From: Candidatus Zhuqueibacterota bacterium | Lineage (GTDB): Bacteria; Zhuqueibacterota; Zhuqueibacteria; Residuimicrobiales; Residuimicrobiaceae | DNA length: 64,000 nt | NCBI GenBank assembly: GCA_963169875.1 | Contig: CAUJEL010000172.1 | Span: 22,460 to 86,459, forward strand | Direction: 5' to 3' | Shown here: positions 1-64,000 of the stretch, piece after piece | Layout: each line of letters starts with the position of its first letter | Position numbering within the stretch: the stretch's first letter is position 1 | Made by a program: the position numbers and the translations under genes | The notes under the pieces: generated by a model | What the model saw: the letters and a program-made list of their open reading frames with translations, nothing else | Databases searched by the model: none | What the model was told of the DNA's origin: nothing

Positions 1-1
1 A

Positions 2-3000
2 GCACTACCCGAAAAGCTCAATTTCCCGGAAATCGAAAAAAAGGTCCTCCAGTACTGGCAGGAACACGACATCTTTAAGCGCAGCATCTCAGAACGCGAC
101 GAAACCAAACCCTTTGTCTTCTTCGAAGGCCCGCCCACGGCCAATGGCAAACCCGGCATCCATCACGTCATTTCACGCACCGTGAAAGATGCAGTCTGCC
201 GCCTGCGCACCATGCAGGGCTTCCGCGTCGAACGCAAAGCCGGCTGGGACACCCATGGACTCCCCGTGGAAATCGAAGTGGAGAAAAAACTCGGCCTCGA
301 CGGCAAAGACCAGGTCGTCAGTTACGGCATCGGCGAATTCAATGCGGAATGCAAAAAGAGCGTCTGGAGCTATCTGCAGGAATGGGATGAACTCACCCGC
401 CGCATCGGCTTCTGGGTCGATCTCGAACATCCCTATATCACCTACACCAACGATTATATCGAATCGGTGTGGTGGATTCTCAAGGAATTCTGGAAAAAGA
501 ATCTCATCTACCAGGGACATAAAATCCTGCCCTATTGCCCGCATTGCGAGACCCCGCTCTCCAGCCACGAAGTCTCCCAGGGCTATGAGGAAGTCAAGGA
601 TCCGTCGGTCTATGTCCGCGTCAAAATCAAGGGCCAGGAGAACACCTGGTTTCTCGTGTGGACGACCACGCCCTGGACCCTCATCTCCAATGTGGCGCTG
701 GCCTTCCACCCGGACATCGAATATGTCAAGGTGAAACATCAGGAGCAGCATCTCATCCTGGCCAAGGCGCGCCTCGAAGTCCTCGAGGGCGATTATGAGA
801 TCATCGGCGAATTCAGTGGCGAGAAACTGGCCGGCATGGAATACGAGCCAATCTATGATTTCGTCAAACCCGACAAGCACAGCCATTATACGGTGCTCGG
901 CGATTTCGTCACCACCACCGACGGCACCGGCATCGTTCACATTGCCCCGGCCTTTGGTGAAGACGACTATCAGCTTGGCTTAAAGTATGATCTCCCCGTG
1001 GTGCAGCCGGTGGACAAGAGCGGCAAATTCACTCCCGAGGTCACGCCCTGGGCTGGCCAGTTCGTCAAGAGCGCCGACAAATCCATCATCCAGGAGCTGA
1101 AAAGCCGCGGCGCGCTCTATCGCTCCGAACCGATCACGCACAGTTACCCGCACTGCTGGCGCTGCAAGTCGCCGCTGCTCTACTATGCGCGCAAATCATG
1201 GTACATCAAGACCACGGCCATCAAAGACAAACTGATCGCCAATAACAAAAAGATCAACTGGTACCCGAAGGAAGTCGGCGAAGGCCGGTTTGGCGAATGG
1301 CTCGAGGGCAACATCGACTGGGCGCTGTCGCGCGATCGTTTCTGGGGCACACCCCTGCCGGTGTGGCGCTGCAGCAGCTGCGATGCCATGGAATGCATCG
1401 GCAGCGTGGCGGAGCTGCGCGAAAAAGCGCTGGACAGCGTGCCCGCTGACCTCGACCTGCACAAACCACAGGTGGACGGCATTCACCTCAAATGCCCCGC
1501 CTGCGGCGGCAGCATGGAACGCTCGCCCGAGGTCATCGACTGCTGGTTCGATTCCGGCAGCATGCCCTACGCGCAGTGGCACTATCCCTTTGAAAACGTC
1601 GAAAAATTCAATCATAATTTCCCGGCGGATTTCATCTCCGAAGGCGTGGACCAGACCCGCGGCTGGTTCTACTCTTTGCTGGTCATTGGCGCGTTTCTCT
1701 TTGACCAACCCGCTTACAAGACCTGCGTGTCGCTCGAACTGATCCTCGACAAAGAGGGTCAAAAAATGTCCAAGACGCGCGGCAACGCGGTGGCTCCCTT
1801 CGATTTTCTCGACAACCAGGGCGCCGATGCCCTGCGCTGGTATCTGCTAACAGTGAGTCCGCCCTGGCTGCCGACGCGTTTTGACCCCGAGGGCGTGCGC
1901 GACGTCATCCGTAAATTTTTGGGCACGCTGGCGAATACCTATTCCTTCTTCGCCCTGTATGCCAACATCGATAAATTCGAGTACGATCCCGCTACCCGCA
2001 TCCCGGTGGCTGATCGCTCAGAACTGGACCGCTGGCTGTGCGCATCGCTCCACACGCTGTGCAAACGCGTCAATGAAAATCTCGAGCGCTATGATCTGAC
2101 CAAAGCCGCGCGCGGCATCGCCAACTTTGTCGTCGATGATTTGTCCAACTGGTATGTGCGCCGCTCGCGCCGCCGTTTCTGGAAATCGGAGATGGGGCAG
2201 GACAAGCTGGCCGCCTATCAGACGCTCTATGAATGCCTGGTCACCATCAGCCAGCTCATGGCGCCGATGGCGCCCTTTATATCTGAAAAAATTTACTGCA
2301 ATCTGACCAAAGACTTGAGCGGTGCCAGCGACAGCGTTCATTTGACGGAATATCCCCGGCCGGGTCAGGGTTTTGTAGACTATGAAAACGACGTGCTGGA
2401 AACCCGTATGGATCTGGTGCGCCGCATCGTGTTCCTGGGCCGCTCATTGCGCAATGAAGCCGGCGTCAAGGTGCGGCAGCCGCTGTCCGCGATCATCGTT
2501 CAGGCGCACGACGAGAAAAACCGTCAGCTCATCGAAAGCATGTCCGCATTGATTCTCGACGAACTCAATGTCAAATCGGTGAAATTTGTGTCTGATCAGA
2601 AAGAGCTGCTGAGCCGCCGAGCCGAGCCCATCTTTAAAAATCTCGGCCCGAAATTCGGCAAGAGCGTCAACAAAGCCGCCGATGCCATCCGCGCCTTCAA
2701 CGAAACCGACATCGACGGCCTGCTCAAAACCGGCAGCAAAAACATGGTGATCGATGGACACGAAGCGCATCTCACGCCGGATGACATCACGGTGCAGACG
2801 GAAAACAAACCGGGTCTGGTGGCATCCAGCGAAGGGGATCTCACCGTCGCACTGGACCTGACCATCAGCGAAGCCCTGCGCTTCGAGGGTCTGGCGCGCG
2901 AGTTCGTCAACCGCGTGCAGAACATGCGCAAAGACGCGGATTTCCAGGTCACCGATCGCATCGAAATCTGGCTCAAGGCTTCGGAACAACTGCAAGAGGC

Positions 3001-3136
3001 GGTAGCGCATCAAGCGGAATACGTCAAGAATGAAACACTCTGCGAAGTGATTCATCTGGGAGAGACCGGCGGGACCCACCAGAAAGAGTGGACCATCGAG
3101 GACCAGAATCTGTCCATTGGTATTGCGAAAAAATAA
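2..3136 (+). CDS. ileS: Isoleucine--tRNA ligase (type 2; no C-terminal Zn-finger). The 5' end lies outside the window.
   Basis: The reading frame is open from base 2 (ALPEKLNFPEIEKKVLQYWQEHDIF...FFEGPPTANGKPGIHH, a HIGH-type motif) and is continuous with the 984-aa track ORF. It carries the KMSKS motif 'KMSKTRGN'. Total length is about 1045 aa, and the C-terminus has no Cys cluster. Confidence 0.95.
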   Translation, partial: ALPEKLNFPEIEKKVLQYWQEHDIFKRSISERDETKPFVFFEGPPTANGKPGIHHVISRTVKDAVCRLRTMQGFRVERKAGWDTHGLPVEIEVEKKLGLDGKDQVVSYGIGEFNAECKKSVWSYLQEWDELTRRIGFWVDLEHPYITYTNDYIESVWWILKEFWKKNLIYQGHKILPYCPHCETPLSSHEVSQGYEEVKDPSVYVRVKIKGQENTWFLVWTTTPWTLISNVALAFHPDIEYVKVKHQEQHLILAKARLEVLEGDYEIIGEFSGEKLAGMEYEPIYDFVKPDKHSHYTVLGDFVTTTDGTGIVHIAPAFGEDDYQLGLKYDLPVVQPVDKSGKFTPEVTPWAGQFVKSADKSIIQELKSRGALYRSEPITHSYPHCWRCKSPLLYYARKSWYIKTTAIKDKLIANNKKINWYPKEVGEGRFGEWLEGNIDWALSRDRFWGTPLPVWRCSSCDAMECIGSVAELREKALDSVPADLDLHKPQVDGIHLKCPACGGSMERSPEVIDCWFDSGSMPYAQWHYPFENVEKFNHNFPADFISEGVDQTRGWFYSLLVIGAFLFDQPAYKTCVSLELILDKEGQKMSKTRGNAVAPFDFLDNQGADALRWYLLTVSPPWLPTRFDPEGVRDVIRKFLGTLANTYSFFALYANIDKFEYDPATRIPVADRSELDRWLCASLHTLCKRVNENLERYDLTKAARGIANFVVDDLSNWYVRRSRRRFWKSEMGQDKLAAYQTLYECLVTISQLMAPMAPFISEKIYCNLTKDLSGASDSVHLTEYPRPGQGFVDYENDVLETRMDLVRRIVFLGRSLRNEAGVKVRQPLSAIIVQAHDEKNRQLIESMSALILDELNVKSVKFVSDQKELLSRRAEPIFKNLGPKFGKSVNKAADAIRAFNETDIDGLLKTGSKNMVIDGHEAHLTPDDITVQTENKPGLVASSEGDLTVALDLTISEALRFEGLAREFVNRVQNMRKDADFQVTDRIEIWLKASEQLQEAVAHQAEYVKNETLCEVIHLGETGGTHQKEWTIEDQNLSIGIAKK

Positions 3137-3165
3137 TAGTAGTATTGTCCATACGGAGGAAACAA

Positions 3166-3542
3166 TGAATCCGCAACAGCTGGAACATTTCAAAAAAATT
3201 ATCATGGAAAAACGTGAACGGCTCTTGAAAGAGCTGGATCATCTCAAATCGAGCGGTCTGAACACCTCGATGAAAGATACATCCGGCGATCACTCGGCCT
3301 ACTCGTTTCATATGGCGGACCAGGGCACGGACACCATGGATCGCGAACAGCAATACTTTTTCGCTTCGCGCGAGGGCAACCTGCTCTATCACCTCAACCT
3401 CGCCCTGGAACGAATTGAAAAAGGCGAATATGGCATCTGCGTGCAATGCAGCAAGGAGATCAATCACGAACGGCTTGAGGCGGTTCCCCATGCCCGGCTC
3501 TGCATCGAGTGCAAATCCAAAGAGGAGCAGCTCAAGAGATAA
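3166..3542 (+). CDS. DksA/TraR-family C4 zinc-finger protein
   Basis: The C-terminal four-Cys finger reads CVQCSKEI...CIEC. A GGAGGA RBS sits 5 nt upstream of ATG 3166. The longer track ORF from 3117 overlaps the ileS 3' end and is less likely. Confidence 0.75.
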
Positions 3543-4109
3543 ATGTTGAAATCATATAAAATATTATGGATTGCTTTGCTCGTCTTTCTGCTTGATCAAA
3601 TCAGCAAATGGATCATAAAAGAAACCATGCAATTGCATGAATCCATCTCCGTGTTGGGGGATTTTTTCCGGCTCACTTATGTCGAAAATCCGGGCATGGC
3701 TTTTGGCATTCAAATCAGTGATAATGTGTTTTTCACGGTCTTTGCCATCATCGCCAGTCTCGTGATCCTGCTGTATCTGTTCAAATTGCAGATGGAAGAA
3801 ACCTGGGCGCGCATCGCCATGAGCATCATACTCGGCGGCGCCATCGGCAATTTAACCGACCGTATCTTCCGCGGCCAAGTCGTGGATTTCCTTGATTTTG
3901 AATTCTTTGACATCAACATCCCTGCGTTCAATCTGTTGTCCATGCATTTTTCGGGATACAGCCTCGAACGCTGGCCCATCTTCAATGTGGCGGATATCGC
4001 GGTGAGCGTGGGGATGGTCATGCTGCTGATCTATATTTTATTTCTCGAAGGCAAAAACGCGCAGCTGGCTGCCGTGGAGAGCACTGAATCTTCTGAGATG
4101 ATTCATTGA
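3543..4109 (+). CDS. lspA: Lipoprotein signal peptidase II
   Basis: This is a polytopic membrane protein with the LspA motifs 'NPGMAFGI' and 'FNVADIAVSVG'. ileS-lspA synteny is conserved. The ATG directly follows the stop of the upstream gene. Confidence 0.9.
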   Translation: MLKSYKILWIALLVFLLDQISKWIIKETMQLHESISVLGDFFRLTYVENPGMAFGIQISDNVFFTVFAIIASLVILLYLFKLQMEETWARIAMSIILGGAIGNLTDRIFRGQVVDFLDFEFFDINIPAFNLLSMHFSGYSLERWPIFNVADIAVSVGMVMLLIYILFLEGKNAQLAAVESTESSEMIH

Positions 4110-4167
4110 TTCCTCTTCGTCCAGTCCGTTTGCGATAACTAAATATTCCTGAAGGCCGGGGTTAAAA

Positions 4168-6429
4168 ATGAATACTGGTCTGAGACTGGTGATCATCGAA
4201 GAGGACATGCAGCAAGCCGAAGTGATGGCGCGTGAGTTCATGACAGCCGGCCTGCTCTCCGAATGGGTTCGCGTCAATACCGCCAAAGCCTTCACCCAGG
4301 CGCTGAACAGCAAACCCGATCTGATCATCGCCAACTATTTTCTCCCCGCCTTTGACGCGCTCAAGACACTGGCCGTTTTACAGGAAAAGCACCTCGACAT
4401 CCCCGTCATCGTCATCTCCGGAAGTCTGGACAGCGAAATCGCGGTGGCCTGCATGAAAGCGGGCGCCGCCGATGTCATCAATACCGCCCACATGTTCCGC
4501 CTCGTCGCTGCCGCCAGGGAGACCCTGGAAAAACAGGAGCTGGAACGCCGCAACCGCCGCATCGAAAAAGCGCTGAGATTCACCAAGTTCGCGGTCGACC
4601 ACGCCGCCGTCGCCATCTACTGGCTTAACCATGAAGGCCGCTTTGTCCTCGCCAACGAAGCGGCGCTGCAGCTGCTCGGCTATTCCATGAATGAACTCAG
4701 CGAGCGCGCCATCAGCGCCATCGACCCCAACATGGTCAAGGAGAAATGGGATGCCTTTCTCAAAAAAATGCGCGCCCAGCACGATGCCACCATCGAGACC
4801 CGCCTCTACAGCAAAACCGGCAAGATCATTCCGGTGGAACTGACGCTGAACTATTACCAGCTCGACAACCTCGAATATGTGCTCTGCTTCGCGCGCGACA
4901 TCAGCGACCGCCACCGCTCCGAAGATGAGAACTCGCGCCTGGCCATCGCCGTGGAACAGGCCACCGAAAGCATCATGATCACCGACATCGAGAGCAAGAT
5001 CCTCTATGTCAATCCGGCTTTTGAAAAAGTATCCGGATATGGTAAAGAGGAAGTCATTGGCCAGACGCCGCGGTTTTTGCAGAGCGGCAAACAGGACAAG
5101 GCCTTTTATCGCGAGCTTTCCACCACCATCATGAGCGGCAAGAGCTGGAGCGGCCATTTCAGCAACCGCCGCAAGGACGGATCGCTCTTCGAAGAAGAGG
5201 CGACCATCACGCCCATCAAGGACAAGAAGGGGCAGATCATAAACTTCGTCGCGGTCAAGCGCGACGTCACCCATGAAGCCGACCTCGAGAAACAGTTTTA
5301 TCACGCGCAAAAGATGGATGCCATCGGCCGCCTCGCCGGCGGAGTGGCGCACGATTTCAACAACCTGCTCACCATCATCAACGGCTACTGCGAACTGATG
5401 ATGAAATCGATCAAACCGAGCGATCCGCTGCTGGGCCACGTGCAGCAGATCATCAAGGCGGTCAAGCGCGCCTCGACCCACACCAAGCAGCTCCTCGCCT
5501 TCAGCCGCCGCCAACCCATGGAACAAAAGGTGCTGGACCTCAACGCGACGCTGATGGATATGGTCAGCGTCCTCAAGCGCCTGGTGACCGAGAACATCGA
5601 GTTGATCACCCATTTTAAGGAAAACATCGGCAACATCAAGGCCGATCCGGCCGAAGTGGAACAGATCATCGTCAATCTGGTGGTCAACGCCCGCGACGCC
5701 ATGCCCAGGGGCGGCAAGCTGGTGATCGAGACTTCGGCGGTCTCCATCGATGAAAAGTATTGCAAGAACCATATCGACGCCAAACCGGGGAAATATGTGC
5801 TGCTGACCCTGCAGGACACGGGCATTGGCATGAGCGAGGAAGTCAAGTCGCGCATTTTTGAGCCCTTTTACACCACCAAGGATCATGGCACCGGGCTGGG
5901 GTTGTCGACGGTTTTCGGCATTGTGCGCCAGAGCAAGGGGCACATGGAGTGTTACAGCGAAGAGGGCAAGGGCACACTGTTCAAAGTCTTCTTGCCGCAG
6001 GTGACCGAGGCGGCCGAAGAGGTGGATATGCGCACGGTGTACGATGCGCTGCCGCGCGGCGAGGAGACTATCCTGCTGGTTGAGGACGAAGAAGATGTGC
6101 GGGTCTTGACATCGCGCATGCTGCAGATACAGGGATACCAGGTGATCGAAGCGGCCCTGGCGGGGGAGGCGATCATCGCTGTGGAGCGCAACACAAACGG
6201 GATTGATTTGCTGCTGACCGATGTGGTGATGCCGCAGATGGGCGGGGCGGAACTGGCGGAGCGCTTGCGCAAGGCCAACCCCAAGTTGAAAGTTTTGTAC
6301 ATGTCCGGGTATGCCAATGATGTGTTGATGGCGCAGGGCAATGTGGACGGCGACTCGGCGGCGTTCATCGCCAAGCCCTTCACGCTGGAGAGCATCACGC
6401 GCAAGGTGCGCGAAGTGCTGGATGAATAG
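4168..6429 (+). CDS. Hybrid sensor histidine kinase/response regulator (REC-PAS-PAS-HisKA-HATPase-REC)
   Basis: It has an N-terminal receiver-like domain, two PAS-like segments, the H-box 'HDFNNLLTIINGY', N, G1 and G2 boxes ('DTGIGM', 'GTGLGL'), and a C-terminal receiver with 'LLLTDVVMP'. Confidence 0.9.
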   Translation: MNTGLRLVIIEEDMQQAEVMAREFMTAGLLSEWVRVNTAKAFTQALNSKPDLIIANYFLPAFDALKTLAVLQEKHLDIPVIVISGSLDSEIAVACMKAGAADVINTAHMFRLVAAARETLEKQELERRNRRIEKALRFTKFAVDHAAVAIYWLNHEGRFVLANEAALQLLGYSMNELSERAISAIDPNMVKEKWDAFLKKMRAQHDATIETRLYSKTGKIIPVELTLNYYQLDNLEYVLCFARDISDRHRSEDENSRLAIAVEQATESIMITDIESKILYVNPAFEKVSGYGKEEVIGQTPRFLQSGKQDKAFYRELSTTIMSGKSWSGHFSNRRKDGSLFEEEATITPIKDKKGQIINFVAVKRDVTHEADLEKQFYHAQKMDAIGRLAGGVAHDFNNLLTIINGYCELMMKSIKPSDPLLGHVQQIIKAVKRASTHTKQLLAFSRRQPMEQKVLDLNATLMDMVSVLKRLVTENIELITHFKENIGNIKADPAEVEQIIVNLVVNARDAMPRGGKLVIETSAVSIDEKYCKNHIDAKPGKYVLLTLQDTGIGMSEEVKSRIFEPFYTTKDHGTGLGLSTVFGIVRQSKGHMECYSEEGKGTLFKVFLPQVTEAAEEVDMRTVYDALPRGEETILLVEDEEDVRVLTSRMLQIQGYQVIEAALAGEAIIAVERNTNGIDLLLTDVVMPQMGGAELAERLRKANPKLKVLYMSGYANDVLMAQGNVDGDSAAFIAKPFTLESITRKVREVLDE

Positions 6430-6660
6430 CCGGGTGGGCGTTAGCCCACCGTAAAGACGCAGGGTGGGCTCCACCTGGTTTTGCTGGGGCACACCTGTTT
6501 TCCCCCCTTGTCATGCTTGCAAGCATCTTGTAACGTCCGCGGCAAAATTTCGTGCATACCAGCCGCAGGGTGGGCGCCAGCCCACCAATTTGGCATTCCG
6601 TTGTCGGCCTCTCCCGATGCTGACCGACCAACACGTAGCGCTCTGGCGAGCGCTACAATT
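6430..6660. repeat. Cluster of GC-rich stem-loops (REP-like), including three copies of 'GGGTGGGC', plus a 14-bp perfect palindrome.
   Basis: Hairpin GGTGGGCgttaGCCCACC lies at about 6433-6450 and hairpin GGTGGGCgccaGCCCACC at about 6566-6583. The palindrome ATGCTTGCAAGCAT lies at about 6507-6520. Hairpin GTAGCGCTCtggcGAGCGCTAC lies at about 6636-6657, next to the tkt stop. None of these has a strong U-tract. Confidence 0.6.
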
Positions 6661-8641
6661 TCTCCGCCCGGGCCACAATATCCGCGGCCGTGAGGCCGAA
6701 ATCCACGTATACTTTCTCATAGGGCCCGGACTTGCCGAAGCGGTCAATACCCATCACCACGCCCCCGGCACCCGCATATTTGTGCCAGCCCATGGTTGTG
6801 CCCGCTTCTATGGCAATACGTTTCGTAACCGCGGCCGGCAGCACCGCCTCCTGATACGCCGCGGGCTGCGCTTCAAATAACTCCCATGATGGCATGCTCA
6901 CCACCCGCACCGACCGACCTTGCGCCTCCAGAATCTCCGCTGCCTTCATGGCGTACTCCACTTCCGAGCCGCTGGCGATCAGGATCAGCTCCGCAACAGC
7001 GCCCTTTTCCGGACGCAGCACATACGCACCCTTCACCGCCTCTGTTCGCGAATTTTCGTACAAGGGCAGATTCTGCCGCGTCAAGACCAGCGCCGTGGGG
7101 CCGGTCTTGTACGTCAGCGCCACCCGCCACGCCGCAGCCACCTCTTTGGCGTCGGCCGGACGGATCACCGTCATGTTGGGGATGCTGCGCAGCATGGCCA
7201 GCTGTTCGATGGGCTGATGCGTCGGACCGTCCTCGCCCACGCCGATGCTGTCGTGGGTGAAGACATAAATCACCCGCAATCCCATCATGGCCGCCAGACG
7301 CATCGAAGGTTTCATATAATCCGCGAACACAAAAAATCCCGACACATAGGGGATCAAGCCGCCATGCAGGGCCAGGCCGTTGGCCATGGCGGCCATGGCA
7401 TGCTCGCGCACGCCGAAATGGAGATTGGGGCCCTTCTCTCCGCCCGGCAAATAGCGGCCCCGGCCTTTCATCACCGCCTTGGTCGAGGGCGCCAGATCCG
7501 CGGAACCGCCGATCAGCTGCGGCACCTTCGCCGCCAGTAAATTCAACACTGTGCTGGAGGTTTCGCGGGAGGCTTTCTTGTCCGTCTGATTCCAGAAGGC
7601 CTCATCAAAAACCGCGTTTTCATCCAACGCACCGGAGAGCCAGGTTTGCAGCTTCTTCGCCTCTTCGGGATATTCCCTGGCATAGCCTTCGTACATCTTG
7701 TTCCATGTGGAAAAACATCCCATATTAGAAACATTGCGCTGCCGCGTGTAGTCATAAACCTCCGCAGGCACCGTGAACGGCTCGACCGCAGGCCATTGCA
7801 AAAACTTTTTCGTCTCCTCCACGCCCGCCGCGCCCAGCGGCGCGCCGTGCACTTCATGCGAGCCCTGCTTGCTCGGACAGCCATAGCCGATGATGGTGTT
7901 GACCTTGATCAAGGTAGGCTGCTGCAGATTCTTCTTCGCCTGCAGCACCGCGGCCTCGACCGCGGCCATGTCATTGCCGTCCGCCACTTCGAGCGTCTGC
8001 CAGCCATAGGCCTCAAAACGCTTGCGCACATCTTCGGTGAAAGTGATTTTGGTGCTGCCCTCGATGGTGATCTGATTGGAATCGTAAAGCACAATCAATT
8101 TGCCCAGCCCCAACGCACCCGCGATGGAGGCGGCCTCGGAAGTGATGCCCTCCATCATGCAGCCGTCACCGGCGATCACATACGTGTAATGATCGAATAT
8201 AGGATATTTTTCTTTGTTGAAAACGGAGGCCAGATAATCCTCGGCCAGCGCCATGCCCACCGCGGTGGCAAACCCCTGGCCCAGCGGCCCCGTGGTGGTC
8301 TCCACGCCCGGGGTGTGGCCGTACTCGGGATGGCCCGGCGTCCGGGAATCGAGTTGACGAAACTGCTTGAGATCCTCCATGGTCACACCATAGTCGAACA
8401 AATGCAGCAAACTGTAAAGCAGCATGGAGCCGTGACCGGCGGAAAGCACAAAACGGTCCCGGTCCAGCCAATCGGGTCGTTGCGGATTGTGTTTCATGAT
8501 TTTGGACCACAGCACAAAAGCGGAAGGCGCCATGCCCATGGGCAGGCCCGGGTGGCCGGAATTGGCCTTCTGAATCGCCTCAACCGATATTATTCTTATC
8601 GCATTCACGCACAGCTGTTCAATATGCATTGCTCTCTCCAA
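6653..8641 (-). CDS. tkt: Transketolase
   Basis: The 662-aa product carries the TPP-binding 'GHPG' motif and 'GDGCMMEGI'. The N-terminus reads MHIEQLCVNAIR. Confidence 0.95.
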   Translation of the reverse strand: MERAMHIEQLCVNAIRIISVEAIQKANSGHPGLPMGMAPSAFVLWSKIMKHNPQRPDWLDRDRFVLSAGHGSMLLYSLLHLFDYGVTMEDLKQFRQLDSRTPGHPEYGHTPGVETTTGPLGQGFATAVGMALAEDYLASVFNKEKYPIFDHYTYVIAGDGCMMEGITSEAASIAGALGLGKLIVLYDSNQITIEGSTKITFTEDVRKRFEAYGWQTLEVADGNDMAAVEAAVLQAKKNLQQPTLIKVNTIIGYGCPSKQGSHEVHGAPLGAAGVEETKKFLQWPAVEPFTVPAEVYDYTRQRNVSNMGCFSTWNKMYEGYAREYPEEAKKLQTWLSGALDENAVFDEAFWNQTDKKASRETSSTVLNLLAAKVPQLIGGSADLAPSTKAVMKGRGRYLPGGEKGPNLHFGVREHAMAAMANGLALHGGLIPYVSGFFVFADYMKPSMRLAAMMGLRVIYVFTHDSIGVGEDGPTHQPIEQLAMLRSIPNMTVIRPADAKEVAAAWRVALTYKTGPTALVLTRQNLPLYENSRTEAVKGAYVLRPEKGAVAELILIASGSEVEYAMKAAEILEAQGRSVRVVSMPSWELFEAQPAAYQEAVLPAAVTKRIAIEAGTTMGWHKYAGAGGVVMGIDRFGKSGPYEKVYVDFGLTAADIVARAEKL

Positions 8642-8715
8642 AGTTCGCGTTGATTAAATCGTTTCAATTTTTTAATAATATAATACACATGCCTGATAAA
8701 TTCAATGGATTTATC

Positions 8716-8746
8716 AAAAAAAAACCTGGCTGGTCACCAGGTTTTT
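8716..8746 (-). terminator. Rho-independent terminator, bidirectional in form, downstream of the C25 peptidase gene.
   Basis: The sequence reads AAAAAAAAACCTGGctggtcaCCAGGTTTTT. A stem is flanked by an A-run and a T-run, so the minus strand reads hairpin plus T9. Confidence 0.7.
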
Positions 8747-8760
8747 CAAGTTTAGCCCTG

Positions 8761-11700
8761 CTACCGGGCCACAACTGCCTTGCCGATGAGATCCGTCTCC
8801 TGGGTGCCATCTTCACCGCGGCTTTTGGCGTGCACGCGGAAGAGATAGACGCCGTTGGCGACCGGATCGCCATCGCCGTCGCTCCCATCCCACACTTCGG
8901 GATAGACATTGAAGCCGGTCATGGCGGACATGGCCGGAAACTTGCGCAGCAGGCGGCCGGCCACGGAGAACAATTGAATCTCCACGTCGGCATCGCGGCT
9001 CACTTCGAAAGTAAATTGAGTGCGGTCACGCATGGGATTGGGATAATTGAGGACGTTGCGCAAGGTCAGCCCGGTTTCAGCGATCACCTGAAAGGTGACC
9101 TCGGCATAACTTGAATTATTCGAATTGTCCCACGCCTTGATGCCCAGGGTATGCAAGCCTGGGGGCAAACCCGCAAGCGGGTACAACAATTCGCCTTTGC
9201 TGTAGCTGCCGCTTTGATACTGGAAGAATTCCGTGATGTTCTTGCCTTCCTCCTCATCCAGCGACATGACGATCTGATGCCCGATATCCCCGGCGATATT
9301 GACGCCGCTGACCGAGTCACTGATCGCCACATGCAGCACGGGATTCTGGGTGGTGTAATCGCCGGACTTGAAAGAGGGGTTGCCGAAATGCACCGCAATC
9401 TGCGGCCCTTCGCGATCGATCAAGTCCTGGGCCGATCCGCCCACCTTGAGATTGGTCATATAGCCGGTGCCATCGCCTTCCGCATTATGGAAATAGAGGC
9501 TGATGCGGCCATCGACACCGCCATAGGAGATATCCTTGGGCACAATAAAATCCACCTGAAATTGGCCATCGCTGCCCTGGGTGGCACCGCGGAAAATGGT
9601 GTTGCCGGAGAGCACGTAATCAATCTTGCGGCCGCCTTCGGTCTCATACTGGCGCGGTTTGCGCGCATCGAACACGCGCATCATCAATTGGCCGTTGAAT
9701 CCGTTCCAGTTTGCACCCTCCTTTTGAATAGTACCGTTGACGCGAATCCGTGTCAAGGCTTGCAGCGTGTCGCTGGGTGAAATGCTCGCCACGCTCGCCC
9801 TGAATTGCGGCGCGCGCAGCCGCATCGCCGGATCTCCCAGCAGCACGAATTTTTCATTGTTCACCTGGCTGGCGCTGGAAATGCGCTTGGCCATCATGAC
9901 CGCATCGCCCAATCGCGCCGTCTTGCCCGTGGACTCGTAGCTCGCAAAAAGATTATCAAAGAGTTGATAGTTAAAGTCCGCATTCTCCACGGAATAGACC
10001 AACCGCGCCGAGGAGACCATGCCGATGGCGCCGCGCCCCGCGATGTTCAACAACTCCTCGGCAAAACTCTGTTTCTGCGGCAGATCCCAATAGGCGAATT
10101 CACAGGTCGCCGCCACCCAAACCATATAGCGATTCTGATTCTGGATTTTTTCCAGATCGCTGGCCAGATTGAGAACATTTTCGTGGGTCAAGAGTTCATC
10201 CGCGCCGTGACCGATAAAATTGAAAAGAATCGTGCCTTCGTTGATACGATTGATGATGGCTTCATTGGCCAGCGGCTTGGTCACCCCGGAAATGCTCGCC
10301 GTGCGCACCGCGGGGTACTCCATGAGATAAATCTTGTGAACGTGAAGAAGCGACGGCACGTGATATTCAGCCAGTTGCTCGGACTGCCAGGTGTGCTCAA
10401 GCTCCTCGCCCTTGCCCCCGCTGGTCAGTTCATCATCCGCGACCACAGTGATGGTCTTTCGCCATTCGCCGGCCTCGGTCTTGGTTTCATACGTGATAAG
10501 CTTGTCAACCACCACCTGGGCCTCTTCAACGGATCGCACCGGCAAACGCCCGATCGCCATCTGCATCTTGTTCGAACTACCCAGGCTATAGGTGAACCAG
10601 TCATCTGTGGTGCGTGTGAGTATTTTGGAAGTTTCGTCGCTCTCGTAAGGCAAGATCAGATTCGGTGCACCGGATTTATAGAGATTGCGATAGTCATAAT
10701 GACCATCCCCGAGAAGCAGGACATAACCCGGCTTTCCCCATTCGCGGTAAGCATGGGCGAGAAAATCGCGAATCGCTGCGGGATCCAGCAGACCCCACGA
10801 AAATTCATCGTAGATGTCCGAAATCTTGACAACTTCCGTGTTCAGACGATCATCCGGATTCCAATCCTCGCGCAGGCTCTCCAGTTGCAAGGCCTGCTGA
10901 TAAAATCCGTCGTAGGTGATAATGATATAATCCACGTCCCGCGCCTGGCGCAGATCGGAGGCGCTGTCCTTGCGGATTTCGCCGACCGAACGGTAACTGG
11001 CAGGCGTGACCGCCAGATAACGTCTGGGAGCACTGGCGCTTCCCGCATCTGAAAAACGGATGGCGCGGTTGCTGATCTCCGCGTTCGTCAGCTGTGCCAC
11101 ATCCTGAAAATCGGTCACATCGTACAACGATATATCATCGCGGTTGAATTTGCTGACGAGATAATCGATGGTGCCGGATCGTACCGGCCCATAAAACATG
11201 AGGTTGTCATTGACGGCTTCAAAGCGTCTGCGGTATTCCACCTCAATCCAGTCAATATAAGCCTGACTGACATCGGATGAGATGGTATACTCCAGCCCGA
11301 TCTGATTGTTGCCGTCCATCAGCGCACCCGTGGCGCTATACTCGCCGATGCGCGTGATGTATCCGTTGCCGCTGGAACCACTCATCGTCAATGCGCCAAT
11401 GGCGTTGCCATTGGCATTCATTCTGAATTGATGCGAGCCGGAAGTGGTCGTAGCCAGTTGAAAACGGAACTGGGCCGGCTCGTCGACTTTAGCTCCGGGC
11501 AGGGAGAACACGGCCGTGTAGATATTTTTATCCCGCGCCAATTCGAATCCGAGCCAATCCGAACCCGACTTGTAAATATTGTTCTTTTCCTCTTCGCTCC
11601 AAGCGAGATCTTTAAAGCTGCTTTCTGGTACGCCGCTGCCGGGCGTCACGCTGCGTGCGCTCATCCGTTTGCCCCGGGTGTCGCCGAAGGTGAGCCAGTA

Positions 11701-12747
11701 GACGTTCTCATAACCATAATGGTTGATGTAATGATGCAATTTTCCATCACCACTGTTGTAGGAAAAACTTTCCAGAGAGCGCCCATAAAACAGGATATAA
11801 TCGGACTCGTCAAAACGGCCGTCTTCTTCACCCGCCACCAGAATGGCATGCTCCATCAAGGCATCCGGCCGCGCCGCTGATATGTTTTTCGGCAATTCAT
11901 ACCCGCCATTATTGAAGAGACGGATCGTGCGCGGATCCAGGGTGCTCACGGGGACTCCGGCTTTGCTCAATGCGGATGGCGTCACCTTGTAAATGCCATC
12001 CATGCCGCCCGTGCCATTGCCCTTGATGATGATCTTGTACCAGTTATCCCCCGCAAAAGAGGCTGCGGTTTTGGCCGCCCGTGAGGCCGATGTCCCCCGC
12101 CAGGCGCGCGCCTGATCGTAATTCAATAACAGGTTTCGATAGACCTCTTCCCCTGCACCTGTCGGATATGTTCCAGGAGGGTTGACCTGCGCTCCGGAGA
12201 ATGTGATCCGAACGACGATGCGCTGGTATTGGCGAATTTGCGCCCCGTTCTCACCGATCTGCAGGGGCGTGAAAACCAGGCGGGCGATTTTTTGATCGCG
12301 GAAAAACTCCGGCGTTGAGAGATGTACGGGGGAAGCATATTGCGCATTTTTATAGTTTTCAGCCTGTTCATCATACCTGATTTGTCCAGGGCCTTCGTCC
12401 CCGTCGATAAAGCCAACGGGCAAAACGCGCAACCCGGTGCGCACCACGAACGGAGCTTCGATAATCTGAACAGCAGCAGAACCATCGGCTGGCAATCCCA
12501 GCACAAAACTCCTCGATGGCTGTTGCGGCGATCCGGGTTCCGCGAAAATTTCACTGCCTGCGAAGCTGAATCGATGATACACGGCGCCCGAAACGGTCAG
12601 CGTGTCCACGCGCCACTGCTCCGGGGTGAACGTCACCACCATGTCATTCGCGGAAGAAGAGAGCACTTGCAGACCGCCGCGCCCGGCAGACCACGCAGCT
12701 ACGGTCACCATCCATAAAAGTATTTGTATTGCAGCAAAACGACGCAT
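8761..12747 (-). CDS. Secreted peptidase C25 (gingipain-like cysteine peptidase) with a T9SS C-terminal sorting domain
   Basis: Signal peptide MRRFAAIQILLWMVTVAAWSA starts from ATG 12747. The catalytic dyad context is 'IGHGADELL' ... 'VAATCEFAYW', with His and Cys about 35 residues apart as in gingipains. The C-terminal 'NYPNPM...GVYLFRVHA' is a T9SS CTD. The product is about 1328 aa. Confidence 0.8.
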   Translation of the reverse strand: MRRFAAIQILLWMVTVAAWSAGRGGLQVLSSSANDMVVTFTPEQWRVDTLTVSGAVYHRFSFAGSEIFAEPGSPQQPSRSFVLGLPADGSAAVQIIEAPFVVRTGLRVLPVGFIDGDEGPGQIRYDEQAENYKNAQYASPVHLSTPEFFRDQKIARLVFTPLQIGENGAQIRQYQRIVVRITFSGAQVNPPGTYPTGAGEEVYRNLLLNYDQARAWRGTSASRAAKTAASFAGDNWYKIIIKGNGTGGMDGIYKVTPSALSKAGVPVSTLDPRTIRLFNNGGYELPKNISAARPDALMEHAILVAGEEDGRFDESDYILFYGRSLESFSYNSGDGKLHHYINHYGYENVYWLTFGDTRGKRMSARSVTPGSGVPESSFKDLAWSEEEKNNIYKSGSDWLGFELARDKNIYTAVFSLPGAKVDEPAQFRFQLATTTSGSHQFRMNANGNAIGALTMSGSSGNGYITRIGEYSATGALMDGNNQIGLEYTISSDVSQAYIDWIEVEYRRRFEAVNDNLMFYGPVRSGTIDYLVSKFNRDDISLYDVTDFQDVAQLTNAEISNRAIRFSDAGSASAPRRYLAVTPASYRSVGEIRKDSASDLRQARDVDYIIITYDGFYQQALQLESLREDWNPDDRLNTEVVKISDIYDEFSWGLLDPAAIRDFLAHAYREWGKPGYVLLLGDGHYDYRNLYKSGAPNLILPYESDETSKILTRTTDDWFTYSLGSSNKMQMAIGRLPVRSVEEAQVVVDKLITYETKTEAGEWRKTITVVADDELTSGGKGEELEHTWQSEQLAEYHVPSLLHVHKIYLMEYPAVRTASISGVTKPLANEAIINRINEGTILFNFIGHGADELLTHENVLNLASDLEKIQNQNRYMVWVAATCEFAYWDLPQKQSFAEELLNIAGRGAIGMVSSARLVYSVENADFNYQLFDNLFASYESTGKTARLGDAVMMAKRISSASQVNNEKFVLLGDPAMRLRAPQFRASVASISPSDTLQALTRIRVNGTIQKEGANWNGFNGQLMMRVFDARKPRQYETEGGRKIDYVLSGNTIFRGATQGSDGQFQVDFIVPKDISYGGVDGRISLYFHNAEGDGTGYMTNLKVGGSAQDLIDREGPQIAVHFGNPSFKSGDYTTQNPVLHVAISDSVSGVNIAGDIGHQIVMSLDEEEGKNITEFFQYQSGSYSKGELLYPLAGLPPGLHTLGIKAWDNSNNSSYAEVTFQVIAETGLTLRNVLNYPNPMRDRTQFTFEVSRDADVEIQLFSVAGRLLRKFPAMSAMTGFNVYPEVWDGSDGDGDPVANGVYLFRVHAKSRGEDGTQETDLIGKAVVAR

Positions 12748-12784
12748 AATCCATCCAGTTTGTATTTGAGAGATAAGCCACTGA

Positions 12785-13252
12785 CTATTTGCTGAGGGGG
12801 CAATTGGCGGGCAGTTCATCGTCAGGGGATGGCATGGTGTAATTTACCAAAACAGCATCGACAGGATGTCTCTTCGCCCAAAATCGGTCGATCCGTTTCA
12901 AGACGATATAACCAATCACCAGTCCGATCGCAGCGCCCAGGATCCCGACACTCTGCGAGGTGTAATCTGAGGTATGCACAAGTTTCATAGCGATCCAATA
13001 TCCCAGCATCAGCATGATTAACGGAAATATGAACACCATCAAGGCGCCTCCAAGAACCTGACGCGGCGGTATCTCGAATTCAACCCTGGCGCCCACAGGG
13101 GCGTCAAGGTGATTATCCGCCCGTAAAGTGGGCATGTTCGTCTGCCCGGTCAACGAAAAACAGCCGTGGCAGCCGACACACGCCGGATTCTTCAGAACGC
13201 CGATCTCGGCAATCGACCCGGTTGTAGATAATATGATACCCGTTTGTCTCAT
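12785..13252 (-). CDS. RseC/MucC-family protein (SoxR-reducing system / sigma-E positive regulator-like)
   Basis: The N-terminal segment 'GSIAEIGVLKNPACVGCHGC' has the Cys pattern, followed by two TM helices, about 155 aa in all. Start ATG 13252 was chosen within the 186-aa track ORF. Confidence 0.55.
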   Translation of the reverse strand: MRQTGIILSTTGSIAEIGVLKNPACVGCHGCFSLTGQTNMPTLRADNHLDAPVGARVEFEIPPRQVLGGALMVFIFPLIMLMLGYWIAMKLVHTSDYTSQSVGILGAAIGLVIGYIVLKRIDRFWAKRHPVDAVLVNYTMPSPDDELPANCPLSK

Positions 13253-13349
13253 GCGCTTAAATTTAACAACTAAAACGGAAATATCAAAGAGTTGTATTAC
13301 AATTAAACAGAGGGTGATAGCTGTTTGTTCCCTGGCAATTACCACGAGA

Positions 13350-15746
13350 TCACAGCACTTTGATCCTGACTTCCGGGCTCAGGTGCTCTGCCTTATCCTG
13401 TACACCTTTGACCTGGAGACGAAATGTGCCCGTTTGCAGTTGCCAGCGCGCCTGAAAGGGCCAGCGCACTTTGACGTAAGAACTGTCATTGATCAACCAT
13501 TCGACTTCATGAATTCCGGATGGAACCACAGCCTGCAATACAATGGACTGGTACTCACGGCGAAGTATGGGATCGATTTTGAGTACATCCCCGTCATCCG
13601 GGAAAGAAATAGCCAGCCGTGGCGGGGCCTCTGATTCGGCGGGTGACATCTCTTCCGGAGGCTGGGGCAGTCGATTGGCAGCCATCCAGGAACGATATTC
13701 AGGCGGCCAGACCTCGAACACTTTGGACTCTTGCTGCGCAAACGGTGTTTCGCGGCCGGCGCGCAATCCATTACGCCGATCGATGACGATCCGCTGATGG
13801 ACCTTGCATGGGGCAACCGGCTGAGTGCCGCGGATGAACCATTCCTCAACCTGTCCCGGGCACGCTTCGCCGGGAAGGTTACCGGAGGCTGGACAGACCG
13901 CAATCTGAATGAGCCGTTCCGGTATGGGAAAAGGAGGGGGCTCCCGGTCTTTATAGATCTCGAGCATAATATCCCGAAACAGGGGCGCGGCGCCGGTGAT
14001 GCCGCTGATGCGCTGCATCGGATGTCCGTCGAAATTGCCCACCCAGACACCGACGGTATATTCGGGGGTATAACCGATCGTCCAGTTATCACGAAAATCC
14101 TTGGTAGTGCCGGTCTTGGCCGCGCAGACAAAGGGCAGATGTAAAGGTCCGCCCAGCCCAAACGCGGGCGCGCGCGCGCGATGGTCGCTGAGAATATCAC
14201 TGAGAATAAAGGCGATCATGGCCGGAAATATCTGCTCCTGTTTGCCGCCGCCGTCTTCTGCAGCGGGCATGGCCGCTGCCAGAAATGTCAGCGGTCTCCA
14301 GGTGCCGCCGCGGGCCAGCGCTGCATAGGCGTTGGTGAGATCGCGCAGAGTCACCTCACCATTGCCCAGCGTCAATCCGCTGCCATAAAATTGGGCCGGC
14401 TTGTTCAGCGTGGTGAGCCCGGCCAGCCGCAGCCGCTCCAACAGCAGATCACTGCCCAGCGCTTCCAGCAAACGAACCGTGGCCACATTATACGAACAGG
14501 CCAACGCGGTGCGCAAGCGAACCGGTCCGTGGTATTTTTCATCATAGTTGTGGACGGTGAAATCAGCACCCTCGCCGGAGGCATGGGTTTCGATATCGGC
14601 CAGCAGGCTTGCCGCGGTGTAGCCGTTTTCCAGGGCAAGACCATAGGTGAAGGGTTTGATAGCAGACCCGGGTTGCCGCAGCGCGCGCACGCCATCCACC
14701 TGTCCCTGATATTGCTCGGAAAAAAAATTTCGCGATCCAACCCAGGCTCTGACCGCGCCGCTGCGATTCTCGATGACCAGGGCGGCCGCGTTCGTCACGC
14801 GGTTTTTGCTGAGGTTCTCGATGTGGCCGTCCACCAGCTCCTCAATGCGCGTTTGCAGCGCCGCATCCAGCGTGGTGGTGATTTCCCGTTGTGTATCCTG
14901 TGCATCGCGCAGCTGCTCATAGAGCATTTGACAGAAATGGGGCGCGAGAAACACCTGTTTACGCGGCGCCAAGTGGAGCGACTGCGCCAGAGCACTCCGG
15001 TAGTCCGGCCCATCCACATAACCCAGCTTGTTCATGGCCGCCAGTACCTGATGCTGGCGTCTCACGGCGCGTTCAAATTGCGCATAGGGATTAAAACGGC
15101 TTGGCGACTGAGGCAATCCGCAGAGAAAGGCGGATTCAGCCAGAGAGAGGGCACGCGCCGGTTTGCCAAAATAGGTGCGACTGGCGGCCTCGATACCAAA
15201 GAGCTGATTGCCAAAAGGCGCGCGGTTGAGGTACTGCTCGAGAATCTCTTCCTTGCTCAATTGACACTCCAGCCGTAGCGCCAGCAGCGCTTCAAGTGGT
15301 TTGCAATACCAGCGCCGCGGCAGATGATACATCTGCCTGGCCAATTGCTGCGTCAGCGTGGAGCCGCCTGAAACCACCTCCCGGCTTCGCAGATTGAGCC
15401 ACAACGCCCGCGCCGTCGCCAGGGGATCAATGCCAGGATGGTTGAAAAAGCGCTTGTCTTCCACAGCGACAATGGCTTGCGAAACAGACGCCGCCATCTC
15501 CCGCGCCGGCGTCCAGATGCCTCGTCCCTGTTCATTGGAAAGCACTTCCCGCAGCAGCACACCGCGGTGATCCAAAAAACGCCACGACAGCATCTTGCTG
15601 TTGTCGCGCCGCTCCGCATCGAGCGGGAACAGCAGAAAAAATCCGGCGGATAACAGACCGGCCGCAAGGATACCATATTTTCTTTTAAGGCTCACATGCT
15701 CACCTGTTTTATCCCTGTAATTTAGTAAATTTCCGCAGCAAAACAA
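13350..15746 (-). CDS. pbpC: Penicillin-binding protein 1C (bifunctional transglycosylase/transpeptidase)
   Basis: The GT51 motifs are 'EDKRFFNHPGID' and 'GGSTLTQQLAR', the transpeptidase motifs are 'SAIKPF', 'SYN' and 'KTGTT', and a C-terminal PbpC domain is present. The product is about 798 aa. The start is ambiguous between ATG 15746 and GTG near 15692. Confidence 0.85.
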   Translation of the reverse strand: MFCCGNLLNYRDKTGEHVSLKRKYGILAAGLLSAGFFLLFPLDAERRDNSKMLSWRFLDHRGVLLREVLSNEQGRGIWTPAREMAASVSQAIVAVEDKRFFNHPGIDPLATARALWLNLRSREVVSGGSTLTQQLARQMYHLPRRWYCKPLEALLALRLECQLSKEEILEQYLNRAPFGNQLFGIEAASRTYFGKPARALSLAESAFLCGLPQSPSRFNPYAQFERAVRRQHQVLAAMNKLGYVDGPDYRSALAQSLHLAPRKQVFLAPHFCQMLYEQLRDAQDTQREITTTLDAALQTRIEELVDGHIENLSKNRVTNAAALVIENRSGAVRAWVGSRNFFSEQYQGQVDGVRALRQPGSAIKPFTYGLALENGYTAASLLADIETHASGEGADFTVHNYDEKYHGPVRLRTALACSYNVATVRLLEALGSDLLLERLRLAGLTTLNKPAQFYGSGLTLGNGEVTLRDLTNAYAALARGGTWRPLTFLAAAMPAAEDGGGKQEQIFPAMIAFILSDILSDHRARAPAFGLGGPLHLPFVCAAKTGTTKDFRDNWTIGYTPEYTVGVWVGNFDGHPMQRISGITGAAPLFRDIMLEIYKDREPPPFPIPERLIQIAVCPASGNLPGEACPGQVEEWFIRGTQPVAPCKVHQRIVIDRRNGLRAGRETPFAQQESKVFEVWPPEYRSWMAANRLPQPPEEMSPAESEAPPRLAISFPDDGDVLKIDPILRREYQSIVLQAVVPSGIHEVEWLINDSSYVKVRWPFQARWQLQTGTFRLQVKGVQDKAEHLSPEVRIKVL

Positions 15747-16001
15747 GATTTATGTCCATGATGCAACGGTGCACGCCGGCATCACCGTTTTTCCTTGATA
15801 ATGAAGGAAAATTTGTTTAGCTTTTCAAGTCGATCCGAATCAAAAGGGTGCAAAAAGCATGCAGTCTTGTTTTCGCTTGAAGGGCATATTACCTCCTCAA
15901 TGTCCCCATTTTGTTTTTTCAATTCCGCTATTCATTACTCCTTCTCCTTTGATGTCGGACCAATCGGATTTTAATATTCAACCAGCACAGGAGACATCCT
16001 C

Positions 16002-17186
16002 ATGAATTATGAAAAGCTCTTTGCCGACCGCACCAAAAACATGGGCGCCAATATCATTCGTGAAATCCTCAAGGTGGTATCCCAACCCGGCATGATTTCA
16101 TTGGCGGGCGGCATTCCAGCTCCGCAGAGCATTCCGCTGGATTTGATTCAGGAGTTGACCAGTACGGTATTGAAAAAATATGGCGCCAGGGCGCTGCAGT
16201 ATGATCTGACCGAGGGATTCATCCCTCTGCGTGAGGCCCTGGTCCCTTACCTGGCGAACAAGGGCATCCACACAACCGTGCCAGAGGTTTGTATCTCGAG
16301 TGGTTCTCAGGGTGTGCTCGATGCACTCGGCAAAGTATTAATCTCGCCAGGCGATGAGATCGCTGTGGAAGCGCCCACCTATCTCGGTGCCATCTCCGCG
16401 TTCAATCCTTATGGTCCCAAATATGTGTGCATTGACATGGATGAAGAAGGCATCATTCCTGAAGCGCTGGAAAAAGTCATCGCCACACACAACATAAAAT
16501 TTGTCTATCTGGTGCCGACGTTTCAAAATCCAACCGGACGCTCTTTGAGTCTCGCCCGCCGTCACATCATCGCTGAAATTATCGCAAAAAATGATCTGCT
16601 GCTGATTGAAGATGACCCTTACAGCGATCTGCGTTACCGGGGCGAACCGCTGCCGACCTTTTACTCTCTCATCCCTGGCCATGTTCTCTATACCACTACC
16701 TTGTCGAAAGTATTCGCACCAGGACTGCGCATCGGCATCTATATCGGTCCCGAACCGGTGCGAAAATGGCTGATTCTGGCCAAGCAGGGAATCGATCTGC
16801 ACTCGAGCACGTTCAATCAAGCCCTGGCCGCTGAATATGTGCTGGGCGGCTATCTGCAAAAGCAGATACCCAAAATCGTCAGCCTCTATAAACCGCGACA
16901 GGAAGCCATGTTGAAAGCCATGGACCAATTTTTCCCGGCCTCGTATAAATATTCCAAACCCGAAGGCGGCATGTTCATCTGGGCCGAAGGACCCCAGGAA
17001 GATGACACGGAAAAACTCTATTGGAAATGCGTCGAGCGCAAAGCCGCCTATGTGCCGGGGAAATTTTTCTTTCCCAATCCGGGACAGGGCCTGGCAACCA
17101 TGCGGCTGAATTATACCATGAGTAATGAAGATGAAATAGAAAAAGCGATTCAGATCATCGCCGATGTTCTCAAGGAAGGATTATAA
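16002..17186 (+). CDS. PLP-dependent aminotransferase (class I/II, ARO8/LysN-like)
   Basis: The 394-aa product has a fold-type I aminotransferase pattern with the Lys region 'TLSKVFAPGLRIG'. An AGGAGA RBS lies upstream. Confidence 0.85.
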   Translation: MNYEKLFADRTKNMGANIIREILKVVSQPGMISLAGGIPAPQSIPLDLIQELTSTVLKKYGARALQYDLTEGFIPLREALVPYLANKGIHTTVPEVCISSGSQGVLDALGKVLISPGDEIAVEAPTYLGAISAFNPYGPKYVCIDMDEEGIIPEALEKVIATHNIKFVYLVPTFQNPTGRSLSLARRHIIAEIIAKNDLLLIEDDPYSDLRYRGEPLPTFYSLIPGHVLYTTTLSKVFAPGLRIGIYIGPEPVRKWLILAKQGIDLHSSTFNQALAAEYVLGGYLQKQIPKIVSLYKPRQEAMLKAMDQFFPASYKYSKPEGGMFIWAEGPQEDDTEKLYWKCVERKAAYVPGKFFFPNPGQGLATMRLNYTMSNEDEIEKAIQIIADVLKEGL

Positions 17187-17227
17187 TCGTTTATCATCCA
17201 CACAAAAGCAATCAACAGGAGGTTGTT

Positions 17228-18850
17228 TTGAACCGTAGACTAATTTTCTGGCTCAGCTGCGCATTCATCATGCTCTCATCGCTCACAGCATCGGCTTGCA
17301 CCAATTTTCTGGTCACACGCGGCGCCTCGGCGGACAGTTCCACCATGATCACCTACGCCGCTGATTCGCATACGTTATACGGCGAACTCTACCATATACC
17401 CGCAGGCAAGCATGTTGAAGGAACTCTCATCGATGTCCACGAATGGGATACCGGAAAATATCTTGGCAAAATCAAACAGGTCGCCGAGACCTACTCGGTA
17501 ATAGGTAATATTAACGAACATCAGCTCGCCATCGGCGAAACGACCTTTGGCGGACGCGGAGAACTGCACGATCCCAAAGGCACGGTCGATTATGGCAGCC
17601 TGATGTATCTCGCCTTGCAGCGCGCCAGAACCGCCCGGGAAGCCATCAAGGTCATGACCGATCTGGTGGCTGAATATGGCTATTGCAGCGAGGGCGAATC
17701 CTTCTCCATATCGGATCCCAAGGAAGTCTGGATCATGGAGATGATCGGCAAAGGCGAAGGGAATAAAGGCGCCGTGTGGGTCGCCCGCCGCGTGCCGGAT
17801 GGATACATCTGCGGACATGCCAATCAGGCGCGTATACGGCAGTTCCCCCTCAATGATCCGCAGAATTGCCTCTATGCCAAAGACATCATCTCTTTTGCCA
17901 AAGAAAAGGGATACTTTAGCGGCCAGGACCGGGACTTTAGTTTTGTCGACGCCTACGCGCCCGTGGATTTCGGCGCGCAGCGTTTCTGCGAATCCCGCGT
18001 CTGGAGCGGGTTCCGCCGTGCCGCCCCATCCTTGAACTTGCCAATCGATTACGCCAAAGGTGCTCCGGGAAGTGAACCCCTGCCCTTGTGGATCAAACCG
18101 GACAAAAAGCTCAGCGTCCGCGACGTCATGGAACTCATGCGCGATCACTTTGAAGGCACTGAACTGGACATGACCAAAGATGTCGGAGCAGGCCCCTACT
18201 GCCTGCCTTATCGTTGGCGGCCATTGACCTGGGAGGTTGACAGCGTCACCTATGTCAATGAACGCGCCATTTCCACCCAGCAGACCGGTTTTTCATTTGT
18301 CGCCCAATCGCGCGCCAATTTGCCCGATCCCATCGGCGGCATCCTCTGGTTCAGCGTCGATGACACCTACAGCACGGTCTATGTGCCCATGTACTGCGGC
18401 ATTACGCAAATACCCTATAACTTTGCGGTCGGCACAGGCTCCTTTAACGAATTCTCCTGGGACTCTGCATTTTGGGTGTTCAATTTTGTCGCCAATTTTG
18501 CCTATTCCCGCTACAGCGAGATGATCGTCGATATTCAAAAACTGCAACGGGAGTTGGAAGGCACTTTTCTGGAGCAGGTGCCGGAAGTCGATCGTGCGGC
18601 GCTCGCATTATACAAAGACTCCCCCCTGCTGGCAAGAGATTATCTGACCGAATACTCTGTCAAAAGCGGAGCCGAAACAGTAGCGCGCTGGAAAAAAATG
18701 GGGGAGTCTCTACTGGTCAAGTATCTCGATGGCAATCTCAGGGATGAACATGGCAAGGTCAAACATCCGGGGTACCCGCCGGCCTGGTATCGCGTCATCG
18801 CCGGCCAGACCGGGGATCAATTGAAAGAAATCCCCTGGCCGAAAAAATAA
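17228..18850 (+). CDS. Secreted C69-family dipeptidase (Ntn hydrolase)
   Basis: A signal peptide is followed by 'ACTNFLV', the catalytic Cys at the mature N-terminus that is typical of C69. The start is TTG with an AGGAGG RBS 5 nt upstream. Confidence 0.8.
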   Translation: MNRRLIFWLSCAFIMLSSLTASACTNFLVTRGASADSSTMITYAADSHTLYGELYHIPAGKHVEGTLIDVHEWDTGKYLGKIKQVAETYSVIGNINEHQLAIGETTFGGRGELHDPKGTVDYGSLMYLALQRARTAREAIKVMTDLVAEYGYCSEGESFSISDPKEVWIMEMIGKGEGNKGAVWVARRVPDGYICGHANQARIRQFPLNDPQNCLYAKDIISFAKEKGYFSGQDRDFSFVDAYAPVDFGAQRFCESRVWSGFRRAAPSLNLPIDYAKGAPGSEPLPLWIKPDKKLSVRDVMELMRDHFEGTELDMTKDVGAGPYCLPYRWRPLTWEVDSVTYVNERAISTQQTGFSFVAQSRANLPDPIGGILWFSVDDTYSTVYVPMYCGITQIPYNFAVGTGSFNEFSWDSAFWVFNFVANFAYSRYSEMIVDIQKLQRELEGTFLEQVPEVDRAALALYKDSPLLARDYLTEYSVKSGAETVARWKKMGESLLVKYLDGNLRDEHGKVKHPGYPPAWYRVIAGQTGDQLKEIPWPKK

Positions 18851-18941
18851 TCCGCTGCGATAAACAATTTGCAGGACAACCTGGCTGTCTGCTCCGGGAC
18901 AGCCAGGTTTTATGATAATTCTCTATTGAAAGGATTTTCAC

Positions 18942-19502
18942 GTGGATTGGCCAACCCTCATCACAGGCATTATCGTTTGCCTCGCCAGAATTGCGGACGT
19001 CACACTGGGGACCGTACGCACCATCAGCATAGTCCATGGCCGCACCAAAACCGCTTTCCTGCTGGGATTCGTCGAGATCAGCCTGTGGATCTTTGTGGTC
19101 GCCAAAGTACTGCAGGAAGTGGCGACGAAACCGGTTTTGGCCCTGTTTTATGCTTTGGGCTTTTCAACAGGAAACGTCGTAGGCATTCTTCTGGAAAAAA
19201 GAATTGCCTTTGGCTATACCGTTCTGCGTGTGATCAGCCAGGAAAAAGGGGAATCCATCGCTGAACAGCTGCGCACGGCGGGTTATGCAGTAACCACGTT
19301 CCTCGGTGAAGGCATGAGCGGGCCGGTTTGCATGATCTATGTGGTCATCCCGCGCAAGGAATTGAACGGTGTCCTCTCCATGGTGAAGGAGATTTCTCCC
19401 GAGGCATTCTATATCACCGAACGCGCCGGAAGCGTCAGCAAAATCTACCGGCCCACCATGCAGCCAAGCACAGGCTGGCGGGCGGTCATGAAGAAAAAAT
19501 AA
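18942..19502 (+). CDS. UPF0316/DUF2179-family membrane protein
   Basis: Two N-terminal TM helices are followed by a soluble domain, 186 aa in all, from a GTG start. The family assignment is from memory and was not verified. Confidence 0.45.
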   Translation: MDWPTLITGIIVCLARIADVTLGTVRTISIVHGRTKTAFLLGFVEISLWIFVVAKVLQEVATKPVLALFYALGFSTGNVVGILLEKRIAFGYTVLRVISQEKGESIAEQLRTAGYAVTTFLGEGMSGPVCMIYVVIPRKELNGVLSMVKEISPEAFYITERAGSVSKIYRPTMQPSTGWRAVMKKK

Positions 19503-19540
19503 AAAAAGCCGCAGAGTCCATATCGCTCTGCGGCTAAAAT
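19501..19540. terminator. Bidirectional rho-independent terminator
   Basis: The sequence reads AAAAAAAGCCGCAGAGtccatatcgCTCTGCGGCtaaaat. It lies between convergent genes 18942..19502 (+) and 19613..20404 (-). Confidence 0.7.
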
Positions 19541-19612
19541 AGACGCGTTCCCTTTCAACCCGTCACACCCAACGTGGACACCCGGGAGAACGCGTCACAA
19601 CCCTTGAAATCA

Positions 19613-20404
19613 TTAACGCATATAAGCCATGCGCTTGCTCGCGGTAAAAGATCCCGCCTGCAGACGGTAAATATAGACACCGGCCGCGACGGGCTCACCT
19701 GTTTCATCCAACCCATCCCAAATCACTTCGTGCGCACCAACCTTGAATTCAGCATCCACCAGTGTACGAATACGCTGTCCCAGCACATTGTAGATGGTGA
19801 GGCTGGTCGCTTCGTTTCGCGGCAGTGTGAAAGAAATCACCGTGGTTGGATTGAACGGATTCGGATGATTCTGCTTGAGCGTATAATGCTCGGGCGCCAT
19901 GCCGGAGTTTGACACCACGCCGGTTTCGCCAATCGTAAATTTGCCGGCCAAGGTGACGGTCGGTATTTTTTCATAGTTTCGGTCCACTACAATCGGTGGC
20001 ATATAAAAAACGAGATCCAGTGAATTATACTGACCGGCAACTGGATGAACGGAATAGCTGATGTTCAAAATAGCACCGCTGTCGGGTGTGATGAATAAAC
20101 TTGGGTCAAAAGAGACCAGGATGATGTTAAAGGCGCCGGTCGTGTCATCATATCCGCTGACGGTGAAATTTTTTGTCCGCTCCGTCGTCCAAATTGAATC
20201 GGGCTTTAAATAATCCGGAATATCTGCGATCGCGAGTTGCAGGCTCTTGACATCCACATCGTTTTTCATGAAAACCTGCATCACATTGTCGCGCGAGCCC
20301 AATGCGCCGCTGGTATTGCTCAATATCAGGGTCGCTTCACCGGAATGAGCGAAAACAGCGCTGAGCAGTAACAGAACCAGCACCACCTGTTTTTTTTGCA
20401 TCAT
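19613..20404 (-). CDS. Secreted cohesin-like domain protein with a T9SS C-terminal sorting domain
   Basis: A signal peptide is followed by a cohesin-like beta-sandwich of about 140 aa (ATLILSNTSGALGS...ILNISYSVHPVAG) and a CTD ('LKQNHPNPFNPTTVISF...GVYIYRLQAG'). Confidence 0.7.
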   Translation of the reverse strand: MMQKKQVVLVLLLLSAVFAHSGEATLILSNTSGALGSRDNVMQVFMKNDVDVKSLQLAIADIPDYLKPDSIWTTERTKNFTVSGYDDTTGAFNIILVSFDPSLFITPDSGAILNISYSVHPVAGQYNSLDLVFYMPPIVVDRNYEKIPTVTLAGKFTIGETGVVSNSGMAPEHYTLKQNHPNPFNPTTVISFTLPRNEATSLTIYNVLGQRIRTLVDAEFKVGAHEVIWDGLDETGEPVAAGVYIYRLQAGSFTASKRMAYMR

Positions 20405-20438
20405 CTTGACACCTCTTCAGCCAGATCAAAGTTGAACA

Positions 20439-22526
20439 TTAATACACGATGTCAAAAATAGCCATGAGATCGAAAAGATCGAAATCGCCATCCGCGTCCA
20501 TATCACCACTCAACAGTTCAGGGGGCGTCATGGCGGCACCGCGTTTGAGCAGAATATCCACACCGCGATCGATATCCAGGCTGGTGACAGCGCCGCTGCC
20601 GTCGATATCGCCTTTCAACACATAATAGAACTTGCCCGGCATCAAAGTGGGCACGACGAGATCGCTGTTGGCATCCGCAACCGTCACATCCGTTAGAATA
20701 ATATCGGAGTAGCCAGGGATAGTCGCACCTGCCGAAACATTGTAGCTAATTTGAACTATAGCGCCGCTGCCGACCGGAATGACACCGCCCGACATGTGCA
20801 CCAAAAAGACTGTCAAATAGGTGCCGTTATCCACTTCGGTGATGGTGAAACCAGAAGCTCTGCCAACCGGCAACACATCCATGGCAGTGAGGTTATTGTC
20901 CGAATCATTGACCCTAAATGACAAGCCGCGCACATTGGTCAGATTGTCCATCCAGATGTATAACTTGGCGTTGGCGGAACCGGGTTGCCCGCTGCCGTCT
21001 TTGGCCTGCAGATTCACCAGAGCGGAGATGGCAAACGCATTATCACTCATATCCTGTGGTACGGCATCCGCCGCATCCTCGATGCGGATACGGGCAGTGG
21101 GCGTCGGCTGGTTGGGTACCGTCCAGAGAAATAATCCGCTGTTTGACGCACTTGAAGTAATCAACGTCCATGAAACTCCGTCATCAACGGAATAATAGAT
21201 GCGGATCAAAGGAATATCCACTGCGCCGGGACCGGTCCAGCGTATTTCCTGTTGTGTTCCAATGAGCCAGCTTTCGCCCCCGTTAGGCTTGGTGAGCTGC
21301 AGCGTCGGCGGTGGCGGCGCAATGGTGAAATCCGCATTGCTGATATCCACGGGATCCCCGTCGGCCGTATCGGAGATGCGGATGCGGCAGGCCGTGGAAG
21401 TCGAAGTTGTCAGATTCCAGATATAGCTGCCATTGTTGGTGGTGGAAGCCGTCACGGTGCTGTAGGTCAAACCCCCATCCAGGGATAATTCAATTTTGAC
21501 GGTGCCGCTGTAAACGGTCGCGGTCCAGGTGATGGTTTGCACAGAACCCGCATACCACGATTCACCGCCATTGGGGCTGGTCACCCTCAGTTCTACCGGT
21601 TCCGGTGCAATGGTGAAATTGCTGTTGCTCATATCGGTGGGATCGCTGTCCGTGGCATCCGCAACTCTGATTTTGCAGGTGGTCGCCGGTGAATTGGGCA
21701 CCGTCCAGGTGTAGCTGCCGGAATTGGCCACCGAAGCGGCCACGGTGCTCCAGGTTGACCCGCCATTGATGGACAAATCTATCTTTACATTGCCGGAGAA
21801 ATTGGCGCTGGACCAGGTTATATTATGCGATGAATTTACATACCAGGATTCACCGCCGTTGGGTGAAGTGACCGTGATGCTCGGAATCGGCACCGCCGGT
21901 TCGTATCCCTTTACAGTATAATCATCAATATTGTTATTTCGTTGCCCATAGAGCGCAACCCCGACATGGAGCGTGCTGCCGTTGCCGTATAATTTGGCGG
22001 TATCGGTCAATCTGCCGTCCTGAGCGCCATTGATGTAAAGCGTAAATTGATGGCCGCCGCTGAGTTTGGCAATCGCCACTTTCATGATATCGCCCGGTTT
22101 GGGATTGGACAAGGCCGGGGTCACCGAAGCGACGACAATATCACGTTTGATGATGCCGCCGATGATGGGGTGTAAATCCAGATTGCCAAAACGGCGCAGA
22201 ATAAAGTAACCGGTCAACAGCGTGCGATCGAACATGACGATGGCGCCGCCGGAATTAGCCCCCTCCACATCGCCGGTGGTCGCCCATTTGAACGAGACTT
22301 CCGTTGCATTGATGATCGGCAGATAAATGCCATAAAAATTCCATCCCGCTTCCGTTGACGTGTTATCGAGCGCGTTGCTCGAGATTTGATACGCGGCATC
22401 AGCACTCCAATTGGAGCCAAGACTGGCGCGATTAAAGTCATCCACCTGGGTCACGAGTTGTGCATAGGCTGAAAAAGCGCTGATGAGCAGCAGAGCCAGC
22501 GTCCAGGAAAGATACCGGTTTTTCAT
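20439..22526 (-). CDS. Secreted modular protein: N-terminal jelly-roll-like domain, 3 Ig-like repeats of about 95 aa, a cohesin-like domain and a C-terminal type-I dockerin-like domain
   Basis: A signal peptide is present. Three tandem repeats have the form 'SPNGGESW...ITW...G.VKI.LS.DGG.TWST...N.GSY.W..P....C.IR..D'. A cohesin-like segment reads 'LVNLQAKDGSGQPGS...IVQISYNVSAG'. The C-terminus 'GDIDGSGAVTSLDIDRGVDILL...GDMDADGDFDLFDLMAIFDIVY' has two Ca-binding-loop-like DxDxDG repeats. Confidence 0.75.
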   Translation of the reverse strand: MKNRYLSWTLALLLISAFSAYAQLVTQVDDFNRASLGSNWSADAAYQISSNALDNTSTEAGWNFYGIYLPIINATEVSFKWATTGDVEGANSGGAIVMFDRTLLTGYFILRRFGNLDLHPIIGGIIKRDIVVASVTPALSNPKPGDIMKVAIAKLSGGHQFTLYINGAQDGRLTDTAKLYGNGSTLHVGVALYGQRNNNIDDYTVKGYEPAVPIPSITVTSPNGGESWYVNSSHNITWSSANFSGNVKIDLSINGGSTWSTVAASVANSGSYTWTVPNSPATTCKIRVADATDSDPTDMSNSNFTIAPEPVELRVTSPNGGESWYAGSVQTITWTATVYSGTVKIELSLDGGLTYSTVTASTTNNGSYIWNLTTSTSTACRIRISDTADGDPVDISNADFTIAPPPPTLQLTKPNGGESWLIGTQQEIRWTGPGAVDIPLIRIYYSVDDGVSWTLITSSASNSGLFLWTVPNQPTPTARIRIEDAADAVPQDMSDNAFAISALVNLQAKDGSGQPGSANAKLYIWMDNLTNVRGLSFRVNDSDNNLTAMDVLPVGRASGFTITEVDNGTYLTVFLVHMSGGVIPVGSGAIVQISYNVSAGATIPGYSDIILTDVTVADANSDLVVPTLMPGKFYYVLKGDIDGSGAVTSLDIDRGVDILLKRGAAMTPPELLSGDMDADGDFDLFDLMAIFDIVY

Positions 22527-22600
22527 AGTTTTACCTAATAATTACAGATGCATTCCAAGCTGCATAATCATCGGGGGGAGGCGTCTCCCCCCAGTGCCCT

Positions 22601-24382
22601 TTAGTAAACGATATCAAAAATGGTCATCAAATCGAACAAATCCACATCGCCATCATGATCCAGATCACCGCACAGCAATTCGTATGCTGACGGTGCCGCA
22701 CCACGTTTGAGGACCAGATCAGCGACACGGTCAATATCCAATTGATCCACTGTGCCGCTGGCGTCCAGGTCGCCCGATTTGATGTAATGAAATTCACCCT
22801 GCACCAATTCCGGTACCACCAGGTCACTATTAGCGTCGCTGATGGTCACAGTGGACAAATCCATGGTGGAAAACGTTTCGAGGGTGGCGCCAACGGCGAC
22901 ATTATAGGATATTTGTAACACCGCCCCGCTGCCGACCGGAATCACACCGCCCGACATATGCACCAGAAATATGGTGACCGAGGTGCCATTTTCCGACATA
23001 ACAACGGTGAATCCGGAAGCCCTTCCCACCGCCAACACATTAATCGCCGTGAGATTGTTGGGACTGTCGGTCAACTTGAAGGAAATTCCACGAAGATTGG
23101 TGAGGTTATCCAGCCAAACAGAGACCAGGTTTCCGGATGTACCCGGCTCTCCACTCGAGTCTTTGACGCGCAGCGTGACCAGAGACGAGATCGAAAAAGT
23201 GCCATTCGATGCATCTGAGGGCATGCCATCAAAAGCATCGCTGACGCGGATCAATGCCTGTGTGGTGATGGGAGCGGGCAAAGTCCACATGAACGACCCA
23301 TCATTAAGTTCGTTATTGACGATGGTGGACCAGGTCGTGCCATTGTTGGTCGAGTATTCCAGTTTGACATAACCAATGCTGCTGGAACCGGACCATCTAA
23401 TCTCCTGCTGCGTATTGATGACCCAATTCTCGCCGCCATTGGGAGAAACCATCACCAGGGATTCTGTCTCCGGTTCGATGATAAAGTTGGCATTGGAAAT
23501 ATCCGCTGGATTGCCATCGGCTGCATCCTTGACACGAACACGGCACGTGTTGGAGGAGGTAGATGGCAGGGTCCAATTATAGGTGCCGGTATTGGAGACC
23601 GATGCCGTGATCGTCGACCAGCTGGTGCCGCCGTCCAGAGAGTACTCTATGGCGACGTTACCGGAAAAATCAGCATTGGTCCAGGTGATGGCATGTACCG
23701 AGTTGGTCAACCAGGTCTCCCCGCCGTTGGGGGATGTCACCGTGATGCCGCGCGCCTTGACACTAAAATCATCGATGTTGTTATTGCGGTTACCATACAG
23801 GGAAACGCCCGCATAATAAGTGGCCGGGATGGCCGGCCGCGCCGTACGGTTGTCCTTCAACGTGGCGTCCAGCACACCATTGAGATAATAATCAAAATAG
23901 TACGCGGTCGCATCGGTGCGAAAAACCAGTTTGACGGTGTTTCCCGGTGCAGGCGTGGGTTGCGTTGGCGTCGCCGTTGCGATCAAAACGGTACGATCCA
24001 CATTTCCATTCACAATGGGGTGAATATCGATGCTGCTGTAGCGGCGCATGATGAAATAACCATTGGCGGTGACGCTGTTGGCATCCATGATCATGGCAAA
24101 ACCGCCCGAATTGACACCCTCGGCATCGCCCGAAGCTGCCCATTTATACTGAACCTCAAAGGGATTGGTGACCGCATTGTATAAGGCCAGGTAATTCCAG
24201 AGCGCAGTCGTGGCACTATTATCCAGCGTATTGCTCACAATGACATACTCCGGGTCGGCGGTCCAGTTTGCCCCCAGGGTAGCGCGGTCGAAATTATCAA
24301 CGACCGTCTGCGCTGCGGCAGGAAGCGCCGAAAGTGCCAGAATGATAAGGATCGATATGGTAAATGCCCTACGAGATCTCAT
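22601..24382 (-). CDS. Secreted modular protein, paralog of 20439..22526: N-terminal domain, 2 Ig-like repeats, a cohesin-like domain and a C-terminal dockerin-like domain
   Basis: Domain order matches the downstream paralog but with one fewer Ig-like repeat. The C-terminus reads 'GDLDASGTVDQLDIDRVADLVL...GDLDHDGDVDLFDLMTIFDIVY'. Confidence 0.75.
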   Translation of the reverse strand: MRSRRAFTISILIILALSALPAAAQTVVDNFDRATLGANWTADPEYVIVSNTLDNSATTALWNYLALYNAVTNPFEVQYKWAASGDAEGVNSGGFAMIMDANSVTANGYFIMRRYSSIDIHPIVNGNVDRTVLIATATPTQPTPAPGNTVKLVFRTDATAYYFDYYLNGVLDATLKDNRTARPAIPATYYAGVSLYGNRNNNIDDFSVKARGITVTSPNGGETWLTNSVHAITWTNADFSGNVAIEYSLDGGTSWSTITASVSNTGTYNWTLPSTSSNTCRVRVKDAADGNPADISNANFIIEPETESLVMVSPNGGENWVINTQQEIRWSGSSSIGYVKLEYSTNNGTTWSTIVNNELNDGSFMWTLPAPITTQALIRVSDAFDGMPSDASNGTFSISSLVTLRVKDSSGEPGTSGNLVSVWLDNLTNLRGISFKLTDSPNNLTAINVLAVGRASGFTVVMSENGTSVTIFLVHMSGGVIPVGSGAVLQISYNVAVGATLETFSTMDLSTVTISDANSDLVVPELVQGEFHYIKSGDLDASGTVDQLDIDRVADLVLKRGAAPSAYELLCGDLDHDGDVDLFDLMTIFDIVY

Positions 24383-24427
24383 TTTTAATTCCTCTCATTA
24401 AAAGTGAATCCTTTACTTCACCGGTAA

Positions 24428-25840
24428 TCACTTGGTGACTGCCAACTTTTTGGTGAGAACAACATTATCTGCAGTCATCTTGTAAAAGTAGACGCCGGAA
24501 GATACATAGCTCCCCGCATCGTCCCTTCCATCCCAATTCACCGTGTATCGGCCCGGAGCCCTGTGAAGATCTTCGAGGGTTCTGACAACTTGTCCCTGGG
24601 CATTATAGATGACCAATTGCACATCTACACCACCCGCTTTCAATGATGGTACTTCGTAGGTGATTTTCGTCGACATATTGAATGGATTTGGCGTGTTCTG
24701 CATCAGAGCATAGGACCCTGGCGCGTTTGCCACTTCCGTGGAAGCCTGGCCATAGAGCGCCTGCAATTTGCTGCCCCCAACCGAACCGGCCATGGCTGAG
24801 GTGATCTCCATTTTCTCCGGGTTTGCCAAAGGTTCCGCAATCGTGATGGGAAGCTGCAGTACAGTACCTTCACCCGCCGGCAACGGATCTCCGCTCAAAC
24901 TGTAGACCATGACATGGACTTGATCGTTGGCTGTATGAATCGCAACGGACATATTCTTGCTTAAATCGGTCATCTGTGGCTGCGCAATCAGAAATCGGCG
25001 CGGATCCAGTCTGAAAGAAAACTGCAAGCCGCTCACAGGGGCATCCGCCTTAACAGTGAGCGGAATGGCCACCTGCCCTTTAAAATTCTGCGGTAATGCA
25101 GGCATTTGCAGCTCAGCGGTTCCCAACGTTTCCGTGGCGCTTTCATCAACCAGCACTTTGGGAGTGGCCGCGACAGCCAGATCGATCGCCAACGAGATGT
25201 CGACCACATCAATGACGCCATCGCTGTTTAAATCACCCGCCCAGCGTTCATATTCCGTCGGAGTCGGTTGCCGGTTCAACGCGATATCGATCAGGCGCAA
25301 AACATCAAACAGATTTATGCTGCCGTCATATTTGACGTCGCCTTTGGTCCCATACCAGAAATAGCCGTTTTTCGTGTACACGGTTACAGCCTGATTTGTC
25401 GTTCCGGCGACGCGAACGCTATCCAACGAAAGCGTCGCTTTGGAGCCACCCGGTGCACTTGCATTGACACTCACCGTCAAATTGGCTATGGTGCCAGTGC
25501 CCGCGGCTATCATGGGCGTGGAGCCATCCGTCGGAAACATGAGGATTTTAACCGTTCCACCCACGGCGGTCATCTCAGCGCGATATCCCGAGGCGCGCGA
25601 GGTGCCAACAACACCGGTAACCGTCAGCGAATCTGGCACATCTTTGACCTTGAAAAGCAGCGCTTTTACGGCTGTGACATTGCGCAAATTGATGGGGATG
25701 ATGTGGCCGCTCGTTCCCGGCAGACCACTGCTGCTGCCCACCGACAAGGTATCCCCAACCGCGGCTATTGAACCGCTTGCCAACACGAAAATCGCCAGGA
25801 CCACCAGCAGGATGGGATTTTGAGATGAAGACTTCATCAC
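24428..25840 (-). CDS. Secreted scaffoldin-like protein: cohesin-like, dockerin-like, cohesin-like, then a T9SS C-terminal sorting domain
   Basis: A signal peptide is present. A cohesin-like domain spans about aa 27-165. A dockerin-like segment reads 'GDVKYDGSINLFDVLRLIDIAL...AGDLNSDGVIDVVDISLAIDLAV' (about aa 166-226). A second cohesin-like domain spans about aa 240-370. The CTD reads 'YALMQNTPNPFN...GVYFYKMTA'. Confidence 0.75.
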   Translation of the reverse strand: MMKSSSQNPILLVVLAIFVLASGSIAAVGDTLSVGSSSGLPGTSGHIIPINLRNVTAVKALLFKVKDVPDSLTVTGVVGTSRASGYRAEMTAVGGTVKILMFPTDGSTPMIAAGTGTIANLTVSVNASAPGGSKATLSLDSVRVAGTTNQAVTVYTKNGYFWYGTKGDVKYDGSINLFDVLRLIDIALNRQPTPTEYERWAGDLNSDGVIDVVDISLAIDLAVAATPKVLVDESATETLGTAELQMPALPQNFKGQVAIPLTVKADAPVSGLQFSFRLDPRRFLIAQPQMTDLSKNMSVAIHTANDQVHVMVYSLSGDPLPAGEGTVLQLPITIAEPLANPEKMEITSAMAGSVGGSKLQALYGQASTEVANAPGSYALMQNTPNPFNMSTKITYEVPSLKAGGVDVQLVIYNAQGQVVRTLEDLHRAPGRYTVNWDGRDDAGSYVSSGVYFYKMTADNVVLTKKLAVTK

Positions 25841-26374
25841 TTCCTCCGTTCATTGAACACACATTTTTTCAACAATCTTGCCATCGAGAGCTAGAAGCGG
25901 TTGCCGTACTCGGTGCCTTACTGTGCAAAAGATGCCTGATTGTCTCTCTGTGATACGATAACTCAGCACAATACAAATCCACTGCTTTTCTGTTGGAACG
26001 ATGGCTCAGCTTTTCATTGCCCGCACTGGATTTGATTGCTGTAATTAATTGATTTTATTAACGATTTTTATGCAAGAACACTCAATACTTTCAAAAATAC
26101 CATGGTCCATCGTTGCCCGTGCGCTTTCTACAGATGCTTATGCAACAGTTATGCCACTTTTTATACCCTCCCCCTCAGAGTCGCGTTTGATGCTGCCGGG
26201 ATTGAATTTTTCTTGTTTGGAAGCGCTTTTATTTGTATCTTTTGAGAAATGTCTGGCGCTTTTATCACCCAATCCGGACAAGCCGGAATCCCATGCCGGT
26301 TACCGCAATTCTGACGGACGTTTCTTGACCATATTGCGCAAAATCAAACCAATTAGTTTTTAATGAGGACTATC

Positions 26375-28939
26375 ATGCCTTTTTCCATTCAAAAATATCG
26401 CGTCGTTCCTTCGCTCCCCAATGAGCTGGTCGCATTGAGGGATCTGGCCTATAACCTGTATTGGACCTGGGATCACGACATCCGCAATCTTTTCAGACGC
26501 CTGGATCGCGATCTCTGGGAGAGCTGCGGACATAATCCCATCCTGCTTCTCGGCAGCATTGACCAAAAACGGCTTGAATTGCGCGCCAAAGATGATGGCT
26601 ATCTCTCCCATTTGCAGCGCGCCCGCGCAGCTTTGGAAAACTATCTCTCGCAAAAAAGCTGGTTCCAGAGAAACAATCCCGAACTCACTTCTTTTCGCAT
26701 CGCCTACTTTTCCATGGAATATGGCATCACCGAAGGATTACCCATGTACTCCGGCGGCCTCGGCGTTCTCTCCGCGGATCATCTGAAATCCGCCAGCGAC
26801 CTGGGCATTCCCTTGATCGCCGTCGGACTGTTATATCAGAAAGGCTATTTTCATCAATATCTCTCCAAGGACGGATGGCAGCAGGAACTTTATCCGGAAA
26901 ATGATTTTTACAACATGCCCCTCAAACTGGAATGCGACAAGGATGGCAAGCCGCTCATCGTGACCGTCGAATGCCTCAATCGCACGGTGCAAATCCAGAT
27001 CTGGCGCGCTCAAGTTGGCCGCGTCCCGCTCTATCTCCTCGACACCAATTTGCCGGAGAATACGCCCGAAGATCAGGATATCACGGATTCGCTCTACGGC
27101 GGCGATGAAGAGATGCGCATCAAGCAGGAGGTCGTGCTCGGCATTGGCGGTTTGCGCGCACTCGATCTCCTCGGGCTGCGCCCGGATGTCCGCCACATGA
27201 ACGAAGGGCATTCGGCCTTCATGGCACTGGAACGCGTCCGTCAGCTCATGCAGGAATCAGGGCTGAACTTTCGCGAAGCTCTGGAGGCCTCGAGAAACAG
27301 CAACCTGTTCACCAGCCACACGCCGGTGCCCGCGGGCATCGATGAGTTCGATCCGCATTTGATCGACCGCTACCTTGGCGCTTATTATGGTTCTCTGCAA
27401 TTATCACAGCACGACTTTCACCGTCTTGGAGGCGTGCACCTCCCCCAGAGCAATGGCAAATTCAATATGGCCATTTTTGCCATCAACATGGCCGGCGCAT
27501 GCAATGGCGTCAGCAAACTGCATGGTGAAGTGGCCCGCAAGATGTGGAATTATATGTGGCCCGAAGTGCCGGAATCCGAAGTCCCCATCGGCCACGTCAC
27601 CAACGGCGTGCACCTGCCCACCTGGATTTCCGAGGACATGGCAGAATTGGTAAACCGCTATGTGGGACCCAAATGGAACGATACGCCGGCCGAAGAAGCC
27701 GTGTGGAATCGTGTGCAACAGATACCGGACGAAGAACTCTGGCGCACCCACGAACGCCGGCGAGAACGCCTGGTCGCCTTCACCCGCCGCCGTCTGCGCA
27801 CCCAACTGGAAAACTCCGGCGCCAGCCCGGAAGACATCGCATTGGCCGATGAGGTACTCGACCCCGAAGCCCTGACCATCGGCTTTGCACGGCGCTTCGC
27901 TTCCTACAAACGGGCGAAACTCATCTTTCACGACCTCGAACGGCTCAGCACCCTTCTCAATAATAAAGATTTCCCGGTGCAAATCATCTTTGCCGGCAAA
28001 GCCCATCCCAAAGATAATATCGGCAAAAGCATCATCCGCGATATCGTCAATATCATTCGCAAAGAAGAATTCCGCCACCGCGTCGTTTTCCTGGAAGATT
28101 ACGACATGGAAATCGCCGCCAATCTGGTGCGCGGCGTCGACGTGTGGCTCAATACACCCATTCGGCCGCGCGAAGCCAGCGGAACCAGCGGCATGAAGGC
28201 CAGCCTCAATGGCGCGCTCAATGTCAGTATTTTGGATGGATGGTGGGATGAAGCCTATAAAAACACCGTCGGATGGGCGATCGGACGCGGAGAAGAATTC
28301 GAAAACCAGGAGGATCAGGATCTGTTTGAAGTGGAAGCCCTCTACTCCCTGCTCGAACAGGAAGTGGTGCCAACCTTTTACAGCCGCCCGAACAACAATC
28401 TCCCCCGCGAATGGATCCGGATGATGAAAAACAGCATTCAGTTTCTCAGCCCGGTCTTTAATACCAACCGAATGGTGAGCGAATACTTTGATCTCTATTA
28501 TCGCCCGGCATTGCACCACTGGCAAAGAATGAGCGTGGAAAATCTCAAAATCGCGCGTGAATTGGCAAAATGGAAAGAAAAACTGCATACACATTGGTCC
28601 AAGGTACGCATTACCGATGTGTACAGCGAAGATGGAAACGAAATCAAGGTGGGCGGGCAGATACGCATCTATGCCAGGGTCGATATCGACGGCCTCAAAA
28701 CCGACGAAATCCGCGTTGAAGTGTTTTACGGTCCCCTGGATTCCGATGACTATATCACGATTGGCAACAAAGTGGTGATGGAGAACAAGAGCCAGGAAAA
28801 GAAAAATTCCTATCTCTACGAAGCGCTCATTCCCTGTGAATCAACCGGCCAGCACGCCTATTCGGTGCGCATCGTGCCGAATCATCCGTATATCATAACA
28901 CCGTTTGAAACCGGTTTGATCACCTGGTATCAGGAATAA
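26375..28939 (+). CDS. glgP: Alpha-glucan phosphorylase (GT35, GlgP-type with a DUF3417 N-terminus)
   Basis: The product is about 855 aa, with the PLP-Lys region '...FAGKAHPKD...' and the 'EASGTSGMK' motif. ATG 26375 has a GAGGA RBS, and an alternative in-frame ATG lies at 26363. Confidence 0.9.
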   Translation: MPFSIQKYRVVPSLPNELVALRDLAYNLYWTWDHDIRNLFRRLDRDLWESCGHNPILLLGSIDQKRLELRAKDDGYLSHLQRARAALENYLSQKSWFQRNNPELTSFRIAYFSMEYGITEGLPMYSGGLGVLSADHLKSASDLGIPLIAVGLLYQKGYFHQYLSKDGWQQELYPENDFYNMPLKLECDKDGKPLIVTVECLNRTVQIQIWRAQVGRVPLYLLDTNLPENTPEDQDITDSLYGGDEEMRIKQEVVLGIGGLRALDLLGLRPDVRHMNEGHSAFMALERVRQLMQESGLNFREALEASRNSNLFTSHTPVPAGIDEFDPHLIDRYLGAYYGSLQLSQHDFHRLGGVHLPQSNGKFNMAIFAINMAGACNGVSKLHGEVARKMWNYMWPEVPESEVPIGHVTNGVHLPTWISEDMAELVNRYVGPKWNDTPAEEAVWNRVQQIPDEELWRTHERRRERLVAFTRRRLRTQLENSGASPEDIALADEVLDPEALTIGFARRFASYKRAKLIFHDLERLSTLLNNKDFPVQIIFAGKAHPKDNIGKSIIRDIVNIIRKEEFRHRVVFLEDYDMEIAANLVRGVDVWLNTPIRPREASGTSGMKASLNGALNVSILDGWWDEAYKNTVGWAIGRGEEFENQEDQDLFEVEALYSLLEQEVVPTFYSRPNNNLPREWIRMMKNSIQFLSPVFNTNRMVSEYFDLYYRPALHHWQRMSVENLKIARELAKWKEKLHTHWSKVRITDVYSEDGNEIKVGGQIRIYARVDIDGLKTDEIRVEVFYGPLDSDDYITIGNKVVMENKSQEKKNSYLYEALIPCESTGQHAYSVRIVPNHPYIITPFETGLITWYQE

Positions 28940-28962
28940 TAACTCCAAATCATTAGGCCTGT

Positions 28963-29304
28963 TCAAGGAGCCGTGGTCCCCGCGGTTCCTGAATAGGAAA
29001 GATCCAGATCACTGAGCAGCAGCCGGGCCGTCTCCGCCTGGTCTTTACGGACCAGGATGCGCGCCGGCTGCACCCAGGGGCTCACCAGCGTAAAGTTCTC
29101 CTCCGCGATGAAATAGACCATAGCGGCGCTGTCCAGAATCGACCTGATCAGCGCCACATCCCCGGGATTCATGGTCGTGGTGATTTCCTCATACTCCACA
29201 TAATCATACTCTATCGGATTCAACACCTCAATCAATGGCACACCACACTCCCGGCACGTTTTTATCCCTGTCACATATTCAGAGCGGCACTGTGGACAAA
29301 ACAT
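28963..29304 (-). CDS. Small zinc-ribbon protein with a DUF2007-like C-terminal domain
   Basis: The N-terminus 'CPQCRSEY...CRECG' is a zinc ribbon, and the product is 113 aa. The C-terminal assignment is tentative. Confidence 0.45.
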   Translation of the reverse strand: MFCPQCRSEYVTGIKTCRECGVPLIEVLNPIEYDYVEYEEITTTMNPGDVALIRSILDSAAMVYFIAEENFTLVSPWVQPARILVRKDQAETARLLLSDLDLSYSGTAGTTAP

Positions 29305-29346
29305 AATGTATCATCCTCATTTTTGGGGGTGACGGCCTGACTTTTC

Positions 29347-30048
29347 CTAATAAAGCAAAATCAGGCTGGCCGACGTCAATAACGGAACCGTCAGATTGTC
29401 CGTTCCGGCCGGTGCCCAGGCCTCCGCCAGTGTGGCCACGGCTGCCGCGACCAGGGCGTTGATGATTATCTTTCCGGATGCCATCGTCATGCTGAACGGA
29501 CTCAATGTAGAGGCTGGCAGCACCCAAAGCGTGATGCCGATGGCCATGAAACTGAAAATGAACATGGCCGAACTGCCGAGCCAGGTGCGGTGATGCGAAA
29601 AAACCCGGTAGCTTTTTTTCCCATACGCCTGCCCCAGCAGACTGGCAAATGCATCGCCCCACGTCATCGCCATAATGCCCGCCACCGCTTGAGGAATATA
29701 ATCGAGTGGACCTTCGGGCCACCAGCATAACAAAAACAACAACGTGATGGATATGGCAAAATAGACGGTTCCGGGCGTTGATTTTTCATCATCCATCTGC
29801 GAAAAGGTCTGCCGGCGGTAAAACAAATAGTTCAAAAGGATAAAGGTAGCGTAAGGCAAAATACCCCACAGGCGTTCGTTGAAAAAATAGAGAACGCCCC
29901 ATATCCACATACCCGCGCCAATGTGAATCAGCTTCCTGGTCACGCGCTGCGGCCAGGCGAACTTTCTTCCCAGCGCCTCCATCACCAGCAAGAGCGCGAA
30001 AGCATAACCATAGGATAAAAACAAACCCAGCGCCTCTTTAACCGACAT
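29347..30048 (-). CDS. Polytopic membrane protein, possibly of the CTP-dependent polyprenol/phytol kinase (DUF92, SEC59/VTE5-like) family
   Basis: The 233-aa product has about 6 TM helices. The family assignment is by resemblance only and was not verified. Confidence 0.4.
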   Translation of the reverse strand: MSVKEALGLFLSYGYAFALLLVMEALGRKFAWPQRVTRKLIHIGAGMWIWGVLYFFNERLWGILPYATFILLNYLFYRRQTFSQMDDEKSTPGTVYFAISITLLFLLCWWPEGPLDYIPQAVAGIMAMTWGDAFASLLGQAYGKKSYRVFSHHRTWLGSSAMFIFSFMAIGITLWVLPASTLSPFSMTMASGKIIINALVAAAVATLAEAWAPAGTDNLTVPLLTSASLILLY

Positions 30049-30093
30049 GGGATTCTCCTGTTTTTGTTATTCGCATGCCACTGCTGCTCTCAT

Positions 30094-30867
30094 TTACCCC
30101 ATGATGGCGTAACCGCCATCCACCACAACGGTCTGCCCCTGAATTTGCTGCGCCAACGGGCTGCAGAGGAACAAGACGATATCGGCAACATCTTCAGGTG
30201 TGGTCAGGCGGCCGGTCGGCGTTTTGGCCCGGCTCGCTTCAAGCAGCTCCTCCCGATTTGGAAAATGCTTCAAGGCATCGGTATCCACTACGCCCGCTGA
30301 AACCGCATTGACATTGACGCGACGGGACGCCAATTCAACGGCCAGATGCCGGATCAACGATTCCAGGGCGGCCTTTGACGCGCCGACCGCTGCATAATTG
30401 GGAATGGCACGCACCGATCCCAAGCTTGAAACCGCGATGATATGGCCGCCTTCCGGCCCCATCAAAGGCACTGTATGCTGGCTCAAGGGCAACAGCGTGC
30501 CCGCATTGATATCCATGGTCCAGTGCCAGTGCCTTTCATTCAGTTCAAGTGCCGGCTTGAGCACGCCGGAGGCCGCATTGCTAATGAGAATATCCAGTCT
30601 GCCAAATTTCTGCTTGATCTCGTCGATCATCGCGGGTATGGCTTCGGGTTCTCCCACATTGGCGCGGATGGCCAAAGCCCGGCTGCCGGTTTGTTCTATC
30701 AGGGCCACAGTCTCTTCCGCGGCTGTTCTTTGCCGTAAATAGTTAATCGCCACATCCGCACCCGCTTGCGCCAGCCTTACAGCAATGGCTCTGCCTATAC
30801 CACGGGAACCGCCCGTGACAAGCGCCACCTTGCCTTTGAGATCAAATACAATACCGCTCATATACAC
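30094..30867 (-). CDS. fabL: Enoyl-[acyl-carrier-protein] reductase (NADPH), FabL-type SDR
   Basis: The product aligns nearly end-to-end with my recollection of B. subtilis FabL. Matching motifs are 'ALVTGGSRGIG', 'NAASGVLKP', 'HWxWTMxINA', 'YAAVGASKAALE' and 'NAVSAGVVDTDALKHFPNREELLE'. Confidence 0.8.
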   Translation of the reverse strand: MYMSGIVFDLKGKVALVTGGSRGIGRAIAVRLAQAGADVAINYLRQRTAAEETVALIEQTGSRALAIRANVGEPEAIPAMIDEIKQKFGRLDILISNAASGVLKPALELNERHWHWTMDINAGTLLPLSQHTVPLMGPEGGHIIAVSSLGSVRAIPNYAAVGASKAALESLIRHLAVELASRRVNVNAVSAGVVDTDALKHFPNREELLEASRAKTPTGRLTTPEDVADIVLFLCSPLAQQIQGQTVVVDGGYAIMG

Positions 30868-30871
30868 TCCT

Positions 30872-32842
30872 TTAATAGATTATGGTCATTTTTTTTGTCA
30901 CCACTTTTCCGCCAGCCTGCACGCGGAGCAGATAGATGCCGCTCGCAACTGGCGAACCCGCCTGGTCGTGGCCATCCCAGTAAAAACTGTGCAGCCCCGC
31001 GGTCATGCTCTTGTGTGCCAAGGTCACTATTTCCTGGCCGCGCAGGTTATAGATGCGCAGATTCACCACCATGGGTGCCTGGTAATCCGGAATCTGCACC
31101 ACCAGCTGCGTCGCCGCGTGTTCTTCCGGCCGGAAAGGATTTGGAAAACTTTGCGTCAAATCCAGTTCTCCAGAGCGCAAATCACCTGGCACTGGAGAGC
31201 TGATGATAGCCGCCCGATTTAGCAGCCACTCATCCGGATCAATATTCATCCGCAGTGGCTTTCCCGCCACGGTGAACTCGAAACGATCTTCCTTCGATTG
31301 CAGCCATAGTGTATCGGCGAATAGAGCCGCATCGGTTTCAACCTGCACTTCAAAGGGCATGCGAAAAACTTGTTGCAGTTGCCGCTGGGTGACATTCAGA
31401 GTTATTGTCACCGAATCAGCACTGCTTTGGGCACTATCCCAGGAAATCAGCAAATCAGGCACACCCGCGCCATACAACCACTGCTGAAAAAACCACTGCA
31501 GCGGCTGACCCGATGCTTCCTCAGCCACGCCGATAAAATCCTGACTGCTGGCGTTGCCATAGGCATGCCTTGTTCCATAAGAGGCGAGAATGCGCCAAAA
31601 TACGTCATCCCCGACCATAAAACGAAGCATGTGCAAGATCCAGGCGCCTTTTTCATAGACTGTGGCGCCCCAACCGTACACAGGGTCATAAACCGGAAAG
31701 GCACCCAATCTCCCGGCCTCGATAAAATACTCCGTGGCAAACGAACTCATCACGCGCCGTAAACTGTCGAGGCCGCCCAGACCTTCCTGATAGAGCGCTT
31801 CACTGTAAGTCGCAAATCCCTCGTTGAGCCACAAATCACGCCAATCCGACAGGGTGACCCAGTTTCCCCACCATTGATGCGCCAGTTCATGAGCCACGAT
31901 CGTTTCGAACACCCCGGTTCCTGTCAGCAGCGCCGCGGACATCGACGTCAGCGTCTGATGTTCCATTGCGCCGCGCATGGGCACTTCGATCATGCCATAG
32001 CGATCAAAGGGATAAGCGCCAAACCGCGATTCGAAAAACCGCATCATCTCAGCCGTATTCCGCCAGTCCACCTGGGCTTTATCCACGCTTGCGGGTGAGA
32101 CGATAAACTGAATGGGGATGTTTCTCCCAGAGCGCGAAACATACGAATCCTCCAGCACCTGAAAATGACCAGCAGTGATGGCGATCAGATAGGGCGCTAT
32201 GGGATGCTGCTCACGATAATGAAACGTGGCCGTTTTCGCCCCGCTGTCGCGAACAGTGCGGATCAGCTCGCCATTAGAATAGGCTTGCATGGCTTGTGGT
32301 ACGGTAATATGGATATCCAACGCCGCTTTATCGAACGGCTCGTCATGGCTCGGCACCCAATAGCGCAGCATGGAAGGGGGATCAGAACGAATGCCTTCTC
32401 CCACGGTGTAAACAATTCCATCGCCCCAGAAGAATCCGCCAAAGCCGTCATTTCTGGGATTGCCATGATAGTGAATAATCACCCTAAACAGCGAATCCTG
32501 CTGCAGCGGCTGCAAAGTATGAATGATCAGCTGTTCTTCCATGCGCTGATAAACCAGATCACCGTGATCGCTCCACAAGGAATCCACCGTCAGACCCTGG
32601 AGATGAAGATAAAAAAAATCGGAGGTCTGTTTGCTGCGAATGGACAGGTTGGCTTTGCCGAATATCATTTTTTCTGCAGGATCAAGAAGGAGATGAACTT
32701 CATAATGCAATACGTCAACGGGATTCTCCACATCCACCGCGGACTCTACACCGCGCCGGCTGTTTTCTGTCAGCTCGCCCGGTTTGGATTGTATTAAAAG
32801 CATCACAGCCAGAATAAACAGAATTCGCCACGACCGCTTCAT
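30872..32842 (-). CDS. Secreted M1-family zinc aminopeptidase with a T9SS C-terminal sorting domain
   Basis: It carries the 'HELAHQWWGN' HEXXH motif, the downstream 'NEGFATYSE' motif, the signal peptide MKRSWRILFILAVMLL and the CTD 'LTQSFPNPFRP...GIYLLRVQAG'. Confidence 0.85.
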   Translation of the reverse strand: MKRSWRILFILAVMLLIQSKPGELTENSRRGVESAVDVENPVDVLHYEVHLLLDPAEKMIFGKANLSIRSKQTSDFFYLHLQGLTVDSLWSDHGDLVYQRMEEQLIIHTLQPLQQDSLFRVIIHYHGNPRNDGFGGFFWGDGIVYTVGEGIRSDPPSMLRYWVPSHDEPFDKAALDIHITVPQAMQAYSNGELIRTVRDSGAKTATFHYREQHPIAPYLIAITAGHFQVLEDSYVSRSGRNIPIQFIVSPASVDKAQVDWRNTAEMMRFFESRFGAYPFDRYGMIEVPMRGAMEHQTLTSMSAALLTGTGVFETIVAHELAHQWWGNWVTLSDWRDLWLNEGFATYSEALYQEGLGGLDSLRRVMSSFATEYFIEAGRLGAFPVYDPVYGWGATVYEKGAWILHMLRFMVGDDVFWRILASYGTRHAYGNASSQDFIGVAEEASGQPLQWFFQQWLYGAGVPDLLISWDSAQSSADSVTITLNVTQRQLQQVFRMPFEVQVETDAALFADTLWLQSKEDRFEFTVAGKPLRMNIDPDEWLLNRAAIISSPVPGDLRSGELDLTQSFPNPFRPEEHAATQLVVQIPDYQAPMVVNLRIYNLRGQEIVTLAHKSMTAGLHSFYWDGHDQAGSPVASGIYLLRVQAGGKVVTKKMTIIY

Positions 32843-33051
32843 CCTCTCGGATCCTTCATGAAGAGGAACAACCCGCAACCTGCAGCGAAAATGATCAACC
32901 ACAGAAGCAAAGCAAAGGGACGCAGCATACCAAAGCGGTATGCCTCAAACATCAAGCCCGCCAGGCCGATGGTGGTGTAGATGACGCTGCGAATTCCATA
33001 TCTGCCAGCCTGTTGGTAGCGCGATTTAATCCATGTCAACATCTTCTTCAT
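32839..33051 (-). CDS. Small hypothetical membrane protein (70 aa, 2 TM)
   Basis: Its stop overlaps the M1 peptidase start by 4 nt. It is hydrophobic, and coding status is uncertain. Confidence 0.35.
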   Translation of the reverse strand: MKKMLTWIKSRYQQAGRYGIRSVIYTTIGLAGLMFEAYRFGMLRPFALLLWLIIFAAGCGLFLFMKDPRG

Positions 33052-33073
33052 CCTTATACTAATAACGCCTTAT

Positions 33074-33625
33074 TTAACAGTGTCCCGTGCTAATATCTTC
33101 CCATTTGGTACATAATTCGTACACCGAAATGCCAAACGCGACCGAGACATTCAGGGACAATTTGACCCCTTTCATGGGGATGTCTATCGCCATATCCGCC
33201 AGTGCAACCAGGGTATCGCGGACACCGTTATATTCATGCCCGACAATCAGGCAAAGGGGAAACCGGTAAGCGGCCGCGCGATAATCGACGCTGGCGGTGG
33301 TCTGCTCAAGAGCCACGATTTGGTACCCCTGCTGCCGCAGCAAAGCGACCGGCTCTTCTGGGTTTTGATGGTAGCTCCAGGGCACCACCTCTTCGGCGCC
33401 GAGGCTCGTCTTGCGAATCTCATCCCGCGGCGGCGTTCCGGTGATGCCGCATAAATAAAGATGCTCCAGGCAGGCGCCATCGGCGGTGCGAAATATGGCG
33501 CCCACATTGTGCAGACTGCGAATGTCGTCCAGAATCACCGAGATGGGACGCCGGGGCCGGCCTGCTGAAGTGTTAAGGGCGCTGTGTTGCGCCTGCAGTT
33601 CCTGAAAGGTCCATTTACGTGTCAT
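33074..33625 (-). CDS. TrmH/SpoU-family RNA 2'-O-methyltransferase
   Basis: SpoU motifs 'LDDIRSLHNVGAIFRTADG', 'LIVGHEYNGV' and 'IPMKG..SLNVSVA' are present. ATG 33625 has a GAGGAG RBS. Confidence 0.8.
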   Translation of the reverse strand: MTRKWTFQELQAQHSALNTSAGRPRRPISVILDDIRSLHNVGAIFRTADGACLEHLYLCGITGTPPRDEIRKTSLGAEEVVPWSYHQNPEEPVALLRQQGYQIVALEQTTASVDYRAAAYRFPLCLIVGHEYNGVRDTLVALADMAIDIPMKGVKLSLNVSVAFGISVYELCTKWEDISTGHC

Positions 33626-33713
33626 ACACTCCTCGATGGGTTTTGTACCTGAAATGTATGACCAAATGACAAACAAATGCAATCATTATTTACAGCTGCC
33701 GCTGCCAGGAAGG

Positions 33714-33745
33714 ATAAAAAAAAAGGAAGGTCTCGGGACCTTCCT
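33714..33745 (-). terminator. Rho-independent terminator ending the ECF-sigma operon
   Basis: On the minus strand the sequence reads GGAAGGTCccgagGACCTTCC followed by T9. Confidence 0.75.
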
Positions 33746-33766
33746 TCTGAAGTCAATATCGGATTG

Positions 33767-34090
33767 TTACTTTTTGCTTTCTTCGGCCTTCTGGCAGGCA
33801 GCGGCAGCGGGGCACGACTTTGTACAGGAGCTCTGCTTGCAAGCACTCTTGGGCTGCTCTTGGCTTTTCTCTTTGCACTGCTCTTTGCATTTCTCCTGGC
33901 ACTGTTCTTTACCCAGCTCTTTGCATTTCTCCTGGCACTGCGCTTTATCGTGCTGACACGCCCCCTCTTTCTGCATGGTGCAGTTCGAGGGCTTGGTCTT
34001 TTCATCGGCACGGACGTTGCCATAGAACATGCCGGCGGCAAGCACAAACATGAATACTACAGCGAGGATGAGGGCGATTCTGCGTTTCAT
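33767..34090 (-). CDS. Small secreted Cys-rich repeat protein (107 aa; 13 Cys in a mature chain of about 80 aa)
   Basis: A signal peptide is followed by 'CQHDKAQCQEKCKELGKEQCQEKCKEQCKEKSQEQPKSACKQSSCTKSCPAAAACQ'. An AAGGAG RBS lies 8 nt upstream. The stop is 4 nt downstream of the preceding gene. Confidence 0.65.
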   Translation of the reverse strand: MKRRIALILAVVFMFVLAAGMFYGNVRADEKTKPSNCTMQKEGACQHDKAQCQEKCKELGKEQCQEKCKEQCKEKSQEQPKSACKQSSCTKSCPAAAACQKAEESKK

Positions 34091-34094
34091 AAAG

Positions 34095-34592
34095 TTACTC
34101 CTTTTGGTTTGTACATGGTTCCTGATTTATGCATGTGTTTGAATTCATCGCACACGAGTGAAGGATCAGAGCGAAAAACAGTTGTTGTTGGTTTTTGTTC
34201 AGATAAGTTTTTTGTGCCAATAAATTGTGTACGACCTGGCGCTGCAAATTGGATTGCAAAGAGTCGATTCTCGTCATGACCCTCTCAATGGCGGCGGAAT
34301 CCGTTTCGGGCGCCATCAACAAATTGGTCAGCGCCATCCTTTCGCGTTCCATGTCTGCGGAGGACTGGGCTGCGTCTTGATTGAACTTTAGCCGCAGCGC
34401 GCGCATGGGAGCGATTTGTTCATCCCGCAAACCGAGTTTCTCGACCAGTATTTTTTCCGCCTCAATCTCCTGACGCGGACAAGCTTTTGTTTCACTGTGG
34501 GCGCACCACTGCCGGTAAGCCAGGCGGGAAAAGGCAGCCAGGTTGATAAGCGTGAGCAATCCGACAATAATCAGAAACCATTTTTTCTTCAT
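34095..34592 (-). CDS. Periplasmic LTXXQ-motif protein (Spy/CpxP/ZraP-like chaperone or metal sensor)
   Basis: A signal/TM anchor is followed by a helical domain with LxxxQ-type spacing ('LRDEQIAPMRALRLKF', 'IDSLQSNLQRQ'). It overlaps the anti-sigma gene by 4 nt. Confidence 0.65.
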   Translation of the reverse strand: MKKKWFLIIVGLLTLINLAAFSRLAYRQWCAHSETKACPRQEIEAEKILVEKLGLRDEQIAPMRALRLKFNQDAAQSSADMERERMALTNLLMAPETDSAAIERVMTRIDSLQSNLQRQVVHNLLAQKTYLNKNQQQLFFALILHSCAMNSNTCINQEPCTNQKE

Positions 34593-35053
34593 TGTACACC
34601 CTCTCCGGCTTGCTCATAGAACTGATGCACCGCTTCGACCATGGTAGGGGGCGCAAAAGGTTCGAGCATATCCGTGTAATAGGATGCGCGCAACGATTGC
34701 GATTCTGAAACAGGCAATTCTGAATGGAGCGGAAGATCACCGAGAAAAAAACCGACTGTCAACGCAACAGCAATCAGCAGCGTGGCCATGAGCGGCCGCC
34801 ACTGCAGCTCCCCGTACGGTTTGCTGATCTGCGCCTGGTGACGCAAGCGGACTTGCAGCCGCGTCCACAGGTAGTCCGGCGCCTTCATGGCGGACATCCG
34901 CTCCGGCGCATTCATCAGCCTCTGCAGCTGCTGAACCAGAGTGGCACAGGCCGTGCAATCCTGCAAATGCTCGCTGATTTCGGCCTTTTTGCGCTCATCC
35001 AATTGCCCATCTATATAGAGCAATAGATATTTTTTAATGGTTAGATGTCTCAT
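34589..35053 (-). CDS. Anti-sigma factor with a zinc-binding (ZAS-like) N-terminus and a single TM helix
   Basis: The 'HLQDCTACA' motif (HxxxCxxC) is present and a central TM helix reads 'LMATLLIAVALTVGFFL'. It lies immediately downstream of the ECF sigma gene. Confidence 0.75.
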   Translation of the reverse strand: MRHLTIKKYLLLYIDGQLDERKKAEISEHLQDCTACATLVQQLQRLMNAPERMSAMKAPDYLWTRLQVRLRHQAQISKPYGELQWRPLMATLLIAVALTVGFFLGDLPLHSELPVSESQSLRASYYTDMLEPFAPPTMVEAVHQFYEQAGEGVQ

Positions 35054-35087
35054 ACTGTTCTCTTCTGTAAATTAGACACCACCCTGT

Positions 35088-35681
35088 TCAAAAACTTGTA
35101 TCTTTCAACAGGGGTATCAACTTTTTGCACAATTTTTTTTTAGCCTGGAATATTCTGCTTTCAACCGCGGCGACTGAACATTGCAATATCTCTGCAATCT
35201 CCTGGTAGCTCAAGCCTTCAAAACGGCATAATATCAACGCCGTCCGCTGCGTCTCGGAAAGTGCCTCGATGGCTGTACGCAGGATCTCATCCCGCTCTTT
35301 CCTCTCAACCAGCGCAGCCGGATCTTCGGACAACGATGACGCCTCCTCTTTACCGCCTGCCAGCCAATCCAGAGAAAAAAACTGCGCCCTGCGTTTTTGC
35401 CGGCGGCGATTGAGACAATGGTTGAGGGTCATGCGATAAAGCCAGGAGGAGAGCTTGGCCTCGGCGCGAAATTTGCGGACCTCTGTAAATACTTTACAAA
35501 AAACATCCTGGGTAGCATCCTCGGCCTCGCGCGCATCTTCCAGCAAACGCCAGCACAACCGGTACACCATATCGCTGTACCCGGAAAACAACGACTTGTA
35601 GGCCTGTTCATCGCCATCCTGAAGACGTTTTATCAGTTCCTGTTCCTGCAAAGGCGCCTCAATTTCCATCTTCCTGTTCAT
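35088..35681 (-). CDS. ECF-family RNA polymerase sigma-70 factor
   Basis: It has sigma70 region 2 ('DATQDVFCKVF...') and region 4 ('LSETQRTALILCRFEGLSYQEIAEIL'). Confidence 0.9.
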   Translation of the reverse strand: MNRKMEIEAPLQEQELIKRLQDGDEQAYKSLFSGYSDMVYRLCWRLLEDAREAEDATQDVFCKVFTEVRKFRAEAKLSSWLYRMTLNHCLNRRRQKRRAQFFSLDWLAGGKEEASSLSEDPAALVERKERDEILRTAIEALSETQRTALILCRFEGLSYQEIAEILQCSVAAVESRIFQAKKKLCKKLIPLLKDTSF

Positions 35682-35752
35682 TGATTGGACACCATTTAAG
35701 CGTAAAACTTGTACGAAAAACCTTGGCAGCGGCGCGCATTTTTCTCATGGAC

Positions 35753-36271
35753 TCAGACATTGAGACGGAAAATCCCTTTGAACTCGCCGTCGACCGGAAA
35801 TTTCCGCAAGCCATCCTCGGAGAAAAGTTCTCCGGTAAAATGACCTTCGACCGTTTGATCCGTGATGCGGGTGATTTTCAGGGTTCCCTGTGCCTGAAGC
35901 GCTGCGGTCTCCTTCTCAATGGTCAAGACAAACACATCCATGGGATAAACGCGCCCTTGCCATTTTTTGAAATCACTCTCGAGAAAATCAATGCTGATTA
36001 ATAAACGCGGGTATTTTTGCGATTGAATGTCGTAATTGTAAAACTGCAGATTATCCTTGGAAAAGAGATCTCCTCGCGGTGTGAATTGCGCGACAAAAAA
36101 GGAATCGCGAATCCATTTGCCCTGGAGATGCATCCTCAGAAAACCGCCATTCCCTGCAGCATCCCCCGTTGTTGTCTGTTCCACGGCAGGGTTCTGATCG
36201 GACTCTTCCTGCCTCGAACACCCCATAAAAATCGCCAGAATCATCAGGCTGAGAAAAAATTGTCTTGTCAT
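35753..36271 (-). CDS. Hypothetical lipoprotein
   Basis: A signal peptide carries the lipobox 'IFMGC'. The product is 172 aa with no recognised domain. Confidence 0.5.
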   Translation of the reverse strand: MTRQFFLSLMILAIFMGCSRQEESDQNPAVEQTTTGDAAGNGGFLRMHLQGKWIRDSFFVAQFTPRGDLFSKDNLQFYNYDIQSQKYPRLLISIDFLESDFKKWQGRVYPMDVFVLTIEKETAALQAQGTLKITRITDQTVEGHFTGELFSEDGLRKFPVDGEFKGIFRLNV

Positions 36272-36432
36272 CTCGTTTCCTTTTGTTATATTTTAGAGAG
36301 AAAATACGGCACGCTCGCTGCATCTGCCGCAAAATAGAAATATGTCCTGTTTTCTCTGCCTCGCTACTCGCACCAAGACAATAATTATTTTTTTATGGAA
36401 ATAAAACAAAAAAGAACAGGAGTCCGCCTATC

Positions 36433-37689
36433 ATGAATACCCTACAACACACCTGCGTAAATCGGTTTTTACGATATGTGATGTACGACACCCAGTCCAG
36501 CGAAGAATCCACGACGTTCCCAAGTACGGAAAAACAGAAAATCCTTGGCAAGGAACTGGCCAAAGAGCTGCGCGAAATGGGATTGAGCGATGCACAAATG
36601 GACGAGTGGGGTTATGTCACCGCAACCCTCCCCGGCAACGTCCATCATCACGTTCCCGTCATAGGACTCATCGCCCACATGGACACCTCCCCGGATGTGA
36701 GTGGCGCCAATGTTAAAACCATCACCCACGCGAACTATCAGGGCGGTGATATCGAACTCCCCTCCGGCGTGGTCATCAAGGCGGAAGATAATCCGGCCCT
36801 CAGTAATCAGATCGGCCACGATATCATCACCTCCGACGGCAACACTCTCCTGGGCGCCGATAACAAGGCGGGAATTGCCGAAATATTTGATGCCATCCAC
36901 CACCTCGTCAATCATCCGGAAATCAAACACGGCAGCGTTCGCATCGCCGTCACCCCGGATGAGGAAGTTGGACGCGGTACTGAGCATTTTAATGTCGAAT
37001 CCTTCGGCGCCCAGTTCGCCTATACCATTGATGGTGAATCTCTGGGAGAGGTTGAGGATGAAACCTTTTGCGCCGACAGCGTCACCATTACCATCCACGG
37101 CGTCAATGTCCATCCCGGTTACGCCAAGGGAAAACTGGTAAACGCCGTCAAAATCGCCGCCGAAATCATCGAACGATTGCCCAAAACATCAACGTCGCCC
37201 GAGACCACGGAAAAGAGAGAAGGGTATGTGCATCCGCATCACATCAGCGGCGGGGTTGAAGAATCGGCCATTAAATTCCTCATCCGCGATTTCACCGTCG
37301 AGGGATTACGGGAAAAAGAAGCCTTTCTGAAACAGCTTGCAGAACAAGTCATGACTGCGCACCCCAAAGCCACCATGGTTTTCAAGGTGGATGAATCGTA
37401 TCGCAACATGAGGTATGAAATAGATAAAAATCCCCGGGTTGTGGATTACGCCCTGCAAGCAGTTAGCCGTGCTAACGTCACTCCTGTCAAAGGCCTTATA
37501 CGCGGCGGCACGGACGGCTCAAGACTCTCTTATCAAGGACTTCTCACCCCCAATATTTTCACCGGCGGACATAACTTTCATTCGCGTCAGGAATGGATTT
37601 CAATTCAGGATATGCACAAAGCCGTGGAAACCATCGTACATCTCGTGCAAATCTGGGAAGAAAAGAACCGTCCAGGCGCTCAAGTCTAA
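36433..37689 (+). CDS. pepT: Peptidase T (tripeptide aminopeptidase, M20B family)
   Basis: M20 metal-ligand motifs 'HMDT' and 'GADNKAG' and the 'DEEVG' motif are present. The product is 418 aa with an AGGAG RBS. Confidence 0.9.
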   Translation: MNTLQHTCVNRFLRYVMYDTQSSEESTTFPSTEKQKILGKELAKELREMGLSDAQMDEWGYVTATLPGNVHHHVPVIGLIAHMDTSPDVSGANVKTITHANYQGGDIELPSGVVIKAEDNPALSNQIGHDIITSDGNTLLGADNKAGIAEIFDAIHHLVNHPEIKHGSVRIAVTPDEEVGRGTEHFNVESFGAQFAYTIDGESLGEVEDETFCADSVTITIHGVNVHPGYAKGKLVNAVKIAAEIIERLPKTSTSPETTEKREGYVHPHHISGGVEESAIKFLIRDFTVEGLREKEAFLKQLAEQVMTAHPKATMVFKVDESYRNMRYEIDKNPRVVDYALQAVSRANVTPVKGLIRGGTDGSRLSYQGLLTPNIFTGGHNFHSRQEWISIQDMHKAVETIVHLVQIWEEKNRPGAQV

Positions 37690-37712
37690 AACAGGCATTA
37701 CCCGTCAAACAG

Positions 37713-37756
37713 AAAAAAAGGCCGCTGATTTGCAATATCAGCGGCCTTTTTTTGTT
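37713..37756. terminator. Strong bidirectional rho-independent terminator between pepT and ptsN
   Basis: The sequence reads AAAAAAAGGCCGCTGATttgcaatATCAGCGGCCTTTTTTT. Confidence 0.85.
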
Positions 37757-37765
37757 GATCCTGGA

Positions 37766-38212
37766 TCAAAGGGCTTGATCCTCCGCCTCTTCGATCATAT
37801 TCATCACCTCATCCGGCGAATCCGCCTTGAGCAGCTTCTTGCGCAATCCGTTCTCCTTCAGAAGCCTGGAAAGCTTGGCGAGTATTTTCAGATATTCACC
37901 AACGGCGTCAACCGGCGTGCCCATGAGAAAAACCAACCGCACCAATTCATCATCTTCCGCGCCAAAATCGATACCTTTTTCAAGCCGGGCAAAAGCAATG
38001 GTAATTTTTGCCACATGTTTGCTGCGCGCATGCGGAATGGCAATGCCTTTGCCGATGCCAGTGCTGCCCAGACTCTCTCTTTGATTCACTTCATCCCCGA
38101 AAACATTCGCATCTTTTAACGCCTTGGACTTCGCCATCAACTGGACCATCTGGGCGATGGCATCCGACTTGTCTTTAGCCGATATATCGAGATATATCAA
38201 ACCCTCATTCAT
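37766..38212 (-). CDS. ptsN: PTS EIIA-Ntr (nitrogen-regulatory IIA, PtsN)
   Basis: It is an EIIA-fructose-type domain with the His region 'GKGIAIPHAR'. ATG 38212 was chosen because the 191-aa track ORF has an unsupported N-terminal extension. Confidence 0.7.
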   Translation of the reverse strand: MNEGLIYLDISAKDKSDAIAQMVQLMAKSKALKDANVFGDEVNQRESLGSTGIGKGIAIPHARSKHVAKITIAFARLEKGIDFGAEDDELVRLVFLMGTPVDAVGEYLKILAKLSRLLKENGLRKKLLKADSPDEVMNMIEEAEDQAL

Positions 38213-38349
38213 GTACTGCGATAAGCGCAAAACAACTCCTCCTTGTGGATCTGCTGCCTGCCACCTGAAACCTGCTTGATTTTCCAACAGACAGCTTAAA
38301 AAAATGACAGTAAAAGTATCGCTTTCTGGGGTAAAAGTCAATTGATTTT

Positions 38350-39780
38350 TTATCGTTCAGACTTAAGGCACTGTATTTTTAAAAAGTTGGTGCTTGCGCC
38401 GGCAGCCAGCGGATGACCACCAATCAGCAGGACGGACTCGGCTTCTGCTCCCACGACCTGGTGGACAACGGGTCTCATGAACTCTACTAACATGTCTACA
38501 TCAGCGCTGAACGCAGCCATCCGCGGCAGCACGCCCCAATAAAGACTTAATTTTTGAAACGTCGCCTGCGAAGGGGTAAATGCAATGATCGGCACTCCGG
38601 GGCGCTGATTTGCAATCCATCGCGCCGTCTCCCCAGAGAGCGTAAACACACAGATCGCCGCCACGGTCTGCTCTTCTGCGATGGTGCGCGCTGCCGCGGC
38701 GATTGAATGCGCCGGACCCGGAATCGCCGGCACATGCCAGCGCCGTTGCTGCACCCAATCCCCGTGCCGGCCGCTTTTTTCGGCCACCTCCGCAATCCGC
38801 GACATCATCTTAACCGCCTCCAGGGGATAGTCGCCGATGGCTGTCTCAGCACTGAGCATGATCGCATCACTGCCATCGATAATGGCATTAGCCACATCGC
38901 TGACCTCGGCCCGCGTCGGCCGCGGATGATGAATCATGGACTCCAGCATCTGCGTGGCGGTGATCACCGGAACTCCGGCTTCATTGGCCGCTTCGATGAT
39001 CTGCTTCTGAATGATGGGCACTTCTTCCGCCGGCACCTCGACGCCAAGATCACCGCGCGCCACCATGACCACATCGGCCTGTGCGAGAATGGCGGGCAAA
39101 TCCTCCAGCGCCTCAGCGCGCTCGATTTTGGCAACCACCGGGATGCGTCTCCCCGCTTGAGCCATGATCTGCTTTACCTGCACAATATCGGAAGCCCTGC
39201 GCACAAACGACAAGGTGATGAAATCGACGCCCTGCTGCAGACCGAACTGCAGATCCTGCAAATCCTTTTCCGTGACAGCGGGCGCACTCAAGGCGACACC
39301 GGGCAGATTGATGCCTTGATGCGCTTTCAATATCCCCCCGTTCACCACCTGGGTAGTGACTTCCGCACCGGCACTCGAAACCACCTGCAAAGCGATCAGA
39401 CCATCGGACAGCAAAATGCGATCGCCGCGCTTGACATCGCCCGGCAGAGCCTCATAGGAGGTGCTGATCCGTTCCGCCGTGCCCGCACACGCCTCCGTGG
39501 TGATGATCAACGCCTGCCCGGCCGTCAGCACGACCGGCTTGCCATCCTTGAGCGCCCCGGTGCGGATTTTCGGTCCCTGCAGATCCTGTAAAATGGCAAC
39601 CGCCCGCTCATGATGCTGCGCCGCCCGCCGCACCGCCGTGACAACCTCGGCGTGTTCCGCGGCCGTTCCATGGCTAAAATTGAGCCGCACAACATCCACG
39701 CCCGCCCGGACGAGTTGATCGATCTTTTCATCACTGCGCGTCGCGGGGCCGATGGTGGCGACTATTTTGGTTTTTCTCAT
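38350..39780 (-). CDS. pyk: Pyruvate kinase
   Basis: It starts 'MRKTKIVATIGPA' and carries 'MVARGDLGVE'. ATG 39780 sits within the longer track ORF. Confidence 0.9.
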   Translation of the reverse strand: MRKTKIVATIGPATRSDEKIDQLVRAGVDVVRLNFSHGTAAEHAEVVTAVRRAAQHHERAVAILQDLQGPKIRTGALKDGKPVVLTAGQALIITTEACAGTAERISTSYEALPGDVKRGDRILLSDGLIALQVVSSAGAEVTTQVVNGGILKAHQGINLPGVALSAPAVTEKDLQDLQFGLQQGVDFITLSFVRRASDIVQVKQIMAQAGRRIPVVAKIERAEALEDLPAILAQADVVMVARGDLGVEVPAEEVPIIQKQIIEAANEAGVPVITATQMLESMIHHPRPTRAEVSDVANAIIDGSDAIMLSAETAIGDYPLEAVKMMSRIAEVAEKSGRHGDWVQQRRWHVPAIPGPAHSIAAAARTIAEEQTVAAICVFTLSGETARWIANQRPGVPIIAFTPSQATFQKLSLYWGVLPRMAAFSADVDMLVEFMRPVVHQVVGAEAESVLLIGGHPLAAGASTNFLKIQCLKSER

Positions 39781-40087
39781 AATCTCTGCTCCAGATACAC
39801 CCCCTAAAGTACACAAAATAATCCACACAAACAAAAAGAGAATCTTGTGCCTCTTCTCTTGCCCTTGACCTTTTATTAAATCCATCGCACATCTTATGAC
39901 AGGCATTTCCAGCACACAAGCGGAGAAATCCCTTGCAGCAGGAATTGACAAAATGGATCAAGTTTTCATGGCGTGATTTGGATCATTTCGAGTCCATGAA
40001 AAAATAAAACTTTATGAAATATGATAAATTATTCGTATCTTGTATTTTAAAATTTATAAAATCAATCTATCAAACAAGGAGAATCCC

Positions 40088-41095
40088 ATGCGTAAATTAG
40101 TCATCGCCGTCTTGTTCCTGGCATTGGTTGTCGGTGGCTGCGGTGGTCCCAAGGGCTTAAAACTCGAAAAAGGAACTCCGATATACGAGCTGGCAAAAGA
40201 AGTGTCCAAGTCCTATCCCGTTGTGGATCCTGATCAGAATAAAGAACTGGTGAAATGCAAATATTTCGTCATCACACCGGGCACTTTTTTCACCGAGATG
40301 CAACTGGCCATGGGCAAGAACATCAACGAGTTGAAAAATCTCGATCCCAAGCGGTTGCCCGAGTTCCTCAAAGTCAATATCGAACGCATGGGCGAACGTA
40401 ATCTGCTGCTGGAAGCGGCGAAAAATTCCGGCGTGGCCATCACCCCGCAACAACTCGACAGCACGCTCAACTTTATCTATACGCAAAACGGCGGCGAAGA
40501 GGCCTTCGCCAAACGGATCGGCGGCGATGGTATCTCCCTCGAAACCGTGAGAAAAGATGTCGAACGCGAAATGACCATCCGCCAATATTTTGAAAAGCTC
40601 TATAACGAAACCAAGGTTACCGAAGATGAATTGAAAACGGCTTATGCGCAGGACAAAACCGCCAGCGTACGCCATATCCTGCTCATGACCCAGGGCAAGA
40701 GCGACTCAGCTAAAGCGGAAGCCAAAAAACAGATTGAAAGTCTGCTGCAACGCGCCAAATCGGGTGAGGATTTTGCCACGCTGGCAAAACAATATACCGA
40801 GGATCAGGGCTCCAGAGAGAGCGGCGGTTTGTATGAGAATTTCCCGCGCGGCCATATGGTCAAACCCTTTGAAGATGCTGCTTTTACCGTGCCCGTCGGC
40901 CAGATCAGCGATATCGTCGAGACCCAGTACGGCTACCATATCCTCCAGATCGTCGATCGCCAGAAGGAAACCAGACCCTTCGATGAGATCAAAAACGAGC
41001 TGGAACAGCAGCTCCTGCGCAACAAGCGCCGCGAACTGAATACCTCCATCGTGGAAAAACTTAAAAAAGAATCGGATTATCAGGTTTCCCTGTAA
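40088..41095 (+). CDS. Parvulin-type peptidyl-prolyl cis-trans isomerase (PrsA/SurA-like lipoprotein)
   Basis: A signal peptide carries the lipobox 'VVGGC'. The PpiC domain reads 'ASVRHILLMT...GYHILQIVDR'. An AAGGAG RBS lies upstream. Confidence 0.8.
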   Translation: MRKLVIAVLFLALVVGGCGGPKGLKLEKGTPIYELAKEVSKSYPVVDPDQNKELVKCKYFVITPGTFFTEMQLAMGKNINELKNLDPKRLPEFLKVNIERMGERNLLLEAAKNSGVAITPQQLDSTLNFIYTQNGGEEAFAKRIGGDGISLETVRKDVEREMTIRQYFEKLYNETKVTEDELKTAYAQDKTASVRHILLMTQGKSDSAKAEAKKQIESLLQRAKSGEDFATLAKQYTEDQGSRESGGLYENFPRGHMVKPFEDAAFTVPVGQISDIVETQYGYHILQIVDRQKETRPFDEIKNELEQQLLRNKRRELNTSIVEKLKKESDYQVSL

Positions 41096-41126
41096 TCATC
41101 GCGAAGGGCTTTTCTCTGCAGCGTTC

Positions 41127-41160
41127 AAGCTCCGGTCATTTCATGACCGGAGCTTTTTTA
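41127..41160 (+). terminator. Rho-independent terminator after the PPIase gene
   Basis: The sequence reads AAGCTCCGGTCATttcATGACCGGAGCTT followed by TTTTT. Confidence 0.8.
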
Positions 41161-41206
41161 TGTTATAAGGTAGCTGAGGGGGGATTTGAATCGCTCAGGG
41201 ATAAAA

Positions 41207-42418
41207 TCAGAACGCCGCAGCCGCTTTACCAGCCAGGGCACCAGTGCTGAAGGCAAACTGGAGATTATAGCCGCCACAGGGCCCCACAACATCCAACACC
41301 TCCCCAGCCAGATAAAGCCCCCTCTGTTTCAGCGACAGGCACGTCCTGGCCTCCACTTCATGCACCGGCACGCCCCCTGCGGAAACCTGCGCATAATTGA
41401 AATCACGCGTTCCCGTAACCGCGACGCGCGTATGCTGTAAATGCCTGAAAAGCGCTTCCCTTCTTTGTTCGCCCAAATGGCGCATGCTGAGGTCATCCGC
41501 CACCCCGCTCCAATGCATCAGGACTTGAACAACCTTTGGCAGCAGAACCGAACCAAGTACCACACGAACAGGCCAATCGCTGTCCACTCTTTGCGCGAAA
41601 AGCTCGAAAAACATCTCTTTGTACCGCGCCAAAAAATCGATTTCCAGTTCAAGGTTGTCCTGTTCCATTGCGATCAGGTGACTCAGATCCATGGCCGCGG
41701 GACCGTTCACTCCCCACTGGGTGAAAATAGCGTTTCCATGACTCGCTCCCAGACACTCGGCCCCGCGCAGCAATGTCAGCGCCACATCCATGCGTACCCC
41801 CTGCAGTTTGTGCAGGCGGCTCATCTCTGCCACAATGGGCGCCAGCGCGGGCCGCGAAGGCATAATAGTGTGTCCCAGGCGACCGAGCACGGGATAACCG
41901 CTGCCCCGGGAACCCAGCTGGGGATAAGCCTTACCTCCACTGGCAACGATCAGCCGGTCGAATGTGTACGTTTCCGCACCAACCACCTGCCAGCCCTCCG
42001 CGACGGGATAAAAATCACGGACCTCTTCCTGCAGATGCAGCACGACCCCCTCGATCTGCAGCGCCGCCGTCAAGGCCGCAACCACATTGGCCGCGGATTC
42101 CGAAAGCGGATAGCACCAGCCGTCTTCCATGACCTTGATGGGAACGGCGATGGATTCCAGAAACCGCACCAGGTCCCGATGAGCAAACGCCTCCAGCACA
42201 GAGAGGACGAACCGGGAATCGCGACAGACGTAGCGCATCGGATCGAGATGCTGATTGGTGATGTTGCAGCGGCCGCTGCCGGTGACCGCCAGTTTTTTAC
42301 CGGGCCGGGCATTGGCTTCAAACAGGCCGACCTCGGCCCCGCCGCGGCCGGCCATGATCGCGGCAATCAGCCCCGCCGGTCCCGCACCAATAACTCCGAC
42401 TCTATTGGCTTTTTTCAT
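41207..42418 (-). CDS. HI0933/BaiN-family NAD(P)/FAD-dependent flavoprotein
   Basis: An N-terminal Rossmann 'VGVIGAGPAGLIAA' segment is present. The 403-aa product matches the family pattern. Confidence 0.75.
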   Translation of the reverse strand: MKKANRVGVIGAGPAGLIAAIMAGRGGAEVGLFEANARPGKKLAVTGSGRCNITNQHLDPMRYVCRDSRFVLSVLEAFAHRDLVRFLESIAVPIKVMEDGWCYPLSESAANVVAALTAALQIEGVVLHLQEEVRDFYPVAEGWQVVGAETYTFDRLIVASGGKAYPQLGSRGSGYPVLGRLGHTIMPSRPALAPIVAEMSRLHKLQGVRMDVALTLLRGAECLGASHGNAIFTQWGVNGPAAMDLSHLIAMEQDNLELEIDFLARYKEMFFELFAQRVDSDWPVRVVLGSVLLPKVVQVLMHWSGVADDLSMRHLGEQRREALFRHLQHTRVAVTGTRDFNYAQVSAGGVPVHEVEARTCLSLKQRGLYLAGEVLDVVGPCGGYNLQFAFSTGALAGKAAAAF

Positions 42419-42599
42419 GGCCCGCTCCTCGCTGTGGATGGCTCGCGGAGGAACCCTTGCTGCGCAAGCGCACAGCTTCCCGCAAAATCCACTCCATTTG
42501 CCCGTTCAGACTGCGCAGCTCATCATCCGCCCATCTCTGTAAATCGGCCGCCAGTTTCGGGTCGATGCGCAGCAATATGGATTTCTTCTCTCCAGCCAT
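42402..42599 (-). CDS. Arc/MetJ-type ribbon-helix-helix DNA-binding protein
   Basis: The 65-aa product carries 'ILLRIDPKLAADLQRWADDELRSLNGQMEWILREA', the common Arc-family RHH pattern. It overlaps the start of the flavoprotein gene by 17 nt. Confidence 0.5.
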   Translation of the reverse strand: MAGEKKSILLRIDPKLAADLQRWADDELRSLNGQMEWILREAVRLRSKGSSASHPQRGAGHEKSQ

Positions 42600-42608
42600 G
42601 AAGTGATC

Positions 42609-43493
42609 CTAATAAAGCGAACCGGTGTTCAAGACAGGCTGCGCCGCCCGCTCCGCGCATAACACCACCATGAGATTGCTCACCATGGTGGCCTTGCGTT
42701 CTTCGTCCAGATGCAAGACGCCCTCGGTGCTCAACCGTTCCAGCGCCATCTGTACCATGCCCACCGCGCCATCGACGATTTTTTGCCGCGCCGCGATGAT
42801 CGCCTCCGCCTGCTGCCGCTGCAGCATCACCGACGCAATTTCCGCGGCATACGCAAGATGGTTGATACGCGCCTCTTCAATGACCACACCGGCGCGCTTG
42901 ACGCGTTCCTGAATCTCTTTGCCCAACGCCTCGGAAACCTCATCGATGGAAACACGCAAACTCACCTCCTCGTGTTCGCTGCTGTCATAGGCATACTGCG
43001 TCGCCAGATGGCGCAGCGCGGATTCGGATTGCATGCGCACATATTCCGTATAGTTCTCCACCTCAAATACAGCCTGGGCAGTATCGCTCACGCGCCATAC
43101 CACCACGGCGGAAATGTCGATGGGATTGCCGCGCTTGTCGTTCACCTTGAGCTTTTCACTGTCGAAATTTCGCACGCGCAAGGAGATGGGTTTGCGGGTG
43201 TAAAAAGGATTGGCCCAGCGAAAACCCGTTGTCTTTTCCGTGCCGATGTAACGGCCAAACAGAAGCAATACAATCGCTTCGTTCGGTTCGATGGTAAAAA
43301 AACCGTGCATGGTTACCAAAAGACCAACAAACAACACAATGTTGCCAACCAGCTCCAGTGGAGACGCCGGATTACCCTGATTGAGGTCAATGATCTGCAT
43401 AACGAACCAATAAACAGTCAGGCCCAGGGCGACGATTAGACTGACCAGCGCAGCCCAGCCGCTGAAAGCCGTCTTTTGCTTCTCTTTGAACAT
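42609..43493 (-). CDS. SPFH/band-7 (stomatin-like) membrane protein
   Basis: N-terminal TM helices are followed by an SPFH domain and a coiled coil ('[15 protein letters not shown]'). Confidence 0.75.
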
Positions 43494-43735
43494 ATATTAC
43501 CCTTTCGTTGGTAATGTAATATCTTTTTGATATCAATATAATATAACACACCACACCATTCATGTCAAGAGAAATCGGAATAAACTATGATCCGGTGTCA
43601 ACGGTTGGCGTAATCCTGATTCAATGCACCCATGAAGTGCGGGCATGCAATCGCTGTGGGGAGGTTGACCCAGAATCCGGGAAAATTTAATTCGAATGCA
43701 AACATCTATTAATATAACAGTTCACTACATTTTTC

Positions 43736-43764
43736 TTGCATTTTGCCGGTGAATCTTTTACATT
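43736..43764 (+). promoter_or_regulatory. Candidate sigma70-type promoter for cspA
   Basis: The -35 element TTGCAT (43736-43741) is separated by a 17-nt spacer from the -10 element TACATT (43759-43764). It is preceded by an AT-rich tract and would give a 5'UTR of about 160 nt. If the organism is Bacteroidota-like, a different consensus applies. Confidence 0.4.
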
Positions 43765-43932
43765 TTGGTGTAATTGATGTACACCGTGTATGCCCTTGTA
43801 CCATTTGCTGCACGGACCATTTCCGCTCCAGCAATACTCGCTGTAAACACGGACCAGACCAGCCCGGTTTACACGACAAGTCGGCCGTTTTGGTGTACGA
43901 ACCATGTACACATTTCATTGAAAGGGTTTCAT

Positions 43933-44136
43933 ATGGAACGTGGCACCGTAAAGTGGTTCAACACTTCCAAAGGGTATGGATTCATCACGCGTGAATCCGG
44001 CGGAGATATCTTTGTCCATTTTTCCGGAATTGCGTCCGAGGGTTTTCGTTCACTGACTAATGGCGATGTGGTTGAATTTGAAGTGGCAGATTCAGACAAA
44101 GGTCCCCAGGCCGTCAAAGTATCCAAAGTTGAGTAG
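43933..44136 (+). CDS. cspA: Cold-shock protein (CspA family)
   Basis: The sequence 'MERGTVKWFNTSKGYGFITRESGGDIFVHFSGIASEGFRSLTNGD' contains the RNP1 and RNP2 motifs. Confidence 0.95.
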   Translation: MERGTVKWFNTSKGYGFITRESGGDIFVHFSGIASEGFRSLTNGDVVEFEVADSDKGPQAVKVSKVE

Positions 44137-44142
44137 TTCAAC

Positions 44143-44178
44143 AAAAAAGCCCTTGTCGATGACGGCAAGGGCTTTTTG
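44143..44178. terminator. Bidirectional rho-independent terminator between cspA and the PiT gene
   Basis: The sequence reads AAAAAAGCCCTTGtcgatgacggCAAGGGCTTTTT. Confidence 0.8.
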
Positions 44179-44181
44179 CTG

Positions 44182-45213
44182 TTAAAAATTGGTGTGAAAC
44201 AGGTGCATGATCCAGAAACACCCGGCCGCAACCAGCGCGGAAAATGGAATCGTAATCACCCAGGAAATCACAATCCGGCCGGCCACGCTCCATTTGATCT
44301 GAGAGGCATGGGTGGTCGAGCCCACACCGACGATGGCGCCGGAAATCGTGTGGGTGGTGGACACAGGGATGCCCATATGGGTCGCCATGAAAATGGTGAT
44401 CGCGCCGGCGGTCTCCGCACAAAATCCATGCACCGGCTTGAGCTGCGTCAGCTTCATCCCCATGGTTTTGACAATGCGCCAACCACCGAACGCCGTTCCC
44501 AAGGCCATCGCTGTTTGACAGGAGAGTATAATCCAACTGGTTTTCATATCCAGCAAGGATAGCTGCGTATCTTTATCCAACATGCCGGCTGCCACCAACA
44601 GGGCCACGATGAGTCCCATGGTTTTCTGCGCATCATTGCCGCCGTGCCCCAATGAATAGAGCGCCGCGGAGACCAGCTGTCCCTTGCGAAAAATTTTATC
44701 CACCTCGTAGGGCCGGCGGCGGCGAAAAAGCCAGTATACCGCCACCATGATGACAAATCCCAGCAGCAAACCCAGCAGGGGTGACAACGGAATGAATTGC
44801 ACCGTTGCCCATACTTTTTCCCAGTTAATGATATCAGTTCCTTTATAAGCAATACCTGCTCCGGCAAATCCTCCGATTAGTGCGTGTGAAGAACTGGTGG
44901 GGAGTCCCAACCACCAGGTTATAAGATCCCAGACGATGGCGCCGAGGAGTCCCGCCAGCACGACATAGATAAACGCGGGATCACCCGCCTGGATGTGGAC
45001 GATTTTCGACACCGTATCAGCCACCCGCGGCATAAAAATGAACATGGCGACGAAATTGAAAAAGGCCGCCCAGATGACAGCCACGCGCGGTGAAAGAACC
45101 CGCGTGGAAACCACCGTAGCGATGGAATTGGCGGAGTCGTGAAATCCATTGATGGTATCAAAAACCAGTGCAATAGCCACGGTCAAAACAACCATTATCA
45201 TGGTAGTACTCAT
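44182..45213 (-). CDS. pit: Inorganic phosphate transporter, PiT family
   Basis: The 343-aa product has about 10 TM helices and the PiT signature 'GFHDSANSIAT'. Confidence 0.9.
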   Translation of the reverse strand: MSTTMIMVVLTVAIALVFDTINGFHDSANSIATVVSTRVLSPRVAVIWAAFFNFVAMFIFMPRVADTVSKIVHIQAGDPAFIYVVLAGLLGAIVWDLITWWLGLPTSSSHALIGGFAGAGIAYKGTDIINWEKVWATVQFIPLSPLLGLLLGFVIMVAVYWLFRRRRPYEVDKIFRKGQLVSAALYSLGHGGNDAQKTMGLIVALLVAAGMLDKDTQLSLLDMKTSWIILSCQTAMALGTAFGGWRIVKTMGMKLTQLKPVHGFCAETAGAITIFMATHMGIPVSTTHTISGAIVGVGSTTHASQIKWSVAGRIVISWVITIPFSALVAAGCFWIMHLFHTNF

Positions 45214-45255
45214 ACAGCATTACCCTAATATCAATACCGCATCCGATACATCGCA

Positions 45256-45879
45256 TCAACTGGCGGAGATAACCACACCTTCAATGATGTTGGCCACATC
45301 CTCACAACGGTCCACCGATTTCTCCAGGCGCTCGAATATTTCTTTCCATTTTATGATCATGATCGGATCCGATTCCCGGAACAGACGGAACAACGCCGAT
45401 CGCAAGATGTCATCTCCCTGGTTCTCCAGATCATGAATGATATGACACTGTTCGATGATGATCGCACTGTTCTTCAGATTCCGCAAAGCATGAACTGCCG
45501 TTTTGATGCATTCCGAGGCTTTGACCAGCACTTCTGCCAGTGCTTTCGCCTCGGGACGCATGCCCGTGATGCCATAGAGCGCCATGCGGCTCGCGCCGCC
45601 ATCGATGCAGTCGATGATATCATCCATGCGCTTGATCAGTTGATGAATATCCGGACGGTCAATGGGCGTGATGAACGTGCGATGCAGTGCGTCAATGCAT
45701 TGGTGGGTGAGATCATCCGCCTGATGTTCCAAATCCTTGACGCGTTGAACAGCCCCCGGCAATTCTTTCTCTCCGGAAGTCAAACGCAGCAATTCATGAC
45801 ACGTTTCGAAAATAAGCGCTGCGTGATTTTCGAAAAAGTCAAAAAAAGCGTACTCCTTGGGTAAAATACTCTTGAACAT
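45256..45879 (-). CDS. DUF47-family (PhoU-like) PiT-associated regulator
   Basis: It is a helical protein that starts 'MFKSILPKEYAFFDFFENHA'. The DUF47-Pit pairing is conserved. ATG 45879 has a GAGG RBS. Confidence 0.75.
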   Translation of the reverse strand: MFKSILPKEYAFFDFFENHAALIFETCHELLRLTSGEKELPGAVQRVKDLEHQADDLTHQCIDALHRTFITPIDRPDIHQLIKRMDDIIDCIDGGASRMALYGITGMRPEAKALAEVLVKASECIKTAVHALRNLKNSAIIIEQCHIIHDLENQGDDILRSALFRLFRESDPIMIIKWKEIFERLEKSVDRCEDVANIIEGVVISAS

Positions 45880-45898
45880 AGCGCCTCGCTGATAGTTT

Positions 45899-46621
45899 TT
45901 ATGGGTACTCGATAAGATCCGAAATTTTTTCGCGGACGAGAGCTGTGAGTTCTTCCACACTTTTCGATTTGATTTCATCATAGGGGAGCGGTGCACCCAC
46001 TTTCAGGAGGATGGGGCCGGGGCGGACGATCCAACTCACGCGCGATTTGAAGCGGAACAATCCGCTCGTCCCGATGGGAACGATATCCACCCCCGCCATT
46101 TGCGCCAGCCGGAACGGCAGCTTTTTGAAAGGCCCCAGCGCACCGGTGCGCGTGCGCGTCCCCTCGGGCATGATGATGATGGATTTGCCAGCCCGGATAT
46201 CTTCTGCCGCGCGCTCCAGACTCGCCCAGGAGGCATGGGCACTGGCGCGTTCGATGGGGATATTGCCGATGCTGCGAATGAACCAGCCGATGAGCGGCCA
46301 CTTGAACTGCTCGGCAGCCTCCACGCCGCGGGCGAAAAAGGGCAGATAGCCGCCGACGAGCGGGACATCGAACAGACTCACATGATTGGGCATGAAGAGA
46401 TAGGTCTTGCTGCGATCGAGCCGCTCCAACCCTTCAACGCGGACGTGGCCGCCATAGAGCCGGACCAAAAAACGCAACAGCGCGCGGCCCAAATCGTTAT
46501 AAATACGAGGCGGAAACAAGAGCCCCAAAAGCGTAATGAATAAAAGGACTGGAATGGTGATGATCAACCCATAGGTCCAGATTATGACCGCAAGAATGAT
46601 CTCTGATATACGTTTCATCAT
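45899..46621 (-). CDS. plsC: 1-acyl-sn-glycerol-3-phosphate acyltransferase family (PlsC-like)
   Basis: It carries the 'NHVSLFD' H(X)4D motif and the 'MPEGTRT' motif, with an N-terminal TM helix. Confidence 0.8.
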   Translation of the reverse strand: MMKRISEIILAVIIWTYGLIITIPVLLFITLLGLLFPPRIYNDLGRALLRFLVRLYGGHVRVEGLERLDRSKTYLFMPNHVSLFDVPLVGGYLPFFARGVEAAEQFKWPLIGWFIRSIGNIPIERASAHASWASLERAAEDIRAGKSIIIMPEGTRTRTGALGPFKKLPFRLAQMAGVDIVPIGTSGLFRFKSRVSWIVRPGPILLKVGAPLPYDEIKSKSVEELTALVREKISDLIEYP

Positions 46622-47886
46622 GAGCGCGTTAACCCCGTCTTGTCTGTGCGCTGCTGCCGGTAATTGCGCGCCAATTCCATGAAAATCTCCACATCGCTCT
46701 CAAAGTTGCTTTGCAAACCATCAAAATAGAGAACCCGCAGCGGAAATTGCCCCAAATCCTCGCTCACCCGCGGATAGACCGATTCGCAGACAATGCCATT
46801 CATGCAGGTGAAGGGGCTGATATCGATAACACCATCGGCGCCCTTGCGCTGATACCAGATGGCTTTGCCCACGGATATGACCATCTCGCCATGGGCGCCC
46901 TCCCGCGGCAAATAAGGCCTGCTGAGATCGAGCACCTGCGTGATATGCTTTGGCTCGGGATAATCAAAAAAATCTTCGCGGAAAAGGGCCAGCATGGCGG
47001 CTTCATCGGCATGCATCACTTTTTGCCGGATTTTCGCTATCATCATGCTTCCGGAAAAGCGCTTGCCCTGCCGGATCAGACGTTTTTCCTCTTCATCGTT
47101 GGTATACCACACCCATTCGGAGACATCGGACATCCACGCTTCACCGCCGTACTTTTCGATCAAGCGGATGAGGTAACTATTGGAGTAATCATTCAAACGG
47201 CAAAAAATTTCTCCGACGATGCCAATGAGGAGTTTTGGCTTTCTGCGATCCATTTCGACGGTCCTGAAGGCATCGCGCGCGGCAGTGAGAGCGCGCAGGA
47301 TCTCTCCCATGCGTTTTTTGTGAGAAATAGCGGGCAACGCCAGGGCTTCGCAGACGCGATTCAACGACGCCTGAAAAATGCGATCGCTCAATCCCTTTTC
47401 TTTTTCATAAGGCCGTGTCTTCAGCAGCATCTTGCGCATGATGTCCGAAACGATCACCGCCCGCCAACCTGTGCGCACCAATTCCCGGGCGCCCTTGCCG
47501 ATGTCCTGGTACCCATTTGAACTGGTCGGTGACAGAATGAGGACCTCGTCCTCGCCGCGATCCGCAAATATTTTACGCGCCAGCGGCAGATAATGACCAA
47601 AGCGGCACGGGCCATTGGAGGTCGGCAGCAAAAAAGCGGTCCTGGCCGGATCATAATCCGGCATCTCGGTCACCTTGAGAAAACTCCCCAGCGTGATTGC
47701 TTCAGGCAGGCACTCATCACCGCTGAGATATTTCCGGGCCAGATCATCACTGTGCGCGTCGCTGTCCGGAGATGGATAAGCCTCGATGCCGATGGACCGG
47801 AACGCAGCCGCCATGCACAGCGCGCCTTCGTAAGACATCTGCGGGATATAGAGCCTGCGGCCCTGCAATGTTTTTGTCCGCTTCAT
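46618..47886 (-). CDS. 2-hydroxyacyl-CoA dehydratase / benzoyl-CoA reductase-family subunit-like protein (HgdB/BcrC-like, DUF2229-type)
   Basis: The 422-aa product resembles the HAD/BCR family, with conserved Cys residues including 'SNGPCRFGHY'. It overlaps plsC by 4 nt and lies 5 nt from the upstream activase-fusion gene. Confidence 0.55.
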   Translation of the reverse strand: MKRTKTLQGRRLYIPQMSYEGALCMAAAFRSIGIEAYPSPDSDAHSDDLARKYLSGDECLPEAITLGSFLKVTEMPDYDPARTAFLLPTSNGPCRFGHYLPLARKIFADRGEDEVLILSPTSSNGYQDIGKGARELVRTGWRAVIVSDIMRKMLLKTRPYEKEKGLSDRIFQASLNRVCEALALPAISHKKRMGEILRALTAARDAFRTVEMDRRKPKLLIGIVGEIFCRLNDYSNSYLIRLIEKYGGEAWMSDVSEWVWYTNDEEEKRLIRQGKRFSGSMMIAKIRQKVMHADEAAMLALFREDFFDYPEPKHITQVLDLSRPYLPREGAHGEMVISVGKAIWYQRKGADGVIDISPFTCMNGIVCESVYPRVSEDLGQFPLRVLYFDGLQSNFESDVEIFMELARNYRQQRTDKTGLTRS

Positions 47887-47890
47887 CCCG

Positions 47891-50800
47891 TTACCTCATC
47901 TCACTTAAGACAGAGGTCAGCCGTGAAGCATGCTGCAACAGACCCTTGCTCTGCAGATAGGCTTCACAACGCGTCATGATACCCGCATCATTGCCGTGCT
48001 CATCGAATTGCAGGGTGAGAAATGGCGCGCCCAGGGCCTGTCGCATGAAATGTTTGATGTAGGAATCAGGCCCGCATTTGAAATTGGTGAAGTAAATCAC
48101 ATGCAAATTTTTATTCCGGCTGATGAAAGTAGCGGCCTGGAGGATGCGGCGTCCATAATTCCAGAACATATTCTCATGCACGGGCTGCACATCGATGCCC
48201 TCATAGGAAAGAAAATCCATGGGAATGACATCGATGCCATAGTGGGTACGCAATTTGCCGGGAACGTTCAAATTCAGTCCCGGATCAAAAACATTATAAG
48301 GCCGGCCAATGAGCACCACAGCTCTCCCTTTGCCTTGCTCCAGTTGGGACAAGGTGGATTGTCCCGCGGCCTTGATGGAGCTCCAGAACTGCGCCTGCAC
48401 GGCATAGGCCATCTCCACGGCGCGGCGATTGCGCTCTGCGCGGATGCCCAGCATTTTCGCCATGGGAGCTAATGCCTGAATCACTGCTTCCTGACCATCA
48501 CGAAATCGCACCACCGGTGAAAGTATTTTCTCCTGCCACGTTAAATGGTAAAAACTATTTTTCAAAACCAGCGGCAGCGTCTGCCCCCAGGGACAATACC
48601 ACGATTCGGTCTGCGGCGAATCGGTTTCCGCATTGATGGCGTTGGGCATAAAAACATAGTCCACCTCCTTTTGCAGCAGATCGACCACATGTCCGTGCGC
48701 GGCCATGATGGGAAAGCAGGGTTCCGCGATGGTGTGCTCGCGCCCCCAGGCGATAATCTGTCGATTGGTGGGTTCGGAGAGTATCAATTCAGCGCCCAAT
48801 TCAGCGAAATAAGCGCGCCAGAACGGAAAACGGTCAAAGAAATACATGGCGCGGGGGATGCCTATTTTCACACCCAACCCATCCGGTCCGGGCACATCGC
48901 GCACCAGCTGTTCCTGATACAGGGTGACCAGATCAGGCGCTGTCGCCCGCTGTCCGGTCCTGGCTTTCTGGCGGTAACGCTCGGAGCACTTGTCGCCCCA
49001 ATAGGTCTTTTGACCGTTGACAATGACTTCCTGCATATCACACTGGTTGGAACAGGCCTTGCAGGTGAACTGGCGCACGGTGAACTGCACGGCATTCAGG
49101 TCAAAACCATGGAATCGGCTGAGGGCGCTACTCTGCTGCATTTTCAGTTTTGCCAACAGCGCTGCGCCGATGGCGCCCATGACGCCGCAGTGCGGTGGAA
49201 CAATGATGGATTTTCCCAGGGTTGCGGTGAACGCCGCGGCCACCGCTTTATTATAAGCCGTTCCCCCCTGAAAAAAAATCACATCGCCGATCTTGCGGCC
49301 GCGAACCACACGATTCAAATAGTTCTGCACCACAGCGAAGGCCAGACCGGCGGCGATATCTTTTTTCGCCATGCCCTGCTGCAGGAACGCGGAAACATCC
49401 TTCTCCATAAATACCGTGCAGCGCTCACCCATGGCCAGCGGCGCAGCGGATTGCATGGCCAGATTCGCAAATTCGTCAATGATCGATATCCCCAGTTTGT
49501 TGGCCTGCTCTTCCAGGAATGATCCGGTGCCGGCTGCGCAGGCCTCATTCATGGTGAAATCAACCACCACCCCGTCCTCAATGGAGATGAATTTGGAATC
49601 CTGGCCGCCAATTTCAAATATCGTATCAACCGAAGCCCCGCCCAACTGATCCGCAATAAAAGCCGCGCCGGTCTTGTGCGCCGTGATCTCATCGTTGACG
49701 GTATCTGCGCCCACCAGCTCCCCGATCATCTCTCTTCCGGATCCAGTCGTGCCCACACCCAGGACTTCGATTCGGTGCGCCCATTTCTCCTGCCAGCCGC
49801 GCAGTTCGCGGTCGACCACCTCGACCGGTTTGCCTTCGGTCCGGGTGTAAATTTCATCAATGAGCATACCCTGGGCATCCAGTAAAACAAGATTGGTGCT
49901 GACCGAGCCCACATCAATGCCAAGATATACACCGATGCGGTCGTTCCCGGAAGTGGTTTCACAAAACTGATGCAGCTTTTCCGGAAAACGCACGCGGGAG
50001 AGTTCCAGTCGCTGTGAACGCCTCTTATCCGTCAGGCCGGCGCTGTCCAGATGGTCAAACTGATCGATATGTTCTTGAGTTAACAGGGCCCCATCTTTCA
50101 GCGAGGCACACCCCAGCGCGGTTGCAAAAGCGTGCAGGACCGGAACGATCAATTCACCCGGCCCAAAACCGAGCACATCGGCCATTGCATCCACAACCCC
50201 TTGATTGGCGGCGACGCCACCCACAAATACGGCCGGTCGCGTCAACGTCTTGCCCCGCAGTACTGTGCCTTTATAATTTCGCACCACGGCTTCACAAAGA
50301 CCCTTGAGAATGGCGCCCGGCGAATAGCCGCGCTGCTGAGCATGCACCATATCCGATTTGGCGAACACGGAACAACGGCCTGCGATATTGGCGGCTTTTC
50401 CGGCTTTGCTCACCAGGGCGCCGATATCCGCCACTTCGAGGCGCATGCGGGCGACTTGCTGATCGATGAATGAACCGGTGCCGGCGGCGCAATCTCCGTT
50501 GCGCGCGTAATCGATGATGTCCAGATGACCGGTCTCCGCATGAAACGTGATCTGCAAGTAACGCGAACCATCTCCGCCGATCTCCAGGATGGTTCGGGCT
50601 TCAGGGACCAGCTCGGCAACCCCTCTGGCCAACGCCTTGAATTCATTGACGTGGGGAAGACCCATGGATTGAGCGATGTATTTTGCATTGCTGCCGGTGA
50701 AGAGCAAGCGAAGATGAACCCGGCTGCCAGCCTGATTTTTCAGCTCTTGAAGGAGCCGGCGACAGAGTGGCAGCGGCTCGCCCAATACAGGCAAATGACA

Positions 50801-50956
50801 CCCATACCATGCGCCGCCGCTGGTGGCTTGCAACCGCATGAAAGGAGCCTGCAACATCACAGGAATATCTTCCGTCGTTGACGGCACAAACATCACCATC
50901 TTGGCGGCCACGGAACCGATATCAAAGCCTGCACGGATTTCAGGTATAGAAGACAA
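47891..50956 (-). CDS. Acyl-CoA dehydratase activase-type fusion: two BadF/BadG/BcrA/BcrD-type ATPase domains plus a C-terminal HAD/BCR-like (DUF2229) domain
   Basis: Two actin-fold ATPase modules start at 'GFDIGSVAAKMV' and 'GIDVGSVSTNLVLLD'. Each is followed by a 'CAAGTGSF' segment, which is a plausible [4Fe-4S] helix-cluster-helix Cys pair. The C-terminal roughly 400 aa are HgdB-like. The product is 1021 aa. Confidence 0.75.
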   Translation of the reverse strand: MSSIPEIRAGFDIGSVAAKMVMFVPSTTEDIPVMLQAPFMRLQATSGGAWYGCHLPVLGEPLPLCRRLLQELKNQAGSRVHLRLLFTGSNAKYIAQSMGLPHVNEFKALARGVAELVPEARTILEIGGDGSRYLQITFHAETGHLDIIDYARNGDCAAGTGSFIDQQVARMRLEVADIGALVSKAGKAANIAGRCSVFAKSDMVHAQQRGYSPGAILKGLCEAVVRNYKGTVLRGKTLTRPAVFVGGVAANQGVVDAMADVLGFGPGELIVPVLHAFATALGCASLKDGALLTQEHIDQFDHLDSAGLTDKRRSQRLELSRVRFPEKLHQFCETTSGNDRIGVYLGIDVGSVSTNLVLLDAQGMLIDEIYTRTEGKPVEVVDRELRGWQEKWAHRIEVLGVGTTGSGREMIGELVGADTVNDEITAHKTGAAFIADQLGGASVDTIFEIGGQDSKFISIEDGVVVDFTMNEACAAGTGSFLEEQANKLGISIIDEFANLAMQSAAPLAMGERCTVFMEKDVSAFLQQGMAKKDIAAGLAFAVVQNYLNRVVRGRKIGDVIFFQGGTAYNKAVAAAFTATLGKSIIVPPHCGVMGAIGAALLAKLKMQQSSALSRFHGFDLNAVQFTVRQFTCKACSNQCDMQEVIVNGQKTYWGDKCSERYRQKARTGQRATAPDLVTLYQEQLVRDVPGPDGLGVKIGIPRAMYFFDRFPFWRAYFAELGAELILSEPTNRQIIAWGREHTIAEPCFPIMAAHGHVVDLLQKEVDYVFMPNAINAETDSPQTESWYCPWGQTLPLVLKNSFYHLTWQEKILSPVVRFRDGQEAVIQALAPMAKMLGIRAERNRRAVEMAYAVQAQFWSSIKAAGQSTLSQLEQGKGRAVVLIGRPYNVFDPGLNLNVPGKLRTHYGIDVIPMDFLSYEGIDVQPVHENMFWNYGRRILQAATFISRNKNLHVIYFTNFKCGPDSYIKHFMRQALGAPFLTLQFDEHGNDAGIMTRCEAYLQSKGLLQHASRLTSVLSEMR

Positions 50957-51289
50957 TTTCGTTTCTCGTCATTTGAGAATAATTTAGCAGTTCATTGGTT
51001 TTGTTTTGTGCAAAAGGGCCAAGAAATGCCGGTCAGCTTTGAGGCATCCGGCATGCTGCTCCGGTTTAACCAGGTTGGGGAAATATAATATACAAAAGCT
51101 GTTCGAATCTTTCAAGCGGAAATATCGGGCTGGGAAAGAGGATAAATCCTTGCAAATAGGAGTTCACTCTAAAAAACCACTAAATTCGCTAATTACACCA
51201 ACGGCAACGATCCTAAATTGACATAAAACAATTCATGCAAATTCGTTTAATTCGTGGTTGAGGCTTTTTAGAATAGACTCAATTTTGAA

Positions 51290-52063
51290 TCAACCGAACC
51301 GGCCTTCAATGTAATCCGCGGTGCGGCTGTCCGCCGGATTGATGAACAGATCTTCGGTCCGGCTGTGTTCAACCAGTTCCCCCATCAGCATGAACAGACA
51401 TTCATGACTGACGCGGCGCGCCTGGGCCATATTGTGCGTAACAATGACTATGGTATATCGGCCCGCCAGCTCCAGCATCAACTCCTCGATCTGACGCGTC
51501 GCCTCCACGTCCAACGCAGAACACGGCTCATCCATGAGGATGATTTCCGGTTTGAGCGGCAGTAGACGGGCGATGCATAATTTCTGCTGCTGCTCGAGCT
51601 GCAGATCAGTCGCTTTGCGCTTGAGCCGGTCCTTGAGATCATCCCACAACCCGACATCCGTGAGCGCCTCTTCAACCGCTTCATCCAGACGGGCGCGCGT
51701 CAGCTCTTTCGCTGGCGTATGCAGACGCAGACCAAACACCACGTTCTCGTAAACCGAGATGGGGAGCGGATTAGGCCGTTGAAAGACCATGCCCACGCTT
51801 TTGCGCAGCTCGATCAATTCCACATCCGGGTCATAGATATTCTTGCCCAAAATGCGGATCTCACCGCTGGTCTTGACATTCCCATAGCGTTCGTTCACGC
51901 GGTTGAAACAGCGCAACAGCGTCGTCTTGCCGCAGCCGGAAGGGCCGATTAACGATGTGATCAATCCATGACCGATATCCACCGAGACGTTATACAACGC
52001 CTGAAATTCGCCATACCACAGGCTGAGGGCGCGGGTCTCTATGCTGTGCTTGTTCTCGTTCAT
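51290..52063 (-). CDS. pstB: Phosphate ABC transporter ATP-binding protein PstB (canonical copy)
   Basis: The motifs are 'GPSGCGKTT', 'LSGGQQQKL' (wait-free match to signature), 'LMDEPCSALD' and H-loop 'VTHNMAQA'. The C-terminus ends 'YIEGRFG'. Confidence 0.9.
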   Translation of the reverse strand: MNENKHSIETRALSLWYGEFQALYNVSVDIGHGLITSLIGPSGCGKTTLLRCFNRVNERYGNVKTSGEIRILGKNIYDPDVELIELRKSVGMVFQRPNPLPISVYENVVFGLRLHTPAKELTRARLDEAVEEALTDVGLWDDLKDRLKRKATDLQLEQQQKLCIARLLPLKPEIILMDEPCSALDVEATRQIEELMLELAGRYTIVIVTHNMAQARRVSHECLFMLMGELVEHSRTEDLFINPADSRTADYIEGRFG

Positions 52064-52824
52064 CCGAAAATGCCATTGACGTATTCATAGGTTTTGTGTT
52101 GTGCGGGGTGATCGGAAAAGATCACGTCTGAATGATCCAGTTCGACGATCTCGCCGTTGAAAAGAAACATGGTGCGGTTGGCCAGCCGCCGTGCCTGCTG
52201 TACGAGATTGGTGACCAGAATGATGGTCATGTGCTGGCTCAAATCCTTCAAAACTTCTTCAATGCGCATCGTGGTCACAGGATCAATGGCGATGGAAAAT
52301 TCATCCAGACATAGTATTTCCGGCTGATGGGACAGTGCGCGCGCGATGGTGAGACGCTGCTGCTGTCCGCCCGAAAGACGGGTGCCGAGCGTATTCAGGC
52401 GGTCCTTGACCTCATCCCAGAGGGCGGCCTGACGCAGGCACTGCTCCACACGGTGATCGAGCTCGTCCCGGGTGCGGATGCCTGCCATGCGCGGGGCAAA
52501 AGCCACATTATCATAGATGGTCAGAGGCAATCCCACCGGCAAAGGCGCCACCATGCCGATCTTGCGGCGCAAGGCGTAGACATTGTGGAGATGGCGAATG
52601 TCGTCCCCATCAACTTTCACGATGCCGCGATAACGGGCATCCGCCGTGAATTCGAGCGTGCGGTTGAGTACGCTCAAAAGCGTCGATTTGCCGGATTGCG
52701 CCGGACCGATAATCGCGAACACATCATTTTCGTAAATATCAAAGGAGATGCCTTTTAGCGCCGCTTTGTGTCCATACGTGACCCGCAGATCCTGCACGGA
52801 TATTTTACTTTTTCCGGCTACCAT
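52060..52824 (-). CDS. PstB-like ABC ATPase with degenerate Walker B, D-loop and H-loop
   Basis: The motifs are 'GPAQSGKST', 'LSGGQQQRL', 'LCLDEFSIAID' (canonical is LLLDEPTSALD) and 'ILVTNLVQQA' (no H-loop His). The C-terminus ends 'YVNGIFG'. It overlaps the downstream pstB by 4 nt. Confidence 0.85.
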   Translation of the reverse strand: MVAGKSKISVQDLRVTYGHKAALKGISFDIYENDVFAIIGPAQSGKSTLLSVLNRTLEFTADARYRGIVKVDGDDIRHLHNVYALRRKIGMVAPLPVGLPLTIYDNVAFAPRMAGIRTRDELDHRVEQCLRQAALWDEVKDRLNTLGTRLSGGQQQRLTIARALSHQPEILCLDEFSIAIDPVTTMRIEEVLKDLSQHMTIILVTNLVQQARRLANRTMFLFNGEIVELDHSDVIFSDHPAQHKTYEYVNGIFG

Positions 52825-53702
52825 TTCTTTCGCGACCTGATTTTAAACCGTAAAACGATGGCCAGGGCATTTACCAGCAGCACCACGCCCAGGAGCACCA
52901 CAGCCGTTCCGTAAGGAAGCGCCACCGGCACATCCGGCACCTGGGTGGATATGGTAAAAAGGTGCATGGAGAGCGCCATGCATTGATCGAGGAGGCCGTA
53001 GGCCAACAGATCACCCTCTTGAATGGCTTTATAAAACACCGCGCCGGTGAACATGATGGGCGCCGTCTCCCCGGCGGCGCGCGAAACCTGCAGGATGACA
53101 CCGGTGAGAATGCCGCTGATCGAATTGGGCAGAACAACCTCGCGGATCGTCTGCCAGCGCGTCGCGCCCACATTCCAGCACGCCTGCCGGAAAGCGACGG
53201 GAACCGCGGCGAGCGCCTCCTTGGTGCTGGCGATGATGACCGGCAGGGTCATGATGGCCAGCGTGAGTGAAGCGGCCAGAATCGAGCGGCCGATGCCCGC
53301 GAACAGCACAAACGCGCCCAGACCGAACAAGGCATGGACGATGCTGGGAACGCCGGCGAGATTGACAACGGCCAGATTGATCACGCGCGTCAGCCAGCTC
53401 TCCCGGGCGTATTCATTGAGATAAACCGCGGCGAACACACCGATGGGGGTGGCGATGAGCAAGGAAATCAAGACCAGATAGATGGTGCCGAGCAGCGGCG
53501 CCCAGATGCCGCCGTCGCGCATGCCGCGAATGGGATTTTTGAGGAGAAAATCCACTGAGAGAATCGGCGACGCCTGATAAATCAGATAAAAAATGATCAG
53601 GATCAGCGGCAGAATGATCAACAGCGTCATGGTCATGAGCAGGTATTTCGCGATCAGCTCCTGACGTTTTTTCCGCTGTGTGTTTTTAGTGCTGGTGAAC
53701 AT
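52818..53702 (-). CDS. pstA: Phosphate ABC transporter permease PstA
   Basis: It has 6 TM helices and the EAA-like 'SRAAGETAPIMF' loop. Confidence 0.9.
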   Translation of the reverse strand: MFTSTKNTQRKKRQELIAKYLLMTMTLLIILPLILIIFYLIYQASPILSVDFLLKNPIRGMRDGGIWAPLLGTIYLVLISLLIATPIGVFAAVYLNEYARESWLTRVINLAVVNLAGVPSIVHALFGLGAFVLFAGIGRSILAASLTLAIMTLPVIIASTKEALAAVPVAFRQACWNVGATRWQTIREVVLPNSISGILTGVILQVSRAAGETAPIMFTGAVFYKAIQEGDLLAYGLLDQCMALSMHLFTISTQVPDVPVALPYGTAVVLLGVVLLVNALAIVLRFKIRSRKKW

Positions 53703-53716
53703 GCTCTGTCTTGAGT

Positions 53717-54619
53717 TTATTTTCTGCGTATGCCGCGCACCACCAGGTCCGCGGTCAGATTAACGACAAACGTGATGCTGAACAGCAAAATACCGATGAT
53801 GAATAGAACCTGATAATGGTCCGAATGCACCGGCGCTTCTCCCAGCTCTGCGGCGATGGTTGCCGTCAGCGTCCGCACCGGTTCGAGAACGCCGCCGGGA
53901 ATGCGAATGGAGTGGCCGGTGGCCATGAGAACAGCCATGGTCTCCCCAACCGCGCGACCGACCCCCAGCAACACCGCGGCCAGCAAGCCATTCCGGGCCG
54001 CGGGAACAAGCACGCGGAAGATCATTTGCCAGCGTGTGCATCCCAACGCCAGCGACGCTTCGCGATAAGAGTCGGGCACAGCCTTGAGCGCATCCTCGCC
54101 GATGGAGACGATGATGGGCACACTCATGAGTGCGAGAATGATGCCGCCATTTAACACATTCAAACCGATGGGCGCACTGAACAGATTAAGAATGAGCGAA
54201 TTCATGATGGTCAAACCGATGAATCCCCAAACAACCGAGGGAATGGCCGCGAGCAGCTCGATGATCACTTTCAAGCTCTCGCGCAACCGCGGCGGGCAGA
54301 ATTCAGAGATGAAGACAGCCGCCCCCAGACCGAACGGGACTGCGATGAACATCGCCAGCAGGGTGACACTGAACGTGCCGGTGATGAGCGCCAGGGCGCC
54401 ATAACGCACCTGGGTGCGGGAGGTGGGATACCACTCGATGCTGGTGAAAAATTCCGTGACTTTGAATCCGCGCAACAAATAGTCCGCGCCTTCGCGGAAC
54501 ACAAAGAAAAAGATGCCGAACACAAAAAAGATGGCGCTGATGCCGCAAATCCAGATCAGTTTTTCGATCATCCATTCCTTGAGCAGCTCTTTGCTGTTGA
54601 CGAGTTCGCGCAGCCTCAC
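53717..54619 (-). CDS. pstC: Phosphate ABC transporter permease PstC
   Basis: It has 6 TM helices and the 'GVGRAVGETMAVLMATG' EAA loop. Confidence 0.9.
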   Translation of the reverse strand: MRLRELVNSKELLKEWMIEKLIWICGISAIFFVFGIFFFVFREGADYLLRGFKVTEFFTSIEWYPTSRTQVRYGALALITGTFSVTLLAMFIAVPFGLGAAVFISEFCPPRLRESLKVIIELLAAIPSVVWGFIGLTIMNSLILNLFSAPIGLNVLNGGIILALMSVPIIVSIGEDALKAVPDSYREASLALGCTRWQMIFRVLVPAARNGLLAAVLLGVGRAVGETMAVLMATGHSIRIPGGVLEPVRTLTATIAAELGEAPVHSDHYQVLFIIGILLFSITFVVNLTADLVVRGIRRK

Positions 54620-55602
54620 GGGAGTTCCTCTTCGCCTTTACTTTGCAGGGATGGCTCCGCGAGATTGGACAGCGGCACATACCCTGACAGCGCCACCAGT
54701 TTTTGTCCGTGAGCGGAAAAAATCCATTGCAGATACTTTTCTCCCGCCTCATTGGGAGCGCCCAATGTATACATCAACAAAGGCCGGGCAACGGGATAGG
54801 TGCCATTTTGCGTGTTTGCAATCGTGGGCGCATATGCCCTGGTCCCGGTTTTGGGGGAAATGCTGAGCATTTTCACATGCCCGGTGGCATAGCCCATGCC
54901 GGAATAGCCAATGGCGCCCGGCGTACGCGCCACCAATTCCACCACATCCTTGGAGCCATGCATGTCTATGGTGCCGAGACGAAAATCGCGCTTTTTGCCG
55001 AGGACCGCCTCGCGAAAATATTCGTACGTACCCGAATTGGATTGGCGGCTGACCAGGATCATCTCATCAGGTGCATCAAGCGGCAGGCGAACGCCCAGAT
55101 CCGACCATTTTGTGATGGCGCCTTTTTCGCCGTAAATCTCTGCCAGTTGATCAAGAGAGATTTCATCCATTGGATTGGCCGGATGAACAAACACGGCCAG
55201 CGCATCAAACCCCACCAGAAATTCGCGCGGCTCTTTGCCCGTATTGGTTTTAGCGCGCTCGCGCTCATCCGGCGTCATCTTGCGGCTGCAATTGGCGATA
55301 TCCACGGTTCCGTTGATCAGCGCGGCAATGCCGGTTCCCGAGCCGCCTCCGGATACCTCCACAGACACGCCGGGCGCAATGGTCACGTATTCTTCCGCCC
55401 AGGCCTGGGCGAGGTTCACCATGGTGTCGGAGCCGGTGTTTTGAATGACCGTTTTCACCCCACCGCCGGGCACGTCGGGCGAGCGTCCGCGCAGACAGGC
55501 GCTGATGACGATCGGCAAAAACAGCAACAGGAAGCCGCAGGCGGTTCTCTTACAAATACGCTGGATGGGTGTCCGCCGCGAGCGGCGAAAAGCTGTAATC
55601 AT
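54616..55602 (-). CDS. pstS: Phosphate-binding protein PstS (lipoprotein)
   Basis: The lipobox 'VISAC' is present. The PBP fold motifs are 'GSDTMVNLAQ' and 'SGGGSGTGIAAL'. Confidence 0.8.
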   Translation of the reverse strand: MITAFRRSRRTPIQRICKRTACGFLLLFLPIVISACLRGRSPDVPGGGVKTVIQNTGSDTMVNLAQAWAEEYVTIAPGVSVEVSGGGSGTGIAALINGTVDIANCSRKMTPDERERAKTNTGKEPREFLVGFDALAVFVHPANPMDEISLDQLAEIYGEKGAITKWSDLGVRLPLDAPDEMILVSRQSNSGTYEYFREAVLGKKRDFRLGTIDMHGSKDVVELVARTPGAIGYSGMGYATGHVKMLSISPKTGTRAYAPTIANTQNGTYPVARPLLMYTLGAPNEAGEKYLQWIFSAHGQKLVALSGYVPLSNLAEPSLQSKGEEELP

Positions 55603-55640
55603 TGAAGGTCCTTGTCTTACGCATCGGGGGCATCAGGTTT

Positions 55641-56771
55641 TCACGATGTTTTCGCCCTGAATTCGGCATGGCCGAGAATCGCTTGTACCAGATCATGGAT
55701 GTGATGAACCAGACTCGAATAGGCTTGTTCATAAGCGCCGTGAATTTCGCCAGGGGTGCCGGTCATCTTGCTGGGATCGTCCATGGGCCAATCAAAAACA
55801 ACGGCATCCGCCGCCTGCGCCGGGAGATTTTTCTGAATTTGCACTCCGAGGTCCACAATGATCTGGATTTCATGACCTGTTACATAATCCGAAAGGCTCT
55901 GCGGCATTTTATCCTTAAGAGAAAGGCCTTTGGTCGCCATGAACTGCGCCATCATGGGATCGAGGGCTGCCGCAGGTACGATTCCGGCGCTGTCGAAAGA
56001 GAACTTGTCACTGAAGAATTCCTCGCCGATGCCTGCGGCCATTTGACTCAAACAGGAATTATCCGCGTCGACGAAAAGAATCCGGAACGAATCGCGCCGT
56101 TTATGTTTGGCGAACTCACCCGTGGTCATGTAGATCGTTTCTTCGCAGATGTTCTTGGCCTGATCCGCGGTACGCTCCAGGCGCCGGGCGATGGTCAGCA
56201 GGGGGGTAAACGCCTCCATGGCCAGTTCCCCGGCCTCGCGGTGTTTGATCAGTTTGGCGTTGATGCGGCTGCGCACCTGATCGGCCTGGTCCTCGATCAC
56301 CATGATCCTGCGCGCGAGATCAACATCTTTTTCCAGGAAAGCCTGCACCGCCTGATGGAACATGGGAATGGACAGCTCCGCCAGTTCGGTGAAATCGTCC
56401 AGGGGGGGGATGGGATCGCTGGGGATGATGCGCAGCACCTGGCGGGCGATGCTTTCGGCGTAATCGCCGATGCGCTCCAGTTCACGAATGATTTTGATGG
56501 TGGCGTAGACAAAACGCAGATGGCCGGCAACGGGTTGCTGGCGGACGATGAATTCGAGGCAGAGGCGATCTAGATCGGTTTCCAGTTCATCGACGCAGCG
56601 ATCGCGGAGGATGACGGTATAGGCTAATTGGCGATCCCGGTTCATCAGCGCTATCATGCTGTTGCGCAGCCCGCCTTCATCCAACTCTGCCATCATTTGC
56701 ACTTTGCCGCGCAAGAGGTTGATGTCTCTCTGCAGGGATTGTTCAAAATGAGATTCGTGTTGCAGGGTCAC
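55641..56771 (-). CDS. phoU: PhoU fused to a C-terminal ArsC/LMW-PTP-like domain that lacks the catalytic Cys and Arg residues
   Basis: Residues 1-210 form two PhoU repeats ('LERIGDYAESIA', 'LERTADQAKNICE'). Residues about 229-376 are 'RILFVDADNSCLSQMAAG...', which matches the ArsC (LMWP) P-loop 'IYFLCTGNSCRSQMAEG' except for C to D and R to L. The downstream Cys82 and Cys89 equivalents are absent. Confidence 0.8.
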   Translation of the reverse strand: MTLQHESHFEQSLQRDINLLRGKVQMMAELDEGGLRNSMIALMNRDRQLAYTVILRDRCVDELETDLDRLCLEFIVRQQPVAGHLRFVYATIKIIRELERIGDYAESIARQVLRIIPSDPIPPLDDFTELAELSIPMFHQAVQAFLEKDVDLARRIMVIEDQADQVRSRINAKLIKHREAGELAMEAFTPLLTIARRLERTADQAKNICEETIYMTTGEFAKHKRRDSFRILFVDADNSCLSQMAAGIGEEFFSDKFSFDSAGIVPAAALDPMMAQFMATKGLSLKDKMPQSLSDYVTGHEIQIIVDLGVQIQKNLPAQAADAVVFDWPMDDPSKMTGTPGEIHGAYEQAYSSLVHHIHDLVQAILGHAEFRAKTS

Positions 56772-56996
56772 GATGGATTCCTCATGATCATATGACTTTG
56801 GTGGTTGTCAACGGTGTAGTTTAGTGATTTTTTTTAATCAGAACAAGAAAATTACGCGAGAGAAGAGGATGGAAAGACATTTTTTGTAGGCGGCAGGATC
56901 GCCGGGCCGCATCACCCCTGTCATTCAACAGGAATCATTTGGAAAATACCTGCAGGGTGAACGTCGGCCACCGAGCATGCGCAGACGCGCAGCCGT

Positions 56997-57145
56997 GCCG
57001 GCGCGCCAAAAGATGGTTACCTCATGACAGAGGGAGATGGAACCATTTAGCAAATAGGTGATCGAATGACCGTGGTTAATGGCTTCTACGCAAACGCGTC
57101 TATATGCTACCGGCGCTAAAAGATGGTTACCTCATGACAGGGGGT
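56997..57145. repeat. Two direct copies of a roughly 36-bp element, spaced 110 bp apart, in the region upstream of phoU
   Basis: Copy 1 is CCGGCGCGCCAAAAGATGGTTACCTCATGACAGAGGG (about 56997-57035). Copy 2 is CCGGCGCTAAAAGATGGTTACCTCATGACAGGGGG (about 57109-57145). The minus strand of each contains CTGTCAT. Confidence 0.6.
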
Positions 57146-57211
57146 GTACAGCTGGGCGGCTCCTGGCGCATATCGCTTACCCTTGGCCAATGCCGTGACA
57201 TATGATAATCC

Positions 57212-58582
57212 TCACGACCCCGCCAGCGCCTTCTGCAGATTCAGCCGTCCGCCGGTGACGCACAATCCGCTGAACGCCGAGACTTTATCGACTGTATTCA
57301 TCAGACGCCCCTTGAGCTGACTCGGCGTCCATCCCGGATTCCGCGCCAGCACCAGGGCTGCCGCGCCGGAGACATAGGGCGCGGACATGGAGGTGCCGGA
57401 AAAAACAGCATAGCCGCCGGGCACAGTGGAAAGGATATCCTTTCCCGGCGCGGCCAGATCCACCGTGGTTACGCCAAAATTGGAACCGGGCACGGCCGCC
57501 ACCACATTGCTGCAGCCAAAGCCGCAGTCATCCGTTGTTTCATTCTCATTGCCCCACACCGCGCGCTGATCTCCGGCATCCGAGGCTGCCACGGAAATGA
57601 CATTGGGCACCTCAAAACAGGCTGGATATTCAGGCGTGTCATCGGTGTTCACACCACCGTTGCCGGCCGCAGCCACCAACAGAACGCCCTGACCATTGGC
57701 ATAGGTAACCATGTTGCGCAGCGTCTCGGAATAATCCGGCCCGCCCCAGCTGCAGTTGAGAATATCAACGCCCATATTGGCCGCGTATTCGATCGCCTCG
57801 ATGGCATCGCCGACATTGCCATCGCCCGCGGCATTGAGAAATTTGAGTCCCATGATGCGCACCTGCCAGCACACGCCGCTGACGCCCTGACCATTGTTTC
57901 CCACCGCGCCGGCAATGCCCGCCACATGGGTGCCATGGGCATTGTCATCATATACATCATTATGATCGGCGAGAAAATTAAATCCCTTCCAGTCGTCCAC
58001 CAGGCCGTTGCCATCATCATCAATCTTGTTTCCGGTGCTTGGATCATTGGGGTCAGACCAGGGGTCTTCGCCTGGATTGGTGTACAAGTTATTCTTCAAA
58101 TCCGCATGACGGTAATCCATCCCGCTGTCGAGGACGCCGATGATGACGCTGGTCGTGCCGGTGATGGTGTCCCATGCAGGCGCCGCATCAATGTCCGCAC
58201 CTGACAAGCCGCCCGTCTGGCCGGTGTTTCTCAGACCCCACTGCTGGCCAAATTGGGTGTCATTGGGTATGATTGACGCACGCACCAGATAATTGGGCTC
58301 AGCATACTCAACCGCGCCGGATTTGTACAACTGTTCGATGGCCTCCTGGACAGTCATATCTCCGGGCAGGCGCAGACGCTGCACTCCGATGCTGCGGACG
58401 CGTGCCATCGTACGGGCGCCCAGATTCGAGACGATGGATTCACTCGACTGCGCACTCACCGTTCCTTTGAATTTAACCAATACCTCACCATCGACAAATT
58501 GTGAGGAACGCGGGCTTTTCCAGGCCGCACTCATCATCACAACTACGACAAACAAACCGATGACATAGAGCAAACGTCTCAT
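57212..58582 (-). CDS. Secreted S8-family subtilisin-like serine peptidase with an N-terminal propeptide
   Basis: A signal peptide and an I9-like propeptide precede the catalytic triad contexts 'VLDSGMD', 'HGTHVAG' and 'GTSMSAPYVSG'. Confidence 0.9.
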   Translation of the reverse strand: MRRLLYVIGLFVVVVMMSAAWKSPRSSQFVDGEVLVKFKGTVSAQSSESIVSNLGARTMARVRSIGVQRLRLPGDMTVQEAIEQLYKSGAVEYAEPNYLVRASIIPNDTQFGQQWGLRNTGQTGGLSGADIDAAPAWDTITGTTSVIIGVLDSGMDYRHADLKNNLYTNPGEDPWSDPNDPSTGNKIDDDGNGLVDDWKGFNFLADHNDVYDDNAHGTHVAGIAGAVGNNGQGVSGVCWQVRIMGLKFLNAAGDGNVGDAIEAIEYAANMGVDILNCSWGGPDYSETLRNMVTYANGQGVLLVAAAGNGGVNTDDTPEYPACFEVPNVISVAASDAGDQRAVWGNENETTDDCGFGCSNVVAAVPGSNFGVTTVDLAAPGKDILSTVPGGYAVFSGTSMSAPYVSGAAALVLARNPGWTPSQLKGRLMNTVDKVSAFSGLCVTGGRLNLQKALAGS

Positions 58583-58658
58583 GATGCCTCCAAAAACTTA
58601 AAAAACCAGCGAATCGTCTCACCTGTAGCTGTCACACGAGTGACCCCGGGGCGATTTG

Positions 58659-59369
58659 CTAATATCCCCACAGCGATTCGGAGCGGATTCGTTCCGCGGC
58701 AACGCCCTTTTCCCGCAATTGCCCCGTGAGCGCCTCCACCATCTTTGGCGGACCGCAGAGGAAAAACGTCGCGTCCTCCGCGCCGGGCGCCCGTTCAAAA
58801 GCCAAATCTGCGCTGAGCCAGCGCCGCTCTCCGCGCCATTCGTCTCCCGCCGGCAGCTCGGTCATGGTCGGGATGTAATGTAAAAACGGCGCCCGCTTTT
58901 CATATTCCAGAAATAGTTCATGATAGGCGCTGGTCTCGGGGCGGGCATTACCATAGAGCAGCGTAATCCGGCCCTTTGTTCCAATCCGCAGGGCATGGCC
59001 GAGCATGCTGCGAAACGGCGTGATGCCGATGCCCCCGGCCATATATATGGCGTTCTCCAGAGCCGCATCGTAGATAAAATTTCCCTGGGGTCCAAGATAC
59101 TCAAATTCCGCGCCGGTTTCGATCTCCAGCAGGGTACGTTTATAGCCGCTCTCACTGATGCGCGTTGCAATGTGAATAACCTGTTCCTCGGGCGAAGAGG
59201 CAATGGTGAAGGTTCGGCGCGGACCTTTGCTGTCTTCGTACTTTAAGGCCGGCACTTTCAGATTGATATTCTGCCCGGCTGCAAAAACAAAATCCTCCGG
59301 TTTGTGAAAGGCCAATTCTATTGTGCCTTGCGCAATCTGCCGTTGTCCGATATACGTGAGAGTCTTCAC
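58659..59369 (-). CDS. FNR-like FAD/NAD(P)-binding oxidoreductase
   Basis: It carries 'RTFTIASS' (an RxYS-type FAD motif), 'MAGGIGITPF' (NAD binding) and 'FLCGPPKM'. Confidence 0.7.
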   Translation of the reverse strand: MKTLTYIGQRQIAQGTIELAFHKPEDFVFAAGQNINLKVPALKYEDSKGPRRTFTIASSPEEQVIHIATRISESGYKRTLLEIETGAEFEYLGPQGNFIYDAALENAIYMAGGIGITPFRSMLGHALRIGTKGRITLLYGNARPETSAYHELFLEYEKRAPFLHYIPTMTELPAGDEWRGERRWLSADLAFERAPGAEDATFFLCGPPKMVEALTGQLREKGVAAERIRSESLWGY

Positions 59370-59383
59370 ACTGAACCTTTCCT

Positions 59384-61591
59384 TTATTTTTTCCTGCGGC
59401 CACGCCGCTCTCGTTTATATTCAGGCGCGCGCGCCTCATCCGGTTTCTTGGTATTCTCTTTGCTGACTAAAACAAAGTCCACCAACCGTTCATTCCGGTC
59501 CACCCGGCTGATGCGCACACGCACCCGTTCGCCGAGCCGGTAGGTTTTGCCGCTGTGCTGGCCGGTCAGTTGATATTTCGATTCTTCATAAATATAGTAA
59601 TCATCCCCCAAATCCGAAATGTGAATCAAGCCATCGACCATGAATTCCGGCAGGGTCACAAAAATACCGAAGGAGACAATGCGGCAGATAAATCCATCAT
59701 GCACATCGCCAATATGATTTTCCATGTATTCGATTTGCTTCAGCTTGATGGAGGCTCTTTCCGCTTCCTGGGCCCGGACCTCGCTCTCGCTGTTGCTCTT
59801 GCAGCGCGTCTCCAGCTGATCGGTCAACGGCCCCTCCGATGTCCCCAGCGGATCGGACAGATACGCTTTCAGCAGGCGGTGCACCATTAAATCCGGATAA
59901 CGGCGGATGGGGGAGGTAAAATGCGTATAATATTTATAGGCCAGGCCAAAATGACCGGCATTGGCGGTTCCATATTTGGCCTTGGTCATGGCCCTGAGCA
60001 AGGCATCCTGCAGCACCACGCTGGCCGCGCTGCGTTGAAATTCACGGGAGAGACGTTGAAAGAAATGCGGGGTGATGCGTTTGGGCGCGTCCAGATTGAA
60101 TCCGAACAGCTTCGCCAGTTTCAGGAGTTCCATCACATCCGCCTTGGAGGGTTTGTCGTGAATGCGATAGACAAACGGCGGCGTCCTCTGCATCTCCTCC
60201 GCCAGCGTTTCGCCCACATGGCGTGCGACGGTTTCATTGGCGAGGAGCATGAACTCCTCGATGAGGCGGTGCGTTGCCAGACGTTCGCGGCGGGTTAGTT
60301 CAACGGGATGCCCCGCTTCATCCAATCGCACCTTAATTTCCATGGACTCAAAATCGATGCTGCCCCGCTGCTCGCGTTTTTTGATCATTTTGCGCGACAG
60401 ATCCAGCATCGCGCGCAGCGTCAGCGCCTGCGGATTCTGCTGACTGCCATCGATCAGCGCCTGCGCCTCTTCATAGGAGAACCGTTTTTTACTATTGATG
60501 ACCGACTCGTGACAAGCATAATTGACCAGATCGGCCGCGGGCGTCAGTTCCAGGAGAACGGAAAAACAGAGTTTGTCCTCGCCCTGTTTGAGGCTGCAGA
60601 GTTCATTGGAAAGCCGTTCCGGCAGCATGGGGATGACGCGGTCGACCAGGTAGATGGAAGTGCCGCGACGCAGCGCTTCGGCGTCGGTTGCGCTGCCCGG
60701 CACCACATAATGACTGACATCGGCGATGTGGACGCCGAGCTGCCAATTACCGTTATCCAGCTTTTGCAGCGAGACGGCATCGTCAAAATCCTTGGCATCA
60801 GCCGGATCGATGGTGAAGATCAGCCAATCGCGGCAGTCGAGGCGGCCGGATGCTTTGATATCCAGCGGTGCCGGCTGATATTTTTCGACCTCGTGCAGGA
60901 CCTTGTCCGGGAATTCAGGATTCAGATCGAATCCATGCACAATCGACAGGATATCCACCCCGGGTTCATCGTCAAACCCCAACACATGGGTGATGTGCCC
61001 TTCCGGATTCAGATGCGCATGCGGCCAGGCGTCAATTACAGCGACGACTTTATGCCCATCCTGCGCGCCGGAACTCTCCGGTTCCGGGATGATGATATCC
61101 GTTTGGATCTTGATGTCATCCGGCACAACAAAAGCATAGTGCTTGCCCCAACGAAACGTGCCAACAATGCTGCTGCGGCCGCGGGAAAGCACATCGACGA
61201 CGACGCCCTCCTGACGATCTCCGGCGATGGCCGCCAAAAGCCGGACCTGGACGCGATCTTTATGCAAAGCCGAGCCTCTGTTTTTGGCGCTGATATAGAC
61301 ATCGTCGCCGCCATCATCGCGCACGAGAAAGCCATTCCCCTGCGAATTGACGCGCAGAATGCCGGTGGCCATGGCGGCCTTGGACAATCCGGCATAACGG
61401 TTTTTTTTCAACTTGAGCAACTTGCCGTCAGCTGCCAGGGCGCGCAGTGCTTTGCGCAGTTCGAGATAATCCGATTTGGCCATGCTCAATTCACGCGCCA
61501 GTTCTTTGGCCTTGTAGGACTTTTGCGGATTGCGTTGCAGGAATGCGGAGATTTCCGCGTACAGGTCGGATTGGCTTTTCAATGGTGTCAT
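59384..61591 (-). CDS. rnr: Ribonuclease R
   Basis: It has the RNB domain ('FTIDPADAKDFDDAVS'), cold-shock and S1 domains, and a Lys/Arg-rich C-terminal tail. ATG 61591 sits within the longer track ORF. Confidence 0.9.
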   Translation of the reverse strand: MTPLKSQSDLYAEISAFLQRNPQKSYKAKELARELSMAKSDYLELRKALRALAADGKLLKLKKNRYAGLSKAAMATGILRVNSQGNGFLVRDDGGDDVYISAKNRGSALHKDRVQVRLLAAIAGDRQEGVVVDVLSRGRSSIVGTFRWGKHYAFVVPDDIKIQTDIIIPEPESSGAQDGHKVVAVIDAWPHAHLNPEGHITHVLGFDDEPGVDILSIVHGFDLNPEFPDKVLHEVEKYQPAPLDIKASGRLDCRDWLIFTIDPADAKDFDDAVSLQKLDNGNWQLGVHIADVSHYVVPGSATDAEALRRGTSIYLVDRVIPMLPERLSNELCSLKQGEDKLCFSVLLELTPAADLVNYACHESVINSKKRFSYEEAQALIDGSQQNPQALTLRAMLDLSRKMIKKREQRGSIDFESMEIKVRLDEAGHPVELTRRERLATHRLIEEFMLLANETVARHVGETLAEEMQRTPPFVYRIHDKPSKADVMELLKLAKLFGFNLDAPKRITPHFFQRLSREFQRSAASVVLQDALLRAMTKAKYGTANAGHFGLAYKYYTHFTSPIRRYPDLMVHRLLKAYLSDPLGTSEGPLTDQLETRCKSNSESEVRAQEAERASIKLKQIEYMENHIGDVHDGFICRIVSFGIFVTLPEFMVDGLIHISDLGDDYYIYEESKYQLTGQHSGKTYRLGERVRVRISRVDRNERLVDFVLVSKENTKKPDEARAPEYKRERRGRRKK

Positions 61592-61792
61592 GGTGCACCT
61601 TTCGCCAAATGAAAGAAGGAAATGGAAAAGTAGCTTTGTAAAAACAATGAGATGCTCACCACTCCGGGATTCTCTCGTTCCCAATCTCGAGAGACTGTGT
61701 GGAATCACCAAAAAACATGTCACCCGGAGGAGCGAATCGACGAGAAATCTCCTTAATGGACAGCCGTAATATATAAATTATATTAGGCTGAA

Positions 61793-61828
61793 ATCCCGAG
61801 ACCGGCAAAATGCGAAGGTCTCGGGATG
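61793..61828 (-). terminator. Stem-loop downstream of the phosphomannomutase gene with a weak U-tract
   Basis: The sequence ATCCCGAGACCggcaaaatgcgaagGGTCTCGGGAT forms an 11-bp perfect stem. Confidence 0.45.
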
Positions 61829-61896
61829 ACGTTTTGGGTGTGCCGCATTTGTTTTCACACCCTCTGGCCCGCTTGGGAACGTACGACGCAACGGAC

Positions 61897-63276
61897 TCAG
61901 ACCGAAAAATCATCCGGATCATAGGAAACGGCTGCAAACTGGTCCAGCTTATTCTTGAAAATGGTCATGATTTCCTCCAGCCTGGCCGTGGTTTTGGCTT
62001 CAAAACGCAGCACCAGCACAGGCTGTGTATTGGAAGCGCGGACCAGGCCCCAGCCATCGCCGAAGAGTACGCGGGCGCCATCTATGGTAATCGTTTGGTA
62101 TTCCTGGCTGAAAGATTTCACCAGATGGTCGATCACGGCAAATTTTTCCGTGTCCGGGCAATCCACCCGGATTTCCGGCGTGGAGACGAAGGAAGGCAGT
62201 TCATCCACAATATCCGCGAAAGACTTATCGGACTCGGCCACAATGCGCATGATGCGGCCGGATGCATAGAGGCCGTCGTCAAATCCAAAAAATTCGTCGG
62301 CGAAAAACATGTGCCCCGACATCTCTCCGGCAAAGGGTGAATGGGTTTCCTTCATTTTCGCCTTGAGCAGAGAGTGGCCGGTTTTGTACATGAGCGCGAC
62401 TCCACCGTGCTTTTCGATCTGCTCCGGCAACAGCTGCGAACACTTGACGTCAAAGATGATGGTGGCGCCCGGATTATTGATCAGCACATCGCGGCTCAGA
62501 ATGGCCATGAGCGCGTCCGCGTACACCAGGCGGCCCTTGTTATCCACGATGCCGACCCGGTCGCCGTCGCCATCATAGCCGACGCCAAGATCGGCTTTTT
62601 CTGCCAGGACCAGCTGGCGCAGATCCTGCATGAACTTGGGCACCGTCGGATCGGGCAGATGGTTGGGGAAATGACCGTCGGGCTCGCAATAGAGCGGCAC
62701 GACTTCCACACCGAGACTGCTCCAGAGGTCCGGGGCGATGGGGCCTGCCGCGCCGTTGCCGGCATCAATAACGATCTTGAGTTTGCGCGCAAATTTGAAT
62801 TTGCTCTGCATCATCTGCAAATACGCTTCCAGCACCGATTTTTCCGCCACATGGCCGGCCGTCTTGCGAATAAAATCATTTTTCAGGATGATCTGCTTCA
62901 ACGCCTGTATGTCAGCGCCGTGCAGCGAACCCAGGCCCTCGCACATTTTAAATCCATTGAATTCGATGGGATTGTGACTGCCGGTGATCATGACGCCGCC
63001 GTCGGCTTTCAAGTGCAGAATGGCATAATACAGGATGGGCGTTGTGCATTCGCCGACATGATCGACATCCAGTCCCGTGGAAATCACACCATCGGTAAAA
63101 AGCTTGGCCAGATGCGGAGAACTCAGACGCACATCATGTCCGATGGCAACGCGCTGGTGACCCTTACGGCTCATCCACGTGCCATAAGCCCGGCCGATAT
63201 TATAAACCACATCGTTGGTGAGGTCTGTTTTTACCACGCCGCGAATATCATACTCGCGAAAGATGCTCTCATTCAT
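61897..63276 (-). CDS. Phosphomannomutase/phosphoglucomutase (alpha-D-phosphohexomutase family)
   Basis: It carries the active-site 'TGSHNP', the Mg loop 'DGDGDR' and the sugar-binding 'GEMSGH' motif. Confidence 0.9.
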   Translation of the reverse strand: MNESIFREYDIRGVVKTDLTNDVVYNIGRAYGTWMSRKGHQRVAIGHDVRLSSPHLAKLFTDGVISTGLDVDHVGECTTPILYYAILHLKADGGVMITGSHNPIEFNGFKMCEGLGSLHGADIQALKQIILKNDFIRKTAGHVAEKSVLEAYLQMMQSKFKFARKLKIVIDAGNGAAGPIAPDLWSSLGVEVVPLYCEPDGHFPNHLPDPTVPKFMQDLRQLVLAEKADLGVGYDGDGDRVGIVDNKGRLVYADALMAILSRDVLINNPGATIIFDVKCSQLLPEQIEKHGGVALMYKTGHSLLKAKMKETHSPFAGEMSGHMFFADEFFGFDDGLYASGRIMRIVAESDKSFADIVDELPSFVSTPEIRVDCPDTEKFAVIDHLVKSFSQEYQTITIDGARVLFGDGWGLVRASNTQPVLVLRFEAKTTARLEEIMTIFKNKLDQFAAVSYDPDDFSV

Positions 63277-64000
63277 AGTGTTCTCCTCGAGTGATCGTAT
63301 GGATGAGCCGTTCCCGTCCGGCCAGATCCCGTTTCATGTCTATTTCGTGAAAGCCATGCTTGCGAAATAGGAACGACACCGGTTCCGCCATGCCGTCACC
63401 AATTTCGATGAAAAACTGACCGCTTTCTTTCAATATCTGCCGCGCCCAGACTGCCAGCCTTTCATAATATAGCAAGCCCTTCTCACCCGCGCAAAGCGCC
63501 TGGCGCGGTTCATAGTCTCTGATTTCCGGCGCCAGCTCAGGATACTCCGCATCACGCACATACGGTGGATTCGAAACCATCATATCAAATCTGTTTTTCC
63601 ACGCAGCGGGCAGATCGGCCAGCAAATCAGCGGCGAGCACTTCGATGCGCTCCTGCAGCTGATGCTTCTCCATATTCTGGCGCGCCCATTGCAACGCCGC
63701 TTCGGATACATCCACGGCTGTCACCTGCGCTGCTTCGAGATAATTGGCCAGCGATATCGCGATGCATCCCGAACCGGTGCCGACATCGATGATGTCGACA
63801 ACGCTCTGCCGTTCAGCCAGTGCCCGGCCAGCCTGAAGTGCGCTTTCGACCAGCAGTTCCGTCTCAGGACGCGGGATCAACACGCCCGGGCCAACCGCAA
63901 AGACCAGGGACATGAACTCGGTCTCGCCGAGAACATATTGCAGCGGCTCATGCGCCAGGATGCGCTTGAACAGGCCTTTGAACGCGGCCAGTTCATCCGG
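63269..64000 (-). CDS. prmC: Release-factor glutamine N5-methyltransferase PrmC/HemK. The N-terminal part lies beyond the window end.
   Basis: It carries 'VGTGSGCIAISLA' (AdoMet binding) and 'NPPYV'. The reading frame continues open to base 64000 (...PDELAAFKGLFKRILAHEPLQYVLGETEF). Confidence 0.85.
   Translation of the reverse strand, partial: PDELAAFKGLFKRILAHEPLQYVLGETEFMSLVFAVGPGVLIPRPETELLVESALQAGRALAERQSVVDIIDVGTGSGCIAISLANYLEAAQVTAVDVSEAALQWARQNMEKHQLQERIEVLAADLLADLPAAWKNRFDMMVSNPPYVRDAEYPELAPEIRDYEPRQALCAGEKGLLYYERLAVWARQILKESGQFFIEIGDGMAEPVSFLFRKHGFHEIDMKRDLAGRERLIHTITRGEHYE

Follow-up and report, generated by a model that had tools for sequence, protein, structure and literature searches.

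A four-gene ECF sigma factor module with a PF13801 protein and a secreted cysteine-repeat protein: a possible envelope sensor with its own periplasmic thiolate sponge

Four co-directional open reading frames lie on the minus strand of the window (the whole 64-kb stretch of DNA that was analysed), running from position 35681 down to 33767 as the preliminary description had placed them. The first (35088-35681, a 197-aa ORF) encodes an ECF sigma factor, the second (34589-35053, 154 aa) a single-pass ZAS anti-sigma factor, the third (34095-34592, 165 aa) a membrane-anchored, periplasmic, sensor- or chaperone-like protein of the PF13801 (Metal_resist) family, and the fourth (33767-34090, 107 aa) a predicted secreted protein rich in Cys, Lys, Glu and Gln, with CxxxC repeats and 11 cysteines. 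All four genes had been thought to be translationally coupled, through two 4-nt overlaps and one 4-nt gap. One ATGA overlap, between the anti-sigma stop and the start of the PF13801 gene, and one 4-nt gap, between the PF13801 and Cys-rich genes, are indeed present, and these junctions are tight; the sigma and anti-sigma genes, however, are separated by a gap of 34 nt, with no start codon at that junction that would permit an overlap, and are uncoupled. A hairpin resembling an intrinsic terminator (33721-33748, minus strand; 12-bp stem, 4-nt loop, T9) starts 18 nt past the last stop codon, directly after the Cys-rich gene, and is the only such site between 33000 and 36600, in keeping with the terminator first proposed to close the operon; the distant locus L033 has a comparable hairpin 3' of its own fourth gene. 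A separate promoter and terminator had been named as something that might uncouple the Cys-rich gene from the sigma genes. No terminator lies between them, and the promoter-like motif inside the operon (P2, below) precedes the last three genes jointly. All four genes are under purifying selection (pN/pS 0.15-0.25). An upstream gene for a 172-aa lipoprotein-like product was considered as a core part of the module and rejected, being missing from loci L011 and L013 and from clades B and C.

An ECF-type promoter-like motif, AAGTTTT-N11-GTGTCTAAT, is present in two copies, both on the minus strand. P1 (35684-35710; AAGTTTTACGCTTAAATGGTGTCCAAT) lies upstream of the sigma gene, its -10 element ending 3 nt upstream of the ATG at 35681, while P2 (35071-35097; AAGTTTTTGAACAGGGTGGTGTCTAAT) overlaps the sigma stop codon and occupies the 34-nt gap before the anti-sigma gene. 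A search of the 64-kb window at up to 3 mismatches found only P1 (1 mismatch) and P2 (the exact consensus), against a chance expectation of 0.29, and no further copies that might mark candidate regulon members. P1 is found at the equivalent position in L001, L008, L013, L020-22, L029, L023 and L032-34, and L011, L014 and L035 yielded no copy of it with as many as 3 mismatches allowed; P2 is found in every locus that contains the sigma/anti-sigma junction, in all three clades. The motif is thus kept across clades whose proteins are only 26-40% identical. It resembles the RpoE/AlgU-type promoters, and we take it, from that resemblance and from its position, to be the one recognized by this sigma factor. 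Since the sigma/anti-sigma gap carries a motif of the P1 type, the last three genes probably have a sigma-dependent promoter of their own.

The sigma factor matches PF04542 (Sigma70_r2, E=2e-15), PF08281 (r4_2, E=8e-21) and TIGR02937 (105.5 bits, cutoff 42.9), which bears out its description as an ECF (group 4) member of the sigma-70 family. Its true start is probably ATG 35669 or TTG 35651; the orthologues are called from the codon aligning with L11. Among solved structures it is closest to AlgU, RpoE and SigW (E 3e-30 to 1e-22), with CnrH matching at just 1.5e-9. The anti-sigma factor, whose gene begins 34 nt past the sigma stop, scores above the zf-HC2 cutoff (30.5 bits against 22.2; E=3.8e-7), and the HxxxCxxC zinc motif already noticed in it, H29-x3-C33-x2-C36, is invariant across 10 orthologues, in which position 3 is always His or Cys. 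It consists of a cytoplasmic zinc-finger domain, one transmembrane helix (about residues 88-108) and a periplasmic tail of about 45 aa, which has no Cys and carries a D.FEP.PP.S motif. Its nearest solved relative is RsiW (E=3.6e-7). By sequence relationship, the pair is of the RpoE/AlgU/SigW-RsiW type and not of the CnrH-CnrY type.

The third protein had been described as an LTXXQ (Spy/CpxP/ZraP-like) protein, and profile searches agree: it matches PF13801 Metal_resist with E=5e-12 and 46.5 bits (cutoff 29.2), and its best match to a solved structure is ZraP (3LAY, E=3e-5). Orthologues P0011, P0013 and P0016 also carry PF07813 LTXXQ. The two LTXXQ-like motifs of the window protein, LRDEQ (55-59) and LNKNQ (131-135), keep the L and Q and not the T; those of the orthologues include LTAEQ, LTPQQ and LTQQQ. 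When its AF2 model (pLDDT 79.5) was compared with the PDB by Foldseek, the top 16 matches were all ZraP, CnrX, CpxP, STV or Spy, NccX stood at rank 33, and nearly all of the top 45 or so were these same proteins; the target-normalised TM scores are 0.55-0.79 (0.70-0.79 for ZraP, CnrX and the best Spy chains), with weak E-values of 0.014-0.3. The modelled protein has the long-helix "hooked hairpin" fold of ZraP, CnrX, CpxP and Spy. Asn17, in its N-terminal hydrophobic helix, is unchanged across 16 sequences. The other invariant residues are Q59, L88, D98, I102, D110-S-L-Q113, Q117, R118, V121 and Q135; no conserved His or Met was seen in the sequence alignment of its periplasmic domain. Cysteines lie in its flanks (C30, C38, C147, C154 and C161); their positions shift from clade to clade, so that they may not make up a single defined site. 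A word-indexed homologue search with this protein returned only one near-identical sequence, so that profile and pattern scans were needed to find its relatives, and a tblastn search of 72,556 plasmids gave no match.

The fourth protein begins with MKRR, a hydrophobic stretch and VRA|D, an arrangement resembling a signal peptide, with predicted cleavage after VRA28; this agrees with its first description as a 107-aa secreted protein rich in Cys. A tandem DNA repeat at 33854-33947 within its gene (Tandem Repeats Finder; a 12-nt unit x7.8, or a 36-nt unit x2.2 at 88% match) encodes a C-x3-C-x3 ladder. No match to the protein was found in Pfam, NCBIfam or the PDB sequences, and a profile of the Cys-rich family searched against the PDB sequences likewise found nothing; phmmer against 1.84 billion proteins returned just 6 related cluster representatives. 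Here too a word-indexed search gave one near-identical sequence only, and exhaustive searching with profile and pattern scans was needed. Sub-threshold Pfam/NCBIfam matches (E > 1e-3) of 18 fourth-position proteins to BamI, DedD, CzcI and CopL are compositional, and these were rejected as relatives. Between the window gene and a 95%-identical orthologue there are 9 synonymous and 6 non-synonymous changes (pN/pS 0.15), with 11 of 11 Cys kept.

In all 14 related loci with the four positions on one contig, and in 6 partial ones, the sensor gene is followed by one for a secreted Cys-rich protein, with no counter-example, answering the earlier question of whether orthologous operons always have such a gene in fourth place. 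The rule extends to loci whose sensor is only 26% identical, and the two genes lie side by side throughout, -4 to 24 nt apart. Each of these proteins has a Sec signal and is composed of roughly 12% Cys (8-20 residues, 11-15% of the mature part) and 20% Lys; Ile, Leu and Val number 0-7, and aromatic residues are all but absent. The spacing of the cysteines was compared with that in shuffled sequences for 18 fourth-position proteins: a spacing of 4 occurs 70 times against 17 in the shuffles, and spacings of 7-9 occur 65 times against 29, while spacings of 1-3 are depleted, with 12 observed against 68. Peaks at 4 and 7-9 would place the cysteines along a single helix face; the AF2 model of the window protein is not confident (pLDDT 47.7). 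The number of repeats varies between near-identical strains, the Cys count being 14 in L021 and 20 in L029 though their sensors are 97% identical; such a change beside a near-constant sensor is as expected for a stoichiometric binder.

The window is probably from an uncultivated bacterium of candidate phylum KSB1, and the relatives come from metagenome-assembled genomes of uncultivated lineages (KSB1, Calditrichaeota). In clade C, the module of L032 and L035 immediately follows, in the same orientation, genes for a DsbD_TM protein, an arsC-type reductase, an ACR3 arsenite pump (455 bits, over cutoff) and two ArsE-type thioredoxin-like proteins; no acr3 gene was called in the clade C loci L033 and L034, and this arsenic neighbourhood is seen in only one of the three clades. 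The neighbours of the window module are housekeeping genes, with no efflux genes within about 6 kb. Two candidates for metal efflux elsewhere in the window were rejected, the 1021-aa ORF at 47891-50956 being a BadF/BcrA-type CoA-enzyme activase and the ABC genes belonging to a phosphate-type transporter. Rfam and tRNA scans of the 64-kb window found nothing.

The closest published arrangement is that of the ECF281 group, with an ECF sigma factor, a zinc-finger anti-sigma factor at +1 and a PF13801 "heavy-metal resistance" protein at +2; the group has a predicted role in heavy-metal stress, is catalogued in silico only, and in the main text of the classification is given no conserved +3 gene (Casas-Pastor 2021, NAR; PMC7826278). 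The first three genes here are alike in order and domain content (ZAS at +1, PF13801 at +2), a likeness in gene context; what differs from the main-text account is the secreted CxxxC-repeat protein invariably found at +3, together with the two copies of the promoter motif. No literature was found on ECF281 past the classification paper, nor any on a periplasmic metallothionein. The preliminary description knew of no operon with this four-part composition: its first three genes are in fact the published ECF281 context (PMC7826278), while the fourth, set against that paper's main text, appears unrecorded, and a metal- or redox-buffering role for it is what we infer.

A parallel had also been drawn with CnrYXH, whose sensor likewise has this fold and a membrane anchor, and which is served by two sigma-dependent promoters (PMC6851896). 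The nickel-cobalt systems CnrYXH and NccYXH of Cupriavidus metallidurans share with this module an ECF sigma factor governed, via a membrane anti-sigma factor, by a separate membrane-anchored periplasmic sensor with the same helical fold, as the profile and fold searches indicate, and the two promoter-like motifs have a counterpart in the two promoters of CnrYXH. The parallel fails in the type of sigma and anti-sigma factor and in the sensor ligands. CnrY is a short class II anti-sigma factor, whereas the one here is a class I ZAS protein nearest RsiW; the sigma factor is nearer to AlgU, RpoE and SigW (E ~1e-30) than to CnrH (1.5e-9); and the CnrX ligands His42, His46, Glu63, His119 and Met123 have no conserved counterparts, Cys being found instead. 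The gene order is also unlike, and the output of CnrYXH is an RND efflux pump in place of a small secreted Cys-rich protein, with no RND operon adjacent here. With sigma factor, anti-sigma class and ligand residues all at odds, the module was rejected as a CnrYXH homologue. The ZraP, CpxP and Spy proteins of Enterobacteria resemble the third protein at the level of the PF13801 family, in two motifs that keep the L and Q of LTXXQ and, for some orthologues, in PF07813; the protein here differs in keeping a conserved N-terminal membrane helix and in its Cys-rich flanks, and its partner is an ECF sigma/anti-sigma pair, not a two-component system.

For the fourth protein, the bufferins BufA1 and BufA2 of Caulobacter and many other bacteria offer one comparison: they are copper-chelating RiPPs, periplasmic, Sec-exported Cys peptides under ECF control, and they depend on an MNIO enzyme and a DUF2063 partner, encoded alongside, to turn Cys into thiooxazoles (PMC11626156). 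Like them, the fourth protein is small, contains Cys, is predicted to be exported by Sec and goes with an ECF sigma/anti-sigma pair, though a Sec signal and Cys are not specific alone; in the annotated loci there is no adjacent MNIO (DUF692) or DUF2063 gene, and the composition and CxxxC periodicity differ. The family models DUF2282 and BUF_6/12Cys did not match the fourth protein. The copper storage proteins Csp1 and Csp3 carry Cys along their helices, the thiolates lining the core of a four-helix bundle, and Csp1 is exported. These proteins and the metallothioneins are like the fourth protein in high Cys content; Pfam shows no DUF326/Csp or metallothionein family match to it, and in contrast to the Csp proteins it has no hydrophobic residues with which to build a bundle and no confident AF2 model. 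The CxC, CC and CxxC spacings of metallothioneins are the very ones strongly depleted here (12 observed, 68 expected).

From family knowledge, the class I zinc-finger anti-sigma factor would hold the ECF sigma factor at the membrane; it seems to have no periplasmic sensor domain of its own, just the conserved tail of about 45 aa. The membrane-anchored PF13801 protein would, by analogy with CnrX and NccX, be the periplasmic sensor, detecting a thiophilic metal or metalloid (candidates are Cu(I), Zn/Cd, Hg and As(III)/Sb(III)) or a thiol-reactive insult. The signal might pass to the tail or transmembrane helix of the anti-sigma factor allosterically, as in CnrYX, or by exposing it to regulated proteolysis, as in RsiW and RseA. 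The two conserved motif copies suggest that the freed sigma factor would then transcribe the whole operon from P1, and the genes for the anti-sigma factor, sensor and Cys-rich protein from P2. The dedicated output would be the fourth protein, exported by Sec and relieved of its signal peptide, whose thiolates along one helix face might bind the stressor stoichiometrically in the periplasm; binding would lower the signal and so close a negative feedback loop, with a capacity set by how many CxxxC repeat units are gained or lost. The most likely role for the fourth protein, to judge from its sequence, is to soak up thiol-loving metals or metalloids outside the cytoplasm. The arsenic genes beside the module in clade C and the precedents of CnrYXH and the bufferins speak for this reading. 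Against it count the restriction of those arsenic genes to one clade of three, the low confidence of the AF2 model, the shifting Cys positions of the sensor and the consideration that in an oxidising periplasm the cysteines would form disulfides instead of binding metal. On balance we consider the chances even that this is a self-contained, self-regulated envelope-signalling operon combining a sensor with a periplasmic thiolate sponge. We put forward only tentatively, and with rather less than even confidence, the further idea that the fourth gene founds a new class of periplasmic metal(loid)-binding proteins: Sec-exported, polyampholytic (Lys/Glu) and without a hydrophobic core, forming a helix with a continuous Cys "stripe" at i, i+4 and i+7/8 that would fold only around a chain or cluster of thiophilic ions (such as Cu(I), Cd, Hg or As(III)/Sb(III)), and made on demand by a circuit of ECF sigma factor, ZAS protein and CnrX-like thiolate sensor with two autoregulated promoters.

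ECF systems with PF13801 at +2 have been catalogued and never studied, and here the output appears to be encoded within the operon itself. The fourth protein is of an unannotated type, yet its position and composition are strictly kept across lineages in which its neighbours are about 26-40% identical. Were it a periplasmic thiolate sponge, it would represent a new bacterial way of buffering soft metals or arsenic outside the cytoplasm, a natural case of metal-templated folding of a helix without a hydrophobic core, and part of a compact cassette whose four genes unite sensor and binder with a defined promoter motif, of use in biosensing or bioremediation. Were it also the founder of a new class, this would be the first case of an envelope "metallothionein" system with a sensor of its own, in uncultivated bacteria of the KSB1/Calditrichota type. 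The module is small and self-contained, which makes the hypothesis directly testable in a heterologous host.

Other readings of the same genes have to be weighed against the sponge. The Cys-rich protein might be a regulatory partner and not an effector: mostly disordered and rich in Lys, it would serve the Spy/CpxP-like PF13801 protein as client or titrant, and its metal-loaded or oxidised state would decide whether the sensor can act on the anti-sigma factor, much as misfolded proteins titrate CpxP from CpxA. Its lack of a hydrophobic core or confident fold, the constant adjacency of the two genes (never more than 24 nt apart), and a PF13801 fold that belongs to the chaperones Spy and CpxP as much as to CnrX all speak for such a pairing; a specific partner, however, should keep its sequence, and what is kept between clades is only composition and Cys periodicity, with 6 relatives in the 1.84 billion proteins searched by phmmer and a repeat number that varies where the sensors are 97% identical. 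We regard this reading as unlikely.

We would give about the same low weight to a module that senses and buffers envelope thiol or redox stress (oxidants, electrophiles, polysulfide or sulfane sulfur) in place of metal ions, the Cys-rich protein then supplying a pool of sacrificial or carrier thiols that a reducing pathway in the periplasm would regenerate. Both periplasmic proteins have many Cys, and the relatives belong to KSB1 and Calditrichaeota genomes that we read, from their sample types, as those of anaerobic sediment or digester organisms. The DsbD_TM (CcdA-like) electron transporter and thioredoxin-family genes just upstream in clade C would also fit, but those thioredoxin-like genes are of the ArsE type and lie beside arsC and acr3; moreover, the characterised members of the sensor family bind metals or unfolded proteins, and helix-face Cys ladders with His, Asp and Glu (ECKHDSxECKDK in L020) look like ligand sets and not like redox pairs.

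It is highly improbable that the fourth gene encodes a RiPP precursor, bufferin-like or a target of a CXXX-repeat radical-SAM enzyme, with its maturase elsewhere in the genome. The Sec signal peptide and many Cys recall the ECF-controlled bufferins, and TIGR04117 ("Cys-Xaa-Xaa-Xaa repeat radical SAM target protein") gives weak matches to 3 of the 18 proteins from the fourth position (best E=4.8e-5); against this, those matches score about 21 bits (one printed score, 21.4) where the cutoff is 50, the window protein is not among them, no bufferin family model matched, and every locus with precomputed Pfam annotation is free of MNIO/DUF692, DUF2063 and radical-SAM genes to a distance of about 6 kb. 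Finally, the idea that the Cys-rich ORF is a spurious low-complexity frame beside a three-gene operon, which its repeats, its lack of a database family and the long overlapping ORFs on the opposite strand might suggest, is effectively refuted by its pN/pS of 0.15 with every Cys kept, by a terminator that follows it and not the sensor gene, and by an intact signal-peptide ORF at the same position and in the same frame in 20 of 20 related loci (14 full, 6 partial), where absence or frame-shifting had been named in advance as the sign of a chance frame.

Four minus-strand ORFs are arranged head to tail from 35681 to 33767: an ECF sigma factor (35088-35681, 197 aa), a zinc-finger (ZAS) anti-sigma factor (34589-35053, 154 aa), a PF13801 protein, taken here as the putative sensor (34095-34592, 165 aa), and a Cys-rich protein (33767-34090, 107 aa). 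On inspection of the sequence, the anti-sigma and PF13801 genes share an ATGA overlap, and a 4-nt gap separates the PF13801 and Cys-rich genes. The preliminary description had claimed two 4-nt overlaps; that is wrong at the first junction, since the sigma and anti-sigma genes are spaced 34 nt apart. A terminator-like hairpin with a 12-bp stem and T9 (33748-33721) is found 18 nt past the last stop codon and is the sole terminator-like site within 33000-36600. The module has otherwise withstood attempts at refutation, and the four genes almost certainly form a genuine conserved unit.

When the fourth protein was searched exhaustively with phmmer against 1.84 billion cluster representatives, only six relatives (35-59% identity) came up, which have in common the signal peptide and, at the C-terminus, an SCPAxxAC motif; all of their contigs that are long enough carry the order sigma, zf-HC2, Metal_resist, Cys-rich. 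Synteny in the window's clade takes in pyruvate kinase, PTS EIIA, an opposite-strand M20 peptidase, sometimes a 172-aa protein, the module and a SpoU methylase. More distant sensors were recovered by pattern scans with sensor alignments (30-40% identity) and by a third homologue search (down to 26%), from sources labelled candidate division KSB1, UBA2214, "Calditrichaeota", and MAGs labelled Chlorobiaceae or Bacteroidetes. The gene next after the sensor in every one of these distant loci codes for a protein that has a signal peptide and 8-20 Cys and is missed by phmmer with the window's fourth protein. The Cys-rich gene is linked to the rest of the module in all 14 loci that have the four genes on one contig and in six partial ones, with no counter-example to the order among them; one contig ends inside the sensor gene.

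Aligning the sequences that precede the sigma genes revealed a bipartite motif, AAGTTTT-N11-GTGTCTAAT, that is found twice per module: upstream of sigma (P1, 35710-35684, minus strand, one mismatch) and in the sigma/anti-sigma gap (P2, 35097-35071, minus strand, exact), where it overlaps the sigma stop codon and fills the 34 nt. No further copy occurs in the 64-kb window even at 3 mismatches, with 0.29 expected by chance. The motif was followed at the module positions across related loci L001, L008, L011, L013, L014, L020-23, L027, L029, L030 and L032-35. P2 recurs at this junction in all loci of the three clades and is the more universally conserved copy; P1 is present in most loci, and a search allowing up to 3 mismatches did not recover it in L011, L014 or L035. 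Written as AAGTT-N16-TCTAA, the motif has what we take to be a resemblance to RpoE/AlgU-type ECF promoters, in agreement with the closest relatives of the sigma factor. Both copies are predicted to be recognized by the module sigma; P1 would then serve the whole operon and P2 would supply extra anti-sigma, sensor and Cys-rich protein. Just upstream of sigma lies a 172-aa lipoprotein-like ORF (MTRQFFLSLMILAIFMGC..., 35753-36271, minus strand) with no Pfam match. Its position is shared by L001, L008 and L014, and in L014, the one of the three in which no P1 was found, its stop codon overlaps the start of sigma; L011, L013 and the other clades lack the ORF.

The sigma factor contains Sigma70_r2 and r4_2 domains and scores 105.5 bits against the ECF superfamily model (cutoff 42.9). 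Among solved structures it is closest to AlgU, RpoE and SigW (E 3e-30 to 1e-22), with CnrH far more remote (E 1.5e-9). Because the annotated start, ATG 35681, is only 3 nt past the end of the P1 -10 element, translation probably begins at ATG 35669 or at TTG 35651, the second of which has GAGG in front of it and lines up with the called starts of orthologues L008 and L013. The anti-sigma passes Pfam zf-HC2 and has RsiW as its closest solved relative. H29, C33 and C36 are invariant in an alignment of 10 orthologues, all of which have either His or Cys at position 3; a single hydrophobic helix leads into a periplasmic tail some 45 residues long (109-154), without Cys, in which a D.FEP.PP.S motif is conserved.

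The assignment of the third protein to the LTXXQ superfamily, made initially from sequence alone, is borne out by profile and fold. The protein passes PF13801 (Metal_resist) at 46.5 bits against 29.2, a six-orthologue profile matches the ZraP structure 3LAY (E=3e-5) with the alignment running through the LTXXQ region, and PF07813 (LTXXQ) is also present in some orthologues. The leading Foldseek PDB matches of an AF2 model built from 16 sequences (pLDDT 79.5) are almost all ZraP, CnrX, CpxP, STV and Spy, with NccX at rank 33; the ZraP and CnrX matches have TM 0.70-0.79 normalised on the target, with E-values of only 0.014-0.3. Three features are additional to those of the family. The N-terminal hydrophobic helix is unusually conserved and Asn17 is invariant in 16 of 16 sequences (residues 1-17, 34542-34592), which suggests a retained, uncleaved membrane anchor as in CnrX/NccX; the invariant Asn17 suggests a polar helix-helix contact, perhaps with the anti-sigma TM helix. 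Cys residues lie on both flanks of the helical domain, and the sensor alignments contain no conserved His or Met at positions that might match the CnrX metal site. On one short metagenome contig (L017, 273-587) the gene upstream of the Cys-rich gene has a normal sensor C-terminus after out-of-frame-looking sequence, probably an assembly or frameshift artefact.

The fourth protein begins with a signal-peptide-like segment (MKRR, a hydrophobic stretch, VRA|DEK), and the rest has 11 Cys amid Lys, Glu, Gln and Ala, including CQEKC...CQEKCKEQCKEK, a part encoded by a 12-nt/36-nt tandem repeat (33854-33947). It has no match in Pfam, NCBIfam or PDB sequences. The mature parts of 18 fourth-position proteins contain 11-15% Cys and about 20% Lys, with 0-7 Ile/Leu/Val and essentially no aromatics. 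Cys-Cys spacings of 4 (70 observed, shuffle mean 17) and 7-9 (65 against 29) are enriched in these 18 proteins and spacings of 1-3 are depleted (12 against 68), a periodicity which in sequence terms is that of one face of an alpha-helix. The repeat number changes fast: the Cys proteins of L021 (2277-2705) and L029 (3471-3983) have 14 and 20 Cys, with 97% identical sensors and 98% identity to each other across their first 90 residues. That of L028 (640-1089) joins an L021-type N-terminal half to ECKHDSxECKDKMAKG repeats of the type seen in L020 (4512-4970), suggesting exchange of repeat cassettes; a further Cys-repeat gene lies at L027 1202-1708.

The four gene products and their order, the close junctions, the terminator, the conservation and the doubled motif are established. 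On these a five-step mechanism can be proposed, which we hold, taken whole, with middling confidence. The ZAS anti-sigma would sequester the sigma. The anchored CnrX/ZraP-fold protein would be the periplasmic sensor, communicating with the short tail or TM helix of the anti-sigma, be it by an allosteric route, for which CnrYX is the model (PMC6851896), or by controlling proteolysis in the manner of RsiW/RseA. Sigma, once freed, would fire P1 and P2; the Cys-stripe protein would be exported and bind the stressor stoichiometrically; and this binding would lower the signal, giving negative feedback. One alternative, which we consider unlikely, would make the Cys-rich protein a co-sensor, or a titrant, of the chaperone-like sensor, instead of a stressor-binding end product.

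As to the signal, the neighbours of the window's module are housekeeping genes. Immediately ahead of the module in clade C (L032-L035), and on its strand, is an arsenic-type cluster (L032 1-2785; L035 1-2771; L034 1-2778; L033 323-2774) encoding a DsbD_TM protein, a thioredoxin-type arsenate reductase (ArsC; top match TIGR02691, 135 bits, below the equivalog cutoff), two MTH895/ArsE-family thioredoxin-like proteins (above cutoff) and an ACR3 arsenite efflux pump, which scores 455 bits with TIGR00832 (cutoff 283) and is called in just two of the loci, L032 and L035. This context points to arsenite or another thiophilic species, or to periplasmic thiol redox, as the signal, and is a lead rather than proof because it is confined to one clade. 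That the module handles thiol/redox stress and not metals we regard as rather improbable. It is much harder to see the fourth protein as a RiPP precursor with its maturase elsewhere: three of the 18 fourth-position proteins (one at L032 4523-4894) match NCBIfam TIGR04117, the "Cys-Xaa-Xaa-Xaa repeat radical SAM target protein", a CxxxC-repeat family defined in silico only, but these matches are sub-threshold (best E=4.8e-5; scores near 21 bits, cutoff 50) and no MNIO or radical-SAM gene lies nearby. A spurious Cys-rich ORF can be dismissed, and the gene is real, since against a 95%-identical orthologue it has 9 synonymous and 6 non-synonymous changes (pN/pS 0.15; 0.20-0.25 for the other three genes) with every Cys retained.

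The parallel with CnrYXH drawn in the preliminary description stands for the layout; membership is rejected, as sigma type, anti-sigma class, ligand residues and regulon all differ. In gene context the first three genes match group ECF281, whose published members have the ZAS gene at +1 and that of a PF13801 protein at +2; the group is derived from the old CnrH-containing group ECF20, with a predicted role in heavy-metal stress (PMC7826278). Within the literature collection searched, no other paper mentions ECF281. The novelty is narrower than was originally claimed for the four-part composition, the sigma/ZAS/PF13801 trio being a catalogued but unstudied arrangement; what is apparently unrecorded is the always-linked, fast-evolving secreted protein with its CxxxC repeats, along with the doubled promoter-like motif. 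That protein resembles the bufferins (PMC11626156) in logic, being Sec-exported, Cys-bearing and ECF-controlled, but is without their maturase genes and signatures. It is like the Csp proteins only in its helix-face Cys, and its spacing is opposite to the CxC/CC/CxxC habit of metallothioneins.

No tRNA or Rfam match occurs in the whole 64 kb. The genes at 44182-55602, none of them metal-related, encode a PHO4 phosphate transporter with a PhoU_div partner, a 1021-aa BadF/BcrA-type CoA-enzyme activase and a phosphate-type ABC transporter (PBP_like_2, two permeases, two ATPases). The minus strand at 30872-33051 carries an ORF for a 70-aa membrane protein with two helices (32839-33051), followed by a 656-676-aa M1 aminopeptidase whose C-terminal FlgD_ig-type domain has an end like that of a secretion sorting domain; the two overlap by 4 nt in orthologues, and the pair is syntenic in close relatives.

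Follow-up and report, generated by a model that had tools for sequence, protein, structure and literature searches.

Among the closest known systems is the PlsA/PlsR plasmalogen synthase of C. perfringens, which, according to the summaries of Jackson et al. 2021 given in PMC12838417, PMC9702350 and PMC8788747, corresponds to CPE1194/1195. Fused PlsA/PlsR forms are described in those accounts for Listeria, Enterococcus and Bifidobacterium. In Listeria, which is a plasmalogen producer, the plsA/plsR orthologues are reported to be active anaerobically (PMC9702350). A related enzyme is the glycerol ester reductase Ger, represented by Tmari_0479 of T. maritima and SHJ90043 of D. alkenivorans, with homologues reported across the FCB superphylum, Calditrichaeota, Acidobacteria and Planctomycetes (PMC13159169). 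All Ger and PlsA homologues are reported to have a “BBD” core (PMC13159169), and PlsA is not separable by sequence from alkyl-ether-forming Ger (PMC13274423, PMC11868695). Solibacter usitatus (Bryobacterales) has saturated mono-, di- and tetraethers, for which homologues of PlsAR and of the tetraether synthase (GDGT-MAS/Tes) have been proposed to be responsible (PMC10087280).

Organization of the locus

The locus described here consists of three genes in the window, which is the whole 64,000-nt stretch of DNA that was analyzed:

47891-50956, minus strand: plsA-like gene, 1021 aa with a TTG start, encoding two activases, a 4-Cys motif and DUF2229 (Red1), from ORF calling, Pfam and NCBIfam
46618-47886, minus strand: plsR-like gene, 422 aa, encoding a second subunit of HAD/BCR/DCCP fold (Red2), from AF2 and Foldseek
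45899-46621, minus strand: plsC-like acyltransferase gene, 240 aa, PF01553

An earlier note on this DNA had described three translationally coupled ORFs, which were recovered on the minus strand at exactly the same coordinates. Between the plsA-like and plsR-like genes lie 4 nt (TAAcgggATG), with a GAGG upstream of the junction; the plsR-like and plsC-like genes share a 4-nt ATGA overlap. Judged from sequence, both junctions are consistent with translational coupling of the three genes. Since their homologues number in the thousands, with up to 92-97% identity, the three ORFs are genuine genes and not chance ORFs. An in-frame ATG start was considered for the plsA-like gene and rejected: the ATG in the vicinity is in another frame, and the TTG codon, or a start near it, was kept. 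The alignment with the Listeria protein described below starts at residue 7.

The large subunit

The first protein had been read in the earlier note as two activase modules fused to a dehydratase-subunit-like domain. Pfam gives two BcrAD_BadFG stretches (E 6e-66) and one DUF2229 domain (PF09989, residues 697-915, E 1.7e-55). The AF2 model of the protein has a pLDDT of 84. Its parts are as follows:

50087-50938, minus strand: activase (BcrAD_BadFG) domain 1, approximately residues 7-290, from Pfam, with invariant C156 and C195
49151-49924, minus strand: activase domain 2, residues 345-602, Pfam profile positions 1-271, with invariant C473 and C513
48986-49063, minus strand: CX2CX3C...C motif (C632, C635, C639, C657) in the linker between the activase and reductase modules
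48212-48868, minus strand: DUF2229 (Red1) reductase-like domain, Pfam residues 697-915, with a fold that runs on to approximately residue 1003

Residues 92-286 of activase domain 1 match MbdP (PDB 9gai_C), and G10, D12, G14, E125, G127, G246 and G247 of this domain are invariant. Activase domain 2 matches HgdC (1hux) with an E-value of 1.7e-30, and Foldseek gave TM scores of 0.80-0.87 to MbdQ, HgdC, HadI and DCCP-R. The window activase is 27-32% identical to HgdC, HadI and MbdQ, which are likewise ATP-dependent activases with a bridging cluster. In HAD systems, however, the activase is a separate homodimer, whereas in the window it is a fused tandem on one catalytic module, and no match to PF06050 (HGD-D) was obtained. 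Class I benzoyl-CoA reductases also differ: their NCBIfam models gave 90-128 bits against cut-offs of 313-578, and matched the activase domains only. A Foldseek search with the full 1021-aa model was dominated by ASKHA/activase matches and returned nothing informative on the DUF2229 domain.

The second subunit

The 422-aa protein has no Pfam match, even at an E-value of 10, no NCBIfam match and no PDB sequence match, and sequence and profile searches of the PDB gave nothing meaningful. Its AF2 model has a pLDDT of 89.2. All of the first 17 Foldseek matches of this model in the PDB are DCCP, HadBC, BzdNO or MbdON subunits, the top match being DCCP, a small-molecule reductase (~12% identity, TM 0.44-0.47). 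The subunit thus shares its fold with the HAD (HgdAB, HadBC), BCR and DCCP-YjiM proteins, whose catalytic modules nonetheless lack sequence or profile similarity to those of the window. The description of this protein in the earlier note as HgdB-like and of the HAD/BCR family therefore holds at the level of fold but not for any sequence model. A profile-profile comparison of Red2 with Red1 (hhalign) gave a weak match, with an E-value of 0.039 and a probability of 1.3%, that pairs C59 with C747 and C94 with C788; this resemblance is only suggestive. Some clade relatives of the 422-aa protein give a sub-threshold DUF2229 match.

Comparison with PlsA/PlsR-type proteins

The references used were homologues from Listeria, Fusobacterium, Collinsella, Haliovirga and Acetoanaerobium, taken from mislabelled chromosomes in a plasmid collection; the validated proteins of C. 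perfringens (Q8XL48/Q8XL47), E. faecalis (Q835P9), T. maritima (AGL49404) and D. alkenivorans (SHJ90043) lie outside these comparisons. A Paraclostridium plasmid protein, the closest named BBD match (34%), was rejected as a reference; its C-terminus is unlike the 422-aa protein and it has no 4-Cys motif.

Residues 7-989 of the 1021-aa protein align to residues 2-962 of the fused Listeria protein with 28% identity (E 6e-110). BLASTP aligned the 422-aa protein to Fusobacterium PlsR and, in the fused proteins of Listeria, Haliovirga and Collinsella, to the C-terminal module. A profile of the 422-aa clade covers all four from end to end, with E-values from 1e-41 to 2e-33: Listeria residues 1005-1400 (E 1e-41), Fusobacterium PlsR residues 4-400 (E 1.5e-36), Haliovirga residues 1044-1438 and Collinsella residues 1067-1424. 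Against E. coli YjiM, the same profile gave an E-value of 0.68. The window pair is therefore collinear both with the Listeria protein, which is fused, and with the Fusobacterium pair, which is split, and within the HAD/BCR superfamily it is assigned to the PlsA/PlsR-type branch. The earlier note had named grouping with amino-acid-fermentation dehydratases or benzoyl-CoA reductases as the outcome that would speak against its proposal, and no sequence kinship was found with HadBC, BzdNO, MbdON, DCCP or YjiM.

The note had also called for inspection of the [4Fe-4S] ligands. All 14 proposed ligand Cys are conserved across both clades, ten of them in every sequence: C156, C195, C473, C513, C747, C788 and C961 of the large subunit (30/30) and C59, C94 and C361 of Red2 (28/28). 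The four Cys of the linker motif, which is probably an additional Fe-S or Zn site, are kept in 29/30 sequences, including all five PlsA-type references; the one sequence without them is a 1282-aa variant from Paraclostridium.

The likeness to PlsA/PlsR extends to gene layout: both have a two-gene split of similar size, the first protein carrying two activases and DUF2229 and the gene after it encoding a second HAD-like subunit. There are differences as well. The BBD part of the window pair is only 26-28% identical, and Red2 only 17-21% identical, to the Firmicutes, Fusobacteria and Actinobacteria references, which are homologues other than the C. perfringens proteins, and the window pair falls in a clade apart from all five references, a set that comprises homologues and not the validated PlsA/PlsR or Ger. 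The window clade has extra Cys, namely C221 and C997 in the large subunit and C229 in Red2, which may point to clusters of another composition and to another chemistry. Its hosts are uncultured members of the FCB group, Acidobacteriota, Planctomycetota, Thermoleophilia and others, and the window pair is followed by a PlsC gene. By these sequence comparisons, the window pair is part of a large environmental clade without a characterized member. Ger has the same BBD core of two activase domains and one reduction domain as the first window protein; however, validated Ger is a single fused protein (BBDHDDH or BBDHDHDH), whereas the second module in the window is a separate gene product with no Pfam match.

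The acyltransferase

The assignment of the third gene to the PlsC type in the earlier note is well founded. The 240-aa protein matches PF01553 (E 1e-25), and its translation contains an HX4D motif (H80-x4-D85), an EGTR motif (P152-EGTR) and an N-terminal hydrophobic segment, the equivalent of the N-terminal membrane anchor of the PlsC/AGPAT family. It differs from that family in scoring below the cut-offs of TIGR00530 (78 bits, cut-off 103) and PRK15018 (34 bits, cut-off 501). There is also a weak NCBIfam match to lyso-ornithine-lipid acyltransferases (OlsA; 47 bits, cut-off 300). In KSB1 lineages the gene sits in an operon behind an ether-lipid-type reductase, whereas orthologues in other phyla couple with a DAGK/YegS lipid kinase instead.

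Gene neighbourhoods in the window and in relatives

Among the 80 closest MAG loci listed, which come from many phyla, the plsA-like gene is directly upstream of the plsR-like gene in approximately 70. PlsC follows the pair in three of the 80, the pair being without PlsC in the rest; this linkage is limited to KSB1-type relatives, where it is kept across three genomic contexts. A full-length homologue of Tes (E 1e-136 to PDB 7tol) adjoins the pair in ten of the 80 loci, from Bryobacteraceae, other Acidobacteriota, Gemmatimonadales and Planctomycetota, and an MMPL transporter lies downstream of the pair in four. The loci with Tes or MMPL neighbours belong to relatives more distant than the KSB1-type ones. 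A tblastn search found neither Tes nor another dedicated ether-lipid gene in the 64-kb window. No CoA-transferase, fermentation or aromatic-degradation genes were found near the pair in the loci examined, and the window context is without genes of CoA-ester metabolism, in contrast to HAD, BCR and DCCP systems. The earlier note had taken the coupling to PlsC as an argument for a lipid substrate. The lipid-related neighbours (PlsC, Tes, MMPL) are real, but the link to PlsC itself is specific to one lineage.

The flanks of the locus in the window contain the following features:

58659-59369, minus strand: gene for an FNR-like FAD/NAD(P)-binding reductase, by tblastn (46% identity to the L010 protein)
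51087-51115, minus strand: promoter-like site TTGAAA-17-TATATT in the 333-nt gap upstream of the plsA-like gene, from a consensus scan (10/12 matches)
45256-45879, minus strand: DUF47/PhoU_div gene, from Pfam, beginning 19 nt past the plsC stop
44182-45213, minus strand: PiT phosphate transporter gene, from Pfam

An FNR-like gene is directly upstream of the plsA-like gene in five related loci (L010, L011, L014, L017 and L018), and the L010 protein has the Pfam domains NAD_binding_1 and FAD_binding_6. In the window, the FNR-like gene is parted from the plsA-like gene by Peptidase_S8, phoU and pstSCABB. The FNR-like reductase is a candidate electron-input partner of the pair.

The DUF47 and PiT genes are probably on the same transcript as the plsC-like gene. 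The same DUF47-PiT order is found in L006-L009, L013 and L089, and flanking phosphate transporters were seen solely where the 422-aa protein shares 74-97% identity with that of the window. A block, GATAWTTCCGCTTGAAA...TAyTTTATA, is conserved in the gap upstream of the plsA-like gene in L006, L009, L013 and L089. A search for a Pho-box-like element gave no direct evidence of Pho control of the plsA-like gene: a 19-nt repeat of this kind is present upstream of phoU/pst and absent upstream of the plsA-like gene.

Proposed function and alternative explanations

We consider it likely that the locus encodes a two-subunit, ATP-driven Fe-S glycerolipid ester reductase of the PlsA/PlsR-Ger family together with a PlsC-type acyltransferase. 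Acting as a unit, the three genes would most likely convert ordinary ester-linked membrane lipids to ether lipids. Domain content, collinearity with PlsA-PlsR-type proteins, cysteine conservation, the fold of the 422-aa subunit and the conserved pairing of the genes were observed; that the substrate is a lipid, which way the electron travels, what PlsC does and which type of product is formed are what we infer. The fused activase domains would form a pseudo-dimer holding a bridging [4Fe-4S] cluster on C156, C195, C473 and C513. ATP hydrolysis would drive a low-potential electron, by way of the 4-Cys motif, to clusters in Red1 (ligands C747, C788 and C961) and Red2 (ligands C59, C94 and C361). 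The electron source is probably ferredoxin or flavodoxin, perhaps reduced by the FNR-like enzyme whose gene is found beside the pair in relatives. Following the published PlsAR scheme, two-electron reduction and dehydration of the sn-1 acyl ester of an assembled glycerolipid would yield an alk-1-enyl ether; with a Ger-type enzyme, the product would end as a saturated alkyl ether. Acylation at sn-2 of a lyso- or ether-lyso glycerolipid is the most likely task of PlsC, which may thereby feed or remodel that pool. As to the product, we lean slightly towards an alkyl ether over a vinyl ether because of the adjacency to Tes in Acidobacteriota, Gemmatimonadales and Planctomycetota and the saturated ethers of Solibacter. 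This Tes-linked context of the window relatives is a further likeness to Ger.

The pair might instead be a plasmalogen (vinyl-ether) synthase proper, stopping at the alk-1-enyl ether like PlsA/PlsR of C. perfringens, an explanation that is possible but rather unlikely. Its split layout of 3066 and 1269 bp resembles the 4.2-kb plsA-plsR operon of C. perfringens (PMC12838417) as well as the Fusobacterium pair in arrangement and size, every shared Cys is conserved, and the collinear Listeria protein comes from a plasmalogen producer (PMC9702350). These likenesses have to be set against the position of the window clade apart from all five plasmalogen-associated references, its extra Cys, and the linkage to Tes homologues in lineages tied to saturated ethers (PMC10087280). 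Given this separation, and the fact that PlsA and Ger are inseparable by sequence (PMC13274423, PMC11868695), the term “plasmalogen synthase” used in the earlier note is over-specific. Farther from the PlsA/PlsR family, a radical reductase or dehydratase of HAD/BCR/DCCP type could act on something other than a lipid, for instance an acyl-CoA or a small molecule, with PlsC incidental. The best structural match of the 422-aa model, the small-molecule reductase DCCP, and the absence of PlsC beside most relatives both count against a lipid substrate; HadBC and BzdNO are also among the best fold matches, no sequence model names the subunit, and the clade-specific Cys may mean a different cluster. 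We nevertheless regard a non-lipid substrate as very improbable: there is no sequence or profile likeness to solved HAD, BCR or DCCP catalytic subunits or to YjiM, PlsR-type modules are matched over their full length with E-values down to 1e-41, genes for CoA transfer, fermentation and aromatic degradation are missing nearby, and the recurring neighbours are lipid-related.

The phosphate genes raise another question, namely whether the locus is a phosphate-starvation lipid-remodelling unit co-regulated with pst and pit, with an OlsA-like acyltransferase acting on a phosphorus-free lipid. The module is flanked on the same strand by pstSCABB and DUF47-PiT, with only 19 nt between it and the latter, in a layout that recurs among the most similar loci, and the weak lyso-ornithine-lipid acyltransferase matches point the same way. 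However, the module occurs without phosphate genes in L016, L097, L098, L010 and L011, it has its own conserved promoter-like block, the Pho-box-like repeat of phoU/pst is lacking upstream of the plsA-like gene, the OlsA matches score far under the cut-off, and no OlsB was seen. Such a unit therefore seems improbable, and the ester reductase with its acyltransferase remains the preferred reading of the locus.

Implications for bacterial ether lipids

As climate proxies, the ether lipids and branched tetraethers of bacteria are in wide use, and their makers and the formation of their ether bonds are still unsettled. The window pair belongs to a known but poorly mapped enzyme family. “BBD-only” matches to Ger/PlsA from environmental genomes have been taken to be without a second reduction domain (bioRxiv 10.64898/2026.06.23.733905). 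In the window clade, the second reduction module is encoded by the adjacent gene, but the window protein matches no Pfam model for it; a survey that sorts loci by their Pfam architecture may thus assign such cases wrongly. The repeated adjacency to Tes provides genomic support for the PlsAR and Tes route proposed for Solibacter (PMC10087280). A more far-reaching proposal, which we regard as speculative and doubtful, is that this clade, which is very widespread, consists of split PlsA/PlsR-like enzymes that make saturated alkyl ethers and supply the missing ether-bond step of bacterial di- and tetraether (brGDGT-type) lipids in Acidobacteriota, Planctomycetota, Gemmatimonadota and relatives. 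C229, C997 and C221 and an FNR-like electron-input partner might adapt the chemistry to full reduction, and in KSB1 the enzymes would be tied to a dedicated PlsC and, in the window lineage, to phosphate-transport operons. The window itself adds an uncultured KSB1-like lineage to the likely producers of ether lipids.

Gene organization and domain content

An earlier note had placed three translationally coupled genes in this part of the window, and the open reading frames are found where it put them, all on the minus strand and with tight junctions:

47891-50956, minus strand: plsA-like ORF, 1021 aa, TTG start
46618-47886, minus strand: plsR-like ORF, 422 aa
45899-46621, minus strand: plsC-like ORF, 240 aa

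The junction between the plsA-like and plsR-like genes reads TAA-cggg-ATG, with GAGG just 5′, and the plsR-like and plsC-like genes share an ATGA overlap; packing this tight fits translational coupling. Pfam identifies two BcrAD_BadFG stretches in the large protein together with DUF2229 at residues 697-915 (Red1; the whole arrangement is referred to as BBD). Among NCBIfam models only the generic activase model TIGR00241 matches this protein, with scores for the benzoyl-CoA-reductase equivalogs far under their cut-offs, and its sequence matches in the PDB are restricted to the activase domains (HgdC, HadI, MbdQ/P and DCCP-R). The 240-aa protein matches PF01553 and carries the acyltransferase motifs H80-x4-D85 and P152-EGTR; it does not reach the curated PlsC thresholds of NCBIfam.

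The 422-aa protein (Red2) has no Pfam match, even at E 10, no NCBIfam match, and no match in the PDB either as a single sequence or as a 40-sequence profile. An AlphaFold2 model built with 40 homologues has a mean pLDDT of 89.2, and Foldseek hits 1-17 of this model in the PDB are exclusively catalytic subunits of the HAD/BCR/DCCP superfamily, including DCCP (7yyl and 6eno), HadBC (3o3m), BzdNO (8s02) and MbdON (9gai), at probability 1.0, TM ~0.4-0.5 and identity of ~12%. The label "HgdB-like" given to this protein in the earlier note is thus borne out by the fold but not by the sequence, which no model matches.

Relationship to PlsA/PlsR-type proteins

The comparison covers five reference homologues, found by tblastn of a plasmid collection, in mislabelled chromosomes. 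The Listeria monocytogenes homologue is one fused protein of 1475 aa, those of Collinsella, Haliovirga and Acetoanaerobium are also fused, and Fusobacterium animalis has a split pair of 975 aa and 404 aa. Previous work reported plsA/plsR orthologues of Listeria that are active under anaerobiosis (PMC9702350). The large protein can be aligned to Listeria from residue 7 to 989 (Listeria 2-962; 28% identity, E 6e-110). For the 422-aa protein the aligned Listeria stretch is 1003-1252 (E 4e-25). A profile of the 422-aa clade spans the whole Listeria C-terminal module, 1005-1400 (E 1e-41), and also matches the C-terminal modules of Haliovirga (E 7e-41) and Collinsella (E 2e-33) and residues 4-400 of Fusobacterium PlsR (E 1.5e-36); against E. 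coli YjiM it gives E 0.68. Judged from these collinear alignments, the plsA-like and plsR-like genes are a PlsA-PlsR fusion in split form. Their catalytic modules stay apart from fermentation dehydratases, benzoyl-CoA reductases and YjiM; a grouping with such dehydratases or reductases is what the earlier note had named as contradicting its reading. The C. perfringens plasmalogen operon shares the split two-gene layout.

Two further arrangements were seen. Among named relatives, the one nearest to the large subunit, at 34% identity, is a 1282-aa BBD protein encoded on the 109-kb Paraclostridium bifermentans plasmid pHD0315_2-2 (locus L001, 5881-9729). It lacks the CX2CX3C...C motif described below, has a C-terminus unlike PlsR-type modules, and its gene adjoins a Crp/Fnr regulator and an ABC transporter. 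In Monoglobus pectinilyticus (locus L003, 6010-9227) the system is split completely: three consecutive genes encode a DUF2229-like protein of 330 aa, a PlsR-like one of 408 aa and a single activase of 331 aa.

Conserved cysteines

Seven cysteines are invariant in all 30 large-subunit sequences compared, including the five references: C156 and C195 in activase 1, C473 and C513 in activase 2, and C747, C788 and C961 in DUF2229. A CX2CX3C...C motif (C632, C635, C639, C657) is kept in 29 of the 30, and C59, C94 and C361 of Red2 are invariant (28/28). The tandem activase cysteines would match the expected bridging [4Fe-4S] cluster, those of each HAD-like module would match one three-Cys cluster, and an extra four-Cys site is predicted between the activase and reductase modules. 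C221 and C997 of the large protein and C229 of the 422-aa protein are kept throughout the environmental clade and are present in none of the five references. In the predicted model, C229 sits in the loop that joins strand 219-225 to helix 233-245, and similar strand-to-helix loops hold C94 and C361. A weak profile-profile alignment of Red1 and Red2 (E 0.039) pairs C59 with C747 and C94 with C788, and other PlsR-type proteins give sub-threshold DUF2229 matches; both agree with Red1 and Red2 being paralogues.

Distribution and gene neighbourhoods

The 422-aa protein has at least 598 relatives among species-representative genomes, as counted in one scan. The distribution and synteny counts rest on the best 80 of these, all from MAGs, whose hosts include KSB1/Zhuqueibacterota, Calditrichaeota, Latescibacterota, Acidobacteriota (Bryobacterales, Terriglobia), Thermoleophilia, Planctomycetota, Gemmatimonadales, Poribacteria, Nitrospinota, NC10 and Eisenbacteria, among others. 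The host of the window is an uncultured bacterium related to KSB1, and the nearest named matches are from "candidate division KSB1". Anaerobic reactor or sediment samples, such as JGI 3300010429, contain the identical protein. In neighbour-joining trees of both proteins, the window sequences group with KSB1-type sequences, which nest in a clade sharing 46-73% identity with the window proteins. This clade is clearly apart from the Firmicutes, Fusobacteria and Actinobacteria references (26-28% identity for BBD, 17-21% for Red2).

The plsA-like gene is directly upstream of the plsR-like gene in ~70 of the 80 loci, and it is this pair that forms the conserved unit. Across the 80 best loci and those of further relatives, plsC follows the pair solely in KSB1-type relatives, in three distinct genomic neighbourhoods: between pstSCABB and DUF47-PiT (the window and loci L006-L009, L013 and L089), after NadA (L016, L097) and after Peptidase_S8 (L098). 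That PlsC stays with the pair across these neighbourhoods argues for a functional link within the KSB1-type lineage. PlsC orthologues of 44-49% identity in Acidobacteria and Marinimicrobia MAGs are coupled to a DAGK/YegS-type lipid kinase instead. At L099 (6060-7708) and L100 (6114-7708), the PlsC-like gene overlaps the DAGK_cat/YegS-type kinase gene by 4 nt, forming a different conserved lipid gene pair.

A radical-SAM protein adjoins the pair, or plsR-like alone, in 10 loci (L051 at 2093-3697, L083, L080, L090, L071, L062, L087, L077, L076 and L064) from MAGs of Gemmatimonadales, Acidobacteriota including Bryobacteraceae, Planctomycetales and Phycisphaerae. This protein is homologous over its full length to GDGT-MAS/Tes, the tetraether synthase of archaea, with E 1e-136 to PDB 7tol. 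The 64-kb window holds no Tes homologue. In four Thermoleophilia loci, including L072 (9243-11789), the pair is followed directly downstream by a gene for an MMPL-family transporter, which suggests that the lipid product is exported or flipped.

Flanking phosphate genes and regulation

The wider neighbourhood contains the following features:

44182-63276, minus strand: PGM, RNase R, FNR-like, Peptidase_S8, PhoU/LMWPc, pstS-C-A-B-B, plsA-like, plsR-like, plsC-like, DUF47, PiT
58659-59369: FNR-like FAD/NAD(P) reductase
57012-57030 and 57122-57140, minus strand: 19-nt exact direct repeat
51115-51087: sigma-70-like site TTGAAA-17-TATATT

The DUF47/PhoU_div gene begins 19 nt past the plsC-like stop and is followed by the PiT transporter; a 333-nt gap separates the plsA-like gene from upstream pstB. 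In five other loci (L010, L011, L014, L017 and L018) the FNR-like reductase gene is directly upstream of the plsA-like gene, at L010 and L011 without phosphate genes. In the window, Peptidase_S8, phoU and the pst operon intervene between the orthologue of this reductase gene and the plsA-like gene. Set against the gene order of L010, the window carries phosphate-gene insertions to either side of an ancestral FNR-plsA-plsR core. The lipid genes are probably transcribed from a promoter of their own: the sigma-70-like site lies upstream of the plsA-like gene, in a block conserved in the same gap of loci with 65-92% identical plsA-like proteins.

The repeat, CTGTCATGAGGTAACCATC, occurs twice, 110 nt apart, upstream of phoU-pstSCABB and was not found upstream of the plsA-like gene. 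By chance, zero matches would be expected. Both copies contain the E. coli Pho-box half-site CTGTCAT, and they may represent either an operator of the Pho type or a small repeat element. Only the flanking genes in close relatives point to a role in phosphate-starvation lipid remodelling.

Substrate, product and significance

In the PlsA/PlsR reaction, the ester at sn-1 of a diacyl lipid undergoes two one-electron reductions, a protonation and a dehydration, which yields a vinyl ether (PMC8788747, PMC9702350). The fused PlsA-like enzyme glycerol ester reductase (Ger) from T. maritima and D. alkenivorans yields saturated 1-alkyl ethers in E. coli, and does so only anaerobically (PMC13159169). 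PlsA/Ger-type homologues have already been reported from the FCB superphylum, Calditrichaeota, Acidobacteria, Planctomycetes and others. The locus is likely, with fair confidence, to encode a split glycerolipid ester reductase of the PlsA/PlsR-Ger family with a coupled PlsC. A non-lipid substrate would be in keeping with the resemblance of the fold to DCCP and with an uncharacterised clade that has its own cysteines; we consider it unlikely.

The earlier proposal of a plasmalogen-synthase-type lipid locus is upheld in part. The product may be a vinyl or an alkyl ether, and two recent papers conclude that sequence cannot separate Ger from PlsA (PMC13274423, PMC11868695). Solibacter usitatus, a member of Bryobacterales without ElbD, produces mono-, di- and tetraethers that are saturated; a route via PlsAR and Tes homologues was proposed for it (PMC10087280). 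Because of the clade's Tes linkage and this Bryobacterales connection, the balance tilts slightly to a saturated alkyl ether.

A 2026 preprint took BBD-only matches in MAGs as lacking a second reduction domain (10.64898/2026.06.23.733905). In the window clade this second reduction module is supplied by the adjacent gene, and Pfam does not detect it in the 422-aa window protein. The locus belongs to a known kind of enzyme, in an uncharacterised environmental clade, and surprise about the window locus itself adds little to its value. Its main value lies in a second subunit missed by standard models, in the clade's linkage to Tes and in a testable construct.
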